Source: an uncultured Chloroflexia bacterium (lineage in GTDB: Bacteria; Chloroflexota; Anaerolineae; JAAYZQ01). From it: a DNA stretch of 64,000 nucleotides. Every line of letters begins with the position of its first letter. The first letter of the stretch is position 1. Of this stretch, positions 1 through 64,000 are shown piece by piece. The translations under genes were made by a program, and so were the position numbers. A model generated the notes under the pieces. That model was not told the DNA's origin and did no database searches. It saw only the letters and a list, made by a program, of their open reading frames with translations. Location: assembly GCA_963700285.1 (NCBI GenBank), contig CAVOXA010000010.1, positions 384,001 to 448,000 of the forward strand, in the 5' to 3' direction.

Positions 1-1381
1 TTCAGCGCCGGAGCGCACCTGTTCCAGGTCAATGCCAGGGAGCCGACCCCGTTCAACGAGGGTGGCGCCGTCGACAATAACGGTATCCACATCGCTGCCC
101 TGGGCGCAATAGACGAGCGCTTTGATGGGGTCATCAGCCGCGACCGGGCCGATGTGGGTGCGCTGTAGATCGACCAGGACAATGTCAGCCTTGGCGCCAG
201 GCACCAGGCGCCCGATGTCGTCGCGCAGCAACGCCCGCGCCCCACCCAGAGTGGCAGCGTCCAAGACCTCACGGGCCAGGCCAGAGGTCGCATCCCCGTC
301 AGCTAGTTTGCTTAACAAGGCAGCTGTGCGCATCTCCATGACCATGTCGTGGGGCGAGGTGTCGGTGCCCAGCGAGACCGGGATGCCGGACCGTACATAG
401 TGGGAAAAGGAGTGGAGCGCCACACCACTCCGGGCAAACACCACGGGGCAATGGGCCACGCTGGCGCCGCTGGCGGCAATAAGCTGAACATCGGTATCGT
501 CATCCAGCGGATAGGCCAGCCAGGGATGGCGCGTGGTATAGATGGCGTGCGTCAGGGACACCTCTGGTCCCAGAAAGCCTACCTCGTACAGGTACTGGAT
601 GGGCGTCTTGGCCGTGCGCCGCAGGATCTCGTGGAACTCGAGCAGGTACTGGGCGACGTGGATCTTGAGTGGGCAAGCGAGTCCAGCCGCCGCCTCCTTG
701 GAAGCACGCAACAGGTCGGGTGTACAGTTGTCGGCCTGGTAGGGAAAGAGAAAGGTGCGAATCCGGCCCTCATCCGCGCCGTCGAAGGCCCGGGCGAATT
801 CAACGGCCTGTTCCAGGCCCTCCCAACCCTGGGCTTCCCTGGAAACCCACTCGAGGGTGCCGTCGGCCTTGCCCGCCGCGCCACCGGACATGTAGGGCAG
901 GGCAAGATAGGCACGCAGCCCCGTCGCAGCCACCGCCTCGACCAGCTCCTGATCGGTGCCGATGCGCCCCCGGTAGGGATGGCGGCCATAGTTGGGCACC
1001 ATGACAAAGGTCGTGGTGCCGCTCGCAGCGCCGTGGCCATGGCATATTCGGCGCTGGCTCGCCAGTCGGCGCTCTGCAACCCCGGTGCGCCGTAGGCCTT
1101 CTCGGGCTGGACGCCCAGGCCAATACCGGAATTGAAAAAGTTGGGCCGGACAGCATCCAGCCGGAAGAGCTGCATGTGCACGCCAAAGGCCATGTGATGG
1201 TTGACGAATCCCGGGATGACCAGCTTGCCGCGGGCGTCGATCCGCGTATCCACCTCCCCTGCGTGGTCATGACCGACATAGGTGATGCGTTCCCGCTGTA
1301 GGCCACCTGGCCGCGGGGGAGAATCACGTGTTCGCCATTCTGAAAACCGACGACGGTTCCGCCTTCAATCAGCGTCGTCAC
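1..1381 (-). CDS. Amidohydrolase family protein (AtzA/SsnA/MtaD-like), frameshifted, runs off left edge
   Basis: Pieces MTTLIEGGTVVGFQNG (800..1381) and DARGKLVIPGFVNHH (579..1253), then a further open frame reading IHVAQY...SLGTDTSPHD to the window edge. Paralog of the next two genes. Frameshifts near 1290 (G run) and near 1020. Confidence 0.8.
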
Positions 1382-2847
1382 AGCTCGCCTCGCAGTTTCG
1401 GGTAGGTAGGGGGGAAGAGAAGATCGGCAGACTCACCGCGAGGATGCTGTCCCACAAATCGATCCTTCTGCCACAGATGGGCCTCAGCCGCCTTTCGGAT
1501 CAGATCCGATTCGTCGACGCCGGATAGCTGCCCGCCATCGACCACGATCCGACCATCGACGATCACAGTATCTATGTCACTGCCGCTGGCGGCATAGACC
1601 AGGGTCTTGATGGGATCGTCCACCGGGCCGATGTGCAGCCGGCTCAAGTCCACAATGACCATGTCGGCCTTGGCCCCCGGCGCCAGCCGGCCGATATCGT
1701 CGCGGCCCAGGGCCCGGGCGCCGTCCAGCGTGGCGGCGTTGAATACCTCTCGCGCCGTGCCATGATTCGCGTTGCGGTCCGACCACTTGCAGGCCAGCGC
1801 CGCCCAGCGCATCTCCTCGATCATGTCCTGGGGAAAGGTGTCGGTGCCCAGGGGCACGTTGATGCCCATCTCCCGGTAGCGCGAGAATGAGCCCAAGATC
1901 TTGCCCCGGCGCACATAGACGACGGCACAGTGAGCCACGTGAGCCCCCCGGTCGGCCACGATCTGCAGGTCTGACCTGTCCCCTGGCGGATAGCCGGACG
2001 CCGGGTGCAGGGTTGTATAGAGCAGATGGGTCAGAATCGTCCTGTCGTCGAGAAAGCCGATGCTCTCCAGATACTGGACCGGCGTCTTGTTGTAACGGCG
2101 CAGGCAGTCGTGAAACTCGAACAGGCTCTGCGAGGTGTGCATGTGCACCGGCACTTTCAGTTCGCGGGACGCCTGTTTGACCTCGGCCAGGATCTCGGTA
2201 CAGGCATCAAACTGGTAGGGAAAGAGCATGGTGCGCACCCGGTCGTCGTGGGTACCTTCGTAGGTTCTGACGACATCCTGGGCATAGGCCAGCGCCGAGC
2301 GGGCAGCATCCAAGTCCCAATGGTACCGCCACACGCCATCGGTGTCCAGGTAGCGTTTACCCGCCCGAAACTTGTGGGAGACATAGATGCGAGCCCCCAA
2401 CTCGCCGGCGATCTCTGCCAGGAGCGGTGCCTCGTCCCGGGACACCTCAAAGCGCGAGGGGGCCATGGTCGTGATCTCGACGATGGTCGTCGAGCCTCCC
2501 TTGAGCAACTGCACCAGGGAGAAAAGGACACTCGTCCGCAGCCGCTCGCCGGCGAACTCTACCTGTCCCTTTCCATCCACGGCATAGGCGCGCGGAGAGG
2601 CAAAGCCGTCGTTGTTGGAGTCCAGGGCCAGCGTCTGCATGTCGATGTTGGCCACGGCATGGATATTGACAAAGCCGGGCGAGACCAGCTTGCCTCGGGC
2701 ATCCAGGATCTGGTCCACACGCCCACCAAAGCTTGGGCCGACGTACAGAATGTGATCATCCTCCAAGACTACGACCCCATCCCGCAGAATGGCGTGGTGA
2801 CCATTCTGGAAACCAACGACCCAACCACCCTGAATTAGTGTGCGCAC
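1378..2847 (-). CDS. Amidohydrolase family protein (AtzA/SsnA/MtaD-like)
   Basis: GTG start at 2847 after AGGAG. Motifs PGFVNIH, HMHTSQS, AHC, LGTDT, GRLAPGAKAD. Confidence 0.9.
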   Translation of the reverse strand: MRTLIQGGWVVGFQNGHHAILRDGVVVLEDDHILYVGPSFGGRVDQILDARGKLVSPGFVNIHAVANIDMQTLALDSNNDGFASPRAYAVDGKGQVEFAGERLRTSVLFSLVQLLKGGSTTIVEITTMAPSRFEVSRDEAPLLAEIAGELGARIYVSHKFRAGKRYLDTDGVWRYHWDLDAARSALAYAQDVVRTYEGTHDDRVRTMLFPYQFDACTEILAEVKQASRELKVPVHMHTSQSLFEFHDCLRRYNKTPVQYLESIGFLDDRTILTHLLYTTLHPASGYPPGDRSDLQIVADRGAHVAHCAVVYVRRGKILGSFSRYREMGINVPLGTDTFPQDMIEEMRWAALACKWSDRNANHGTAREVFNAATLDGARALGRDDIGRLAPGAKADMVIVDLSRLHIGPVDDPIKTLVYAASGSDIDTVIVDGRIVVDGGQLSGVDESDLIRKAAEAHLWQKDRFVGQHPRGESADLLFPPTYPKLRGEL

Positions 2848-2872
2848 ACGTCGCTCCTGAAAACGCTTGCTG

Positions 2873-4330
2873 TTAGCCCTGCCCCAAGATCGAAGCGGGC
2901 GTACGGCCGATGGGATCCCGCTCAGTGGCCGCCGCGTGTAACTTGCGCATAATCTTGGGCGCAGCCGCCCGCAACTCTTCCTCGTCAGCATTCAGTACGT
3001 TTCCGCTGTCAACGATCAGATTCCCGTCCACATAGACCTGGTCCACGTCCTGGCCCGTGCCAAAGGAGACCAGAGCCCGTACCGGGTCCAGTACAGGTCC
3101 AAAGTGATAGCGGGATAGATCGACGCAGACGATGTCGGCCCGTGCGCCTGGCGCCAGCCGGCCCAGGTCGTCGCGCCGGAGCGCATCAGCGCTGCCAACC
3201 GTGGCCGCGGTGAACACCTCCATACAAGTCGGCCGGTCCACAGTCCCATTGGCATGCTTGCCCATCAACCAGGCCAACCGCATCTCGCTGATGATATCGG
3301 CTGGCCAGATATCACAACCTAGGCCGATATTAATGCCATAGTCGAGGTAGCGCGGCAGTGTGTGCAGCGCTTCGGCATCTCGCCGGGCAAAGGCAAGGGG
3401 CGCATGCGCTACGGACGAACCGGCGTCAGCGATCAACTTCAGGTCGCGGTCAGAATCGCCCCCCACGGCCGGGTGGTCGCCGACAAAAACGCAGTGGCCC
3501 AGGATGATATCCGGACCCAAGAAGCCCAAAGAATGCAAAAAGCCCACGGGCGTATCGCCTTGTCGCTGTCGCACCGTCTCGACCTCGTGAACCGACTGTG
3601 AGGTGTGGACCTGGACCGGCAGGTCCGCAGCCCGAGCCTCGGCCAGCGTGGCCGCCAACAGATCTGGCGTGCACTTTTCGACGGCATGAGGCGTAAGCAG
3701 GGTCTGGACCCGCCCATCATGGACGCCGCGGTATTCCAGGGCAAAGCGCAGGCCCTCGTGCAAACCAGCCAGACCCATTGCCTCGTCCCAGTACTGGCGC
3801 GAGACGCCATCACGATCCTGGTAAGAACGAGCCGAGCGGTAGCCAAGGGCCAGGTAGGCCCGGCTGCCGAGGCGTCCCACCGTCTCTGCCAAAGCAGCCT
3901 CGTCGGTGGGAGGATTGCCTAGCCACCAGATGGCGCCGTAGCCGTGAGCGTCGACGACAGTCGTCGTGCCGGTACGCAGCATCTGCACCAGGCAGAATTC
4001 GCCACTCAGACGCTGTTCTTCTGGTGTCAGCGTCGGCCACATCTCCAGCGGCGCCTGCTGGACAAAATCAGGACCAGGGGCATACTGTGCGGAGCGGGGG
4101 ACATCGACAAAGGGAGAAAAGGGATCTACTCCCACATGGCCGTGCAAGTTGATAAAGCCAGGGCAGATGAACCACTCCGGGCGGTTGACAACCACGTCGG
4201 CCTGCCCGTCGAACTGCGAGCCGGTGTAGAGGATCACGCCATCCTGAAAAGCTACTTCGCCACGCGCTACGATCTGGTGTTGGCTGCCCTGCCAGGCAGC
4301 CAGCCAGCCGCCCTGCAACAGTGTGATCAT
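2873..4330 (-). CDS. Amidohydrolase family protein (AtzA/SsnA/MtaD-like)
   Basis: 485 aa. Motifs PGFINLHGH, GTTTVVD, VHTSQS, LGCD, GRLAPGARAD. Confidence 0.9.
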   Translation of the reverse strand: MITLLQGGWLAAWQGSQHQIVARGEVAFQDGVILYTGSQFDGQADVVVNRPEWFICPGFINLHGHVGVDPFSPFVDVPRSAQYAPGPDFVQQAPLEMWPTLTPEEQRLSGEFCLVQMLRTGTTTVVDAHGYGAIWWLGNPPTDEAALAETVGRLGSRAYLALGYRSARSYQDRDGVSRQYWDEAMGLAGLHEGLRFALEYRGVHDGRVQTLLTPHAVEKCTPDLLAATLAEARAADLPVQVHTSQSVHEVETVRQRQGDTPVGFLHSLGFLGPDIILGHCVFVGDHPAVGGDSDRDLKLIADAGSSVAHAPLAFARRDAEALHTLPRYLDYGINIGLGCDIWPADIISEMRLAWLMGKHANGTVDRPTCMEVFTAATVGSADALRRDDLGRLAPGARADIVCVDLSRYHFGPVLDPVRALVSFGTGQDVDQVYVDGNLIVDSGNVLNADEEELRAAAPKIMRKLHAAATERDPIGRTPASILGQG

Positions 4331-4465
4331 TGGGGGCCTCCTGCGGCGCCGCCACGAGAAACAGCAGCGCTGCCCAAGTAATCCAAGCCCGATGTTGCTC
4401 TGCTACCCAGATAGCCATCAGATCGAAGAACCAGAGGGCAATGGCCTCGAGAACGAGGCTGCCTA

Positions 4466-4479
4466 TATCCTATAGGATA
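4466..4479. promoter_or_regulatory. Perfect 14-bp palindrome, candidate operator
   Basis: TATCCTATAGGATA lies just downstream of the minus-strand -10 box in a divergent intergenic region. Confidence 0.45.
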
Positions 4480-4488
4480 GATGGGGTT

Positions 4489-4517
4489 ATTCTACAACAC
4501 CTTGGGCCTGCTGTCAA
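4489..4517 (-). promoter_or_regulatory. sigma70-type promoter for the amidohydrolase triplet
   Basis: TTGACA-N17-TAGAAT on the minus strand. Confidence 0.75.
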
Positions 4518-4582
4518 GTTTCTGGAGGGACTTTTCAAGCAATGGTTCAGGTTTCCCCATAGGTGCGGCCTAGACAAAAGTG

Positions 4583-4591
4583 TGTTATAAT
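4583..4591 (+). promoter_or_regulatory. Extended -10 promoter for the 4650-11150 gene run
   Basis: TGnTATAAT about 60 nt upstream of the GTG at 4650, which has RBS AAGGAGG. Confidence 0.55.
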
Positions 4592-4649
4592 AGCCGCCAT
4601 CGGGCTTGCTTAGCGCTCGATAAATACAGTCCAACACAAGGAGGATCTC

Positions 4650-6251
4650 GTGCAAGCGAATCTGGTGCTCTGTAACGGGGACGTATACACGATGGATGCC
4701 GCTGCGCCGCGGGCTCGAGCAATCGCCATCGCGGGAAACCGCGTGCTGGCTGTGGGCGACGACGAGGCCATGCAGGCGCTCCTGGCGCCTGAGGGAAAGA
4801 CCATCGACCTGGGCGGGCGTACGGTCGTGCCTGGCTTCACCGACAGCCATCTGCACTTTATGTCCTATGGCCTCAGCCTGAAGGAGATCGATCTGATGGC
4901 GGTCCTCACCCTGGAGGAGGCTTTGAGGCGCGTGGCAACCCGAGCGGAGACAACGCCCGAGGGCCAGTGGCTCACTGGGCGTGGCTGGGACCACTCACTG
5001 TGGCCCGGCGGCGAATTCCCAACCCGGCAGGACCTGGACCGCGTCGCGCCCGACCACCCGGTCTGGCTCCGGCGCAAGTGCGGGCATGCGGGCTGGGCGA
5101 ATTCGCTTGCATTGGAATTGGCCGGCATCACCGCCGAGACGCCCGATCCGCCCGGGGGGGCCATCGATCACGATCCCGCCAGCGGCGAGCCCACCGGCAT
5201 CCTCAAGGAAACGGCCATGGAGCTGATGGCCGACCTGTTCGAGGATCCTTCTGTCGAGGAAGCGGTAGACGCCATCAAAGTGGCCATGGCCAACGCCCAC
5301 AAGCACGGGCTGGTCGGGGTCCATACCATGGAGGGAGCTGCTGCCTTCCGCGGCTTCCAGAAGCTGCGAGCCGACGGTGAACTCGAGATGCGGATTCTGA
5401 TGCAGATTCCCGAGGAGAACCTGGATGCCGCCATCCAGACGGGCCTGCAGAGTGGTTTTGGCGACGAGCGATTGCGCATCGGCGGGCTCAAGGCATTTGC
5501 CGATGGGGCGCTGGGCGCGCGCACGGCCTACATGCTCGAGCCCTTTGAGGGCGAACCGGACAATTGCGGAATCGCCATGTCCGAAGCCGGGCATTTGAAA
5601 GACCTTGTTGGCAAGGCCAGCCGGGGTGGACTACCCGCCTTTGTCCACGCTATCGGCGACCGGGCCAACCGCGAGGTACTGGACGCCGTCGAGGCCAGCC
5701 GTGAGGCAGGCGAGGAGCTGCACCTACGCCACCGCATCGAGCACACACAGATCCTGCACCCGGACGACATACCCCGGCTGGCAGAGCTGGGGGTCATCGC
5801 CTCCATGCAACCCATCCATGCGACGCAGGACATGCTCCTGGCCGACGCGCTTTGGGGTGCGCGCAGCGCCGGAGCCTACGCCTACCGCAGCTTGCTGGAC
5901 AGTGGTGCGGTCCTGGCTTTCGGCTCCGATTCGCCCGTAGAGGACTTGAACGTAATGGTCGGAATCCACGCCGCCGTAACCCGCCGCCGCGCCGATGGCT
6001 CACCCGGGCCTGAAGGCTGGTATCCCGAGCAGCGCCTGACCGTGGAGGAGGCTGTCTATGCCTATACCGCCGGGGCTGCATACGCAAGTGGGGAGGAGGA
6101 CATCAAGGGCACACTCTCGCCCGGCATGCTGGCCGACCTGGCCGTGCTCTCCCAGAACATCTTTGCCATCGACCCCATGGCCATTCTGGAGACCGAGGTG
6201 GTGGCCACGATGCTTGATGGCGACTTTGTCTACGCCCAAGAGGAACTCTGA
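4650..6251 (+). CDS. Amidohydrolase 3 family (YtcJ-like) metal-dependent hydrolase
   Basis: 533 aa. Motifs PGFTDSHLH, KAFADGALG, HAIGD, RHRIEH, FGSDSP, GTLSPGMLADL. Confidence 0.9.
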   Translation: MQANLVLCNGDVYTMDAAAPRARAIAIAGNRVLAVGDDEAMQALLAPEGKTIDLGGRTVVPGFTDSHLHFMSYGLSLKEIDLMAVLTLEEALRRVATRAETTPEGQWLTGRGWDHSLWPGGEFPTRQDLDRVAPDHPVWLRRKCGHAGWANSLALELAGITAETPDPPGGAIDHDPASGEPTGILKETAMELMADLFEDPSVEEAVDAIKVAMANAHKHGLVGVHTMEGAAAFRGFQKLRADGELEMRILMQIPEENLDAAIQTGLQSGFGDERLRIGGLKAFADGALGARTAYMLEPFEGEPDNCGIAMSEAGHLKDLVGKASRGGLPAFVHAIGDRANREVLDAVEASREAGEELHLRHRIEHTQILHPDDIPRLAELGVIASMQPIHATQDMLLADALWGARSAGAYAYRSLLDSGAVLAFGSDSPVEDLNVMVGIHAAVTRRRADGSPGPEGWYPEQRLTVEEAVYAYTAGAAYASGEEDIKGTLSPGMLADLAVLSQNIFAIDPMAILETEVVATMLDGDFVYAQEEL

Positions 6252-6253
6252 TC

Positions 6254-7084
6254 ATGCCGGTAAAAGAGGCAACAGGGGGAAGCATCACCAACAAATGGTC
6301 ACGGCTGTATGGTACGCTCTACACCTTTCTGGCCAGAGCTATGCTCGACAACTTTGGCGACGAGGGCGAGTATGTGCTGCGGCAAGCCGTCCACGACTAT
6401 GGCGCCTACCGGGCTGACTGGATGCGCGCCGACCACCAGGCCCGGGGCCTGGCCCTGAACCTGGCCAACTTGCAGAACCTTGGCGACATGCCAAATACCG
6501 ACAGCCTGGAGAAGGACGGGCGTATCTGCACGCCATCCTATTTCCGCGTCACCGTGACCGAATGCACCCACAACGACACCTGGCGCGCCCTGGACAGTCT
6601 GGACGCCGGCATCATCTACTGCGCGGAGGTACACCATCCGATGTACGAGGGCTACTCCGGTGGTACTCTGGATCTGCCCGAATACCTTACCAAGGGGGAC
6701 AAGCACTGTACCTTTGTGCTCAACCAGCCTGGCGCCCCTGAGCCGGCCGCTGAGCCACAAGCCGACGCCCATCCAGAGACCAAAATCGCCCGGCTGTACG
6801 GCGTGCTCTACTGCTTTCTGGCCAGGGCGATGGTTGATGCCTTTGGCGACGAGGGGGAGAAAGCGCTGAGGCAGGCGCTCGGCGCGTACGCCCAGCATGC
6901 TGCGGATTTCCTGGATGAGGATCAACTGGCCTGCGGATGGGAATACCACGGCTCCGAACTCCATCCCATCGAGGGAAAGAGCACCATCGCAGGGGAAGCC
7001 GTATACGCGGCCTGGCAGGAAGTGGAGGGCAAAGACACCCCCCTGGGCCATATCTATTTTGACGAGATACATAGATCCAAGTAG
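6254..7084 (+). CDS. L-2-amino-thiazoline-4-carboxylic acid hydrolase-like (ATC hydrolase/V4R-like) protein with internal duplication
   Basis: Repeated segment LYGxLYxFLARAMxDxFGDEGExxLRQA. Cys pattern TECTH...IYCAEVH...GDKHCTF. Confidence 0.6.
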   Translation: MPVKEATGGSITNKWSRLYGTLYTFLARAMLDNFGDEGEYVLRQAVHDYGAYRADWMRADHQARGLALNLANLQNLGDMPNTDSLEKDGRICTPSYFRVTVTECTHNDTWRALDSLDAGIIYCAEVHHPMYEGYSGGTLDLPEYLTKGDKHCTFVLNQPGAPEPAAEPQADAHPETKIARLYGVLYCFLARAMVDAFGDEGEKALRQALGAYAQHAADFLDEDQLACGWEYHGSELHPIEGKSTIAGEAVYAAWQEVEGKDTPLGHIYFDEIHRSK

Positions 7085-7104
7085 GATCTGACGGGGCACT
7101 TGGC

Positions 7105-7134
7105 GTAGCGCTCGGGTGTGGGACACACCCGAGC
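7105..7134 (+). repeat. GTAG-prefixed REP-like hairpin
   Basis: GTAGC followed by a perfect 11-bp stem GCTCGGGTGTG/CACACCCGAGC. Intergenic, no U tract. Confidence 0.45.
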
Positions 7135-7191
7135 CTGTTCGCCTACCCTGTCCGGTCTTGGAGCACCAAAGACATCAAGGAGAGCAATGTA

Positions 7192-8127
7192 ATGACGCCA
7201 CTGGCAGGAGAAGGTGGAGCGGGATGGCTGCCCCGGGCAGGCACATTCGTGGAGGAGATGCCCGAATTCTGGGGGGATTGGGGCGTTTCGTCGGAGTATG
7301 GGCGCCTGCATGCGGTCCTGATGCGGCGCCCGGGACCAGAACTTGATTTGGTGACCGACCCCAATGCCGCACTCTGGATGGAGGGCATGGAGGACACGGA
7401 ACTGGCCCGGACTCAGCATGGCGCCCTGGCCGATCTCTATCAGGCCCATGGCGTGACCGTGCATTTTGTGGAGAATGGGCGGCTGGACCGGCCAAACGCC
7501 CACTTTGTCCGGGACCTCATGCTTATGACACCCGAGGGGGCCATCATCACCCGCCCGGCATCCCGGCAGCGCTCGGGCGAGGAGCAGTTCGTGGCCGAGG
7601 CATTGGGCCGTCTGGGTGTACCTGTGCTCATGACGGTCCACGGCGAAGGAACCTTTGAAGGGGCAGACGTAGTGTTGGTCAATCCAGACCTGGCCATCCT
7701 AGCCGAGGGGATGCGCACCAACCCGGCTGGCTCTGCCCAGATCGAATGGGCGCTCCGTCAGGTAGGCTATAGTCAGGTGGTACGCGTACAACTGCCCCTG
7801 GGTACGGTACACCTGGACGGCGTGCTGAGCGCCGTCGATCGCGACCTGGCGCTGGTCCGCTTTCGCGAGACCCCCCTTGTGGCGGTCGAGACACTGCGCG
7901 ACCATGGGTTCCGGATCTTGGAGGTGGCGCCCGAAGATGAGCGCATGCCGGAGAATATCGTGGCACTGGCGCCAGGACACCTGGTCATGCCAACAGGCAA
8001 CCCGCGCACCAAGCAACGCCTGGAGGAGGCCGGCTGCACCATCGTCGAGATCGAGCTACGGGAGATCCAAAAGAGCGGCGGGGCGATGCACTGCATGACC
8101 GGCTTTCTGAAGCGGGACGATCCATAG
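7192..8127 (+). CDS. DDAH/amidinotransferase (pentein) family protein
   Basis: Motifs SEYGRLHAVLMRRPG, FVRD, FEGAD, VHLDG, GGAMHCMT (catalytic Cys). Confidence 0.9.
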   Translation: MTPLAGEGGAGWLPRAGTFVEEMPEFWGDWGVSSEYGRLHAVLMRRPGPELDLVTDPNAALWMEGMEDTELARTQHGALADLYQAHGVTVHFVENGRLDRPNAHFVRDLMLMTPEGAIITRPASRQRSGEEQFVAEALGRLGVPVLMTVHGEGTFEGADVVLVNPDLAILAEGMRTNPAGSAQIEWALRQVGYSQVVRVQLPLGTVHLDGVLSAVDRDLALVRFRETPLVAVETLRDHGFRILEVAPEDERMPENIVALAPGHLVMPTGNPRTKQRLEEAGCTIVEIELREIQKSGGAMHCMTGFLKRDDP

Positions 8128-8274
8128 CCAGATCCTTCCGCGGCTGCTCCAGGACTCAAGTGCTTCCCGGAGTCATACCGATGCCTTGGCTAGGCCATCG
8201 TCTCAGGGAAAAGCCTGCGGGAGGATATTCCAAGAATGTTCCAGGGAATACATTCTGTCCATCAGAGGTAGACT

Positions 8275-9993
8275 ATGACAACCAAGAAAATGAGCACCGG
8301 CCAGGCAGTGGTAGACGCGCTAAAAGAGGAACAGGTTGAGTTCGTCTTTGGATTGGCCGGTACGCACGTACTGGCGCTGTTCAACGCGCTGGCCGATGCG
8401 CCACAGATCCGCCACATCGTTGTGAAGCATGAAAGCAATGCCGCCTTTATGGCTGGCATGGTCGGCTACCTGACCGGTCGCCCGGGCGTTGCGATGGTCA
8501 CGGCCGGACCGGGGGCCACCAACTCGCTCAGCGGCGTGGGGCAGGCCTACGCCGCATCCTTGCCGATGGTCCACATCTCGGGAGATGTGCCGCTGAACGC
8601 CGGAAACGAAGCCTATCATGGCGTAGACCGGCGCGATTTCCTCCACCGGATGTTTCGCGACATCACCAAGTGGTCGGTGCGCGTCGAGCGGCCGGAGGAC
8701 ATCCTCGACATCCTGTCCCGGGCCTTTGCTCTGGCATGCAGCGGCCGGCCCGGACCGGTTCACGTAGATATTCCGTGGGACATTGCCGGAACCACCGAGG
8801 TAGAGTTCGCATCCTACCAACGGTCGCCGGTAGAAAAGCAAGAGCCGCCGGGAGAACTGGTACAACAGGTCTATCAGGGCCTGTTGGAGGCCCAGCGGCC
8901 CATCATCTGTGCCGGGCGGGGAGTCTTGGTCCACCACGCAGGGAAAGAACTGCTTGCCCTGGCTGAAGCGGTTTCCGCGCCCGTGATTTGCACCAACTAT
9001 GGCGATGGGGCCATGGCCCACGACCACCCGCTCTTTGTGGGCACCTTTAGCGAGTGGTCGGGAAATCCCTTTGTCTGGGAACTCTTGGAGGAATCGGACT
9101 TTTTGTTGGCAGTGGGCCTGCGGTCGGATACACTCATGACCACCATGCTGGCCGAGCACGCCCCCGAAAAGGCCATCCTGGTAGCGCTAGACGAGCCCCA
9201 CACACTAGGCCCGGTGCCAGGGCTGGCCACCGTGGTTCCCAGTGACACCAAGCTGTTTCTGTCGTACCTCCTGGCCCACGCTGACGAGCAGGGCCAGTCG
9301 TGGCACAAGTCGGGAGATCCGGCCACACTGAACAGAATCAGCCAGCACTGGGGGGCCTGGGAGAAGGGCCTGGCGACCCATATGGCGGCCTACGACGAGG
9401 TACAACCTCTGCACTTTGGCCGGGTAGGCATGGAACTGGCCAGGGCATTGGACGAGGATGCCATTTTGGTGGGCGGTGTAGGCAATCATACCATCTGGGC
9501 ACGCACAATGATGCCCATTCGAAACCGCGAGAGCTTTATTGAGGAAGCTTCCTGGGGCACCATGGGCAGCGAGCTGCCGGGCGGCATCGCCGCCAAGTTG
9601 GTCTACCCAGACCGTCAGGTGGTGGTCATAACGGGTGACGGCTCACTGCTGATGGCTGCGCCTGATTTTGTGACGGCCGTGGAGGCAGGAGCCAACATCC
9701 TGGTAGTAGTGCTCAATGACAGTCGTTACGGCATCATCAATGCCATCCAACAGCGGCAATTCCAGCGTTCCTATGGCGATGAGATTGGGACCATCAACTT
9801 TGCCGGCTATGCCCAGAGCTTTGGCGCGACCGGTATCCGGGTGGAGTCTCCCGAAGAACTGCCGGATGCCGTAACCCGCTCTCTGGCCTTGAGCGCAAAG
9901 ACGCCGGTGATCCTCGATGTGGTGTGCGACTACAGGTACCGCTGGCCCAACCGGGAAGCCATCCTGACCTCTGGAGGGAGTGACAGAGAATGA
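8275..9993 (+). CDS. Thiamine-diphosphate-dependent enzyme (acetolactate synthase/2-oxoacid decarboxylase-like)
   Basis: Motifs KHESNAAFMA, GPGATN, RPGPVH and the ThDP motif TGDGS...LND. Confidence 0.9.
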   Translation: MTTKKMSTGQAVVDALKEEQVEFVFGLAGTHVLALFNALADAPQIRHIVVKHESNAAFMAGMVGYLTGRPGVAMVTAGPGATNSLSGVGQAYAASLPMVHISGDVPLNAGNEAYHGVDRRDFLHRMFRDITKWSVRVERPEDILDILSRAFALACSGRPGPVHVDIPWDIAGTTEVEFASYQRSPVEKQEPPGELVQQVYQGLLEAQRPIICAGRGVLVHHAGKELLALAEAVSAPVICTNYGDGAMAHDHPLFVGTFSEWSGNPFVWELLEESDFLLAVGLRSDTLMTTMLAEHAPEKAILVALDEPHTLGPVPGLATVVPSDTKLFLSYLLAHADEQGQSWHKSGDPATLNRISQHWGAWEKGLATHMAAYDEVQPLHFGRVGMELARALDEDAILVGGVGNHTIWARTMMPIRNRESFIEEASWGTMGSELPGGIAAKLVYPDRQVVVITGDGSLLMAAPDFVTAVEAGANILVVVLNDSRYGIINAIQQRQFQRSYGDEIGTINFAGYAQSFGATGIRVESPEELPDAVTRSLALSAKTPVILDVVCDYRYRWPNREAILTSGGSDRE

Positions 9994-11150
9994 AACTGGC
10001 CCAACGATTACAGGAACAAAAAGACATCCACTGGTTCACTGTCGGCAGACTGATCCGGGCCAAACAAGCCGAAGGCGTGAAAACCATCTCGCTGGCATCG
10101 GGAGATCCGGACCTGCCAGCGCCGCCAGCAGTGGTGGAAGCCCTCATAGAAGCTGCATCGGAGCCAACCTACTTGCGCTATCCGTTCAGCTTTCAAACGG
10201 AACTGAGCCAGGCCGTCGCGACCTGGTACCGCCGCCGGTTCGACGTTGAGCTGGACCCGGTTACAGAGATATTTCCTCAGGCTGGCTCACAGCAGGCGAT
10301 CGGCAATCTCGGCCTGGCCGTTATGGAGCCAGGAACGGTGGCCCTGGTGCCCGATCCAGCCTATGGCAGTTACGCCCGTGCCAGCAAGTTTGCCGGAGGT
10401 GAGGTCTACCGATTGCATCTATTGGAGGGACACGGCTACCTGCCCAACCTGTCGGACATCCCTGAGGATGTACTGGCCCGGGCGCGCCTGCTGTGGCTAA
10501 ACTATCCCAACAACCCCACCGGGGCAGTGGCACCCCTGTCTTTCTTCCGGGAAGTCGTAGACTTTGCCCGGCAGTACGAAATCCTGGTCTGCCACGACAA
10601 TGCCTATTCCGACGTGACCTTTGACGGCTACGTCGCTCCCAGCTTCCTGGCAGTAGAGGGCGCCAGGGAGGTTGGCATCGAGCTGAACACTCTGAGCAAG
10701 TCGCACAACATGGCCGGCTGGCGGGTGGGTGCTGCCGTGGGCAAACCGGAGGTCCTGACGGCGTTGGCAGAAGTAAGCTTTAACACCAGTATGGGGCTCT
10801 TTGGCCCATCCCAACTGGCCGCCATCGAGGCGCTGACCGGTGACCAGAGCTGGAGAGTAGAGCGGGATCAGATCTATCACGAGCGGCGCGATATCGTCGT
10901 GCAGGGCCTGCGGGCCATCGGCCTAGAGACGGACTATCCAAAAGGAACGCTCTATGTCTGGGCCAAGCTGCCGGAGCACTATCCGGACTCGCTGGAATTC
11001 TCCAAGTGGGTGCTGGATCAGACTGGTGTATGGCTCACGTCCGGCATCTTTTTTGGACAGGGAGGCGAGGGCTACATACGCGCCAGCCTCACCCTACCGA
11101 CAGAGGAGCTCTGCGAGGCGATGGAGCGGCTGCAGACACTCGAACTCTAG
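9990..11150 (+). CDS. Class I/II PLP aminotransferase (DapL-like)
   Basis: Motifs NYPNNPTG, HDNAYSD, TLSKSHNMAGWRVG. ATGA overlap with the upstream gene. Confidence 0.9.
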   Translation: MKLAQRLQEQKDIHWFTVGRLIRAKQAEGVKTISLASGDPDLPAPPAVVEALIEAASEPTYLRYPFSFQTELSQAVATWYRRRFDVELDPVTEIFPQAGSQQAIGNLGLAVMEPGTVALVPDPAYGSYARASKFAGGEVYRLHLLEGHGYLPNLSDIPEDVLARARLLWLNYPNNPTGAVAPLSFFREVVDFARQYEILVCHDNAYSDVTFDGYVAPSFLAVEGAREVGIELNTLSKSHNMAGWRVGAAVGKPEVLTALAEVSFNTSMGLFGPSQLAAIEALTGDQSWRVERDQIYHERRDIVVQGLRAIGLETDYPKGTLYVWAKLPEHYPDSLEFSKWVLDQTGVWLTSGIFFGQGGEGYIRASLTLPTEELCEAMERLQTLEL

Positions 11151-11168
11151 TTCAGAAGTAGCAACGGC

Positions 11169-11203
11169 AAAGGGCGATGGAAGCTACCCCATCGCCCTTT
11201 TTC
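11169..11203. terminator. Intrinsic terminator, probably bidirectional
   Basis: Stem AAAGGGCGATGG/CCATCGCCCTTT with a T run, between convergent genes. Confidence 0.75.
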
Positions 11204-11217
11204 TCTTGGGCAGCCAC

Positions 11218-12078
11218 TCAGGGCAGCATCAGACCAAAACCCTCAAAGCGGTATACACGCGCGCCCTCTTCCAGTTCGTAGGGCGCCTGGCCGGCAACGA
11301 TCTGCTCAAAGGCATCCTGCACGCGCTCCAGCGCATCCTTGGGCACATAGGCCTCGTTGTGAGCCGGGCAGAGGTGACTTACCCCCGGCAACAGGCCGAC
11401 CATGTGGGCCATCGATCGCCGGTAGGTCTCAAAATCAGAGTCCTCAAAGTGACCGTACATCATGCCGGGGTAGAAGGCGTCACCGGTGAAAAGCAAGTCG
11501 GCGCGGCTGTCCAGCAGACAGATGCTGCCAGAACTGTGACCAGGCGTGTGGTGCACGGTCAATATCCGGCCACCCAGATCGATGGTATCCAGGTGCTGTA
11601 ACCGCTTCGTAACCAGCGACGGCCGGATCTCATAGGCCGCAGGGTCAAATCCCTGCGGCAACTCCGTGTAGGAGCCTGGTTCTAGATAATGCTCGCACTC
11701 GGCGCGCGTTTTCCCCCCTTCGATGCGGGCTATCTCCACGTCATGGTCATAGGCCCACACCTCAGCGAAGCGATAGTTGTCGCCCACGTGGTCATAGTGG
11801 CCGTGGCTGTTGACCACCACCACCGGTAGCTCTGTGAAGTATTCGACTTCAGCCTGAATGTTGCCGATGCCCATGCCGGTATCGAGCAGGATGCCGCGCT
11901 CGCTACCCAGGATCAGGTATGAGATTACTTCCTCATAGTGGCTTGGCTCCAATAGGGCAAAGGTACCCTCGCCCACCAGGTAGACCTCGAACCATGGTGA
12001 GACACTCTCCAGTTTCTCCAGTCTCTGATTGCCCGGCCGGGGCAATCCATCAGGCCAACTGCTGTAGTGCATGTTCAA
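11218..12078 (-). CDS. MBL-fold metallo-hydrolase
   Basis: Motifs LDTGMG, SHGHYDH, TPGHS, FTGD, PAHN. Confidence 0.9.
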   Translation of the reverse strand: MNMHYSSWPDGLPRPGNQRLEKLESVSPWFEVYLVGEGTFALLEPSHYEEVISYLILGSERGILLDTGMGIGNIQAEVEYFTELPVVVVNSHGHYDHVGDNYRFAEVWAYDHDVEIARIEGGKTRAECEHYLEPGSYTELPQGFDPAAYEIRPSLVTKRLQHLDTIDLGGRILTVHHTPGHSSGSICLLDSRADLLFTGDAFYPGMMYGHFEDSDFETYRRSMAHMVGLLPGVSHLCPAHNEAYVPKDALERVQDAFEQIVAGQAPYELEEGARVYRFEGFGLMLP

Positions 12079-12111
12079 TCTCCTCGTATCCTATCTGGTT
12101 TACTGTATCGA

Positions 12112-13797
12112 TCAAGACAGTGCCGCAGCAACGCCAACCCCCAGCCCTACTCCCTCACGCTTCCAGAGAACAGAACCATCCACGATGGTCACGTCCACCT
12201 GGATGTCCTTGATCTCTTCCTCGGGCACAGCAAAATAGTCGCGGTCCAACACCGCCATGTCGGCCACTTTTCCAACCTCGATGGTGCCTTTGAGGTTCTC
12301 TTCCCTGGTCAGCCAGGTCCCGCCTGCGGTATAGGTCCTCAGCGCCTCCTCACGGCTGATGGCCTGCAGCGGCGCGATATCCTGGCCAAGCCTGTTCTTG
12401 CGCGAGATTAGTGCATAGAGAGAGACAAAAGGATTGGCGGACACGGTGCTGGTCACATCGGAACTGGAAGTGACTACGATGCCGTTGTCCAGGTACTTGC
12501 GCACCGGTTTGTAGTTAAGGGCCCGCCGCTGACCCACGTCCCGGAAGAGGAGTTCACCCTCCCAGTAGATAAAGGTGGGCTGGAGCACCGCGGCAATGTT
12601 ATAGGCGGCCATCTGCTCCAGAGAGTTGGCAGTAGGAAAGTAGGCATGGATGATGTTGTGCCGCGCGTCAGGATTGGGCACGTCGCGGGCTACCCGGGCA
12701 AAGGTATCCACGGCCATGTCCTGGGCGTGGTCGCCACAGCAGTGGATACCTACATCCCAACCCAGCTCCTGGGCGGTGCGAAAATAGCGATACAGCGCCT
12801 CCAGCTCGATGCGATTGAAGGCGACTAGTTCGGTATCGCCTTCGTAGGGCTCGTACATGAAGGCTGTATGCGGTGTGGTTCCGCCGTCAATGGCCATCTT
12901 GAGGCCGCCGATGCGTAACCACTCGTCGCCAAAGCCACTGTAGAGGCCCAACTCCCGGGCACGGTAGTCCAGGTCCATTTCCACTTCGTCATCAAAGAAG
13001 CCGTGCCAACTGGGCATCAGGTTGACGCGCACCGACAGTTTCCCATCGTCGTAGAAAGACTGGAAAGCACGGATCTCTGCCGGGCGCAAACCTGGTTCGA
13101 CGACGCTGGTGATGCCAAAGCGGTGCATCTCCCCACAGGCCAGCCTCAGCGATTCCTTCATCTGCTCCAACGTCGGTTTTGGGATCAAGGGACGCATCAA
13201 GTTTTTGGCACTGGCGCGCAGCAGGCCGTTGAGTTCCCCGTCAGCATCGCGCTCGACCTTGCCTCCCTCCGGATCGGGCGTGTCACGGTTGATACCAGCC
13301 ATGTCCAGGGCATAACTATTGACCACGTCCGTGTTAAAGAAACGCATCAGTATGACGGGGTGATCTGAAGTAGCGGGATCGATGTCCCGGCGCGTGGGCA
13401 GCCGTCCATCGGCAAACATGCCCTCGTTCCAGCCCTGGCCGATGATCCACTCCCCGGGCGGCGTGTCCTTGGCCCGCTCGCGGACCAGCTCCATCATCTC
13501 TTCTGGGGACTCGCACTCATCCAAGCGGATCATCGATAGCTTGGCTCCAACCTCCATAAAGTGGTTGTGGCTGTCAAAGATGCCCGGGATGACGGTCCGC
13601 CCACCCAGCGGCAGGCGCTCTGTGTTGGGTCCTGCCAGCGCCTCGACCTCTGCGTCTCCACCCACGGCTACGATGCGCCCATCCTTCACAGCTACGGCCT
13701 CGGCAACGCTACCACAGGTAGCTCCGCTAGTCACGTCCATCGTACAGATCTTGGCATTGAATATGACTAGATCTGGAGCCAACTCTTTCATCTCCAT
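12112..13797 (-). CDS. Amidohydrolase 3 family (YtcJ-like) protein
   Basis: Motifs PGIFDSHNH, KMAIDGG, HCCGD, SSD, GTIEVGKVAD. Paralog of 4650..6251. Confidence 0.9.
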   Translation of the reverse strand: MEMKELAPDLVIFNAKICTMDVTSGATCGSVAEAVAVKDGRIVAVGGDAEVEALAGPNTERLPLGGRTVIPGIFDSHNHFMEVGAKLSMIRLDECESPEEMMELVRERAKDTPPGEWIIGQGWNEGMFADGRLPTRRDIDPATSDHPVILMRFFNTDVVNSYALDMAGINRDTPDPEGGKVERDADGELNGLLRASAKNLMRPLIPKPTLEQMKESLRLACGEMHRFGITSVVEPGLRPAEIRAFQSFYDDGKLSVRVNLMPSWHGFFDDEVEMDLDYRARELGLYSGFGDEWLRIGGLKMAIDGGTTPHTAFMYEPYEGDTELVAFNRIELEALYRYFRTAQELGWDVGIHCCGDHAQDMAVDTFARVARDVPNPDARHNIIHAYFPTANSLEQMAAYNIAAVLQPTFIYWEGELLFRDVGQRRALNYKPVRKYLDNGIVVTSSSDVTSTVSANPFVSLYALISRKNRLGQDIAPLQAISREEALRTYTAGGTWLTREENLKGTIEVGKVADMAVLDRDYFAVPEEEIKDIQVDVTIVDGSVLWKREGVGLGVGVAAALS

Positions 13798-13909
13798 CGT
13801 CCACTCTCCTATCTATTGTTTGACCCGCCCTGCCACAGATATGACCGATTATCTGCAACCAGCTACTGGGTCAGGGCAGGTGAGTACCCGCTGCGTGTCC
13901 GCCGCCCTC

Positions 13910-15586
13910 CTACTCCAGGTCATAGTAGGCATAAAAGCCTTCCGAGAAATCCCAACCGTCGACAGCAAAGGCAACCATCGCTGGCTGGCCTGCATCGTTG
14001 GCTCGCAGCGCGCGCTCAAGTGCGCCTCTCACCTCCTCGGGCGCCTCCACCCGCTCACCATAGCAGCCATAAGCCCGCGCCAGTTGCACAAAATCAGGCT
14101 GTGCCTCGAAATCGGTAGAAATATAGCGCTCGCCCAAGTTCCTTTGACCAAACTTGACCCAGCCCAGGCTGCGGTTGTCGAGCACCACCCAGGTGACTGG
14201 CGTACCATACTGCACCGCCGTGGGCAGCTCCTGGTTGTGCATTTGGAAGGCGCCGTCGCCGGTAACGCACACCACCCTTTTCTCTGGAAGGGCCAGCTTG
14301 GCTCCTATTGCTCCGGAAACGCCCATGCCCATGCAGGTCTGCTCGCCGGGGGCCACAACGGCACTGGCGCCTAGTACCTTGTAATAGGGGCTGTAGTAGG
14401 ACCAGAGGTCCTGGCTGCCGTTTTCATGAACCAAGACCGTGTTGTCGCCAAAGACCTGGTTGACCTCGTAGAGCACTCGCTTGGTTTTTAGCGGCACCTC
14501 ATCCGTCTGTCCTTCGGCGGCAACCTCGGCGGCGTACGAGTGCTTGGCCTGGGCCCACTCCTCGCCACGCGCCTTCCAGCCAGTCTTTGCCTGTTCCTTC
14601 AGAATGGCCAACAGGTCAGTCAGAACCAGTCTCGCGTCGCCCACGACGGCTGCATCGGGGATCCAGTTGCGTCCGATCTCAAAAGGCTCGATATCGATCT
14701 GCACAAACTTGGCCCCCGGCGGAAAGATGCGCCAGGCGCCCGTCTGGAACTCTTCGTTGCGCGAGCCAACAGTCACCAGCAGATCGGCCTCTTCAAAGGC
14801 CTGCATGCCCAGACGCGTGCGATAGAGCCCCACCTGGCCGATGGACAGGCCATGGTCCTCCGAGATCAGGCCCCGGCCGGAAGGCGTGGTCATCACTGGC
14901 ATGCCCAGCAGCTCTGCCAGGGCTTGGAGTTCAGCGTGAGCCCCAGAACGGAGGGCACCACCACCGGCCACGATGAGCGGGCGCTGCGCCTGAACCAGGA
15001 GTTCTGCTGCCTGCTGGATCCGGGCTGGGTCGCCCGCCGAGCGGATGTAGCGCTCGGCCGGGACATAGTCTGCCATCTCCATCTCGGCCTTGCCGACCTC
15101 GACCGGGATCTCGACAAAGACAGGGCCGGGTTGGCCGTTGGTCGCCAGAGAGAAGGCGCGGCGCATGGCCCAGGGGACTCTATCCGCATAGGGAACGCGC
15201 ACCGCCCATTTGGTCACGGGCTCCATGATCCCCACCTGATCCGTCTCCTGGAAAGCGCCCTGGCCATAGGTATGCCCGCTGATGCCGGTACAGGGAGCGA
15301 TCACCGGTGCACAGGCGGCCAGAGCCTCGAGCATTGGCGGCACCAGGTTAGCAATCCCCGGTCCCGGGCTGGCAAAGCACACGGCCGGCTCCCCGGTCAG
15401 AAGTGCATAGGCCATGGCCATGAAACCACCGGCTGTTTCGTGGCGCACCAGCACCGGCTTGATGGCCGGCTCATCATAGAGTGCATCGTACAGGCAGGTT
15501 GGACTCCCCGGAAGGCCAAAGACATATTTCACCCCTTCGGCCTTCAGAGCCTTGACTACCATCTGCCATCCTGTCATCTTTTTCAT
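13910..15586 (-). CDS. Thiamine-diphosphate-dependent enzyme (acetolactate synthase-like)
   Basis: Motifs RHETAGGFMA, FQETDQ, QPGPVF, TGDGAF...LDN. Confidence 0.9.
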   Translation of the reverse strand: MKKMTGWQMVVKALKAEGVKYVFGLPGSPTCLYDALYDEPAIKPVLVRHETAGGFMAMAYALLTGEPAVCFASPGPGIANLVPPMLEALAACAPVIAPCTGISGHTYGQGAFQETDQVGIMEPVTKWAVRVPYADRVPWAMRRAFSLATNGQPGPVFVEIPVEVGKAEMEMADYVPAERYIRSAGDPARIQQAAELLVQAQRPLIVAGGGALRSGAHAELQALAELLGMPVMTTPSGRGLISEDHGLSIGQVGLYRTRLGMQAFEEADLLVTVGSRNEEFQTGAWRIFPPGAKFVQIDIEPFEIGRNWIPDAAVVGDARLVLTDLLAILKEQAKTGWKARGEEWAQAKHSYAAEVAAEGQTDEVPLKTKRVLYEVNQVFGDNTVLVHENGSQDLWSYYSPYYKVLGASAVVAPGEQTCMGMGVSGAIGAKLALPEKRVVCVTGDGAFQMHNQELPTAVQYGTPVTWVVLDNRSLGWVKFGQRNLGERYISTDFEAQPDFVQLARAYGCYGERVEAPEEVRGALERALRANDAGQPAMVAFAVDGWDFSEGFYAYYDLE

Positions 15587-15709
15587 CTAGTTGCTCTCCT
15601 CATGGATCGTGATGTACACTTGTTACGTGACCAACTCACCCTCGGCAGTATCACCAAAGATGAACTGCACAGCCCAGGCCAAACAGCCAACAAGGCAGCG
15701 ATGGCCATT

Positions 15710-16531
15710 CTATGTTCTGTCAACCTCAAACGGGGCGCCGTACCCAAAGGCGCCATAGTAGCCGCAGGTCTCAGCCGCGGACGCCGCCGCAGCCTCCATA
15801 GCGACCGGGGTGGGCGCTCCACCCAGGTACTCGACCAGAAAACGGGCCGCAAAGGCATCTCCTGCCCCCAGCGTATCGATGACCTCGGTCTCCACAATGC
15901 CTTGGCGATGGATCTGCCCTCCGTCGTAGGCCATCGCACCACCTTTTCCCTGCGTCACAAGCACGAGCCTCGGCCCCTGGGCCAGCATCCAACGCATCAG
16001 GTCCACAACCTCCGAGTCGGAGCCGTCAGGATCAGATATCTGGGCGAAATCGACCCACGGCAGAAGAGCCGACAGATAATCATGGTCCGAACAGTCTGCA
16101 AAGTCAAACGACAGGCATCGTGAAGCGCTGTTGAGTCGCTTTATGTCGCGCTCGATGTGACTGTAGATGCTGGTGTGGGTCACGTTGTGCTGGCGGATGA
16201 AATGCAGATCCTCGTCTGACAGGGCGATCTGGGTACACACACCATGGTCGTAGGCCCCAAAGACCCGGTCGCCATCCACGAGCGAAACATCGTTGAAGGC
16301 ATTGGGCCCGTGGACCACCCGGCAATGTGACAGGTCGATGCCTTCTGCACGCAGCGAATTCAGGATCAAGCACCCGTGTGCGTCATCGCCCAGCCAGCCA
16401 AGGTAGCTGGCCTGATGGCCATAGCGATGGGCCAACACGGCAACGTTGACCGCATTGCCACCCGGGTACATGATCCGTTGATCCCGGTACCGGTCAACCG
16501 TATTGTCGCCTACTCCAATCACCCGAATCAT
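15710..16531 (-). CDS. frlD: PfkB kinase, fructoselysine 6-kinase-like
   Basis: N-terminus MIRVIGVGDNTVDRY...YPGGNAVNVAV typical of FrlD, plus PfkB signature DTLGAGDAF. Start moved to the internal Met at 16531. Confidence 0.7.
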   Translation of the reverse strand: MIRVIGVGDNTVDRYRDQRIMYPGGNAVNVAVLAHRYGHQASYLGWLGDDAHGCLILNSLRAEGIDLSHCRVVHGPNAFNDVSLVDGDRVFGAYDHGVCTQIALSDEDLHFIRQHNVTHTSIYSHIERDIKRLNSASRCLSFDFADCSDHDYLSALLPWVDFAQISDPDGSDSEVVDLMRWMLAQGPRLVLVTQGKGGAMAYDGGQIHRQGIVETEVIDTLGAGDAFAARFLVEYLGGAPTPVAMEAAAASAAETCGYYGAFGYGAPFEVDRT

Positions 16532-16613
16532 ACTCTGTCTTTTGCCTCTATACACAGAACAGCCAGGGGAAGACAAGGACCCCGACTTTCAACCTTTCGC
16601 CTCGAGGCGCACC

Positions 16614-17621
16614 CTAACCCACCAATAGGGGGCAGGTCATGCAATGGGCTCCGCCGTTGCCAAGGCGGAGCACCTCCGAGGGAAAGGTTGAGACTTGCCA
16701 GCCAAAGCGTTCCATTTCAGACACAACTCTGGTCGCCCCGGCAGGGCCAATCGCCTTTCTAGCACGCCGGGTCACAACCACGTTCGAGTGGTGGCCGCGG
16801 CATTCTTCTGCCGTGAAGGGTATGAGATCAAAACCGCGCTCATCGAGGAATTCCCGGAACATTACGTGGCGGGGCTCAGACCGACCAGCCCGGTAGAGAC
16901 GGCAGGGAAAAACCGTGAATATCTCTTCCCGAACGAGACACAGCTTCTCGTCGAGCACCATAAAAGTACCATCGATGTGGATCTCGCCAAAGGGCAGTGG
17001 TACTTCGAGAAAGTATTCGACATCCTGGCCCAATACCAGATCCCTCAGAGCACGCGTACCGGTCTCGTTTGCGCGATCGCACAGTGCGGCCACCGCCGTG
17101 TCCTCGCCAATGAGCGTGACGCCGCCGCCTTCCAGATACCCTGGCGGCTCGATGGCCCCCAGGATGGGCACGCCCAGGCAGCGAAAGGCGCGAGCCAACA
17201 TCTCCTGATCACCCCAGCGCCCTTTGAGGTGTGGTCCCATAAGAACCGCGCCCCGCGCAAAGACGACGGCCAGATCGCGGGTGTAGGTCATGTTGGGTCG
17301 ATGGCCGATGTAGGACAGTGCATCCTCGTCGTGGGCCAGAATGTCGCGCAACAGGAGCGTGTCGACGCCATGGCTCTGAAACAGGTGCAACATGACGTCG
17401 TACTCGGCAACGAACCTATCTACATCGACCGGGCTATCAAAGTGAAACTCGGCCATCGTACTCTCGGTGACGAGCCTGAGTTCAGGGCCAGGGCGGTGCA
17501 TGATGACCCGTTGCAGGTCGCCATAGGCCGACTTGACCCCGTAGCCAGAGCCTTGTCCAAGAGCGACTGCGGGTCTGGGGCCTCCATCTTTTAAAAGACT
17601 CTCAAATTGTGATACATCCAT
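16614..17621 (-). CDS. DDAH/arginine deiminase (pentein) family protein
   Basis: Motifs HRPGPEL, YTRD, LEGGG, IHIDG, GGAHCMT. Confidence 0.9.
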   Translation of the reverse strand: MDVSQFESLLKDGGPRPAVALGQGSGYGVKSAYGDLQRVIMHRPGPELRLVTESTMAEFHFDSPVDVDRFVAEYDVMLHLFQSHGVDTLLLRDILAHDEDALSYIGHRPNMTYTRDLAVVFARGAVLMGPHLKGRWGDQEMLARAFRCLGVPILGAIEPPGYLEGGGVTLIGEDTAVAALCDRANETGTRALRDLVLGQDVEYFLEVPLPFGEIHIDGTFMVLDEKLCLVREEIFTVFPCRLYRAGRSEPRHVMFREFLDERGFDLIPFTAEECRGHHSNVVVTRRARKAIGPAGATRVVSEMERFGWQVSTFPSEVLRLGNGGAHCMTCPLLVG

Positions 17622-17648
17622 GTGCGAGTTCCTTTTCTGTTCTCGACA

Positions 17649-18200
17649 TCAGAACTCCGGCCCCCCTGCAGATGACTGGGACAGCTTGGCTTCTACGGTA
17701 GGCCTGATCAGCAGGAGCGGAAGGTCCGTGGTACGCAGCACCTTCTCGGCCACGCTGCCAAAGACCCTGCGCCTGAAGCCGCTGTGCCCATGGGTGGCCA
17801 TGGCGATCAGGTCTACCCCCTCGCGTTGGGCATAGTCGACGATCTTTTGTTCCGGACGTCCAAACAGGACTTCTCCGCGGGCTTCCAGCCCGGCTTCGCT
17901 CAGGCGCTCCTTGGCTCTATTCAAACACCGCTCCGCTTCCACCTTCAGGCTGGCCATCTCCTGCTCGCGGTAGATGGGATGCTGGACAGTGGTCATGCCC
18001 TCGACCAGATCTGGCTGGGGAGATACAGGCATTTCAAGCCTGAGGGACTGGTAAAGAGCCCTCGTTCCATCACCCGGCGGAGGGATGACCCGAAGCAATA
18101 GAATCTCTGCTGCACATCCCTTGGCGAAACCAATCACATGGGGCAAAACACTTTCGGCCAGATCCGAACCATCCAGAGGCACCAAAACTTTGCTGTACAT
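17649..18200 (-). CDS. Universal stress protein
   Basis: Motifs VLVPLDGS and DLIAMATHGHSG...FGSVAEKVLR. Confidence 0.92.
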   Translation of the reverse strand: MYSKVLVPLDGSDLAESVLPHVIGFAKGCAAEILLLRVIPPPGDGTRALYQSLRLEMPVSPQPDLVEGMTTVQHPIYREQEMASLKVEAERCLNRAKERLSEAGLEARGEVLFGRPEQKIVDYAQREGVDLIAMATHGHSGFRRRVFGSVAEKVLRTTDLPLLLIRPTVEAKLSQSSAGGPEF

Positions 18201-18223
18201 ATCACCCTCCCCCTGTCAGTTCT

Positions 18224-19993
18224 CTAACGCGGTTTCACACTGCAGGCAGATCCATGAACCAGCCGCCTCCCCCATACCAGCCAATCTGCAGCGCTCTCGA
18301 GTGCGTCCGAGACCCTGTTCTTCTCCCGTACGAACTTTGTCATCCACAGGTGAAAAGCCTGCTCATCGGCGCTCAATTCCGCCAATCGCGTGATGGGTAC
18401 AAGCAACCTGGGGATCGGCTTGCCTATGAGGTAATAACCATAGGGATCTTGGTCGTACTTGTCGGCTTCCGTCCAAAGGAAGGAAAGTTGCCGGGAGGCC
18501 TTGATGGCCGCCTCGTTAGCGACCTGCGTAGCTTCGCCCCCCACTGCTGCCACCAGCGACAAGGCCTGAACCGCTCGGTCCAGTTCTTCAGCCTTGTCAA
18601 TCAGGCCGTCCACGTTGACCCCTTTGGCTCCCGCTGCTAGCTCTTGTAGGGCCTGAAGGTCTGCCCTGATCCGGGCCACGGGTTCCGAGAGATCGTAGGG
18701 TATCGCTTCTGCGTTGTCTAGCCGCAATATCAGCGTGGCAAAGAAATCCAGATGCGTATCGTATAGCTGCCTGTCGACCTTGTCGAGCGTATCGGCCTCC
18801 GTATGAAGCCAGGGGCTCAAAAAGGCCCAGTTCAGCCTTTCCAGCTCCTCGGGCGTATAGCCTGTGGCAAAGGTGATGTAGGGCACGCCGACCCCAAAGA
18901 AGGACTGGTCGCCGCCCTTGTAGGGCATCTTCCAGACGCCTTTGTCACCCCAGACCTCCTCGACAATGTCCAGAAGAAATGCCTTGATCTCGGGGGCGCT
19001 TCTGGAATTCGGGACGCTGGTGCCTACAATGCCGGGATTGTCAATGTCCACATAGGCGACGCAGTGCCTGGCCAACTCTTCCCAATGGGTATCGACAAAG
19101 TAGGTGGAACCAGCAGCCTCCGAAATCTCGTGACCATCCCAATAGGTGAACACGACATTTCTTTTGAGCTTGTCCCGATGCTTGGCCAGGACCCTGGCCA
19201 ACTCCAGGGACAGGGCATTGCCCGACGAGTTGCAGATGGCTGTCTTGCCCCAGCCTTCAAGATGGCTGCCGACCAGCACAAACTCCTCTGTGTCGTCAGC
19301 CGCACGGAGAACACCAACAGGCTGGTTGGCCAGGACCCACTCCTGGGTTGCATCGGCGCGGAACCAGACCTCGACTCGCCCGGCGGCGCAGAGTTCTTTT
19401 AAATACTCACCTGCGGCCTTGGTGATATTAATGACGGGGATCCTCGGGATGCGCTGGAAGCTCTCGGGGGTGGGATTGCCCCACACGCCCTTGATGGCGC
19501 CCCGTTGGATGGTTGGGTTGTCCGGCATCCCCCAATTGAGGATGATGACAGCTTTGGCCCCCATCTCCAGGGCGATCCGCGCCTTTTCGGGCCGGGGCGG
19601 CGCCCAGGTCATGTCGGCCAGGACGATCAGGTTCCTTGCATCGATCTGCGCGTAATCCTCATAGCCTCCTGCGCCGACATAGACTAACTCACCAGCCATC
19701 CCCTCATCTAGGGTGGAGGGGATGTGACAACTGGGCAGGGCCTCGATGGTGCGCTCTTCTGGATGTGTGACCCGCAGAGCCGCAGAGCCGGGGTAGCTCT
19801 GATAGATAGGGAACCTATCAATCCTGACCTCCAGGCCGCATCTTGCCAGCTCATCCCGGATATAGTTCGCCGCCTTCCGGATGCTCTCTGTCCCGGCCAG
19901 CCGCTCGCCGACCTCCTCAACGAGGAAGGTCATGTGTGCGCTGGCCTTGTCGACAGACAGATCTGCCATGATCGCTTTTTCGATATCGCTCAC
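18224..19993 (-). CDS. M28 family peptidase with PA domain
   Basis: Motifs RLAGT, GELVYVG (PA domain), GSHLEGW, WDGHE, DIDNPG, WLHTEAD. Confidence 0.75.
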   Translation of the reverse strand: MSDIEKAIMADLSVDKASAHMTFLVEEVGERLAGTESIRKAANYIRDELARCGLEVRIDRFPIYQSYPGSAALRVTHPEERTIEALPSCHIPSTLDEGMAGELVYVGAGGYEDYAQIDARNLIVLADMTWAPPRPEKARIALEMGAKAVIILNWGMPDNPTIQRGAIKGVWGNPTPESFQRIPRIPVINITKAAGEYLKELCAAGRVEVWFRADATQEWVLANQPVGVLRAADDTEEFVLVGSHLEGWGKTAICNSSGNALSLELARVLAKHRDKLKRNVVFTYWDGHEISEAAGSTYFVDTHWEELARHCVAYVDIDNPGIVGTSVPNSRSAPEIKAFLLDIVEEVWGDKGVWKMPYKGGDQSFFGVGVPYITFATGYTPEELERLNWAFLSPWLHTEADTLDKVDRQLYDTHLDFFATLILRLDNAEAIPYDLSEPVARIRADLQALQELAAGAKGVNVDGLIDKAEELDRAVQALSLVAAVGGEATQVANEAAIKASRQLSFLWTEADKYDQDPYGYYLIGKPIPRLLVPITRLAELSADEQAFHLWMTKFVREKNRVSDALESAADWLVWGRRLVHGSACSVKPR

Positions 19994-20026
19994 TGTACTC
20001 TAACCCCCTAGCCTCAATCAGAGCTC

Positions 20027-20239
20027 GCTCGCGCTGGGCCAAGTCCAACGCTCTTCACCAACGCGTGGACTGTTGTCCACGCGGAGCACACGAAGGGCTT
20101 TGCCTGAGCGCTTCTTCGATCTCACTCACCGTGCTTCAACTCCCTGGCTTTCAACTGAATCGTTTTCCGAAGCTTGCTCGCGCTGGACCACAGTCCAGCG
20201 CATTTGGCACCAACGCGCGGACTGTGGTCCGCGCGGAGC
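20027..20239. repeat. Two inverted doublets of a GCTC-prefixed palindromic (REP-like) element
   Basis: Copies at 20027-20051, 20062-20087, 20176-20201 and 20214-20239. Consensus GCTC + 9-bp stem ending GGAC + 4-nt loop + GTCC. Confidence 0.75.
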
Positions 20240-20262
20240 GTGCGACGAGTGAAGTCACTGGA

Positions 20263-21411
20263 TCAGGCCGCTGCCAGCGCCTGAGCCAGGTCGGTGATGA
20301 GATCGTCGGGATGCTCCAGGCCGACGGAGAGGCGAATCATGGCCGGATCGATGGCCAGCGCCGTACCCTGCAGCACATCGTGGGTCATATCGCTTGGGAT
20401 CTCGACCAGGGATTCAACGCCGCCCAGACTGACCGCCGAGGTAAAGAGGTGTGAGGCTCGAATGAACCTCTTTGCCGCCTCATACCCTCCCTTGATCTCA
20501 AAGGTGACCATGCCGCTGTACCCCCGCATCTGCCGGGCCGCCAGGGAGTGCTGCGGATGGCTCTCCAGGCCCGGGTACAAGACCCGGGCCACTTGGGCAT
20601 GATCCTCGAGGAAGCGGGCCACGGCCAGGGCATGTCGCTGGTGGGCTTCCATACGAACCGCCAGCGTCTTGATACCGCGCTGCAGCAGCCAGGCATCAAA
20701 GGGCCCCAGTATGCCGCCGGTGGTGCGCCGCATCTCAAAAAGTGGTTCGTACAGCACATCGTTGACCACCAGTACCCCAGCCACCAGGTCGCTGTGGCCG
20801 CCCATGTATTTGGTGCAACTGTGCATCACGATATCCGCGCCCAAGGCCAGCGGGTTCTGAAAATAGGAGGAGGCAAAGGTATTGTCCACGCCCAGCCAGG
20901 CCGAATGCCGGTGGGCCATGTCAGCCATCTGGGCGATGTCGATCACCTTCAGCATGGGGTTGGTCGGCGTCTCGAGCCAAAACAGGCGTGTGTTGGGCCG
21001 GACCGCGGCCTCGACGGTCGCCAATTCGCTCATGTCCACAAAGTCATGGTCCACGCCGAAATGGCTCAGGTGTTCGCGCAGCAAGCGATAGTTGCCGCCA
21101 TAGACGTCGTCGGTGATGAGCACGTGCTCGCCGGCGCGGACCAGCGACATGGCCGCCGTTGTGGCCGCCATACCGGAAGCGAAGGCCAGGGCCTGCTGCC
21201 CTCCCTCCAGCGCGGCCACAACCCGCTCCAGGGCCACTGTCGTGGGATTGGCGACGCGGGCGTACACATACTCGCCGCTCTCGTCGGGGCTGGGCAACTC
21301 GAAGGTAGAAGCCTGGTAGATGGGCGTCACGACGGCGCCGGTGGTTGGGTCGGGCTCCTGTCCGACGTGGATCGCCTTCGTCTCAAAGTTCATCTGGGTG
21401 GGATCGTCCAT
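20263..21411 (-). CDS. Cystathionine gamma-synthase/lyase family PLP enzyme
   Basis: Motifs FETKAIHVGQ, YARVANPT, FASGMAA, ETPTNP, DNTF, HSCTKYMGGHSD. Confidence 0.92.
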   Translation of the reverse strand: MDDPTQMNFETKAIHVGQEPDPTTGAVVTPIYQASTFELPSPDESGEYVYARVANPTTVALERVVAALEGGQQALAFASGMAATTAAMSLVRAGEHVLITDDVYGGNYRLLREHLSHFGVDHDFVDMSELATVEAAVRPNTRLFWLETPTNPMLKVIDIAQMADMAHRHSAWLGVDNTFASSYFQNPLALGADIVMHSCTKYMGGHSDLVAGVLVVNDVLYEPLFEMRRTTGGILGPFDAWLLQRGIKTLAVRMEAHQRHALAVARFLEDHAQVARVLYPGLESHPQHSLAARQMRGYSGMVTFEIKGGYEAAKRFIRASHLFTSAVSLGGVESLVEIPSDMTHDVLQGTALAIDPAMIRLSVGLEHPDDLITDLAQALAAA

Positions 21412-21476
21412 GCCTGTGTCTCCGTCCGTGGCGCAGATCATCACTTGGTCATGCGTGAAGAATCTTTCCGCGAGTG

Positions 21477-21502
21477 GCGCCGGACTGTGGTCCGGCGCGA
21501 GC
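21477..21502 (-). repeat. Fifth copy of the GCTC-prefixed palindrome
   Basis: GCGCCGGAC-TGTG-GTCCGGCGC-GAGC. Confidence 0.7.
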
Positions 21503-21522
21503 AGGTATTAGGGCTGACAGAC

Positions 21523-21556
21523 AACAGGGCAGCCAGGCAGAGCTGGCTGCCCTGTT
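21523..21556. terminator. Strong hairpin downstream of the SBP gene (terminator or mRNA stabiliser)
   Basis: 14-bp stem AACAGGGCAGCCAG/CTGGCTGCCCTGTT. Confidence 0.6.
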
Positions 21557-21586
21557 TGCACTATTTGCTACCGGCCAGGGCGAGGT

Positions 21587-23466
21587 CTATTCTTTGGTGC
21601 GATAGACCGTGCTCTCGCTGGAGTTAAAGCGCTCGCCGCGGAAGGTCACGACGCCGGCCGCGTTCGGTTCTAGCGCCGGGCCCGCGAGGCGAGAATTGAC
21701 CAACACGTTGAAAACGGGATGGTAGATGGGTACCAGGGCCACATCCTCGATGAGGATCTTTTCTGCCTGCCTGGTAGAGTTCGTCGCGTTTGGCCTCGTC
21801 GCCGATGATGGCGTTGGCCTCACACACCAGGTTGTTGTACTCCTCGTTGTACCAGGTATGGCGGCCGGGCATTTCGGGCATGGCTGGCGCCCTCATCCTC
21901 ACAACCACCCCAGACACCCAGCAGGTTGCTGCCGTCCACAAAGTCATACTCGTAGGGCACCATGGCGAAGAGCATGTCGCCGCCCTCATTCTTCTTCTGG
22001 TCGCCGAGCCTCTCCATGTACATGCTATAGTCGAGGCTCTGGATCTCGACATCCACGCCGATGTTGTTCTTGAGCATGGCAGCGATGGCCTCGCCAGCGT
22101 TGGTTAGGGCCGGGTAGGGGTCACGCATGAACATGGTCAGTTTGGGGAAGCCCTCGCCACCGGGGATAGCCGGCCTCCTCCATGAGCTGGGCGGCCAGTT
22201 CCGGATCGTAGTTCTGTACTTCCTTGAGCGCATCCACGTTCTCGCCGGGGAAACCTGGCGGGTTCATGGTGTAGGCGGACGAGGCCTGGTACTGCAAGCG
22301 GGCCGTTGACGATGGCGTCGCGGTCGATGGCGTGGCTGAAGGCCTGGCGCACCTTGATGTCGTCAAAGGGTGGGTTCCAGGTGTCGAAGATAGAGATAGT
22401 TGGTCATAAAGTTGGGCCAGGTGAGGAGATCTTTTTGCATCTCGGGATTGGCCATGACCTCGGCCAGGGCCGCCGGTGGCACGTCCACCTCGTAGCCATA
22501 GCCGATGATGTCCACCTCGCCGTTCTTGTAGGCGTTGTAGCGCACCTCAGGCGTCATGAAAGAGATGACGATCTTGTCCATCATGGGCGGGTAGGGTCCG
22601 GTGTACTTGTCGTTGGCTACCCAGACGATCTCCTTGCCCTTGTCCCAGTGGTCCAGCTTGTAGGGACCGGCTGAGACAGCGGTAGCCGGATCGAGGGCCC
22701 ACGAGCCGTCGGCCAGGCGGTCCTTGACGATGTGCTTGGGCGCCAGCCACAGGTCGGCGAACTGTTTGACCAGGAAGGGCGTCGGCTGGTCGGTGGTCAC
22801 GGTCAAGGTATAGTCGTCCACGACCTTGGCGCCCAGCTCCTCGGGCGGCAGGTCGCCGTTCACGACGGCGCCCCAGTTCTGGATGCCGGCCATGGAGTAG
22901 AACCACTCAAAGTCATAGTCGGGGCGGGCGTAGCGCTGGAGGGTGAAGACCCAGTCCTCGGCGGTCACGGGCGTGCCATCGCTCCAGACCTTGTCCTCGG
23001 GCAGGTGGAAGGTCCAGGTCAGGCCATCGTCAGAGACTTCCCAGCTCTCGCAGCCAGAGGGTTGCGGCTGGAACTCCTTGTCGGGCCGCACGCAGGAGTC
23101 ATGGATGCCGTAGGTAGGACCGGCCGTAAAGTCGTAGGCGGTATAGTCCCAGCCCAGCCAACTGTACTCGGTGTTGGCCAGCCTCAGAACCTGCTCCTCG
23201 AGGGGAGCCGCGTCGGCGGGCAGCTCGACACCAGCCGAGTTGACGACAGCGCCCGCGGGCTCCGCGGCGGGGGCCTCGGTAGGCGCAGCCTCCGCAGCCG
23301 GGGCCTCCGTGGGCGCAGCCTCCGCAGCTGGAACCTCCGTAGGCGCGGCGGCTTCCTCCGCCGGTTTCTCGGGTTCGGGCGTACCACCGCAGCCCACCAA
23401 AGCCACACTAACGACCAAGGACAGGATCACAAGCCACATCAACAGCGAAGTAACTTTACCTTTCAC
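21587..23466 (-). CDS. oppA: Peptide ABC transporter substrate-binding lipoprotein (OppA family), multiply frameshifted
   Basis: GTG at 23466 after GGAGG. Lipobox LVGC. Motifs WEVSDDGLTWTFHL...WSDGTPVTAED, GPYKL, VRQAFSHAIDR, YDPELA. C-terminal half split over several frames. Confidence 0.85.
23255..23362 (-). repeat. Coding tandem repeat, 30-nt unit (AAPTE[AV]PAAE), flexible lipoprotein linker
   Basis: EEAAAPTEVPAAEAAPTEAPAAEAAPTEAPAAEPA follows the lipid-anchor Cys. Confidence 0.8.
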
Positions 23467-23650
23467 GTTCTTTCCTCCTTCTTTTGCGTAGGCGGGTGAC
23501 ACACTTGTTCGAAAGCCACCCTTCTCACCAAACACTCAGATCCATCATCAGGGGTCTCCAGCCCTCTGGCAGAACCTGCCACAACCGGATGATAGTAGGG
23601 AGTACGTTCACCTCCTCTCTGCATTCTTGCCCGCGAGTCACCTCTGGCGA

Positions 23651-24673
23651 TTACCCCTTCAGCATATAGGGATCCAGAGCATCTCGCAGACCATCCCCCA
23701 TCAACGTAAAACCCAACATCGTGATGGCGATCATCAGCGCCGGAAACAGAGCCAGGTGCCAGAAAAAGTTGATATTGGCCAGGCCGTCACGGCTCAGCAT
23801 CTGGCCCCAACTGGGCGTGGGCGGGTTGATGCCCACACCCAGGAAACTCAACGCCGCCTCGGCAAAGATGGCGAGGGGGATGCCCAGGGTGAGGGCGACG
23901 ATGATCGGCGCCAGCGAGTTGGGCAGCAGGTGGTAGCGGACGATGCGCCAGCCCCCGGCCCCGATCGACTGGGAGGCCAGTACGAATTCTTTTTCGCGCA
24001 GGGACAGGAATTGGGCCCGCGTCAGACGGCTGACGGCGATCCAACTGGTGAGGCCGATGGCCAGCATCACGTTCCAATAACCCGGGCCCAGACGGGCCAT
24101 GATCAGAAATGCGAAGAGCAGCACAGGGATGGCCGACATGACGTCCACCAGGCGCATGACGCCAAAGTCGATGCGCCCCCCTCGCCAGCCGGCCAGGGCC
24201 CCCAGCGGAACGCCTATGGAAAAGGCGATGAGCGTGGCCAGCAGGCCGATGCTCAGCGAGACCCGTGCGCCATAGACGATGCGGCTGTAGAAATCCCGCC
24301 CGGCGAGGTCGGTACCCATCCACCATTCCCTGCTGGGAAAGGCCCCCGTCGGCCCGACAAAGACGTCGTTGTAGTGGTACTTGGCCAGGAGCGGCTCGGG
24401 TTCGCGCCCCTGTGGGATGGCGAGGAACCAGTCATCGGCGAAAATGGACAGCATGGCCAAGATCATAACCAGAATGAGACCGGCGATGGCGAGCCTATTC
24501 CTAAAGAAGCGGCGCACCGCGTCGCGATAGAGCCCCCGCTCCCGCTTGATGAAGGTGACCTCCGCATGGTCTATCTCGCGCAGGGCACCGGGCTCAGCCC
24601 GGGACAACTCCGCCACCTCGTCTCTGGCAGCCCCCGCGTCTTGGTCTGGTTGTGCCTCAAGCGCCGTGGTCAT
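23651..24673 (-). CDS. oppC: Peptide ABC transporter permease (OppC family)
   Basis: Motifs RFFRNRLA, GTDLAGRD...GARVSL, EFVLASQSIGA, HLLPN. Confidence 0.92.
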   Translation of the reverse strand: MTTALEAQPDQDAGAARDEVAELSRAEPGALREIDHAEVTFIKRERGLYRDAVRRFFRNRLAIAGLILVMILAMLSIFADDWFLAIPQGREPEPLLAKYHYNDVFVGPTGAFPSREWWMGTDLAGRDFYSRIVYGARVSLSIGLLATLIAFSIGVPLGALAGWRGGRIDFGVMRLVDVMSAIPVLLFAFLIMARLGPGYWNVMLAIGLTSWIAVSRLTRAQFLSLREKEFVLASQSIGAGGWRIVRYHLLPNSLAPIIVALTLGIPLAIFAEAALSFLGVGINPPTPSWGQMLSRDGLANINFFWHLALFPALMIAITMLGFTLMGDGLRDALDPYMLKG

Positions 24674-24691
24674 AAGCTCACTCCCCTCGCA

Positions 24692-25612
24692 CTAGTTATA
24701 CTTGACCCGCGGATCGACGGCAACGTAAAGGATATCAGTGATCAAATAGGTGATGGCGATCAAGACCGCCCACAGAACTGTGAGGGCAATGATCATGGGA
24801 TAGTCGCGCTCGAAGGTACTGGTGACCCAGAATTTGCCCAGCCCGGGAATGCGAAAGATGGCCTCGATAAAGATCGAACCGGTGATCAGATCCGGAATCA
24901 GGGGTCCCATGACGGTTATCATTGGGATCAGGGCCAGTTTCATGACGTGGCGCCAGATGACCACCCGCTCACTCAACCCCTTGGCCCGGGCAGTTCGGAC
25001 GTGGTCGCCGCGCACGGCCTCAATGACGCTGGAACGCGTGTAGCGAGCGATGACGGCGATGGGCGCCAGCGCGTAGGCAATGACGGGCAAGATCCACTGT
25101 TTGGGCTCGTCCCAGCCGCCGGTGGGCACCCATTTGAGGGTCAGGGCAAAGATGAGGATGAAAAAGATACCCCACACAAAGTGTGGCGTGACGAAACCGA
25201 CGATAGAGAACAGGGTGGCTAGATAGTCGACGAAGGTATTCTGTTTCAGGGCAGCGACAATGCCCAAAGGTACGCCAACAGTAAAGGCCAGAGTCAGGGC
25301 CATGAGTCCCAGGTGGATGGTGACCGGCCAGGTACGGGCGATGAGGGCGAACACCGATTCATCGGGGTGCTGGAACGACATGCCAAAGTCAAGCCGGAGC
25401 ACGCCGGCGAGCCAGGTCAGGTACTGCTCATGCAGTGGTTTGTCCAGGCCATAGCGCGCCTCGAGGGCGGCGATCTGCTGATCGGTAAAGGGTCGCTGGC
25501 CAACCTTCCATGGCCCGCCAGGCACCTCGTGCATCAATATAAAGGTGATGATTGAGATGATCAACAGAACGACGACCAGCCCAGCCAGTCTCATTAGGAT
25601 AAAACGGCCCAT
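24692..25612 (-). CDS. oppB: Peptide ABC transporter permease (OppB family)
   Basis: Motifs YGLDKPL, DFGMS, RTARAKGL, IEAIFRIPGLG, RDYPMI. Confidence 0.92.
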   Translation of the reverse strand: MGRFILMRLAGLVVVLLIISIITFILMHEVPGGPWKVGQRPFTDQQIAALEARYGLDKPLHEQYLTWLAGVLRLDFGMSFQHPDESVFALIARTWPVTIHLGLMALTLAFTVGVPLGIVAALKQNTFVDYLATLFSIVGFVTPHFVWGIFFILIFALTLKWVPTGGWDEPKQWILPVIAYALAPIAVIARYTRSSVIEAVRGDHVRTARAKGLSERVVIWRHVMKLALIPMITVMGPLIPDLITGSIFIEAIFRIPGLGKFWVTSTFERDYPMIIALTVLWAVLIAITYLITDILYVAVDPRVKYN

Positions 25613-25736
25613 GGTTCCTCCCTGTTCATGTCAGCTCAACCTTGGTACAGCACGCTGGATTCCTGACCAATCATGCGTTGCAGGTCCATCCATGGGGCCG
25701 CCCACCCCCACTCAGCATGGAATGGTCCCCACACCC

Positions 25737-25845
25737 GTCATAGCAAGGAGGCCGCAGGCCGACGAAGCAATCTCCATGTAATCACAAGAAAACACCTACT
25801 TTGTGCAAAAGGGGATTGCTTCGTCGCTGCGCTCCTCGCAATGAC
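25737..25845. repeat. Inverted pair of GTCATTGCGAGG...CGACGAAGCAATC-type palindromic repeats
   Basis: Left arm GTCATAGCAAGGAGGCCGCAGGCCGACGAAGCAATCTCC (25737-25775). Right arm GGGGATTGCTTCGTCGCTGCGCTCCTCGCAATGAC (25811-25845). Confidence 0.75.
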
Positions 25846-25860
25846 AGATCCTCGGGATCA

Positions 25861-27039
25861 TTATGAAGATACTTGGCCACGCACACCCAAAAGATCGATC
25901 GCCGTCTGAACATAGATCCTGGCCACGGCGGGCATCGACCCCACTTCGACATATTCGTTGGCCTGGCAGGTGTTGCCACCCTGAGGACCCAGTACCAGGG
26001 TGGGAACGCCGCCATGGACGGCAAAATGATTGGTATCGGCCACGCTGCGCTGCAGCCACATACTGGCCGGCTGGGCCAGTTCACGCTCCATGTTGCCTAC
26101 GACCGTCCGAACCAGGTGGGAATCGGAGGGCACCAAATAGGGCAGAGGCGCGGGCGTCGGCCGCTCATCCCAGGTTAGCTCGTAGATTGATTCGATGCCT
26201 GCCCCCTGAATTACGGCTTCGATCTGCGCCGCCGCCTCCTCGACCGTCTGCCCCGGCAGGATGTGGCGGTCGACGTAAACGTGAGCCTCCTCTGGCACCA
26301 GGATCAAGGTCCCACCACCGTGGAAGCCAATGACACACTGGCTGCCGCGGACGTCAAACTCTGGATAGTACCCCATATCGACGCTATCCAGGACAGCAAC
26401 AACCTTGGCGGCATCTGCGACGGCATTGATGCCCTCATCGTAGGCAGCATGCGCCGTTCTGCCATGAAAGGTCAGGTGGAATACGTGACGCCCCCGAGCG
26501 CCGACGGTCAAGTTGGCTCGGGCCGAGGGCTCGGGAATCAAGCAGCCCTGGCAGCCCTCCAGCAGCCCGGTTCCGATGATTGCATGGGCGCCCCGGGACC
26601 AGTTCTCTTCGTCGGTCGTCCCCGAGACGTACAGCCGGCCGCCCAGCTCGACACCCGAGGCGATGAGGGCCTCGACCGCGGCCAGAACACAGGCACCGCC
26701 CCCTTTCATGTCGTGAGACCCCAAGGCGTAGAGGCGATCGTTCTCAAGGTGAGGCGCGAGCGGATCGGTGTCCCAGCCCTCGCAGATGGGAAAGGTATCC
26801 ATGTGAAAATTGTACATCAGGGTTGGGCCGTCAGCAGGGCCGTCGATCCAGCCAATGACCGAGTCGCCCGAGTCTTCGACGGGGAGCCGCCGCACGCCGC
26901 TCAAACCCATGGCTCTGAACCGCTCGTAGGCCCAATCAGCAATCTCCTCCTCCTGATTGGTGACGGAGGGGATGGACACCAGGGTCGAGACCAATTCGAC
27001 CAATCGTTCTTCGGTAACGCTATTCAGTGGATTCTCCAT
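25861..27039 (-). CDS. M20 family (ArgE/DapE-like) deacylase/peptidase
   Basis: Motifs NFHMDT, GSHDMKGG, TTDEE, IPEP, GRTAHAA, GINA. Confidence 0.9.
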   Translation of the reverse strand: MENPLNSVTEERLVELVSTLVSIPSVTNQEEEIADWAYERFRAMGLSGVRRLPVEDSGDSVIGWIDGPADGPTLMYNFHMDTFPICEGWDTDPLAPHLENDRLYALGSHDMKGGGACVLAAVEALIASGVELGGRLYVSGTTDEENWSRGAHAIIGTGLLEGCQGCLIPEPSARANLTVGARGRHVFHLTFHGRTAHAAYDEGINAVADAAKVVAVLDSVDMGYYPEFDVRGSQCVIGFHGGGTLILVPEEAHVYVDRHILPGQTVEEAAAQIEAVIQGAGIESIYELTWDERPTPAPLPYLVPSDSHLVRTVVGNMERELAQPASMWLQRSVADTNHFAVHGGVPTLVLGPQGGNTCQANEYVEVGSMPAVARIYVQTAIDLLGVRGQVSS

Positions 27040-27106
27040 CTAGTTCCCTCTGCCCTGCCCTCAGTCTCTGAGATCGGCGGCTTTGGAAAGCCGTCCTGCT
27101 AATATC

Positions 27107-28579
27107 TTATCCCACCCAGCCGCCCATGACATCGGGCAATCGCTCAACCCCCTTGGACCTGGCGTAGGAGGCCATGATGGCCTTGATCTCTTTTACCTTG
27201 TCCTCTGGCAAGCGGGCGGGTTCATATTCGGCCAGCCGTGCGTCCACCTCGAGTTTGGCCCGGTCCCAGGCGGTACTTGATCTCGTTCCGGCACGCATGG
27301 CGCGCCTGTGGATGACGTCCGTGGGGAAAAAAAGTTCCTTCTTGAACCATTTCCTCGTATGGTCCGAGGAAAGGTGGCCCTTTGCCCCACGGCCCGCGGC
27401 CTTGATCGCATCCAGACCGATGGTTTCCTGGTCACAGACGATCCCATTGACGAGGCGTAAGGCCATTCCGCAGATGTTGTTGTCGATGACCATCTTCTCA
27501 TAGCTTTGACAGTTGGCAAAAGCCATCATTCCCGGACCACGGCTCAGGTTGACGCCGGACAGGGCGGCCAGCATGATACCCATCCCCGACTCCAGGCCTG
27601 ATTGGGAATCGACGATCTTGGAGTCGCTCTGGCCGATATTGGAGGCGGTGGGCAGACCCAGGGCTTTGCCTATCTGATTGTAGCCCGAGCCCAGCATATG
27701 GGATTCGACAGCGCCAATGCACGACGTCCCGTGACGCATGTCGAGAACAATGGCCCCCCCACCGTAGAGCACCGGCGTGCCGGGATTCACCAATTGTGCC
27801 ACGACGATGCCACTCAGGCTCTCGGCCGTATGTTCAGTCAGGGTTCCGGCCAATGTGACTGGGGCGTTTCCTCCCGGCAGGGGCATGGGGATCAGCATCA
27901 CAGGGATGCCTGCCCGGGCAGAGTCTAAAAGATTCTGAGCGACGATCCCGCCCCACATCAAGGGCGCGGTGGGGTTGGCTGCAAAGACAGCCCGCGGCAT
28001 TGATCGCAACTCAGCCTCACCGCCTCGCAAGACGGTCAGAATCTCTATCTGGACGCGAAGCCCGTCGACGGTGAAGGCACCGGCAAAGAGGGGCTTTGAT
28101 GTATTCAGCATGAGCAGATAGTAGCGGTAGGCGTCCTGGAGCGGTGCGGGGATATCTCGGGGCAGTACCGTGCCGGTGACAAATTGGACGTGCTCCAGCG
28201 TCTCAAGAAGACTGGTGATTCGAATCAGGTCGGAAAGCTCTGGCTTGCGGATCTTTTGCGTATCCGAGTCCAGAATGTTCAGGGCGACGGAGCCACCGCA
28301 AAAGTGCACGTTGTCGCCGGCCAACACCGCCGGCTCTTGGCAGTCCTGATCATAGATGTTGAAAGAGGAGGGCACCGACTCAAGGGCCTGATCGACCATG
28401 ACCGGGGGAAGATAGACCACCCGCTCCGAAAGATCGACGCGGGCGCCCGCATCGGCAAGGAGGCGCAACGCCTCCTCGTTGTCGATCTTGACGCCAAAGG
28501 TCTTAAGGAGGTCATAGGCGGCCTCAATGATCTGTTGGACGTCATCCGTGGTCAGGAACTCGAGCTTGGGTCGGCGCAC
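27107..28579 (-). CDS. Trimethylamine methyltransferase (MttB/MtgB) family protein, non-pyrrolysine
   Basis: Motifs APVTLAGTL, NPGTPVLYG, DMRHG, GQSDSKIVDSQSGLE, EKMVIDN. No in-frame TAG. Confidence 0.9.
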   Translation of the reverse strand: MRRPKLEFLTTDDVQQIIEAAYDLLKTFGVKIDNEEALRLLADAGARVDLSERVVYLPPVMVDQALESVPSSFNIYDQDCQEPAVLAGDNVHFCGGSVALNILDSDTQKIRKPELSDLIRITSLLETLEHVQFVTGTVLPRDIPAPLQDAYRYYLLMLNTSKPLFAGAFTVDGLRVQIEILTVLRGGEAELRSMPRAVFAANPTAPLMWGGIVAQNLLDSARAGIPVMLIPMPLPGGNAPVTLAGTLTEHTAESLSGIVVAQLVNPGTPVLYGGGAIVLDMRHGTSCIGAVESHMLGSGYNQIGKALGLPTASNIGQSDSKIVDSQSGLESGMGIMLAALSGVNLSRGPGMMAFANCQSYEKMVIDNNICGMALRLVNGIVCDQETIGLDAIKAAGRGAKGHLSSDHTRKWFKKELFFPTDVIHRRAMRAGTRSSTAWDRAKLEVDARLAEYEPARLPEDKVKEIKAIMASYARSKGVERLPDVMGGWVG

Positions 28580-28981
28580 AGTCTTCTCCCTATGGTGCAG
28601 AGCTCAGCTACGTAGCGCTCGAAATCTCACCTCAGATCTTCATAGATGGCACTGTAGAAGCAAAAGTCTCAAAATCGCGGCAGTGAATGACAAGCTTGAG
28701 CCCGAGCTATGCTAGTGCTCTCGCCACTGCCTATCTTCCTATGCCCAATGTACATCCCCGATTCTTCATAGCGGTTAGTTCCCTATGGCACCTCTTCGCA
28801 ATGCCTATTATTATGTTAAATCAGACAACTAAGGGGGACAGAGATATTACGTGCGTTAGGTAGCGATACAGAGCCAAACAGGTGGTGGATCGAGTTTGTC
28901 GGAAAAAGTCAAATGGCAATCTGCCAGCCCAGGAGCCTGTCCGGCCTCAGATCCAAGAATTCGCGACACCCGACAGCGAAT

Positions 28982-29010
28982 ATTTTACCCCATATCGGCT
29001 GGATTGTCAA
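28982..29010 (-). promoter_or_regulatory. sigma70-type promoter facing the MttB-family gene
   Basis: TTGACA-N17-TAAAAT on the minus strand. Confidence 0.7.
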
Positions 29011-29144
29011 GCGGGCTGCAAGCCCCCTGATACCCAATATCGCGAATGTGACGAGCGAGGGGCGGTTCCTGCAGTAAGCTCAGGACGCATCCGCTCGCCC
29101 TCCCCGGATAGCAACCGTTGCCCCAGCACCGACCAAGGTCTGTG

Positions 29145-29173
29145 TTGTCAGGTTGGCCAAATGGTAGTATAAT
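29145..29173 (+). promoter_or_regulatory. sigma70-type promoter for the DDAH-dehydrogenase operon
   Basis: TTGTCA-N17-TATAAT. RBS AGGAGG before the ATG at 29231. Confidence 0.75.
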
Positions 29174-29230
29174 CGGGCGCAAAGTGACCGGATCCCAAAA
29201 CACCCAACAGATCTCTAGGAGGAGTGCCAT

Positions 29231-30181
29231 ATGATCGAGGATTCTCAGAAATCAGTGATTGAGGCGACCTATGGTGGGGAGGGTTGGTCGCCACGAACGC
29301 AATCCCTGGGCCAGGAGTTGGGCACCCTGTGGGGCGATTGGGGCGTGGGCCTGGAGTGGGCCAGGCTGCAAGCCATCCTCCTCCATCGTCCCGGCCCCGA
29401 GATCGAGGGGTTGGCCGAACCCGACAAAGTACAGATGCTGGCGCCCCTGAACGTCGACCTGTTTCGCCAGCAGTACGAGGGCATGGTCGCGGCCTACGAA
29501 GACGCCAGTGTGGAGGTCCACTTTGTCGCACCCGAGGGCCCGGTGCCACCCAACAATATCTTTTGCGCCGACCTGTTCTTCATGACGCCCCAGGGAGCCA
29601 TCCTGGCCCGGCCGGCATCCACCGTGCGGGCAGGAGAGGAGCGGAACGTAGCCCGCAGGCTGGCTTCGCTGGGCGTACCGATTCTCATGAGCGTCCACGG
29701 CAACGGTACTTTTGAGGGAGCGGATGCGGTCTGGATCGAGGAAGGCACGGCCATCGTGGCCACAGGTTTGCGAACCAACGAGGAGGGCGCTGACCAGGTG
29801 GAATGGGCGCTGCGCTCTATTGGCGCCGACGTGGTGCGCGTGGACCTGCCCTATGGGTCAATGCACCTGATGGGAACCCTGCGCTTTGCCGGTCCCGGTC
29901 TAGCAATTGGCTATCCAGGCCGGACGACACACCGCGCAGTTCGCGCAGTGCGCGAACGTGGCTACCGCGTGCTGTGGGCGCCGGATTTCGACGAGATCAA
30001 GCGACTGGCCCTCAACTTTGTCCCCTTGGGGCCGAACAAAATCCTCATGGCAGCCAACTGCCCCCGCACCCAGGCAATGTACGAGGCCGCGGGGATCGAG
30101 TGTATCACAATAGAGGCGGAAGAACTGGCCAAGGCAGCCGGCGGCATGGGCTGCCTGACCGGCATCCTGAAACGCGAATAA
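29231..30181 (+). CDS. DDAH/amidinotransferase (pentein) family protein, variant motifs
   Basis: Motifs HRPGPEI, FCAD, FEGAD, MHLMG, GGMGCLT. Confidence 0.88.
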   Translation: MIEDSQKSVIEATYGGEGWSPRTQSLGQELGTLWGDWGVGLEWARLQAILLHRPGPEIEGLAEPDKVQMLAPLNVDLFRQQYEGMVAAYEDASVEVHFVAPEGPVPPNNIFCADLFFMTPQGAILARPASTVRAGEERNVARRLASLGVPILMSVHGNGTFEGADAVWIEEGTAIVATGLRTNEEGADQVEWALRSIGADVVRVDLPYGSMHLMGTLRFAGPGLAIGYPGRTTHRAVRAVRERGYRVLWAPDFDEIKRLALNFVPLGPNKILMAANCPRTQAMYEAAGIECITIEAEELAKAAGGMGCLTGILKRE

Positions 30182-30194
30182 GGAGCGGAGCACA

Positions 30195-31373
30195 ATGAAG
30201 ATCTTGGTTCTCGGTAGTGGGCTTATGGGGCCGGCATCGGCGTACAATGCCATGACGGACCCCGACGTGACAAAGGTCACCCTTTGCGACATGAATCAGC
30301 AGCAACTGGACGCTGCGTACGACAAGTTGAAGGGTATGGAAGGAGGCGAAAAAGTCACTACCATCACCCTTGACCTGAGCGACCAGGCGGCAACCACCGA
30401 GCTGATGGCCGGCTATGATGCCGTCGTTGCCGCACTGCCAAAGGTAGCCATTCCCCTGGGCATGCGGGCGGCAGTGGCGGCCAACACGCCTCTTGTTGAC
30501 CTGAGCTGGCCACCCCCAGAGCAGATCGAGGAAGTCAAGCAGTACGTGGAGGATGAGGGTGGCCTTGTCATCCCTGGCTGTGGTGTGGAGCCGGGCCTGA
30601 CCGAAATTATGGCCCGCCACCTGGCTGAGAAACTGGACCGCATCGACGAGTTGCACATCATGTGCGGCGGCATCCCAGCAAAGCCAGCCCCGCCTCTGGG
30701 TTACAAGATCGTCTTTGGTGGACGAAACTTGCCACTGAGAGAAGGTAAGGCAACCATCTGCCGGGACGGCGCCCTCGATACCGTACCCCGATATTCTGGC
30801 GCACAGCCGGTGCACTTTGCCGGCGTCGGCGAGTGCGAGGCATGGCACGAAGGTTTCATGCCCTGGTTGATGGAATTGGATGTACTCAAGAACCTGAAAC
30901 TGGGAACCCAGAAGACGGTCCGCTGGCCAGGTTACGCGGCCAAGGCCACGATTCTCCGGGATCTGGGCATCTTTAGCCAGGAACCCATCGACGTGGACGG
31001 CGCTCAGGTTGCCCCAAAGGCACTGCTCGATGCGCTGTTGTATCCCTACGTCAGGCTGGAGGAGGGAGAGATCGACATCACTTGCTTCCGCGTGGAGGCT
31101 ATTGGTGAGAAAGACGGCCGTCCCTGCCAGTACAAGATCGAGATGGTGGATTGGTACGACCAGGAGTTGGGATTCACCTCCATGGCCCGTACAACGGCGT
31201 TTACGGGAGCCATCGTCGCCCGCATGATCGCCCGGGGCGACATCAAGGCTCAGGGCTTTCTGACCCCGGAAAAGATTATCTACGGTCCTCTATTTGATAC
31301 ACTGGTGGAGGAGTTGGCGGCCGTCAACATGCGCTTCGAAATGACAACGGAAAAGGTAAAAGCCCTGGCCTGA
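30195..31373 (+). CDS. Saccharopine dehydrogenase/lysine 6-dehydrogenase family protein (copy 1)
   Basis: 392 aa. Rossmann motif ILVLGSGLMG, GCGVEPGL, CGGIP...PLGYKIVF, KTVRWPG, SMARTT. Confidence 0.88.
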   Translation: MKILVLGSGLMGPASAYNAMTDPDVTKVTLCDMNQQQLDAAYDKLKGMEGGEKVTTITLDLSDQAATTELMAGYDAVVAALPKVAIPLGMRAAVAANTPLVDLSWPPPEQIEEVKQYVEDEGGLVIPGCGVEPGLTEIMARHLAEKLDRIDELHIMCGGIPAKPAPPLGYKIVFGGRNLPLREGKATICRDGALDTVPRYSGAQPVHFAGVGECEAWHEGFMPWLMELDVLKNLKLGTQKTVRWPGYAAKATILRDLGIFSQEPIDVDGAQVAPKALLDALLYPYVRLEEGEIDITCFRVEAIGEKDGRPCQYKIEMVDWYDQELGFTSMARTTAFTGAIVARMIARGDIKAQGFLTPEKIIYGPLFDTLVEELAAVNMRFEMTTEKVKALA

Positions 31374-31390
31374 ACCAAGGAGATTTCGCG

Positions 31391-32569
31391 ATGAAAATCT
31401 TGATCTTGGGCAGCGGGCTCATGGGACCGGCTGCAGCCTACAACGCTATGATCGACCCCGGCGTAACCCAGGTCACCCTGTGCGACGTGAACCTGGCGCA
31501 GTTGGAGGCAGCCTCCACCAAGCTGGCCAGCATGGAGGGCGGCCAAAAACTGACCACGGTCGCCCTCGACCTGAATGACCAGGCTACAGCCGCTGGGTTG
31601 ATGGCCAAGCATGACGCCGTTGTGGCTGCTCTACCCTGGCCGGTCATCCCCCTGGGCATCCGGGCCGCTGTGGCAGCCCAGACGCCCCTGGTAGACCTGG
31701 CCTGGCCCCCGTTCGAGCAGGTAGATGAACTCAAACGGCAGATCGAAGATGAGGGTGGGCTGGTCATCCTGGGCTGCGGCGTGGAACCAGGCCTGACCGA
31801 GATCATGGCCCGCTACCTGGCCGAGAAACTGGACCGGATCGAGGAGCTGCACATCAAGTGCGGAGGAATCCCCGAAAAGCCGGTTCCACCTCTCGGCTAC
31901 AAAATTGTCTTTGGTGGTCGCGAGCTGCCAATGTGGGTGGAGGATGCCCGCATCTGCCAGGACGGCGAACTTGGGCCGGTACCGCGCTATTCCGGGACAG
32001 ATGCAGTGCACTTTTCCGGGGTAGGTGACTGCGAGGCCTATCACGAGGGCTTTTTCCCCTGGCTGCTGGATCTGGAGGCTCTGCGGGGCCTGAAGTTGGG
32101 CACGCAGATGACGGTCCGCTGGCCAGGTTACGCGGAAAAAGCAAGTGTGCTCTGGGAACTGGGACTGGTCAGCCCGGAGCCCATCGATGTAGATGGTACG
32201 CAGGTTGCGCCCAAAGCCCTGCTGGACGCGCTGCTGTATCCCCACGTCAAGATGGAAGAGGACGACCGGGACATCACCTGCTTCCGCGTAGAAACCCTGG
32301 GCGTAAAAAACGGGCGGCCGCGCTACTACAAGATCGAAATGGTGGACCGCTACGACGAGGACCTGGGCTTCACTTCCATGGCCCGCACCACGGCCATGAC
32401 CGGGGCCATCGTCGCCCGCATGATCGCGCGCGGCGACATCCAGGCCCGAGGCTTTCTGACGCCAGAGCAGGTCATCACCGGCTCCCTAGTCGGCAAGTTG
32501 GTGGACGAACTGGCCGCCATCAATGTCCGGTTCGAGATAACAACGAGAAAGGTCAAGACCCTGGAATGA
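31391..32569 (+). CDS. Saccharopine dehydrogenase/lysine 6-dehydrogenase family protein (copy 2)
   Basis: 392 aa, colinear with copy 1. Confidence 0.88.
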   Translation: MKILILGSGLMGPAAAYNAMIDPGVTQVTLCDVNLAQLEAASTKLASMEGGQKLTTVALDLNDQATAAGLMAKHDAVVAALPWPVIPLGIRAAVAAQTPLVDLAWPPFEQVDELKRQIEDEGGLVILGCGVEPGLTEIMARYLAEKLDRIEELHIKCGGIPEKPVPPLGYKIVFGGRELPMWVEDARICQDGELGPVPRYSGTDAVHFSGVGDCEAYHEGFFPWLLDLEALRGLKLGTQMTVRWPGYAEKASVLWELGLVSPEPIDVDGTQVAPKALLDALLYPHVKMEEDDRDITCFRVETLGVKNGRPRYYKIEMVDRYDEDLGFTSMARTTAMTGAIVARMIARGDIQARGFLTPEQVITGSLVGKLVDELAAINVRFEITTRKVKTLE

Positions 32570-32680
32570 GCATCTAGCTTCCCCCGCGCCTGGCCCTCAG
32601 GCCCTCCCGAGAACGGATTTTTGGTCCGGGTCGAGGGGAGCGCCAATGGGGGCAGGGGAGGGGGAATGAGGGAGGCTATC

Positions 32681-33859
32681 ATGAAAATCCTGGTACTGGG
32701 TAGCGGGCTTATTGGCCCGGCGTCGGCCTACAACGCCATGTCGGACCCGGATGTGTCCGGCGTAACTTTATGTGATATAAACCAGCAGCAGTTGGACGCT
32801 GCACAGGCGAAACTCTCGAGCCTGAAGGGCGGCGAGAAGCTGACCACGGTTCAGATCGATGTTCGCGACCAGGCGGCAACAGCCAAGCTGATGGCTGGGC
32901 ATGATGCTGTCGTCGGCGCCCTGGACCGGCCGGCAATCGGCCTGGGAATCCGCGCGGCAGTGGCGGCCAAGACGCCCCTGGTAGACCTCCTTTGGCCCCT
33001 CGAGGAGGAGGCGCCAGCATTGAAGCAGCTTGTACAGGGCTCTGGCTCGCTGGTCATCGTCGGCTGCGGCGTAGAGCCCGGCATGACCGAGATCATGGCC
33101 CGCTATCTGGCCGAAAAGCTGGACCGCATTGACGAGCTGCACATCAAGTGCGGTGGTATCCCTACAGAGCCAGTCCCACCCCTGGGTTACAAAATCGTCT
33201 TTGGTGGGAAGCGCATGCCACTGTGGGAGGGTAATTCCCACATCGTCGAAAACGGAGAACTCAAAGAGGTACCCCGCTACTCCGGCTCGCACGCGGTCCA
33301 CTTTCCCGGCGTGGGCGAGGTCGAGGCCTGGAATGAGGAGTTCTTTCCCTGGCTGATGGACCTGGAGGTCTTGCAGGGCCTGAAGAAGGGTACCCAGATG
33401 ACGGTACGCTGGCCCGGCTACGCCGAAAAGGCGTCGGTACTCTGGGAGCTGGATCTGGTCAGCACCAAACCGATCGAGGTAGATGGCGTCCAGGTAGCGC
33501 CCAAGGACCTGCTCGACACGCTGCTCTACCCTTACGTAAAGATGGAAGAAGGCGACCGGGATTTCACCTGCTTCCGTGTGGAGGCCATCGGCGAGAAAAA
33601 GGGAAAGCCGTGCCGGTACAAGATCGAGACCGTTGACCGTTATGACGAGGAATTGGGCTTTACCTCCATGGCCCGCACCACGGGCTTTGCTGGCGCCATC
33701 GTGGCCCGCATGGCGGCTCGCGGCGAGATCAAAGCGGAGGGCATGCTCAACCCGGAGCAGATCATCGCCGGCCCTCTGTTTGACAGGCTGATCGAGGATC
33801 TGGCTGAGATGAACATCCGGTTCGACCTCACGACAGAAAAGACCAAGGCGTTGAACTAG
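32681..33859 (+). CDS. Saccharopine dehydrogenase/lysine 6-dehydrogenase family protein (copy 3)
   Basis: 392 aa from the ATG at 32681 (RBS GGAGG), colinear with copies 1 and 2. Confidence 0.88.
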   Translation: MKILVLGSGLIGPASAYNAMSDPDVSGVTLCDINQQQLDAAQAKLSSLKGGEKLTTVQIDVRDQAATAKLMAGHDAVVGALDRPAIGLGIRAAVAAKTPLVDLLWPLEEEAPALKQLVQGSGSLVIVGCGVEPGMTEIMARYLAEKLDRIDELHIKCGGIPTEPVPPLGYKIVFGGKRMPLWEGNSHIVENGELKEVPRYSGSHAVHFPGVGEVEAWNEEFFPWLMDLEVLQGLKKGTQMTVRWPGYAEKASVLWELDLVSTKPIEVDGVQVAPKDLLDTLLYPYVKMEEGDRDFTCFRVEAIGEKKGKPCRYKIETVDRYDEELGFTSMARTTGFAGAIVARMAARGEIKAEGMLNPEQIIAGPLFDRLIEDLAEMNIRFDLTTEKTKALN

Positions 33860-34028
33860 GCACTACCTGGCGGTGGTGCGAACTGCTTCACAACCAGACG
33901 GCGCGGGCAATCAAGCGGGATTGCTCCATCGTCGCGAAGCCGCCAGGAACAACGTGATCATCGATGTGCCCTGTCACCTGTAGCGCTGATGTGATTCAGG
34001 TGTATCCCCAGGAGGAGTATAAGCGCGC

Positions 34029-35042
34029 ATGAAAGACCGTCTCGCAGAGTTGCTACATTCTGTAGCAGGAGCAAGCGAGATCCTGATCCTGCCCCACAAC
34101 GATCCCGATCCCGACGCCATCGCCAGCGCCATGGCTCTGCGACACCTGCTGACGGAGAAAGCTGGGGTTGAAGGCCACATTGCCTACCGGGGTATCATTG
34201 GCCGGGCTGAGAACCAAGCCATGGTACGCTACCTGGACCGCCCCCTCCACCGCCTGAGCAGCAGGGACCTGCGCCAGGAAAGACCCATCGCCCTGGTCGA
34301 TACCCAGCCGGGAACGGGCAACAACGCACTGCCCGCTCATATTGTACCGACGATCGTTTTTGATCATCATCCCTGGCGTGAAGGGACGGCCGCTGCTGCC
34401 TTTGCCGACGTCCGCACCGGGCTGGGTTCGACCTCTACCATCCTGGCGGAGTACCTCCAGGCAGCGGATGTCGAACCAGCGCCTCCTTTGGCTACGGCCT
34501 TGTTCTACGGCATCAAGACCGATACCTTGGGATTGGTCCGGGGTGCCAGCCCGGCCGATGTCGCCGCTTACTTTTACCTCCAGCCCCGGATTGAGGTTGA
34601 AGCTCTGATGAGAATCGAGCGTGCCCAGGTTCCTGCCGAATACTTTGATAGGCTAGACGCTGCCCTGCATGCGGCCCGAGTGTATGACAGCCTCGTTATC
34701 TGCTACATAGGCTCTATGCGTCACCCAGACTTTGCGGCAGAGATGGCAGATCTTCTTTTGCGGGTACAGGGCGCGCGCTGGGCAGTCTGCATGGGCGCGT
34801 ACAAGGGCGAATTAATCCTGGCCGTCCGCAGCCAGAGCCGGCAGATCGGCGCGGGACAACTGGTCCGAGCCGTTGTCGCTGACCGGGGCACGGCGGGTGG
34901 GCACGGCACCATGGCCGGCGGACAGGTGCCACTACGAGGTTCAGATCCAGAGCAGATAGCCCAGGAGTACATCCTGCGTGTGCTGCAGCATCTGCGAGTG
35001 CCAGAGGATGTGGAAACCCCCTTGCTGATGGAACATAGATGA
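34029..35042 (+). CDS. DHH family phosphoesterase
   Basis: Motifs HNDPDPDA, LVD, FDHH, GIKTDT, AGGHGTMAGG. Confidence 0.9.
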   Translation: MKDRLAELLHSVAGASEILILPHNDPDPDAIASAMALRHLLTEKAGVEGHIAYRGIIGRAENQAMVRYLDRPLHRLSSRDLRQERPIALVDTQPGTGNNALPAHIVPTIVFDHHPWREGTAAAAFADVRTGLGSTSTILAEYLQAADVEPAPPLATALFYGIKTDTLGLVRGASPADVAAYFYLQPRIEVEALMRIERAQVPAEYFDRLDAALHAARVYDSLVICYIGSMRHPDFAAEMADLLLRVQGARWAVCMGAYKGELILAVRSQSRQIGAGQLVRAVVADRGTAGGHGTMAGGQVPLRGSDPEQIAQEYILRVLQHLRVPEDVETPLLMEHR

Positions 35043-35192
35043 GCGTCTGAACAAGCATCAGGATGGCTCGAGCCGGCCACTGGCTGGAGACAGGGTTGGT
35101 TCCAGCGGCGCGGCCAGAGGTATCGGGGCCATCTGGTTGTTGAGAACGGCGTGCCCACAGCGGGGCCGGGTCCGCCTGGCCGTAGGACGCAC

Positions 35193-35221
35193 TTGACACC
35201 AGCCGTGATCGCGTATAAAAT
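35193..35221 (+). promoter_or_regulatory. sigma70-type promoter for kimA-trkA-trkA
   Basis: TTGACA-N17-TAAAAT. Confidence 0.75.
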
Positions 35222-35306
35222 TCGGCGCATGGGCCGTTGAGAGGCGGCTTTTGCTTCGGCGGGGATGATCTATTGCCCGCCAGCCGGCCAAAAAGGGATG
35301 GCATTG

Positions 35307-35334
35307 AGGCACCTGGGAAGCCAGGTGCCTTGTT
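35307..35334 (+). terminator. Terminator-like hairpin inside the kimA leader
   Basis: Stem AGGCACCTGG-GAAG-CCAGGTGCCT followed by TGTT (weak U tract). Confidence 0.45.
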
Positions 35335-35363
35335 GGATCGGTCTTGAGACCAAGACTATCGTC

Positions 35364-37331
35364 ATGACAACGATCGAAGAGAAGAATGGCGTGACGGTTC
35401 TGCACCGCGAGGGCGAGTACCACGCTCCTCGTTCCTGGCGCACCTGGCTCATCGGCCGGCCCCTGCCCACCGCCGATGCGCCGCACCAGACGATCGGCAA
35501 GTTGGTCGGCCTGGCCGTGTTTGCCTCAGACGCGCTGTCGTCCACCGCCTACGCTACCCAGGAGATCCTGGCCGTCCTGGTGGCTGCGGGCACGGCGGCC
35601 TTTGTGTTTGCCTTGCCCATTTCGGTGGCCATCATCGTGCTACTGGCCATCGTTACCCTGTCTTACGAGCAGGTCATCCACACCTATCCCAATGGCGGCG
35701 GCGCCTATGTCGTAGCCCGTGACAATCTGGGGGAGCTGCCGGCCCTAGTCGCTGGTGCCGCGCTGTTAACCGACTATATCCTGACCGTGGCTGTTTCGGT
35801 CTCTGCTGGCGTAGCCCAGATCACGTCCGCCTTTCCCCTGCTGATGCACTACCGCGTAGTACTGGCCGTGGTTATGGTCCTGTTCATCATGATCATCAAC
35901 CTGCGGGGGGTGCGGGAGTCGGGGGGAGTCTTTTCCATCCCCAGTTACTTTTTCCTGGTCATGATGTTCCTCACGGTAAGTGTTGGCCTTTACCAGTATC
36001 TGACTGGAACGTTGGGTACCGTAGTCAATCCCCCGCCCGTGGAAGCGACCATTGCCAGGGCGCTCACCCCGTTCTTGATCCTGCGCGCGTTCTCCAGCGG
36101 GACGGCAGCCCTTACCGGCGTGGAGGCCATCTCCAACGGCACCACGGCCTTTCGCGAGCCTCGTAGCCGCAACGCCGGGATCACGTTGTTGTGGATGGCG
36201 GCCATCCTAGGAACGCTGTTTCTGGGCATTACCTTCCTGACCGTGCTCATTGGCGCAGTCCCCTCCGAGGTGGAGACGGTGATCTCGCAGCTTGGCCGTA
36301 CTGTGTATGGGGGAGAGGGCCTGCTCTATCTGGGCCTAATCGGTGCTACTACGCTGATCCTGATCATGGCTACCAACACCTCATTCGCCGGGTTTCCCCG
36401 GCTGAGTGCTCTGTTGGGCGAGGATGGCTTTCTGCCCCGGCAACTCGCGTTTCGGGGCAGCAGGCTGGTCTACTCGCAGGGCATCATGGCCCTGGCAGCC
36501 ATCGCTTGCCTGCTGATCATCCTGTTCCAGGCGAGTGTGACGGCGCTGATCCCCCTGTACGCCATCGGTGTGTTCTTGTCCTTCACCCTGGCCCAGGCGG
36601 GCATGGCCCGGCGCTGGTGGCGGAGCGGACATCTGCCTGCCGGGCAGGCCAGGGAAGGGTATGGCGTTACCCTCTACCACGAGCCGGGCTGGCGGCCAAG
36701 AATGATCACCAACGGCTTTGGCGCTGTGTGCACGGCGGGTGTCATGGTCGTCTTTGCCGTCACCAAGTTCCACGACGGAGCTTGGATCGTCCTGCTGCTC
36801 ATGCCGGCGCTAGTGGCGGCCTTTGTCTACATTCACCGTCACTACCAGGGCTTGGCCGCTGACCTGTCCCTTGAAGACTATGGTGCACCGCCGCCCGTCT
36901 CTCGACATCGGGTGATCCTACCCATCAGCGGCGTACACCGCGGCACCCTGGCGGCGCTGTGGTATGCGCTCCGGCTGTCGGACGACGTGACCGCTGTGCA
37001 CGTATCGACCGACGAGGGCGAGGCCGAACGAGTACGGCGGAAATGGGAGCTGTGGGGCGAGGGAGTGCGTCTGGTGATCCTGGATTCACCCTACCGTCTG
37101 CTCCTAGAGCCGCTGCTGGGCTACATCCAGGAACTGGCCGACCAGCGCCAGCCCAACGAAACGATCACCATTGTAGTGCCCAGCTTTGTGCCCAGGCGAT
37201 GGTGGAACAGTCTGCTGCACACTCAGGCAGCCTTTATGTTGCGCCTGGCCCTCCTATTCAAGCCAGGCATTGTGATCACAGAGGTGCCCTATCAGGTGGA
37301 GCAAGCGCTTGAGGGGAAGGGTGACAGATGA
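35364..37331 (+). CDS. kimA: APC-family KimA/YdaO-like K+/H+ symporter
   Basis: Motifs ASDALSSTAY, YPNGGGAY, LLTDYILTVAVS, LTGVEAISNG, LIPLYAIGVF and C-terminal SPYR...LLH. Start set at Met 35364. Confidence 0.8.
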   Translation: MTTIEEKNGVTVLHREGEYHAPRSWRTWLIGRPLPTADAPHQTIGKLVGLAVFASDALSSTAYATQEILAVLVAAGTAAFVFALPISVAIIVLLAIVTLSYEQVIHTYPNGGGAYVVARDNLGELPALVAGAALLTDYILTVAVSVSAGVAQITSAFPLLMHYRVVLAVVMVLFIMIINLRGVRESGGVFSIPSYFFLVMMFLTVSVGLYQYLTGTLGTVVNPPPVEATIARALTPFLILRAFSSGTAALTGVEAISNGTTAFREPRSRNAGITLLWMAAILGTLFLGITFLTVLIGAVPSEVETVISQLGRTVYGGEGLLYLGLIGATTLILIMATNTSFAGFPRLSALLGEDGFLPRQLAFRGSRLVYSQGIMALAAIACLLIILFQASVTALIPLYAIGVFLSFTLAQAGMARRWWRSGHLPAGQAREGYGVTLYHEPGWRPRMITNGFGAVCTAGVMVVFAVTKFHDGAWIVLLLMPALVAAFVYIHRHYQGLAADLSLEDYGAPPPVSRHRVILPISGVHRGTLAALWYALRLSDDVTAVHVSTDEGEAERVRRKWELWGEGVRLVILDSPYRLLLEPLLGYIQELADQRQPNETITIVVPSFVPRRWWNSLLHTQAAFMLRLALLFKPGIVITEVPYQVEQALEGKGDR

Positions 37332-37386
37332 AGCGTGTACTGTGCATCGCGGGGCGCAAAACATCCGGCACCTGGAGAAAGGTGAG

Positions 37387-38046
37387 ATGAAGGTAATCGT
37401 CATCGGCTGCGGACGGGTCGGGTCCGGGCTCGCCTACAGGCTGTACCAGCGAGGTCACAGGGTAACAGTGGTTGATGCGGTGTCCGCATCTTTCAGCAAC
37501 CTCCCCTCCGACTTTCGAGGGCGAACCGTTGAAGGGGAGGCGCTGAACCAAGATGTGCTGCAGCGGGCCGCTATCGAGCAGGCCGATGGGCTGGCTGCGG
37601 TGACCAACTCTGATGCGCTCAACGCCGTCATCGCCCACCTGGCCCGCGATCGCTACCATATACCCAGGGTGATCGTGCGCAACTACGATCCACGCTGGCG
37701 AACTTTGTACGAGTCCTTTGGGCTTCAGGTGGTCAGCTCGGCCAGTTGGGGTGCGCAGAGACTTGAGGAACTACTCTACCAGGATGAGATCCGCACCATC
37801 TTTTCGGCTGGCAACGGAGAGGTAGAGATCTATGAGCTGCCCGTCCCGGCGGCCTGGCAGGACCAGGAGTTGCGGGGCCTGTTGCCAAGTGGTTGCCTGG
37901 CCGTGGCACTGACGCGCGCGGGCCGGGCAGTCCTGCCCACGGTGGATAGCCTCGTGGAAGCAGGCGACGTTCTACTCCTGAGCGCCACTCTGGAGGGCAT
38001 CGAGGCGCTGCGGAAGCGACTGCCCAAACCCGAGGAGGTATCATAG
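37387..38046 (+). CDS. trkA: TrkA-family RCK potassium uptake regulatory protein
   Basis: TrkA-N start MKVIVIGCGRVG plus TrkA-C domain. Confidence 0.88.
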   Translation: MKVIVIGCGRVGSGLAYRLYQRGHRVTVVDAVSASFSNLPSDFRGRTVEGEALNQDVLQRAAIEQADGLAAVTNSDALNAVIAHLARDRYHIPRVIVRNYDPRWRTLYESFGLQVVSSASWGAQRLEELLYQDEIRTIFSAGNGEVEIYELPVPAAWQDQELRGLLPSGCLAVALTRAGRAVLPTVDSLVEAGDVLLLSATLEGIEALRKRLPKPEEVS

Positions 38047-38751
38047 ATGTTCGTGCTGATCGCTGGTGGCGGCCGGACGGCGGCCCAACTGGCTACCCTA
38101 CTGTTGGAGCAGGACCACCGGGTCCGCCTTGTCGAACACCGTCAGGACCGCCTCTGCCAGCTCCACCACGGGTTGCCCACGGAGGTTATCTACGAGGGTG
38201 ACGCCACTGATCCCCTGGTACTGGAACAGGCGGGCATCCGCAGCGCCAATGTACTGGCGGCGTGCACACCCGAGGATGCCGACAACCTGGTACTCTGCTA
38301 CATAGGCCGCACACGCTTTGACGTGCCCCGTACTATTGCCCAGATCAACAACCCACGCAATGCGTGGCTGTTTGACCAGACGTTTCACGTGGATGTGGCC
38401 CTCAACCAATCCGAGATCCTGGCGAGTTTGATCGAGGAGGAGATGTCGCTGGGCGACATGATGACCCTGCTCAAGCTGCGTCGCGGCCAGTACTCGCTAG
38501 TAGCAGAAAAGATTCCGCCGGGGGCCATCGCGATCGGCGTCACCATCCAGGACCTGGGCCTGCCGGAGGAGTGTGTGATCGCGGGCATCATCAGGGCCGG
38601 CCGGATGGTGGTCCCGAGGGGAGTGACAAGGTTGGAGGCCGGTGACGAGGTGCTGGCCGTTACTGACCGGCAGGGAGCCAACCGGTTGGCAGCACTCCTT
38701 GCGCCGCCCTCAGAACCCGAGTCGGACTACACCGATCTGGGAGGTCTCTAA
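38047..38751 (+). CDS. trkA: TrkA-family RCK potassium uptake regulatory protein
   Basis: Motifs VLIAGGGRTA, GDAT, DADNLV and TrkA-C IIRAG...PRG...LEAGDEV. Confidence 0.88.
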   Translation: MFVLIAGGGRTAAQLATLLLEQDHRVRLVEHRQDRLCQLHHGLPTEVIYEGDATDPLVLEQAGIRSANVLAACTPEDADNLVLCYIGRTRFDVPRTIAQINNPRNAWLFDQTFHVDVALNQSEILASLIEEEMSLGDMMTLLKLRRGQYSLVAEKIPPGAIAIGVTIQDLGLPEECVIAGIIRAGRMVVPRGVTRLEAGDEVLAVTDRQGANRLAALLAPPSEPESDYTDLGGL

Positions 38752-39046
38752 GGCCTGGCTGGCTTCTGGTAGCCAGGCCGCGTCCGATGCAGGACTTTGG
38801 AACAGGCGGAATTGGCAGCGGCCGCCAAACTCTGCCTTGCGCTAGAGCCGCACTCGCCGGTAGAATGCGCGTTTGGCTGCCTCTGACGCCAGCATATACA
38901 GCCCCGTAATGCCTAGCAGGGCTAGCAGGAGCGGTGGGGGCAGGGGGGTGAAGCCAAGGGGCTTGGCGAGTGGCGAGTAGGGGGAGACTGGTCAGGGATC
39001 ATCACATGGCCTTTGCCTTGGCGTCCACCGGCCCAGCACACGGAGC

Positions 39047-40978
39047 CTAGCGATGCCGGCGTCGCAGCGGCGCGACGGTCAAGGACTCGCCGCTCATCAT
39101 CAGCCACGCCGCTCCGGCCAGCGACAGGGCCAAAATCAACCAGCGCACCGGCTGCAATTGGTTGAGCGCCGGCGCCCAACGAGCTGCCCAGCTAGAGGCT
39201 ACCGCTTGCGACTGTGGCGGTACGCGGGACAATGCCCACTCTGCCGCTGCCTGAACCTCGATTTCCGGGTCGCTTCAACTGAGCTCGGTCCAGGACCTTC
39301 CGCGCGGCCGGATCTCCGATCTCGCCCAATGCCCAGGCCGCCTGACCACGCACCGTTGCGTCGCTGTCCTTCTTGAGCGCGTGCACCAGGGTCTCGATGG
39401 CCGACGACGACCCAATCCAGCCCAGCGCCTGAGCTGCGTTGGCCCGAGCGTCGACACTTTTTGTGTCCAGCATCGCCACCAGCGGTGCGACGGCCGGCTC
39501 GCCCATCTTCTCCAGAGCGGCCATGGCCACGTGCCAGCGGGCCGTCGGCTGCGGATCGGCCAGAGCCGTCAGATAGCGCATCGGTGGCCGCCGGTCCCCC
39601 GATGCGGCCCAGGGCTTCGCCGGCGACGGCTAACTTCCCTGTCCATCGCCCCGGAGAAGCATGGCCCGCAGCGGCTCAACGGCTGCCTCGACCCCCATCA
39701 TGCCCAGCGCCCGCGCCGATCCCATCCGGATCTGTTCTGATGGATGCTCCAGCGCGATCAAGAGGCCGGGAACGGATGCCGGGTCGTTGATCCGGCCCAG
39801 GGCATCGGCGGCAGCCAGGCTCACGGCTGGCTCAGGATCATCCAGGGCGGCCAAAAGCTCGTTCCACACCCCCAAACGGTCGGGCGATGCCCAGTTGGCG
39901 GGCAGCGGATGCCCGCATCTTGGGGTCGTCGCTCTCCAGGGCAGCCAGAATGCCCATCACGTCAGGCGCGTAGCCCTGCAAACCCGCAGCCGTCACGGCC
40001 TGGGCGTAGAGTGGCTTGCCTGGCGCGACCACCAGCCCAGATGCTTGCTCCGCCTCGGGGAACGCAGGTCCGGCCAGCGGCTGCCACGAGGTGCCGCCAT
40101 CCACTGTGACATAGAGTCCCGGCAGCACTGGCGTAGACGTGGGTGCTGCCCACGACGTGGTCCACCGCAACGTAGAGCACGCCCGGTTCCGACAGGATCG
40201 GCGCGCAGCGCGGTGACCTTGACCATCTGGCCAGCAGCCAGGCCCAGGCCCTCCCAGGCCGGCTGCCAGGTCCGCCCGGCATCGGAGCTTTTGTAGACGC
40301 CGGCCGTCGCTGTCCCAACGTAGACCGTCTGCGGATCGATGGCCGCGATGGCGGTGACCTGCTCCGGCAGCGCGCGTGCTTCTGGCCCACGTGACGCCGC
40401 GGTCCTCAGTGTGAAAGAGGACGGTGGGCGTCGCGGCAAAGAGATGGCCTTCGACCAGGGACAGATCCACAATCTGTGCCGAGGCCAGTTCCCCTTGCAT
40501 CATCGAGATGTCCAGCAAGGTACCATCGGCGTGCCAGGCGGTAGATACCTTGACCCCTCGTGCCCAGGTAGAGACCGCCGTCGTCATCCCAGACCAGGCT
40601 GGAGACGGGGAGACCTTTGGCTGCGCCCGTCCAGGTGTTGCCGAGATCGTCGGACCGAAGGATGGAGCCGTCGCCCGTGGCGACAGCCACCCGCTGGCCA
40701 CCGTCACCTGCCCAGACCAGCGGGGCAGCACCACCAGGCAGAGCCAGGGGCAACCAGGTTGCGCCCTCGTCCGTGCTGCGGAACAGGCTCGGCTGCTCAC
40801 CGCCGTCCAGTTGCCAGGCGGCATAGAGCGCTGCGACCGGTGGCTGTTCGGCTACCGGCGCCGGTCCGGCCAGACGGGCCACCTCGCCCCAGGCCCACGT
40901 CGTGCTCAGCCCCACCACCACCAGGAGCACACCCAGAACCCGTCGAACGCTTTTGATAATCCTTTGACACATGTCCAT
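39047..40978 (-). CDS. Secreted Asp-box beta-propeller plus HEAT-repeat protein with C-terminal membrane helix, multiply frameshifted
   Basis: Signal peptide, then SxDxGxTW repeats (GATW, GNTW, GVTW, GRTW, GTSW), then HEAT units (AAADALG, SARALG, AAQALG, AAWALGEIG), then hydrophobic WLILALSLAGAAWL. Pieces lie in several frames. Confidence 0.7.
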
Positions 40979-41042
40979 TGTACCCTCTCCGATAGGCAAC
41001 TTTCAGAGTCCAGCCAGAGCTACCGCTGCTGGCTGCTGCATT

Positions 41043-41490
41043 TCAGACGCTCCGCTCCGAATTTTGTTCCAGGTTCAGCCTACGCTCGGCCATCAGCGTC
41101 GCCAGCAGGCCGGTCTCCGGAAGCTGGCGTGATGCAAGCTGGCGGATGGTCTGTAGCAGGTCTGCGGCTCCTCCGCACTTTTCCAGGAAGGCCTGGGCGC
41201 CGGCTTGCTGCGCCCGTGCGCGAGTGTCCTCGTCGCCGTGAAGGGTGAGGACAACGACGGGCGGCAGCAGGAGCCGCAGCCCGCAGGCGCTTGACGATGT
41301 TCACCCCCTCAGCGCCCCGCATCTCGATGTCCACCACGATCACGTCGGGGTCGAGGGTCTGGGCCAGCGCGAGGGCTTCCTCGACGTTGCCCGTCTCGCC
41401 GACGACGACCATGTCCGGCTCGATGGCCAGACGCATGCGCAAACCCCAGCGTACCTCGGCCTGTCCGTCAACTATCAAGACTCGAATCAT
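41043..41490 (-). CDS. Stand-alone receiver-domain response regulator, one frameshift
   Basis: MIRVLIVDG...PDVIVVDIEM, continuing in another frame as VVLTLHGDEDT...FLEK to TGA at 41043. Confidence 0.75.
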
Positions 41491-41640
41491 CCCCCATCCC
41501 CCTTCCGTGCCAGTGCGACCACGATTTTGATCCTGTGCACGCTCGTATTATAATCAAAGGGGAGATAGCCTGCATCGGGCAAGGGACCGGTCTTGTCTGG
41601 GACATTTGCCGTACGGTCGGCAGGGCTGAGGAGGAGCGTA

Positions 41641-42282
41641 ATGGGGATTCGTATCCTGATCGTGGACGATCACGGTGTGGTCCGCCAGGGACTGCGCATG
41701 TACCTGGCCCTGGACCCCGAATTGGAGGTGGTGGGCGAGGCGGCCAACGGCGCCGAAGCCCTGCGCCTGGCCCACGAACTGGAGCCGGACGTGGTGCTGA
41801 TGGACCTGCTGATGCCGGTCATGGACGGCATCGCCGCCACCGAGGCCATCCGCCGGGAGCTGCCCGAGGTCGAGGTGATCGCCCTGACCAGTGTATTGGA
41901 AGACAGCGCTGTCTATGGGGCGATGCGCGCCGGGGCCATCGGCTATCTGCTCAAGGACACCCAGGCCGACGAGTTGTGCCGGGCCATCAAGGCCGCGGCG
42001 GCCGGGCAGGTGCAGATGTCGCCGTCGGTCGCGGCGCGGCTGCTGCGCGAGGTGCCCGCTCCCCAGCAGCCTGAGCCGCTGACCGAACGGGAGACCGAGG
42101 TGCTGCGGCAGCTGGCCCAGGGCAAATCGAACAAAGAGATCGCCGCGGCCCTGGTCATCGCCGAAAAGACGGTTCGGACCCACGTGAGCAACATCCTGGC
42201 CAAGCTGGGGGTGACCAGCCGCACCCAGGCCGCCCTCCACGCCGTGCGCAGCGGCCTGGTGTCGCTGGACTCGGCGGAGTAG
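41641..42282 (+). CDS. NarL/FixJ-family response regulator (REC + LuxR HTH)
   Basis: Motifs ILIVDDH, VLMDLLMP, GYLLKD, LTERETEVL...GKSNKEIA...TVRTHVSNILAKL. Confidence 0.95.
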   Translation: MGIRILIVDDHGVVRQGLRMYLALDPELEVVGEAANGAEALRLAHELEPDVVLMDLLMPVMDGIAATEAIRRELPEVEVIALTSVLEDSAVYGAMRAGAIGYLLKDTQADELCRAIKAAAAGQVQMSPSVAARLLREVPAPQQPEPLTERETEVLRQLAQGKSNKEIAAALVIAEKTVRTHVSNILAKLGVTSRTQAALHAVRSGLVSLDSAE

Positions 42283-42415
42283 ACGTGATGGCACGCTTGA
42301 GGTCACGGCTGTGGGCTGCTGCACGCCGGCCCGACGGCAAGGCACTGCTGGGTCAGGAATGTGCAGTGATGGGCAAGGTTGGAAGCCGGCATTGTTTCAG
42401 CGTCATTCGTGCGAG

Positions 42416-43090
42416 TCAATACACTGGGTTGTACCTCCTGACCTTGCTCGTCGAGATACCGTACTTGACCAGGCCTGTGGCAATGATAAGCGCGCAGACG
42501 ACGCCATCCAGGACGGGAGCCCCCAGTTCCTCCGAGAGGGACTTGTCCAGACCAGACATCCCAGCGCAGCCCAGGACAAGGACCTCTGCCATATCCTCGT
42601 CAAGCGCCATCTGGGCTGCTTTCAGGTATTTCTCTTTCTCACTGGCACCGGCCATTTCCTCCGGGGGCGCTTTTACCGAAGCAAGCATGCCTTCCAAGTA
42701 CAGTTTTCTAACCTGAGCCTCCTTGGCAGGGATAGAGTGTTTGGAGGTGGTGACCACCGAAAACCGGTGCCCCAGCATGGAGGCCATCTTCATGGACGCC
42801 TCGCCAATGCCCACCACTGGCTTGCGGGCCATCTCCTTCATGGCGTCGAGGTTGGGGTCGTCGTGGCAAGCGATGATGATGGCGTCAAAGTGGTCCTCGT
42901 TCTCTCTGAGCAGCCTGACCATGCCTGGCGCTGCCTGGATGACGTCGTTGCTGGTTTCGATGAATACCGGTGCGCCCGGCGTGGGCTTGCACACGACATC
43001 AAAACCCCCATCGGCATAGCCATCGGCAGTCTTCTGGATGACGGCCGTCATCTCGGGGTCACTGTTGGGATTGATGATCAGGATCCTCAC
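42416..43090 (-). CDS. Asp/Glu/hydantoin racemase family (hydantoin/allantoin racemase)
   Basis: Motifs INPNS, IACHDDP, PVVGIGEA, VLGCAGM, PVLDGV. Confidence 0.9.
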   Translation of the reverse strand: MRILIINPNSDPEMTAVIQKTADGYADGGFDVVCKPTPGAPVFIETSNDVIQAAPGMVRLLRENEDHFDAIIIACHDDPNLDAMKEMARKPVVGIGEASMKMASMLGHRFSVVTTSKHSIPAKEAQVRKLYLEGMLASVKAPPEEMAGASEKEKYLKAAQMALDEDMAEVLVLGCAGMSGLDKSLSEELGAPVLDGVVCALIIATGLVKYGISTSKVRRYNPVY

Positions 43091-43100
43091 CTGCCACCTC

Positions 43101-44805
43101 CTACTGGAGTTCCACCTCCACAGTTACGAGGCCGGCGCGCTCGTGGCGGGCTTTCAGCTTTGCAGTGCCACCTCCAGGCGCGCGCACCACCCATTCCACC
43201 TTGGCGCGGTCCTCCGTGGGGTCCCCAGGGCTGAATCCGCCCGGGACCGAGGGCTTGTAGGCCCGGCCCTCCAACTGGCCCACCTCCTGCCTCTGCTCGC
43301 CGCTCTCCAGCGTCGCCGCTTCTGGCAGTTCGATCTCGCACACTACAGCCGCGGACCAGCTTTTTCTCCAGGGCCTTCTTGGTCACATAGGTCGGCAGCC
43401 AGCCGGTGTTTTGGACCACCAGGCGCACGTGGTAGGCATCCTCTCCCAGGGCCTTGACGCTCACGTCGTACAGCTCCAGACGGGGCGAGATCAGCAGGTG
43501 CCATACCAGCCAGTCGGCAAAGGGCGCAATCTCTTTCTCCAGAAAGCGCCGGTGGCGGGTTCCTGAAGGCATAGCAGATAGTTCCAGCCGCCCAGCTCCA
43601 CCTGGCCCAAGTTGGGGGTGGTCAAAGGGGTACCAATCCACGTAGCCTTTGCCCTCCAGCACCTCGTCGCTCCACTTGAGCATTTTCAGGTCATCCTCCA
43701 GCGGATGCTCGCGGTCCCAATCGATGTGGTCATACTCCTCGATGCCTGCCTGCTGCTGGGGGCTCCAGATCTCCACGACCCAGCCAAAGGCACCCATCTG
43801 GTCGTACAGCCAATCGTTGAAGGTGCCGGTGATCACCTTACGGGGGTGATAGCGAAAATCGTGGTAGACAGAGATGGCCGGATAGCCGGTGATTTCGGTG
43901 CCCTTTTTCCCGATCTTTTCGTAGGTCCACAGATCCTCGGCAGGCAAGCGCTTCGTCGTTCTGGTCGCCGTAGGGGCGCAGCAGCACCCCACTCCAGGTA
44001 TGAAAGGCAACGCCGCCGGTGATATTGGGATGGCTGGCGATAAAACCGGTCGACGGCGTGGATCTCTGGCTCCGACGTAGGATAGGGCCCCGCCCCTGGT
44101 TGCTCGTACTCCTGCCGCCAGTTCAATGGGGAAAGTTGCGGTTCAGATCCAGCCCCTCCTTGTTGGGCTGAATGCGGATCAGGGCGCCATCATAGTCCTC
44201 GATCCGCCCTTCGGGCAGCAGGCGGTAGTACTGGCCGCCAGTCTCGACCGGATCGCGGCGCACCAACAGGCGCGGATCCTCGTCAGCAGGCTTTCCAGGG
44301 GCCATTGGGATCGGGGATGCGCATCATCAACATGCGCCCGTCGCCGTCTATGTCCTCCTTGACCAGGCCGCCGATGGGCTCCTCATCGTAGGGGTAGGGG
44401 CGCGTGCTGGAGCGGATGAGTTTGGGCTTGTCTGCCAGCGCCAGCTCGGCGCCATCAGGGTTCAACCTGCGGGCAGACGTAGAAAGCGCGCGTATCCATG
44501 CAGCGGGTGACGTCTGGATCGGAGCCGTAGCCTGTGACCAGGTGATTGATGAGGTAGAGGCAGGCGCTGGAGGGCGAGACCTCGCTGGCGTGGATGTTGC
44601 CGTCTACCCAAAACGCGGGCTTGTCCTGGTCCTCGCCTGTCTCAGTATTGGTGACTGCCACAGCCCAGATGTCGCGTCCCTCGTAACTCTGGCCGATGCT
44701 CTCCAGACGCACAAATTGAGGATACTCCTCCGCAAAGCCCTGCAGAATACGGGTCAGATCCTCGTAGCGATAGTAGGTATCGAATCGAACTTTCGGCATT
44801 TCCAT
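43101..44805 (-). CDS. M14 zinc carboxypeptidase, multiply frameshifted
   Basis: Motifs IGQSYEGR, DGNIHASE, NPDG, DLNRNFP, PTSEPE. Consecutive fragments in different frames. Confidence 0.8.
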
Positions 44806-44867
44806 CTCCTTTCAATTTTCCTGCAATCTCTCAATCCCTGCCCTTCGCAAGGGTGAATCAACGCACT

Positions 44868-45776
44868 CTATTGCAGGGCAACCTTGGGCTGCCCGTGACG
44901 CCGCCACGACTCGAGGCCAGCCTGCACCATCCTGATACCCGAGGCCACAGTAACCTGGCTGCCCTCACCTTGGTTAAAGACCGAAACGACGGCCAGCGCC
45001 ACAACTTTTCCGGTGGCCATGACGGCATCGATGGCAGTCCCTACCTGCTCCAGGTTTGGGCCATCCGGTTCGGCCGTGATGTGATCGGGTACGTAGGCTC
45101 TATCGAGTATGTCCAGGTCAATGTGCAGATAGATCATATCACAGCGACCAGCCAATTCGGTGACGGACTGCTGCAAGTCCTGTCCCGGGAAACCAGGAGC
45201 CGGGGCGGCAACGACAGCACCGGTAGCGCGGATGAGCTGTTCTTCGGCCGGATCCAGGTTGCGGACGTCAACCAACAGGATGCGGTCCGTGGGCAGGGGG
45301 GCAGCGATGTGAGAGCCTTCACGCCAGCGCGGCCAGGCCAGACCGGCACAGACGGCGACCGGCATGCCGCCCAACATGCCCGTGAGCGTCGTGGTCGGGG
45401 TGTTGAAATCGCCGTGGGCATCGAACCAGACCAAGCCGATGCGGGCAGCCGGACCGTAGGCATCCTGGAGGCCACCAAGGATGCCGGTGCTGTGGACGCA
45501 ATGCCCGCCCGTCATGAGGATCGCACTTCCGTGGCGACGCGCCGCGGCCGCCTCGCTGGCAATGGCCCCGCTCATCAGGCCCAGGTTGGTGATTTCATCT
45601 TCTGCCCAATGGCCATCCTGTACCCTCGGCTCGATGATGTCGACAGGTACGCCTGCTGCCTCATAGGCGCCTGAGGCAGCGAGGGCATCCAGGGAAAGCT
45701 CGTCCCGCTGGGCCAACCTGCTATCCCAATATCGAATACCAATGACCTGCAGACCCGATAGTTCCTCAGTAGTCAT
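44868..45776 (-). CDS. Arginase/ureohydrolase family protein
   Basis: Motifs WFDAHGDFNTP, GMP, LHIDLDILD. GGHC replaces the usual GGDH. Confidence 0.85.
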   Translation of the reverse strand: MTTEELSGLQVIGIRYWDSRLAQRDELSLDALAASGAYEAAGVPVDIIEPRVQDGHWAEDEITNLGLMSGAIASEAAAARRHGSAILMTGGHCVHSTGILGGLQDAYGPAARIGLVWFDAHGDFNTPTTTLTGMLGGMPVAVCAGLAWPRWREGSHIAAPLPTDRILLVDVRNLDPAEEQLIRATGAVVAAPAPGFPGQDLQQSVTELAGRCDMIYLHIDLDILDRAYVPDHITAEPDGPNLEQVGTAIDAVMATGKVVALAVVSVFNQGEGSQVTVASGIRMVQAGLESWRRHGQPKVALQ

Positions 45777-47145
45777 TCCTGTCACTCCCATGCTCTTTCG
45801 CGAGGGCTCTCACGGCATCCATGGTTGCCATCAGATGCTCACCAGTGATGAGAGGCGAGATCACGACCAGGCGCAGGACGGCCCTCCCATCCAGCTTGGT
45901 CATGGAGATGGTGCGCTCTCCCCCCGTCATGATCCGGTCGTACACATATTCCTGAAGCTGGTTCAGGGCTTCCTCAGGGAAGCCTTGCGGTGTGATACGA
46001 AAACAGAGGATCCCGGTATCAGGCTCATGGCACAGCTCCAGGTCATCTTGGGTCCTGAGGTAGGCTGCCAGGGATTGGACGGCTTCAAGGGGAGCACGCA
46101 GGTTCCGGCGCATACCCCTCAGCCCTTGATGGCATATCGACGTGGTGAGATTCAGGGCGGAAAAGGGCCGGGTGGAGGGCATCGACTTGAGTCCGGGGTT
46201 CGGTTCGATGTCCCTCTCCCGGTTGAAGTAGTCGCTGTGCAGCGTAAAGCGGCCAAAATCTGCCCAGTGACGGACAAACAGCAGGGAGCTGGGGATCAGG
46301 ACCCGGAACTGTTTGTGCGGATCCCAGCACACCGAATCGGCCAGCTCCATGCCTGCGAATAACGACTGCCTCTCCGGAAGTAAGCTATAGATCAAACCAT
46401 AGGCGCCATCCACGTGCGACCAGGCACCCAGCTTCTCCGCCATCTCGACGACAGGCAGAATAGGGTCTATAGAACCGGTGGAGGTCGTGCCAGCCGTAAC
46501 GACGATGCAAAAGACCTCCTTCACGCCAGAAAGCTGTCTCAGAGTTTCGCCCAGGTGCTGGATATCCATCCGGCGGTTCTCGTCGACGTCGATGGTAACG
46601 ACGCAGCCATCGCCGAGCCCCATGATGCGCACCGCATGTTTCAGGGAAAAGTGAGCGTCCCGGGAGCAGACGACCACCAATCGAGACGGATCCTGAAAGC
46701 CCAGCAGCCCCTTTTTAGCCAGGTCAAAGCCCTCCCTTTCCGCCTTGCGGTGGAGGGCCATGTAGAGGGCATGCAGGTTAGCATAGGTCCCGGCCAGGGT
46801 AAAGGTGGCATCGGCGGTGGAGGCGAGCCCGAATAGGCGGCACAGACTCTGGCCGCAGATCTCTTCCAGCGTAGCCGCGCCCGGTGAGATCTGCCAGTTG
46901 GTCACACCCGGATTGTGGACCAGAGCGAACCTGCCCCCCAGAGCCGCCCCCTCTTCTGGATAGGCATTGTACATCGACTGGAATTGGGGCAGCTCGTAGT
47001 TCAGCAGGTGCGGAGCCAAACGCTCCTTCAACAGCCCCTCCAGGGTTTCCAGTGACACCCCATCTTCCTGAAAGTCGACGAGGGGTGCCAGGTCGGCTGC
47101 TACCTGCTGGGGCGAAGCACCGGAAAAAATGCGCGTCTGGGACAT
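45766..47145 (-). CDS. Group II PLP-dependent amino acid decarboxylase
   Basis: Motifs AHFSLK, TAGTTSTGSIDP, HVDGAYG, WDPHK. Confidence 0.9.
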   Translation of the reverse strand: MSQTRIFSGASPQQVAADLAPLVDFQEDGVSLETLEGLLKERLAPHLLNYELPQFQSMYNAYPEEGAALGGRFALVHNPGVTNWQISPGAATLEEICGQSLCRLFGLASTADATFTLAGTYANLHALYMALHRKAEREGFDLAKKGLLGFQDPSRLVVVCSRDAHFSLKHAVRIMGLGDGCVVTIDVDENRRMDIQHLGETLRQLSGVKEVFCIVVTAGTTSTGSIDPILPVVEMAEKLGAWSHVDGAYGLIYSLLPERQSLFAGMELADSVCWDPHKQFRVLIPSSLLFVRHWADFGRFTLHSDYFNRERDIEPNPGLKSMPSTRPFSALNLTTSICHQGLRGMRRNLRAPLEAVQSLAAYLRTQDDLELCHEPDTGILCFRITPQGFPEEALNQLQEYVYDRIMTGGERTISMTKLDGRAVLRLVVISPLITGEHLMATMDAVRALAKEHGSDRNDY

Positions 47146-47156
47146 GGGCTGCCCTC

Positions 47157-48557
47157 CTACAGTGAAGCTCGCAATGAGGGATCCAGGGTACGATACAGAT
47201 AGCGTCCCCGTCCCTTCTTTGCCAGGCACTGGTCACCGTCGACGATGAGTTCCCCCCGGGAGTAGACCTGGAGTATCTTGCCCGTTACTTGGATTCCGTC
47301 ATAGGCGGCATAATCTGTGGCCATGTGCAGGCTCTCCAAGTCCATGACCCACTTGGCCTGGGGATCAAAGAGGACAATATCGGCATCGGCCCCTGGCATC
47401 AGGGTCCCCTTGTGCGGGGCCAAGCCAAAGAGCTGGGCCGGCGTGCTGGACACAACCTCTACGAACCTCGGCAGGGACAGGCGTCCTTTGGCCACACCCT
47501 CGGAATATAGCAGGCTGAGGCGAACCTCGATGCCTGGCAACCCATTGGGGACCAAATCGAAGCGGTTCAGGCCATAGAGCTTGGCTTCCCAGGGATAGGC
47601 CGCATCATCGGAGCTGACCAGCGAGATCCGGCCATCTCGCAGCGCCGTCCAGAGCCGGTCCTGGTTCGCAAGACCCCGTATGGGAGGCGAGCAGATCCAC
47701 TTCAGACCGTCTTCACGTTCCAGCATCTCGTCGGTGAAAATGAGATAGTGGGTACAGGTCTCGGCAAGGATGTCCACGCCCTGGGCCCGCCCCATGCCCA
47801 CAAGTTCAGCCCCTGCGGCGGAAGATAGGTGGACAATGAATACCCGGCAGCCGGTGTCACGAGAGATCTCGATGCACTGCCTGATGGCCTTGTCCTCAGC
47901 TTCGGGCGGTTTGGCCTTGGTGTGGTAGGGATACGCGGTCAAACCTGCGTGAACAAACTCGGAGGCTTTGCGGGTGATGGTCTCATCGTCCTCAGCATGG
48001 ACCAGCAGCATTCCGCCGGCCTCGTGGAGACGCGCAGCAACAGGCTTGAGCTCGTCCGCGCTGATATAGAGGCCATCCTCGCGATAGGTCATGTAGCACT
48101 TGATGGAGGGCGCTCCCGCAGCCACAACCAGGGGGATCTGGTCCAAGGTTTCGGGGGTTGGATCCACGATACAGGGATGAATGCCCCAGTCCACCAAGGG
48201 CAGGTTACCGGCTTCCTCCCGCTTGTAGGCCAGGGTATCGATCAGGGGCTGGCCATGCCTCTGGTTGGAAAAATCGATGACGGTGGTCACACCACCATGA
48301 GCAGCAGCCAGCGTACCGGTATAGTAGTCGTGCACGCTGACGGTATTCATGAAAGGATCGTTATAGTGCACATGGACGTCGACCGCTCCCGGCAGCACGA
48401 GCAGACCGCCGGCGTCCAGCGTGACATCGGCCTTGAAGCTGGATAGGCTGCCTACAGCGGCAATGAACTCCCCCTGGATGAGGACGTCCTGCTGGGAAAC
48501 CGCCTGTCCCAGGACAACGGTGCCGCCCCGGATCAGTGTTGACTTGAGTTCTGTCAC
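47157..48557 (-). CDS. hydA: Dihydropyrimidinase/D-hydantoinase
   Basis: Motifs VDVHVH, GGVTTVID, SIKCYMTY, VHAED, ETCTHYL, CSPPIR, PNGLPGIE. Confidence 0.88.
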   Translation of the reverse strand: MTELKSTLIRGGTVVLGQAVSQQDVLIQGEFIAAVGSLSSFKADVTLDAGGLLVLPGAVDVHVHYNDPFMNTVSVHDYYTGTLAAAHGGVTTVIDFSNQRHGQPLIDTLAYKREEAGNLPLVDWGIHPCIVDPTPETLDQIPLVVAAGAPSIKCYMTYREDGLYISADELKPVAARLHEAGGMLLVHAEDDETITRKASEFVHAGLTAYPYHTKAKPPEAEDKAIRQCIEISRDTGCRVFIVHLSSAAGAELVGMGRAQGVDILAETCTHYLIFTDEMLEREDGLKWICSPPIRGLANQDRLWTALRDGRISLVSSDDAAYPWEAKLYGLNRFDLVPNGLPGIEVRLSLLYSEGVAKGRLSLPRFVEVVSSTPAQLFGLAPHKGTLMPGADADIVLFDPQAKWVMDLESLHMATDYAAYDGIQVTGKILQVYSRGELIVDGDQCLAKKGRGRYLYRTLDPSLRASL

Positions 48558-48611
48558 AAGTGCGAACTCCTCCCCCTGCCATAGCCTGACCCCCATCGCA
48601 AAGTCAGATCG

Positions 48612-49790
48612 TTAGAGGCTATCCAGGGCCTGTCTCAGATCGCCCTTTAGATCCTCCACATCTTCAATGCCCACGGCGTAGCGGATCAAGCCCTCAGGGA
48701 TGCCTGCTTCGGCCCGTTCCTCAGCCGTCAACTCGACGTGGCTGGTGGTTGCCGGTGGACCGACAATGGTCTCTACCTGGCCCAGGTTGGCCGCCATATA
48801 GGCATACCTCAGGCGGGGCAGGAAACGGGTCACGGCCTCAAAGCCACCCTTGAGTTCAAAGCTCAACACGCCGCCATAGCCCGTCATCTGCCGCCTGGCA
48901 ATCTCGTGGCCCGGATGGCTCTCGAGGCCGGGATAATAAACCCGTTCGACTTTGGGCTCCCCTTCCAGAAAGTTGGCCAGCGCCAGGGCATTCTCATTGT
49001 GTCGTTGGACGCGCAGGCCCAACGTCTTTAGACTGCGCAGCAGCAAAAAAGCATTGAGGGCCTGCAGCGAAGGTCCGGTAAGCTCACGGTGATGATAGAT
49101 CCTGGCCACCAGGTCCTGGCGGCCGCAGACGACACCGCCCAATACATCTCCGTGCCCGTTCAAGAACTTGGTCGCGCTGTGAATGACCAGATCAGCCCCC
49201 AGGTCGATGGGCCGCTGGTTGATGGGGGTAGCAAAGGTATTGTCGACAACGGTGACTGCTCCCACTTTCCTGGCCGCTGCCGCGAGGCGAGCCAGGTCCA
49301 ACACCTTCAGCGTTGGGTTAGTGGGAGACTCTAGATAGAGCAAGTCGCAGCCCTGCGCCATGGAGGCCTCGATGGCCTCGTGATCCTCCGTATCAACCAC
49401 CTCGCAGACCACGCCAAAACGGGGAAGGATCTGCGTAAAGTGGAGGTAGGTCGCACCATAGGTATCTCGCACCGACACGGCGCGCTGTGAGGGGCTGAGC
49501 AGGGCAAAGAGTGTCGTACTGATGGCCGCCATTCCCGTGGCAAAGCTGGTGGCGCTTTCCGCACCCTCAAGGGCAGCCACTCTTTCTTCGAGGGCGCTGG
49601 TGGTGGGGTTTGAGTTGCGGCTGTAGATATCGCCGGGGGTCTGGCCCAGCGCGACGGCGCGCCAGCTTTCCACATCGTCGTAGGCAAAGGCCGCGTTGGC
49701 GACAATGGGCGGCACCACCGAGTGGGTACTCGGATCGGTACCTTGGCAGAGGTGCACCGATCTGGTTGAGGGTCCTTCACGTCGATCCAT
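48612..49790 (-). CDS. Cystathionine gamma-synthase family PLP enzyme
   Basis: Motifs YSRNSNPT, FATGMAA, ESPTNP, DNTFATP, HSATKFLNGHGD. Confidence 0.92.
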   Translation of the reverse strand: MDRREGPSTRSVHLCQGTDPSTHSVVPPIVANAAFAYDDVESWRAVALGQTPGDIYSRNSNPTTSALEERVAALEGAESATSFATGMAAISTTLFALLSPSQRAVSVRDTYGATYLHFTQILPRFGVVCEVVDTEDHEAIEASMAQGCDLLYLESPTNPTLKVLDLARLAAAARKVGAVTVVDNTFATPINQRPIDLGADLVIHSATKFLNGHGDVLGGVVCGRQDLVARIYHHRELTGPSLQALNAFLLLRSLKTLGLRVQRHNENALALANFLEGEPKVERVYYPGLESHPGHEIARRQMTGYGGVLSFELKGGFEAVTRFLPRLRYAYMAANLGQVETIVGPPATTSHVELTAEERAEAGIPEGLIRYAVGIEDVEDLKGDLRQALDSL

Positions 49791-49812
49791 ACCATCATCT
49801 CCTTCAATGTGT

Positions 49813-51060
49813 CTAGTGGCCCAGCAGCAAGGCTGCATGCAAGAGGACATTGGCCCCATTCACACAATCGTGCCACTCGGTGAATTCCTGGGAAGAGTGG
49901 CTGAACCCATCCACCGACGGCACAAATATCATACCTGTGGGACAGACGGATGCCAAAACCTGGGCATCGTGGCCCGCACCGGAAGGGAGAAACCTGTGGG
50001 GCAGATCCAGCGCTGAGCAAGCCCTGACAAAAGCTTCCTGGACCCGGGGTTCCATGGGTGCCGGGGCGGTCCTATCCAGGCCCTCGACCTCCAGATCCAA
50101 CCCAAAACGCTCCGCAGCGAAGAAGGCCTGATGCCCTAACTCGGCCTCGATCTCGTCCAGCCTGGTCTCGTCCTCCGTCCGGAATTCCAGGGAGACGGCG
50201 ACCTGGTGGGGAACGACGTTAAAAACACCCGGAGCAAAGACCATATTGCCCACTGTAGCGACGCAGTCCGGGAAGCGCTTCATCATGGTTTCCCGGACTG
50301 ACAGGGCAAAGGCACTCGCCCCCTGGCTCGCGTCGAGGCGGCGGCCCATGGGGGTTGTCCCAGCATGATCGGCCCGTCCGCAGAACCGCACCTGGAACGA
50401 CCGGATGCCCACAATGCCGGTCACAATACCAATCTCCACACCGGCCTCGGCCAATCGCCCCCCCTGCTCGATGTGTAGTTCCAGATAACCAGCCAGCGTG
50501 TTCGGGTCCCTGCCAGCACTGCAAAGGGAAGCGTTGCTCAAACCGGCCTGCTGCAACACCTGCTGGAAGCGCTCGTGACCGCCGCGCGGCTGCTGAAGCT
50601 GTTCCGGGGTCAGCCTGCCGGTTAGTCCCAAACTGCCCACAAAGTTGGCGAGATGCCCTTCCTCGTCGGTGAAATCGATGGCCTCCAGATGGGTGTTCAG
50701 GGAGAGGTTCTGCTCCTTTACGACCTGCAGCGATTCCAGGGCGGCCACTACCCCAAGCGCTCCGTCAAAGCGCCCACCGTCGGGTACCGAGTCCAGGTGT
50801 GATCCCAGCAGCAGCGTCTTTGCGCCGGGCGGGCCACAGCGGAGGAGGGCCGAATGGTTTCCAGCCCCATCCACCCGCGTATCCAAACCCGCTTCCTGGG
50901 CCGTAGCCAGAAACCAACGGCGGGCTTGCCTATGCGCCTCGCCGAATGCCGGCCGGTGGACTCCGCCCTCAGGCGTGGCGCCGACGGCTGCCAACGCCTC
51001 AAAATTGGCACGAAAGCGCTCGGCATTGACCCGAAGGGCAGATAATGTATCCCGCATCAT
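49813..51060 (-). CDS. Zn-dependent N-carbamoyl-amino-acid amidohydrolase (beta-ureidopropionase/allantoate amidohydrolase family)
   Basis: Motifs GSHLDSVPDGGRFDG, DEEG, ELHIEQG, HAGTTPM, SGAGHDA. Confidence 0.92.
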   Translation of the reverse strand: MMRDTLSALRVNAERFRANFEALAAVGATPEGGVHRPAFGEAHRQARRWFLATAQEAGLDTRVDGAGNHSALLRCGPPGAKTLLLGSHLDSVPDGGRFDGALGVVAALESLQVVKEQNLSLNTHLEAIDFTDEEGHLANFVGSLGLTGRLTPEQLQQPRGGHERFQQVLQQAGLSNASLCSAGRDPNTLAGYLELHIEQGGRLAEAGVEIGIVTGIVGIRSFQVRFCGRADHAGTTPMGRRLDASQGASAFALSVRETMMKRFPDCVATVGNMVFAPGVFNVVPHQVAVSLEFRTEDETRLDEIEAELGHQAFFAAERFGLDLEVEGLDRTAPAPMEPRVQEAFVRACSALDLPHRFLPSGAGHDAQVLASVCPTGMIFVPSVDGFSHSSQEFTEWHDCVNGANVLLHAALLLGH

Positions 51061-51074
51061 CCTTCCCCTTGACG

Positions 51075-51524
51075 TCAATCGAGGGAACGTCTCAGCGCAA
51101 CCAGTCTCATTGTATACTCGGGGGTGAGGCCGTGCTCCTGGGCGCCCACAATCATGTCTTCGACATAGCCCTTCGACGCAGTGTAGGGCCCTGCTGGTGC
51201 AGAGACCCTGTACAGGTCGGCCCTGTGCCATTTCCCATCTTCTCCCAGCACGAGAAAGGTATCGCGCCGGTACAGTCCTTCGGGAACGCTCTCCAGGATA
51301 TCCAGATCGACGATCTCTTGTTCAGGAACCTCATAGATGACGCCCTCCACCAACTCGCCTGGCGCCTCGATGATGCTGCTGATCCCGCCCTGTCTGTTCT
51401 CAGAGTAATGGCGGAATTCGACCTGAAAGTTCGGTAGTTCCGCTTTCATGACAAAGACTGCACCAGGACAGTATTTTTGAACGTACCGGGTAGAGAGGTT
51501 TGACCCATAGGCATAGTAGTACAT
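51075..51524 (-). CDS. Gamma-glutamylcyclotransferase family protein
   Basis: Motifs YYYAYGSNL, VEGVIYEV, LDILE, G.Y.R. Confidence 0.85.
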   Translation of the reverse strand: MYYYAYGSNLSTRYVQKYCPGAVFVMKAELPNFQVEFRHYSENRQGGISSIIEAPGELVEGVIYEVPEQEIVDLDILESVPEGLYRRDTFLVLGEDGKWHRADLYRVSAPAGPYTASKGYVEDMIVGAQEHGLTPEYTMRLVALRRSLD

Positions 51525-51607
51525 GGGGCGGGCGACTCCTTTTCAGGGCCCCAGTTGGCCCATTTCTTGAATGCCTGACCTGAACATGGAAACCAGAGAG
51601 CGTGTGG

Positions 51608-51636
51608 ATTATACATCAATAGGCCGCAAAGCACAA
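51608..51636 (-). promoter_or_regulatory. sigma70-type promoter for the 51524-42416 operon
   Basis: TTGTGC-N17-TATAAT on the minus strand. Confidence 0.6.
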
Positions 51637-51694
51637 CCATATTACCCCGCAGTGGGCCAAGTTCTCCTGGCTTCGGGCCAGCGTTGGGCAGGTT

Positions 51695-52110
51695 TTGAAT
51701 GCCCCGTCGATCAGTAGCGGCGAGGACCTCGGCCGGAGGGCTTGGATCACCCTGGCCGGCGAGAAAGGTTGTCTACGCCTGTCCTGTGCCGACCTGGATC
51801 ACCTGGTTTTCCTGCCTGCAGGCGACGCTGCGCTGACGCGGCGTTCGCGCCAGCACTCGAGGCTCTCTCCTGTGGTACTAAAGTGGAGCCGCGCTCGGAA
51901 ACGGTATGAGCGCCAGGGCGTCCTGTTGGTCGATCGGCGACGGCCAAGGCTCTGGACCAAAAAGCCATAGGACTGGCTGTCATGGCCCATATTCGGCATG
52001 TCGAGACGAACTATGACAATCTTCTGGCAGAAGGCTATGACCGGCACGAGGCCCGGGCCGAGGTCAAGGAACAGCTTTGGTCGGTGCTGGCAGCGTGGAA
52101 AGGAACGTAG
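51695..52110 (+). pseudogene. DUF2293-like gene remnant with internal deletion
   Basis: N-part CADLDHLVFLPAGDAALTRR...RARKRYERQG is joined out of frame to C-part GRSATAKALDQKAIGLAVMAHIRHVETNYDNLLAEGYDRHEAR...W, stop at 52110. Family recognised from memory. Confidence 0.65.
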
Positions 52111-52290
52111 CCAGATTTGCAGTCGAGCAGTCACGAATGGCCTAGTTGTAGAAACGGGTCGCGTTCGTGTTCAAGAGGGCGTCTCTGGGCTAATCGTCCA
52201 GCGCGATCCGCCATGCGTAGCAAGTCGCTGGCTGTAGCACTGAAGCCTCCCAGCACACCGAGGTGGGAGTGGGCATTTGATCATTGGGGC

Positions 52291-53910
52291 TTACCCACGG
52301 GGTGGGTCAGCAAGCGGCCCAGGGACTTCGATGAGCCCCGGTTTTCCCGAGGCAAAGGCGGCATCCAGCGCACCGGGCAGTTCGTCCATGGTCTCGATGT
52401 GCAGGCCGGTGGCGCCGTAGGCCTGGGCCAGGCGGGGAAAATCGGGGTTGACCAGATCGGCGGCAAAGATCCGCCCGCCATAGTTCCGCTCCTGCTGGCG
52501 GCGGATGGCGCCAAAGGTATGGTCGTTGACGACAACGGTGACCACGTTCAGTTCATGCTGAACCGCGCAGGCCAGTTCTTGCCCGGTGAACAAAAAGCCG
52601 CCGTCACCGCACAGGCAGATCACGCGCCGGTCGGGGTACGCCGCCTGTGCGCCCAAGGCGGCCGGCAGCCCAAAGCCTAGCGTACCAAAGCCCAGGGGGA
52701 AGAGAAAGGTACGCGGCTCGTACACAGGTTGATGCCATAGCTGCCAACCCCCAACGCAGGCAGCATCGCCAGTGCTAATGCCATCGCGCCCCAGAGCCGC
52801 GCTCAACGCCTGAACGAGGGCCAGGCCATCGGTTCCGGCTGCTGCATCACGCATCTGGTGGCGCACGGCCAGGGCCTCTGTCGCCCAAGGAGCCACAACG
52901 CCGGGCCCAGGCCCATCCAGGGCCTCTGCAAGCTGCCGCAGTACGACCCTGGCATCGCCGGCGAGGCCTACGTCTACCAGATAGTTGCGGCCGATCTGAG
53001 CAGGGTCTATGTCCACCTGTACGAGCCCGATGGGAGGCGGCAGTTGCCAGCCGCCGGTGGTGATCTCATCCAGGTCGGTGCCGATGGCCAGCACGGCATC
53101 GGCCTGCTGCCACAGATTCATGATTGGTTCGAGGCCAAAGACCGCAAAGCCTAGAGCCAGCGGGTGGTCGTCGGGCAGTGCGCCTTTGCCATTGCAGGTG
53201 TTGGCCACCGGCGCACCCAATGCCTCGGCCAAGTCCGCCAGCGCAGCGGTCGCGCCGCTCCAGTGTACCCCACCCCCGGCAAAGATCAGGGGCCGCGTCG
53301 CCTCTCGCAGGATGCGCGCGGCCTGAGCCACGAGTTGTGTGTCAGCGGCAGGCGGGGCCAGATGGGGCGCCGGGGCGATCTCGAGGTCAGCCTCGGCAGC
53401 CAGAACGTCTTCGGGGATCTCGATGTAGGCTGGGCGGGGGCGGCCAGATGTCATAGCCAACCAAGCCTCGTTCACCGCCGCGGGAATGTCGGCCACTCGG
53501 GTAACACGGCGGCTCCACTTGGTGATAGCCCGCGCCATGCCTAGCTGGTCCCGCATCTCGTGGAATACCCCCCGGTCCTGGCCGATGAACCCGGAGGTGA
53601 TCTGGCTGGCGATGACCAGAACGGGCACCGAGTCGCGGTAAGCATCGCCCACTGAGCCCATGATGTTGCCCACCGCCGGACCGGTGGTGACGATGGCGAC
53701 GCCGGGTTGGCCGCTGGCGCGGGCATAGCCATTGGCCATCAGGCCGGCCCCGCACTCGTGGCGGGCCAGGATGTGGCGGATGGATGTCTGTTCGTGATAC
53801 AGTGCATCGTAGATGGGCAGGTTGTGCGTGCCTGGAATACCAAAGACCGTGGTCACGCCGTTGGCCTTCAGAGTTTGCACCAGCACTTGCCCGCCTGTCA
53901 TGCGTGTCAT
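52291..53910 (-). CDS. Thiamine-diphosphate-dependent enzyme (2-oxoacid decarboxylase/acetolactate synthase-like)
   Basis: Motifs FGIPGTHNL, RHECGAG, FHEMRDQ, GFGTLGFG, CGDGGF...VND. Confidence 0.9.
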   Translation of the reverse strand: MTRMTGGQVLVQTLKANGVTTVFGIPGTHNLPIYDALYHEQTSIRHILARHECGAGLMANGYARASGQPGVAIVTTGPAVGNIMGSVGDAYRDSVPVLVIASQITSGFIGQDRGVFHEMRDQLGMARAITKWSRRVTRVADIPAAVNEAWLAMTSGRPRPAYIEIPEDVLAAEADLEIAPAPHLAPPAADTQLVAQAARILREATRPLIFAGGGVHWSGATAALADLAEALGAPVANTCNGKGALPDDHPLALGFAVFGLEPIMNLWQQADAVLAIGTDLDEITTGGWQLPPPIGLVQVDIDPAQIGRNYLVDVGLAGDARVVLRQLAEALDGPGPGVVAPWATEALAVRHQMRDAAAGTDGLALVQALSAALGRDGISTGDAACVGGWQLWHQPVYEPRTFLFPLGFGTLGFGLPAALGAQAAYPDRRVICLCGDGGFLFTGQELACAVQHELNVVTVVVNDHTFGAIRRQQERNYGGRIFAADLVNPDFPRLAQAYGATGLHIETMDELPGALDAAFASGKPGLIEVPGPLADPPRG

Positions 53911-53958
53911 ATCATTCCCTCCGTGGTTGTTGTCGCTCGAACTCTTGAACTTGCGCTG

Positions 53959-56190
53959 TTACCAACTCTCCTGCATAGTGTGCAGGGCCAACAGCATGTA
54001 CTCCTGGCGCTCCGCCCCAAACTCATCCAGTCGCTGCGCGCAGTCGCGGAGGATCTCGGATGGTATCTCCCCAACGCTATCCATGGGCAACGAGGCGATG
54101 ATGATACGCCGGAGCAACACCGCCCCCGATTCCAGTTCCCTCCTGGCCAGCGCTTCGGCACATTCCTCCATGGCAGCCACGAGCGATGGATCGCTGACCC
54201 TGCGACCGGCCTTTCTCCTCACCGAGGCAACAGCCTGCGAGCTAGCGGTACCTGGATCGATCCGCATCCCCCGCCACAGGTGGATGAAGTGATGCTCATT
54301 GCCGATCAGGCGCGCCAGGGCCAGTGCCAACTCCAAACGCCTATCCTCGCTCGGGCTTTTGTAGAGCATGGCCAGCAGATCGGGAGCGGCCTCTTGCACC
54401 CCCAGGGCACCCAGCGCTGCACCGAAGGCGACGCTCAGATCCTCGTTCGTTTCGGATTGCAGCCGGTCCAGCAGGAGGGGAACCGCTTCGGTATCGCCCA
54501 GGCTGCCCAGCGAGCGAGCACAGTGGGCCTGGACCGAGCGGTATTCGGAACCGAGGCCCTCGCGCAGCACGGGGAGCGCATCCCGGTCCCCCATGCGACC
54601 CAGTGCCCAGGCAGTAATGACGCTCAGGGCTGGTCCCCCTCTATGCAGAACTTTCACCAGGGCACTCGTCAGGCGAGGATCCGAACCGCCGCGCGCGATA
54701 GAGACGATGGCCTCGAAACGCACGTAAAAACGGGGATCATCGAGGGCTTCCAGAAGTTCATCCACCGCCAGAGGGCTCCTGGACTGACCCAGACGCTCAG
54801 TCACCGACACGGTGGCACGCTCGCTTCTGACCAATTGGTACCGGATCAGCGACTCCACTGCACGAAGCGGGTTGCCCCGGAGAAAGAACCCGGCGAACCT
54901 TGCCACGCCGATCTCGCCTTCGGCGCGCACACCTCTGAGAAGCAGCGCGTTCAGCAGGGGAAGGAGGATCGCGGCCAGGAACAAGAAGGAATAGGAATCC
55001 AGGGGAAAAATCAAGAAATAACCCGAGACGCCGACAAACCGGTCGAGCACTCGACCGCCGAGCAATTGCCCAAAGCCTTCGACGATGCTGATCCAGGCAT
55101 AGTACAATGCCAGATAAGAATTATTCTTGTCGGGCGGAACGACGCCGACGAAGAGCAGCCGGCCCAGGCCAATCTGCCAGCCCAGGGTAGCGATCCCCTG
55201 GAAAAAGGCGATGACCAGGGCGACGTAGAGGCTGAGACCAGATTGTCTCGGGAGCAGCCACCAGAGCAGCGCCTGGAGGGCCAGGAGATAGGCCCCCGAG
55301 GCCATGATCGGCTTGCTGCCGTAGCGGTCCGCGGCCCAGCCCCACACGTAGCTTGAGGCCATCCCACCGATCATGGTTCCGGCCTGCAGCCAGACCACGG
55401 CGCCGGAAGGCAGACCCACGTCATCCCGAAGGAACAGAGGGAGAAACGAGACCAGAGGTCCGATGGCCAGCAGCGTCAAACCCACACCCACCGCGAGCAG
55501 GACAAAGTTCTTGTCGCGAGCTGCGATTGTCAGATCCAGGTGAGAGGCTCGCGCAGACCGGCTGCTCTCTACAGGTGCGCCACCAGGAATGAAGGTGGCA
55601 GCGACTAGGGCGATCAGACCAAAGGACACGCCCACAGCAAAGAGGACGTTGAAATCCCGCAAGGTGGGTGCTGAACCCAATACAATTCCGCCCAGCGTGA
55701 CCGCCAGAAAGGACGCCAAGCTCCAGAAGATCTGGTTGATGGCCGAATACTTGCCCCGCACACTGTTGGGTACATATTCTTGGATCCAAGGAAAGACCGC
55801 GGTTATGGCCACAGCGCGGGAGACGGCAAAGGCTGCGACGATGCCAACGATGTACCAAATCACTACCTGTGACCCAAAGGTGGCCAGAACCCAGGGGGTG
55901 AATAGCAAAAAGACGGCGATAAGCTTTCTGCCCCCGAAAAAGATCAGGTAGGTACGCTTGTAGCCATGGCGGGCTACCGCTGGGGCGATGAACAGAGCGA
56001 TGAGGCCGGCAAAGGGCAGGAGGGAGAGGAGGCTGCCGATCTGCGTCTTGGACAGGCCCAATTCGCTAAGAAAGAGTACAAACACCGAGCCAAAGAAGGT
56101 GAGATAGTAAAAGACGGCGTTTGTCGCTTCGGAAAAGATGCTCCACGGAAGCCGGCGCAACTTTTCGGCGTTCGTTAGTTCGCTACTCAT
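53959..56190 (-). CDS. MFS transporter fused to C-terminal HEAT repeats (copy A)
   Basis: About 430 aa of hydrophobic helices with the MFS motif WGWAADRYGSK, then HEAT units LLEALDDPRFYVRFEAIVSIA, AWALGRMG, HCARSLGSLG. Confidence 0.85.
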   Translation of the reverse strand: MSSELTNAEKLRRLPWSIFSEATNAVFYYLTFFGSVFVLFLSELGLSKTQIGSLLSLLPFAGLIALFIAPAVARHGYKRTYLIFFGGRKLIAVFLLFTPWVLATFGSQVVIWYIVGIVAAFAVSRAVAITAVFPWIQEYVPNSVRGKYSAINQIFWSLASFLAVTLGGIVLGSAPTLRDFNVLFAVGVSFGLIALVAATFIPGGAPVESSRSARASHLDLTIAARDKNFVLLAVGVGLTLLAIGPLVSFLPLFLRDDVGLPSGAVVWLQAGTMIGGMASSYVWGWAADRYGSKPIMASGAYLLALQALLWWLLPRQSGLSLYVALVIAFFQGIATLGWQIGLGRLLFVGVVPPDKNNSYLALYYAWISIVEGFGQLLGGRVLDRFVGVSGYFLIFPLDSYSFLFLAAILLPLLNALLLRGVRAEGEIGVARFAGFFLRGNPLRAVESLIRYQLVRSERATVSVTERLGQSRSPLAVDELLEALDDPRFYVRFEAIVSIARGGSDPRLTSALVKVLHRGGPALSVITAWALGRMGDRDALPVLREGLGSEYRSVQAHCARSLGSLGDTEAVPLLLDRLQSETNEDLSVAFGAALGALGVQEAAPDLLAMLYKSPSEDRRLELALALARLIGNEHHFIHLWRGMRIDPGTASSQAVASVRRKAGRRVSDPSLVAAMEECAEALARRELESGAVLLRRIIIASLPMDSVGEIPSEILRDCAQRLDEFGAERQEYMLLALHTMQESW

Positions 56191-56377
56191 CTACGCGATT
56201 GGTACTCTTTTTCAGCATGGTGTTTTGGTCTGCTATGCCGGACCTTGCCCAAGCGCTCAAGCTGGCTGAATACAATACGATACACTGTGAAACGGTGTAC
56301 GTAAGATGCGGTCCCGCGCACTTGACACCGTACCTCAGGTCACAACCCAACACGGAAGAAGGTCTTGGGCTGCAGCC

Positions 56378-57520
56378 TCAGCGGGTGCCATACTTGCGCA
56401 CCAGCTCTAGCACCAGTTGGTAGCGCTCGTAACTAACCTCTGGTGGAACCGAGTGATCGGAGTGATAGATGTAGCCCCCGCCGCCGGCGACAAAGGGCGT
56501 GATCTTGGTCCGGATCTCCTCCTCGATCTCCTCGTCGGTGCCGTTGGCCATGTTAATGACATCGATGTTGCCCCAGAAGGTCAGCCGGTCGCCGTAGGTT
56601 TTGCGCAACTCCCGTACATCCAGGCCAGACTTGGCCTCAAGGGGCTGGATCACCTGCAAGCCACAGTCGATGAGATCCCCAAAGACTGCCTCTGCATTGC
56701 CGCAGCAATGCATCCAAAAGTCGATACCGTTGGCGCTGAGAAACTGGCCCAGTTGGCGGATGAGTGGCTTAAAGATCTGGCGCCAGGTGCGCGGTGACAT
56801 CAGCATGCCCTTGGTGTAGGCTAGGTCTTCGATCATGAAAACACCATCCGGCTTGATGCCCTCATCCAGGCAACGCTGCAGGACAGCGATCAACAGATCC
56901 ATGTAGGTCGAGGCCATTTCGATGACAAAGTCGGGATCGGTGACCAGGTCCATCAGCAATTCGGTAAAGCCCCGATGGCGCCAGGTGGATTCCCAGGGAC
57001 CGTAGGCGTTGCCCAGCACGTAGCGTCCCCGCTGCTGGATCCCGTCAAAAATGCCCTTGGCCTCTGCCCAGGTGGGATAGGGATCCATGTGCATGAAATA
57101 ACTGGCCTGGTCCACACGGGCCGTACCATCCAAGTCCAAGACAAAACGCTCCTTGATCTGATCCCAGGCATCCTTGTCCTTGGTCACATGGTCCATGAAA
57201 TCCATGGTACGGGACTTGCCCTTGGACTTTTTCACCGTATAGCCAAAGCGGTCCTGGTAGATGACATACTCGCCATCATCGCTCAACAGCTTTTGCTCCA
57301 GCCGGGGCGACGCATCCAGCGAAATATAGTCAAAATCAAAACCAAAGTACTCGGGAATGCCGCCCACCGCCTCGCTGAAAACGTCGTTGCTGACCGCTTC
57401 CCGCGAAAGTCCCTCGTCGTACCAGCCGGTGAGAGTGTCCTCCCAAAATGCATCGGTCATCGGTACCCGGTCTGGGTGCTCACGGTTCAGGGTACGAATG
57501 ACCCGTTCTCTGCTATCCAT
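56378..57520 (-). CDS. Uroporphyrinogen decarboxylase/MtaA-like family protein
   Basis: MDSRERV...PDRVP, EDLAY..GMLMSP, MHCCG, FWGNID, YIYHSDHSVP. Confidence 0.85.
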   Translation of the reverse strand: MDSRERVIRTLNREHPDRVPMTDAFWEDTLTGWYDEGLSREAVSNDVFSEAVGGIPEYFGFDFDYISLDASPRLEQKLLSDDGEYVIYQDRFGYTVKKSKGKSRTMDFMDHVTKDKDAWDQIKERFVLDLDGTARVDQASYFMHMDPYPTWAEAKGIFDGIQQRGRYVLGNAYGPWESTWRHRGFTELLMDLVTDPDFVIEMASTYMDLLIAVLQRCLDEGIKPDGVFMIEDLAYTKGMLMSPRTWRQIFKPLIRQLGQFLSANGIDFWMHCCGNAEAVFGDLIDCGLQVIQPLEAKSGLDVRELRKTYGDRLTFWGNIDVINMANGTDEEIEEEIRTKITPFVAGGGGYIYHSDHSVPPEVSYERYQLVLELVRKYGTR

Positions 57521-57616
57521 GCCTTTCCTCTCTGGCCAGCCCGCAGAAGAAGGCAACGCGCAAACAAGGCCGTGCCTTGTCTGCGTGTTGCCTGATCCAC
57601 CTCCGGACTTGCGTTT

Positions 57617-58546
57617 CTAACCTTTGTACTCAAACATCTCCGGGTAGCGTTTCCGGCTGCCCTCAGTAAGCTGGGCCATCTCCTCATCTGTCAGAGGGAT
57701 GTAGGGCGCTCGGGTGACCCGGCTGCCCTTGAGCCAACCGACCATCTCCTGGAAAGCCTTGTCCAGCGTCGGGTCCAGATGGCCCGCCGCGATCAGGGGG
57801 TAGACATCCTTGACCAGCCAGCGGCTGATCCGCCACTGGATCTCTATGGCCTCTTCCCATTCACGCCGTTCGCACATGGCGTACCAATCAAGGATGAACT
57901 CGGGGTTCATCAGGGCATGGGAGCAGTACATACCTTTGGCCCCAAACATCATGCCCATGACCAGGTCGCCCTCGCCGACAAAGTGATTGAGTTCAGGCCC
58001 GTTGACCTGCAGCTCCATCCAAGCGGCGAATTCGGAACTGCAGAACTTGGTGCCGATGAGGTTGGGAACCTCGGCGCAGATTCGTTGATAGTCCTTGCCA
58101 TTCAAGAAACGCTTGGCACGGCGGATGTTATAGTGCACAATACCCACGTCAGGGCAGGCACTACTCAGGTCCACAAAGTACTTGAGCACTTCATCATCGT
58201 TGAGTTCTATCCAGAAGGGCACGGCCACCTGCACGCCGTCGATGCCCCTGTCGGCCGCATAGCGCGCCATGCGGATCGAGTCCCGCGTATTCATCCAACT
58301 GCAACCCACCTGGGTCAGCACTTTGCCCGCCGTGTCTTCCACAAAGATGTCCACCATACGCTCAAATTCGTCAAAATCGAGCGTATGGAACTCGCCGGTG
58401 GAGCCGGTGGTATAAAGGCCGTGCACCCCGCCCTCGATGAGCTTGGCCACATTCTCACGGAAGATCGCCTCGTCCAGATTGCCGTCCTCGTCCCACGGCA
58501 TGGTGACGGACACCCAGACACCTTTCAGATTCTCTTTTGTCAGCAT
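57617..58546 (-). CDS. Dihydrodipicolinate synthase/N-acetylneuraminate lyase family aldolase
   Basis: Motifs GSTGEF, HYN, IGTK (Schiff-base Lys). Confidence 0.88.
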   Translation of the reverse strand: MLTKENLKGVWVSVTMPWDEDGNLDEAIFRENVAKLIEGGVHGLYTTGSTGEFHTLDFDEFERMVDIFVEDTAGKVLTQVGCSWMNTRDSIRMARYAADRGIDGVQVAVPFWIELNDDEVLKYFVDLSSACPDVGIVHYNIRRAKRFLNGKDYQRICAEVPNLIGTKFCSSEFAAWMELQVNGPELNHFVGEGDLVMGMMFGAKGMYCSHALMNPEFILDWYAMCERREWEEAIEIQWRISRWLVKDVYPLIAAGHLDPTLDKAFQEMVGWLKGSRVTRAPYIPLTDEEMAQLTEGSRKRYPEMFEYKG

Positions 58547-58636
58547 GTTCTGCTCTCCTTGTTTGTGCAGCCGAGATTCCCTCCGCGCCTCAGGCGCGCT
58601 TCACTCCAGCTCGCTACGGCTCAGGATTTCCCTTTT

Positions 58637-60871
58637 CTACTTTTGCCAACCCTCATCCATAGCATGGAGGGCCAGCAACAGATACTCCCTTCTTCCATCC
58701 CCAAACTCATCCAGACGTAGAGCACACTCGGCCAGGATCAAAGCCACGGTTTCGCCGGCCGTATCTACAGGCAGCATGGGGATCATGCGGCTGATAGAGG
58801 CCGCACCCTGCTCTAGTTCATCCCGGGCCAGCACCTCAGCGCAGTCCTCCATGGTATCCATGAGAGCCTGGTCATTGACCACACGGCCGACCATTCTCTT
58901 TGCCGTGCTTATGGCCTGCGAAGCCACAGTCCCCGGCTCGGTCCGCATGCCCCGCCAGAGGTGGATGAAATGATGCTCGTTGCCGATCAGGCGTGCCAGC
59001 GCCAGTGCCAGCTCAAGGCGCCCATCTTCATTCTGATTCACGTAAAGCAGTTCAAGCAAATCAGGGGTGGCCTGCCACGCATTCAGCGCTCCCAGTGCCG
59101 AGCCAAAGGCAACGCTCAGGTCCTCGTTTTCCTCCGACCGCATGCGCTCCAGCAGGAGGGGAACAGATTCGACGTCGCCCATGCTGCCCAGTGACCGGGC
59201 ACAGTGGGCCCGAATCGACCGGTACTCGGCGTCGAGGCCCTCGCGCAGGTCAGGGAGCGCATCCTGAGCGCCAATGCGACCCAGTGCCCAAGCGGCAATC
59301 ACACTCAGAGCAGGTTCCTTGCTATTCAGAACCTCGACCAATGCCTCGGTCAGGCGCGGATCCGACTCTCGGCGTGCGATGGAGACGATGGCTTCGAAAC
59401 GCACATAGAACCGGGGGTCGTCCAAGGCCTCCAGTAGCTCATCCACCGTGAGTGGGCTCCTGGACTGGCCCAGGCGCTCGGTCACCGACACTGTGGCCCG
59501 CTCATCCCTGGCCCAGTGGTACCGGATCAACGATTCCGCGGCACGAAACGGGTTCCCTCGGATAAAGAACCCGGCGAATTTTGCCACGCCGACAGTGCTT
59601 TCGGTATGCACGCCTCTGAGCAGCAGGGTGCTGAGCATCGGCAGGACAGCGGCAATAATAAAGAGAACCGAATAGGCGTCAACAGGGAGGAACAGGAACT
59701 GACCAGAGAGGTCCGCAAAACGATCCAGCAGCCGGCCACCATACAACTGCCCCAGGCCTCCGACGACGCCGATGAAAGCATAGTAGAGGGCCATGTAGCC
59801 AGCCTTTTTTTCAGGCGGAACGACGCCAACGTAGAGCATTCGGCCAGAACCGATCTGCCATCCCAAACTGGCCACTCCCTGGAAGGCGGCAATGGCCAAG
59901 GCAATGTACAGGCTCACGACTGATTGGCGCGGCATCAACCACCACAGGAGCGGCAGGACTGCCAGCAGGTAAGCGCCCGAGGCCATGATCGGCTTACTAC
60001 CATATCGGTCGGCTGCCCAGCCCCACACATAGCTGGCAAGGAGGCCGCCCGCCAGGGTTCCTGCCTGCAGCCAGACCACAACGCCAGTGGACAGCCCCAC
60101 TTGGTCACGTAGGAAAAGGGGCAGAAATGACGCGACAGGACCAGTGGCCAGCATTGTGAGCCCCACACCCACCGCGTGCCGCACAAAGTTGCTGTCGCGG
60201 ACTGCTGCGGCCATGTCCTGGTGCGGGGTCCCTTCTGTCTGACCTTTCTTGACCGGCGCACCGCCCGGAATAAAGCTTGCAGCGCCCAGGGAGACTAGGC
60301 CAAAAAACAGACCCACGGCAAACAGGATGTTGAAATCGCCCAGGTTGGGATCTGAACCCAACACATAGCCGCCCAGTGTGACGGCCATGAAAGAGGTCAA
60401 GCTCCAGAATACCAGGTCAATCGCCGAGTATTTGCCCCGCACACTGCTGGGCACGTATTCCTGGACCCAGGGATAGAGGGCAGTGATAGAGACGGCGCGG
60501 CAGACGGCAAAGACAGCGACGACGCCAACGACGTAGCGGGTCACGGCCTGGGACCCAAAATGAGCCAAAACCAGGGGGGTCAGAAGCAGAAAGACTGTAA
60601 TGATCTTTCTGCCCGCAAAGAAGGTCAGGTAAGTTCGCTTGTAGCCGTACCGGGCGACGGCTGGGGCAATGAATAGGGCGATGAGGCCAGCGAAGGGCAA
60701 TAGAGAGAGAAGGGTACCGATTTCTGTTTTGGTGAGCCCCAGCTCGTTGAGAAAGAGCACAAACACGGAGCCAAAGAAAGTAAGATAGACGTATACGGCG
60801 TTGGTTGCATTGGCGAGTATGCTCCAAGGCAAGCGACGCAGTTTCTCGGCGTTCGTCGGTTCACTGGTCAT
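58637..60871 (-). CDS. MFS transporter fused to C-terminal HEAT repeats (copy B)
   Basis: 744 aa, colinear with 53959..56190 over its full length. Confidence 0.85.
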   Translation of the reverse strand: MTSEPTNAEKLRRLPWSILANATNAVYVYLTFFGSVFVLFLNELGLTKTEIGTLLSLLPFAGLIALFIAPAVARYGYKRTYLTFFAGRKIITVFLLLTPLVLAHFGSQAVTRYVVGVVAVFAVCRAVSITALYPWVQEYVPSSVRGKYSAIDLVFWSLTSFMAVTLGGYVLGSDPNLGDFNILFAVGLFFGLVSLGAASFIPGGAPVKKGQTEGTPHQDMAAAVRDSNFVRHAVGVGLTMLATGPVASFLPLFLRDQVGLSTGVVVWLQAGTLAGGLLASYVWGWAADRYGSKPIMASGAYLLAVLPLLWWLMPRQSVVSLYIALAIAAFQGVASLGWQIGSGRMLYVGVVPPEKKAGYMALYYAFIGVVGGLGQLYGGRLLDRFADLSGQFLFLPVDAYSVLFIIAAVLPMLSTLLLRGVHTESTVGVAKFAGFFIRGNPFRAAESLIRYHWARDERATVSVTERLGQSRSPLTVDELLEALDDPRFYVRFEAIVSIARRESDPRLTEALVEVLNSKEPALSVIAAWALGRIGAQDALPDLREGLDAEYRSIRAHCARSLGSMGDVESVPLLLERMRSEENEDLSVAFGSALGALNAWQATPDLLELLYVNQNEDGRLELALALARLIGNEHHFIHLWRGMRTEPGTVASQAISTAKRMVGRVVNDQALMDTMEDCAEVLARDELEQGAASISRMIPMLPVDTAGETVALILAECALRLDEFGDGRREYLLLALHAMDEGWQK

Positions 60872-60943
60872 TGTACAGCCGCTATCCTATCATGATCTCA
60901 AAGCCGCAGAAAAGATGTCCAATATCCATGGCCCTGCGCACCC

Positions 60944-62071
60944 TCATCCAGCCAGTGGATAAGCGCCCTCCTCTGCCCAGAATCGGGCGATCCACTGGAT
61001 CCGGTGAAAGAGCGCATCGGTGGGTACATTGTCCCCAAAGCCCAGGATGAACCTATTGCCAGGGGCAATGGTCCGGAACAGCTCCTCCATGTAGCGCTGG
61101 AATTCGCCATCGGTATAGGTGGACGTCAGAATGGTCGAGGGAATGCCGCCCCACGCGGCTACGCGGTCGCCCCAAAGCTGGCGCGTGGCTGCCAAGTCAA
61201 TGGTCGTCATTGGTTTGGGGGTGAGCGCCTCCACCACCTGTATTCCACTGGCCATCAGCTTTTCCAACAGCGCCCGCATCTCGCCGTCGCCGTGGACAAC
61301 CATGATCTTGCCGCCCCCGTCCAGGGTCTCTCGCGCCTCCCGATAGAAGGGAGCAAAGAAAGTGTCAAACACCGGCGGGGGCGTCATCTGCTCGTCATAG
61401 TTGCCCCCCACCTCGATGGCCTGGGCCGGGCAGGCAGCAGCCAAGGCCAGGATCTGGCGTTGCTGTTCCGTGAGTACCCCGACTAGCGCATCCAGCTGGG
61501 TGGGGTGGTCGTGCAACTGGTAGTAGAACGTCTCGTAGCCCATGAAAAAGATCATGAGTTGATGGGCCGCCAAGTGTCCGGTATAGGGAACGGCCAGACC
61601 ATCAATACCAATGTCATCTACGAACCGGGCGTACTCTTCATAGTTCTCAACGACCTCGGTGTGCTCGACAAAGAAACGCAGGGCGTCATAGTCCTGGGGA
61701 CCCTTGAAAGGGTACTCGATCCGGGCCGCCGTACCTGCTGCGTCCCGCAACTCGACAGACATCCGGTCGCGGCAGGTCAACGTCCCGTAGGGAGTGTGGT
61801 ATTGGATCGTCGACAGGTCCCCCTCTACGTTCTTTGTGACCTCGACGTCGTGGTGGACCAGGCGGTAGCACGAAGCGCTCCAGGCCCCAAAACCAAATAT
61901 GCCAATGCCCAGGTCGCGTTGGATGTCCCACAGGCTGGCGCGTTCGTATGGCGGCGGCAGCGTCCCTCCGTTGCGATGGAACTCGTACCACAGCTCCATG
62001 CGGGCGATAAAGGGAATGTGGTCGACAGGTTGGCCGCGCATGGCGGCCAAGGCCAGGTCCCGGTGATTCAT
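60944..62071 (-). CDS. Uroporphyrinogen decarboxylase-like family protein
   Basis: Motifs VDHIP, TPYGTL, VHGDG, WGGIP, FILGFGDNVP. Confidence 0.8.
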   Translation of the reverse strand: MNHRDLALAAMRGQPVDHIPFIARMELWYEFHRNGGTLPPPYERASLWDIQRDLGIGIFGFGAWSASCYRLVHHDVEVTKNVEGDLSTIQYHTPYGTLTCRDRMSVELRDAAGTAARIEYPFKGPQDYDALRFFVEHTEVVENYEEYARFVDDIGIDGLAVPYTGHLAAHQLMIFFMGYETFYYQLHDHPTQLDALVGVLTEQQRQILALAAACPAQAIEVGGNYDEQMTPPPVFDTFFAPFYREARETLDGGGKIMVVHGDGEMRALLEKLMASGIQVVEALTPKPMTTIDLAATRQLWGDRVAAWGGIPSTILTSTYTDGEFQRYMEELFRTIAPGNRFILGFGDNVPTDALFHRIQWIARFWAEEGAYPLAG

Positions 62072-63174
62072 GATACTTGCTCCTCCGCAACGGATTTGCT
62101 AGGTTTCGGAAAGCGTCGGAAGTCTGGTCGAGAGCGATGTTCCTCAGCAACCTCCACCAGAACCTTGAGATTGCACAGGGGCGTGGTCAGGGGCACCGCG
62201 CATTCAGGCGACAGGATCTGGACGCCGCCATGCACAGCACGGCGGCAAGCTGCGGCGACGTCCTCGGGCGTGCCCCGCAGCAGGGTTTCTGGATTGTTGA
62301 TATTGCCGATGAGCGTCATCCTGCCCGCCGCAGCCGCTACCGCGTCGTAAATCTCGACTTGCGACTCGAAATGATAGCAGTCAATGCCTGTTTGGGCAAA
62401 ATCACGCAGGCGATCGGTCGTGTTGCCGCAGCAGTGCAGGACCGTGGGGCAGCCAATCTCTTGGACAATCTCCTGGTGCAGGGGCAATAGCATGTCACGG
62501 TACATGATGGGAGAGACCATGCCACCGGTGGCATGGTCAGCCAGGCAGACAATGTCCGCCCCGGCCCGCACCTGGGCCCTGGCAAAGGCGATGGGTACCG
62601 GCAGCAGCGCCTCAAGGGAGCGCTGTGCTCTGGCCGGATCCTTGATAGTACTGACAAGAAACTCCTCCACACCCATCATATGGTAGGACAGGGTCCAGGG
62701 TCCCATTACCTTGCCTACGATGACGACCCTGTCGCCCAGCGCCTGGCGCAGCAGACACAGGGCATCGAGTACAGCTTGGATAGGAGGCTCCTCCATCCAC
62801 CCTGGCGGGATGGAAAATTGGTGTCCTTCCCGCGCATCGTCGGCCATGGAAAAAGGGTGCGAAGTGACGCCAGGCATCATCTCGGGATTACCCCACTCCA
62901 TCTCACAGCCCAGGGCGGCTGCCTCCTGGGTAACACTAAACACAGGCATCACCGTATCATAGCCCAAGACTTCATAGCTTGTGGCCGCCAGCGCGGCCAT
63001 GGTTTCCGCATCCAGGTGCGCCACAGGGAACCATGCGTCTGCGGTTGCCATCAGATCCTGGGTGATCACCGACACAACGTTGCCCACCGGCGTACGGTCC
63101 GCCACTCCACCCAGGAGCGCCGTCAGGAAGCGGCGTTTGGGTCCCATCGGCCTCGGAAGCGGATCAAAGCTCAT
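62068..63174 (-). CDS. MtaA/CmuA-family (methylcobamide:thiol methyltransferase-like) protein
   Basis: Motifs EAAALGC, GPWTL, VSP, VLHCCG, GNINNP, LSPECAVP. Zn ligands H-x-C...C are retained. Confidence 0.85.
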   Translation of the reverse strand: MSFDPLPRPMGPKRRFLTALLGGVADRTPVGNVVSVITQDLMATADAWFPVAHLDAETMAALAATSYEVLGYDTVMPVFSVTQEAAALGCEMEWGNPEMMPGVTSHPFSMADDAREGHQFSIPPGWMEEPPIQAVLDALCLLRQALGDRVVIVGKVMGPWTLSYHMMGVEEFLVSTIKDPARAQRSLEALLPVPIAFARAQVRAGADIVCLADHATGGMVSPIMYRDMLLPLHQEIVQEIGCPTVLHCCGNTTDRLRDFAQTGIDCYHFESQVEIYDAVAAAAGRMTLIGNINNPETLLRGTPEDVAAACRRAVHGGVQILSPECAVPLTTPLCNLKVLVEVAEEHRSRPDFRRFPKPSKSVAEEQVS

Positions 63175-63176
63175 AT

Positions 63177-64000
63177 TTATCTCCTTGATAGCTGGCCGTA
63201 CTTCCAGGCAGCATCCCGGAAGGAAAGCAGGTTCTCGTAGGGTGTCAGCGGCGACGTGTTGCAGCTAGAGCCAAAAAGAAAGCGCCGCTTGTCGCCCATA
63301 GAGGCGAATAAGTCGCGTACGTAGGCATCGATCTGCCCCGCGGCGCGCGGGCCGGCAAGCTCCTGCTGGGGCGCCGCCATGCCGCCAGTCACGATCAAGC
63401 GCTCGCTCAGTTCCCGGGCTTGGTGCAGAGGCCAATCCCCCAGAGGGGGCGGCGCCTGGCCCTCAACGCAATCTAACTCCGCTTCCAGGAAGAGCGGTGC
63501 CAATGCCTTGAGCTGGCCGCAGGCGTGCAAAAAGAGGTACTTGCCCCGAGCGTGGACCACTTTAGCCGCCTTTTGCAGGGTAGGAAGACAGAAAGACCGG
63601 AACAGGCGCGGGCTGTAGAAAAGGCTGTCCACGTTGTCTGATACTTCCAACACGTAGGCGTCGTCCAAGTCCACAACCTCTTCCAGGAATTGCAGGAGGT
63701 TGCGTTCGTGGATCTGCGCCAGTTCCTGCATCTCCCGGGGGTGGTCGAGCATGAAATAGGTTGCCTGCTCCTGGCCTGCCAGCCAGTGGAACTGCTTCAG
63801 CGGCGTGGGCAGCAGGATGACGGGGATGATGCCATCATCGCCCACCCGCTCCACCCGCCGGTGCCATAGATCCGCATCCAGGTGGACCTCGGTATCCTCC
63901 AGCCAGTAGCGGATGGCTGGGTACTCCGATTCAAAGTCTTTCCACCAGTGTTCGGATTCGAAGGGCGCCCCGCTCTCCGGCCGGTACTCCCAAGTCTGAG
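63177..64000 (-). CDS. Uroporphyrinogen decarboxylase-like family protein, 5' end outside window
   Basis: Motifs VGDDGI, PTPL, YSPRLF, FLHACG, LFGSSCNTSP. Frame appears to continue to the window edge. Confidence 0.75.
   Translation of the reverse strand, partial: QTWEYRPESGAPFESEHWWKDFESEYPAIRYWLEDTEVHLDADLWHRRVERVGDDGIIPVILLPTPLKQFHWLAGQEQATYFMLDHPREMQELAQIHERNLLQFLEEVVDLDDAYVLEVSDNVDSLFYSPRLFRSFCLPTLQKAAKVVHARGKYLFLHACGQLKALAPLFLEAELDCVEGQAPPPLGDWPLHQARELSERLIVTGGMAAPQQELAGPRAAGQIDAYVRDLFASMGDKRRFLFGSSCNTSPLTPYENLLSFRDAAWKYGQLSRR

What the first reader, a model, noticed from the sequence alone, without database searches (positions are those of the whole stretch)
53959..64000. Duplicated MFS-HEAT fusion transporters interleaved with four URO-D/MtaA-like proteins and an aldolase: candidate undescribed uptake-demethylation system
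Seen: two colinear 743/744-aa proteins, each an MFS domain plus about 300 aa of HEAT repeats and each directly downstream of a URO-D-family gene. They are co-oriented with a DapA-family gene, an MtaA-like gene and a ThDP enzyme. Established: MFS transporters normally lack large alpha-solenoid tails, and the URO-D fold includes corrinoid-dependent methyltransferases (MtaA/MtbA/CmuA). Inference: the module imports methylated or otherwise modified sugars or amino acids, and the HEAT tail scaffolds or regulates the cytoplasmic enzymes. I know of no characterised example, but cannot exclude one.
Basis: partly seen in the sequence, partly recalled or inferred. Interest (0 to 1): 0.7.

Follow-up and report, generated by a model that had tools for sequence, protein, structure and literature searches.

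The report
Transporter-HEAT pair in methyltransferase-like sugar cluster
Two membrane-transporter genes carrying a helical-repeat tail sit among methyltransferase-like and amino-sugar enzyme genes in an uncultured bacterium, where they likely import a methylated sugar-type compound, but relatives of this transporter mostly occur without such enzymes, so the tail is probably not a dedicated enzyme scaffold.

Summary
The genes are there as described. MFS-HEAT is a large uncharacterised family: 1302 hits, 36 of 401 class genomes. The family as a whole is not tied to URO-D genes. URO-D lay in 3 of 79 loci and in 1 of 33 loci of a second sample; expected by chance 0.93 of 49 (2 seen) and 1.03 of 33. 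Only the narrow subclade holding these two copies travels with one URO-D orthologue. Beyond the window the run continues into NanE, a sugar kinase, a GlcNAc 2-epimerase-like and a BNR gene. No corrinoid protein lies within 250 kb; corrinoid proteins, activases and CODH are elsewhere in the genome. Best reading: a lineage-specific catabolic cluster recruited and duplicated an existing transporter. Demethylation is plausible but inferred. HEAT-as-URO-D-scaffold is unsupported for the family and untested here (complex tool unavailable). Transporter-HEAT fusion has a published precedent (NTT-HEAT), of which this is not a member.

The parts
58637..60871 (-). MFS-HEAT copy 1, 744 aa: MFS domain about 1-420, PBS-HEAT/alphaRep-like solenoid tail about 425-744
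   Evidence: Pfam; AF2 pLDDT 88; Foldseek; tail model pLDDT 93, VIA Z 20.9 to alphaRep; dN/dS 0.09-0.14
53959..56190 (-). MFS-HEAT copy 2, 743 aa, 71% identical to copy 1; differs in acidic residues of TM1, TM5 and TM11
   Evidence: dN/dS 0.08 over the first 596 codons
60944..62071 (-). URO-D-superfamily protein, 375 aa, H-x-D...D triad; the orthologue that travels with the MFS-HEAT subclade
   Evidence: a 73% orthologue sits beside an MttB gene without MFS-HEAT
62068..63174 (-). MtaA/CmuA-family methyltransferase-like protein, 368 aa, H-x-C...C
   Evidence: TIGR01463 256 over cut-off 235, NF004889 274 over 244; best PDB match 4ay7, E 1.6e-50
63177..64000 (-). 3' part of a 390-aa URO-D-superfamily gene that starts beyond the window; H-x-C...C
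57617..58546 (-). DapA/NanA-superfamily class I aldolase-like protein, 309 aa; keeps T47, Y139, K167; below every named equivalog cut-off
56378..57556 (-). URO-D-superfamily protein, 392 aa, H-x-C...H triad
52291..53910 (-). ThDP-dependent enzyme (acetolactate synthase/decarboxylase superfamily), 539 aa, last gene of the run, 48 bp after copy 2
   Evidence: same place in the same-genus genome

Best explanation
Two copies of a widespread, uncharacterised MFS-HEAT transporter lie in a lineage-specific cluster of UroD-superfamily and amino-sugar enzyme genes, where they likely import a methylated or otherwise modified amino-sugar or sugar-acid, while the HEAT tail likely binds a family-wide partner rather than these enzymes. 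Proposed working: (1) the MFS domains carry solute in (fold shown by model, activity inferred). (2) The UroD-fold proteins, which keep metal triads, move methyl groups to or from corrinoid proteins encoded elsewhere in the genome and on into the Wood-Ljungdahl branch (motifs and trans genes shown, reaction inferred). (3) Kinase, epimerases, class I aldolase and ThDP enzyme break down the backbone (families shown, substrates inferred). (4) The tail presents a conserved Glu/Trp/Arg set on its inner helices and regulates or positions the transporter (conservation shown; face assignment from recalled alphaRep numbering; role inferred). The transporter gene alone was duplicated after it joined the cluster, and both copies are under purifying selection.
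For: Family breadth: 1302 hits; 36 of 401 class genomes; named members in Chloroflexota and Planctomycetes, Atlas clusters also commonest in Armatimonadota and Spirochaetota (run on homologue P0041). No family-wide URO-D link: 3 of 79 loci; 2 of 49 against 0.93 expected; 1 of 33 against 1.03. Neighbours are mixed: mutS, purM, FGGY kinases, ThDP, GH106, GH36. Unfused 430-445 aa sister MFS proteins exist. Subclade-typical W156 and Q339 in TM5 and TM10 (9 rows shown). Upstream NanE (over cut-off), NagK-like, AGE-like, cupin isomerase and BNR genes. Metal triads. Trans machinery: B12-binding ORFs, RACo, Pterin_bind, a Prismane-family CODH-like gene. dN/dS 0.08-0.14.
Against: No substrate is shown. 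27 of 31 URO-D clusters in this genome lack a nearby corrinoid gene, so these proteins may not be corrinoid methyltransferases at all; only one of the four passes a methyltransferase cut-off. The subclade link at 62-64% identity rests on contig-length matches, not on DNA read. Neighbourhoods outside Chloroflexota were not sampled, and two deeper members (L053, L073) do sit with URO-D and glycoside hydrolase genes. The putative binding face is no more conserved on average than the rest of the repeat region (0.56 against 0.56; outer surface 0.42). Co-transcription of the run is inferred from short gaps only.
Confidence: 0.6

Rival explanations
1. Dedicated uptake-demethylation metabolon: the HEAT tail docks the neighbouring UroD-fold enzymes at the transporter exit, at least in this subclade.
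For: Subclade stays beside one URO-D orthologue, and identities fall together (94/91, 91/86, 87/84, 77/64, 75/62%). Tail is closest to alphaRep protein binders.
Against: Tail and its conserved residues are kept across 86 full-length representatives although 76 of 79 and 32 of 33 loci have no URO-D. The two upstream URO-Ds are 19% identical while residues 421-640 of the two copies are 77% identical. A 73% orthologue of the URO-D occurs in a genome with no MFS-HEAT hit.
Confidence: 0.13
2. The cluster is sugar or sugar-acid catabolism in which most UroD-fold proteins do metal-dependent chemistry other than corrinoid methyl transfer, and MFS-HEAT is simply its importer.
For: No corrinoid, activase or folate methyltransferase gene found in the cluster; three of four proteins far below methyltransferase cut-offs, with divergent triads; the superfamily includes decarboxylase and epoxide-transfer chemistry (PMC10418091, introduction).
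Against: One protein passes the MtaA/CmuA cut-off with the full H-x-C...C motif; an MttB gene lies about 19 kb upstream and next to the 73% orthologue; trans machinery is present.
Confidence: 0.17
3. The transporters are passengers: a mobile solo gene with a housekeeping or export role landed in a URO-D-dense region and has no functional tie to it.
For: Family neighbours are random-looking and tandem pairs arise elsewhere, e.g. beside mutS; 10.6% of the genome is within 10 kb of a URO-D ORF; a weak promoter-like site lies just upstream of copy 1.
Against: Position conserved through the subclade; gaps of 48-187 bp on one strand; subclade-typical residue changes in cavity helices.
Confidence: 0.1

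Closest known systems
NTT-HEAT and NTT-HEAT-cNBD fusions (Major et al. 2017, PMC5381601; HEAT passages read)
   Same: Membrane transporter domain with a C-terminal PF13646/PBS-lyase-type HEAT tail; widespread in bacteria; none functionally characterised according to that paper.
   Different: No TLC (PF03219) match at E up to 0.1 and no cNMP-binding domain fused or downstream; transporter part is an MFS_1-matching lineage with unfused sisters.
Type 1 mlp gene clusters (Kountz and Balskus, PMC10418091; parts 1-2 of 6 and passages read)
   Same: Several UroD-superfamily genes in one run, one of them MtaA-like; no folate methyltransferase in the cluster.
   Different: [quoted passage not shown] Context is amino-sugar rather than sulfur or selenium.
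Corrinoid O-demethylase / MT-I systems of the UroD superfamily (OdmB, VdmB, MtvB, MtoB, CdmB; PMC13222342, passages read)
   Same: Same superfamily; host has corrinoid proteins, activases and a CODH-like gene.
   Different: Described substrates are methoxylated aromatics and haloalkanes; partners here would have to act in trans; orthology to these enzymes was not tested.
alphaRep / PBS-lyase HEAT-like repeats (NblB, CpcE/F, DOHH)
   Same: Tail fold: Z 20.9, rmsd 3.3 over 219 residues to alphaRep; Z 15.2 to CpcE/F.
   Different: Far below NblB, CpcE and CpcF cut-offs; no His-Glu pairs of the DOHH type (motif recalled).
nan (sialic acid) catabolic clusters: NanA, NanE, NanK, AGE, sialidase (recalled)
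   Same: NanE over cut-off; kinase, AGE-like, BNR and DapA/NanA-superfamily genes in the same run.
   Different: Aldolase, kinase and AGE are below their equivalog cut-offs; six UroD-fold genes are interleaved on the same strand; transporter is not shown to be NanT-like.

Membership tests
NTT-HEAT fusion | N-terminal NTT/TLC domain (PF03219) | tested here: not met
   No PF03219 for either copy at E up to 0.01, nor for copy 1 and six homologues at E up to 0.1
NTT-HEAT fusion | C-terminal HEAT-repeat domain (PF13646) | tested here: met
   HEAT_2 85.9 and 78.6 bits, cut-off 27.7
NTT-HEAT fusion | cNMP-binding domain fused or just downstream (some members) | tested here: not met
   Downstream genes are DapA-family and ThDP
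Major facilitator superfamily | Two-domain helical MFS fold | tested here: met
   MFS_1 over cut-off; Foldseek TMt about 0.7-0.8 over about 420 columns to solved MFS proteins; a crude hydropathy scan found 11 and 10 segments
Major facilitator superfamily | Motif A-like loop (recalled) | tested here: met
   G284-x3-D288-R289-x-G291 at 97-100% in 86 fused and 95-100% in 21 unfused representatives
Major facilitator superfamily | Solute transport activity and substrate | not testable with these tools
   Needs an uptake assay
Type 1 mlp gene cluster | At least two Mlps (over 25% identity to a characterised SCMT) | tested here: inconclusive
   One of four passes MtaA/CmuA cut-offs; identity to MtaA/MtbA not computed for the others; 56378-57556 matches 4ay7 only at E 5e-5
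Type 1 mlp gene cluster | Corrinoid protein gene in the run | tested here: not met
   Nearest small B12-binding ORF 256 kb away
Type 1 mlp gene cluster | Ram/RACE activase gene in the run | tested here: not met
   PF14574 only on contigs C1 and C22
MtaA/CmuA methyltransferase (62068-63174) | TIGR01463 score over cut-off | tested here: met
   256.2 against 235.4; below the MtaA equivalog cut-off of 400
MtaA/CmuA methyltransferase (62068-63174) | H-x-C...C zinc ligands (role recalled) | tested here: met
   H247, C249, C325 align with H-I-C and G-C of 4ay7
HemE uroporphyrinogen decarboxylase | TIGR01464 over cut-off | tested here: not met
   Best 55 against 303 among the four
DapA / NanA equivalogs | Schiff-base Lys with Tyr and Thr/Ser (recalled) | tested here: met
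   T47, Y139, K167 at 93% or more in 107 homologues
DapA / NanA equivalogs | Equivalog score over cut-off | tested here: not met
   dapA 81.5 of 206, nanA 69.4 of 382, NF003164 86.4 of 281
   Chloroflexota-dominated samples only

The most novel reading that the evidence does not exclude
The cluster is an undescribed anaerobic pathway that strips methyl groups from O- or N-methylated amino sugars or nonulosonic acids with a panel of UroD-fold methyltransferases, borrowing corrinoid proteins in trans, and is fed by a specialised MFS-HEAT subclade with a remodelled cavity whose solenoid tail docks the first enzyme: a transporter-anchored demethylation metabolon in sediment Anaerolineae.
Probability: 0.12. 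Interest if true: 0.75.

Novelty: new variant of a known kind. Interest (0 to 1): 0.36.

Why it matters
Two open questions meet here. First, a multi-phylum MFS family with a PBS-HEAT tail and unfused sisters has no description that my searches found; it is a second transporter-HEAT fusion beside NTT-HEAT and gives a natural with-and-without-tail comparison. Second, this genome has about 55 UroD-fold genes, mostly without a corrinoid partner nearby and often among sugar genes; their substrates are unknown, and this cluster, with nan-like enzymes alongside, points to methylated amino sugars as a testable class. The specific claim of a conserved transporter-demethylase scaffold does not hold for the family.

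Tried and rejected
Family-wide URO-D link: rejected in two samples. Caveats: the URO-D profile was built from this genome's paralogues; background counts include true HemE genes and were capped at 33 or 44 scored candidates per genome; background was computed for 50 of the 79 loci; many loci are shorter than 20 kb; kin are not independent. Second sample: 29 of the 36 genomes plus four; left out were G000, G001, G006 and G597 (already covered), G781 and G791 (contigs about 2 kb) and G784 (unpublished; it counts only in the 36 of 401 tally); 4 of the 33 duplicate first-sample loci and 6 are unfused homologues. Metagenome scan: URO-D beside 1 of 7 family members, the 86% one. Duplicated URO-D/transporter cassette: rejected. 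NTT-HEAT, type 1 MGC, HemE, DOHH-like enzyme tail: see membership tests. ThDP as a family partner: neighbours in other loci are only 24-29% identical to this one. Complex prediction of tail with the 60944-62071 protein: tool not available, no result. No RNA holder listed, which says nothing on expression. Promoter scan gave 9 sites against 3.6 in shuffles, all weak; not used as support. Literature searches that found no description of this fusion or of UroD-fold sugar demethylases: (listings only; most subscription papers are not in the library; no supplements were read, and those of PMC5381601 could list further fusions). Phylum-level search scored only 2 candidates per genome (4 of 401), so absence is not shown.
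Full report
Observation. The eight genes are present on the minus strand at the stated coordinates. Both long proteins pass Pfam MFS_1, HEAT_2 and HEAT_PBS; four neighbours pass URO-D, one DHDPS, one the three TPP domains. The copies are 71% identical. The AF2 model of copy 1 (90-row alignment, pLDDT 88) matches solved MFS proteins in its N-terminal part and alphaRep proteins in its tail. The tail alone (pLDDT 93) is closest to alphaRep, Z 20.9, then CpcE/F at Z 15.2 among many solenoids. Contigs of run X4 at about 93% identity bridge the URO-D/copy 2, DapA/copy 1 and copy 1/URO-D junctions. The host is a Chloroflexota, probably Anaerolineae: the 91% orthologue is titled Chloroflexia bacterium, and same-family genomes carry loci titled Anaerolineae.

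The cluster is larger than the window. Upstream on the same strand lie two more URO-D genes, a TIGR04076 protein, an AGE-like epimerase, a cupin isomerase, a BadF/NagK-like kinase, NanE (over cut-off) and a BNR protein. A divergent run holds another DapA-family gene, a URO-D, an MttB gene and a sugar ABC transporter. Gaps on the minus strand are mostly under 100 bp, and the 575-bp gap holds the cupin gene. The order is kept in the same-genus genome, where copy 2 has a one-base insertion near codon 597, which may be a sequencing error; an intact 97.6% orthologue exists (P0007). The aldolase was found in only these 2 of 23 genomes of the order.

No corrinoid partner in the cluster. The nearest small B12-binding ORF is 256 kb away. 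RACo activases, Pterin_bind genes and a Prismane-family CODH-like gene lie on other contigs, three of them together on C22. This is the rule in this genome: 59 URO-D-like ORFs fall in 31 clusters and only 4 have a small B12-binding ORF within 10 kb. All four window proteins keep a candidate metal triad (H-C-H, H-D-D, H-C-C, H-C-C) but are only 14-25% identical to each other. Only 62068-63174 passes a methyltransferase cut-off and aligns with MtaA 4ay7 at the ligand positions. None is HemE.

The transporter family. A word-index search gave 1302 proteins among 7990 scored. The representative search listed 150, of which 86 full-length fusions and 21 unfused 430-445 aa sisters were analysed. Named members include Chloroflexota, Planctomycetes and, for unfused forms, Armatimonadota and Gemmatimonadota; Atlas clusters for homologue P0041 are commonest in Chloroflexota, Armatimonadota and Spirochaetota. 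It was found in 36 of 401 class genomes and 8 of 41 relatives.

Neighbourhood test. Of 79 genome loci (best 80 of 330 relatives), 3 contain a URO-D gene: the same-genus L003, L053 (third and fourth gene downstream, after GH106 and a GDSL esterase) and L073 (convergent, among GH36 and GH116). For 50 of the 79 I counted URO-D genes per genome: without L003, 2 of 49 seen against 0.93 expected, Poisson p 0.24. In a second sample 1 of 33 loci had a URO-D, on the other strand 6 kb away, against 1.03 expected; 17 of those genomes have 10 or more URO-D genes. Other neighbours are mixed and no family recurs widely.

A result against my first reading. Both copies fall in an 11-row subclade with 100/100 support (35 rows chosen from the larger FastTree). 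Its members with readable DNA keep the 60944-62071 orthologue upstream (L003, L093). Three of 8 further subclade proteins share longest-contig length and source with such an orthologue (chance mean 0.04), against 1 of 109 outside it (chance 0.31); two of the three are only 62-64% identical to copy 1. This is indirect, but it suggests a real, narrow link. The subclade rows shown also carry W156 and Q339 where the family consensus has S and G, and the copies differ in acidic residues of TM1, TM5 and TM11; that these helices line the cavity is general MFS knowledge. The URO-D orthologue does not need the transporter: at 73% identity it sits before an MttB gene in a genome with no MFS-HEAT hit.

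The duplication. Only the transporter coding region is duplicated. Both copies show dN/dS 0.08-0.14. Separate tandem pairs exist in 7 other loci, several beside mutS, and form their own clades, so duplication is a habit of the family.

The tail. Its first repeats are the best conserved part of the protein (0.63 against 0.47-0.50 for the MFS halves). E493, W528, R559 and E620 are kept in 92-98% of 86 representatives and fall at positions that in alphaRep form the binding face (numbering recalled). Averaged over 30 positions that face is no more conserved than the rest (0.56 each) but more than the outer surface (0.42). There are no His-Glu pairs. A conserved partner is therefore plausible, and it should be something present wherever the family is, which URO-D neighbours are not.

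Known systems. NTT-HEAT fusions are described as widespread and uncharacterised (PMC5381601, passages); this family lacks TLC and cNBD. Type 1 mlp clusters need corrinoid and Ram genes in the run (PMC10418091, parts 1-2 of 6); not met. UroD-superfamily MT-I enzymes act on methoxylated aromatics and haloalkanes, some without zinc (PMC13222342, passages). Seven searches found no account of this fusion or of UroD-fold sugar demethylases, within a library that lacks most subscription papers. The scan's own index had nothing on this sequence and one NTT-HEAT note.

Verdict. Real and undescribed as far as searched, but less of a unit than proposed: a widespread transporter-HEAT family, one subclade of which joined a lineage-specific UroD/amino-sugar cluster and duplicated there. 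Import of a modified amino sugar with demethylation through trans-encoded corrinoid proteins is my best inference (0.6 for the overall reading; the substrate class is less sure). New variant of a known kind, interest 0.36.

Noticed in passing
G000 genome-wide; e.g. C10:495148-524700 and C14:96539-120330: About 55 UroD-fold genes in 31 clusters, 27 without a small B12-binding ORF within 10 kb; two other clusters hold 7-8 ORFs among what look like sugar kinases, isomerases and ABC transporters. Metal triads vary widely.
   Followed up: partly
L004, L005, L007, L010, L022, L037, L062: Tandem MFS-HEAT pairs from two old paralogue clades, often after mutS and before a second MFS and purM; recurrent pairing could mean the two work together.
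   Followed up: partly
P0229-P0269; G419, G525, G544, G581, G588, G619: Unfused 430-445 aa sisters of the MFS domain keep the same invariant residues, a natural control for the tail.
   Followed up: partly
L001:5265-9895 (beyond the window): BNR protein, URO-D, NanE, NagK-like kinase and a 159-aa cupin isomerase head the same minus-strand run.
   Followed up: yes
window 57617-58546: The aldolase-like protein defines its own subfamily (113 hits) with conserved W18, W112, H138 and N140; its PDB hits include the hydratase-aldolases PhdJ and NahE as well as NanA and DapA.
   Followed up: partly
P0513: A protein joining residues 1-310 of the 60944-62071 orthologue (78%) to residues 25-130 of the ThDP orthologue (80%): a deletion or an assembly chimera in a relative's cluster.
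   Followed up: no
L003:14665-16897: One-base insertion splits copy 2 in the same-genus genome near codon 597.
   Followed up: partly
L053:435-8482 and L073:1313-14750: Two deeper family members lie with glycoside hydrolase genes (GH106; GH36, GH116) and 2-4 URO-D genes unrelated to those of the window.
   Followed up: partly
G000:C22:26222-36275: CODH-like, RACo and Pterin_bind genes together; the last two appear split in two frames, possibly read errors.
   Followed up: no
window 44868-51524: Separate minus-strand run: gamma-glutamyl cyclotransferase-like, M20 hydrolase, Cys/Met PLP enzyme, amidohydrolase, PLP decarboxylase, arginase-family.
   Followed up: no
P0139, P0141, P0179, P0200: Family members of 695-887 aa with apparently extra or repeated HEAT units in the tail.
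   Followed up: no
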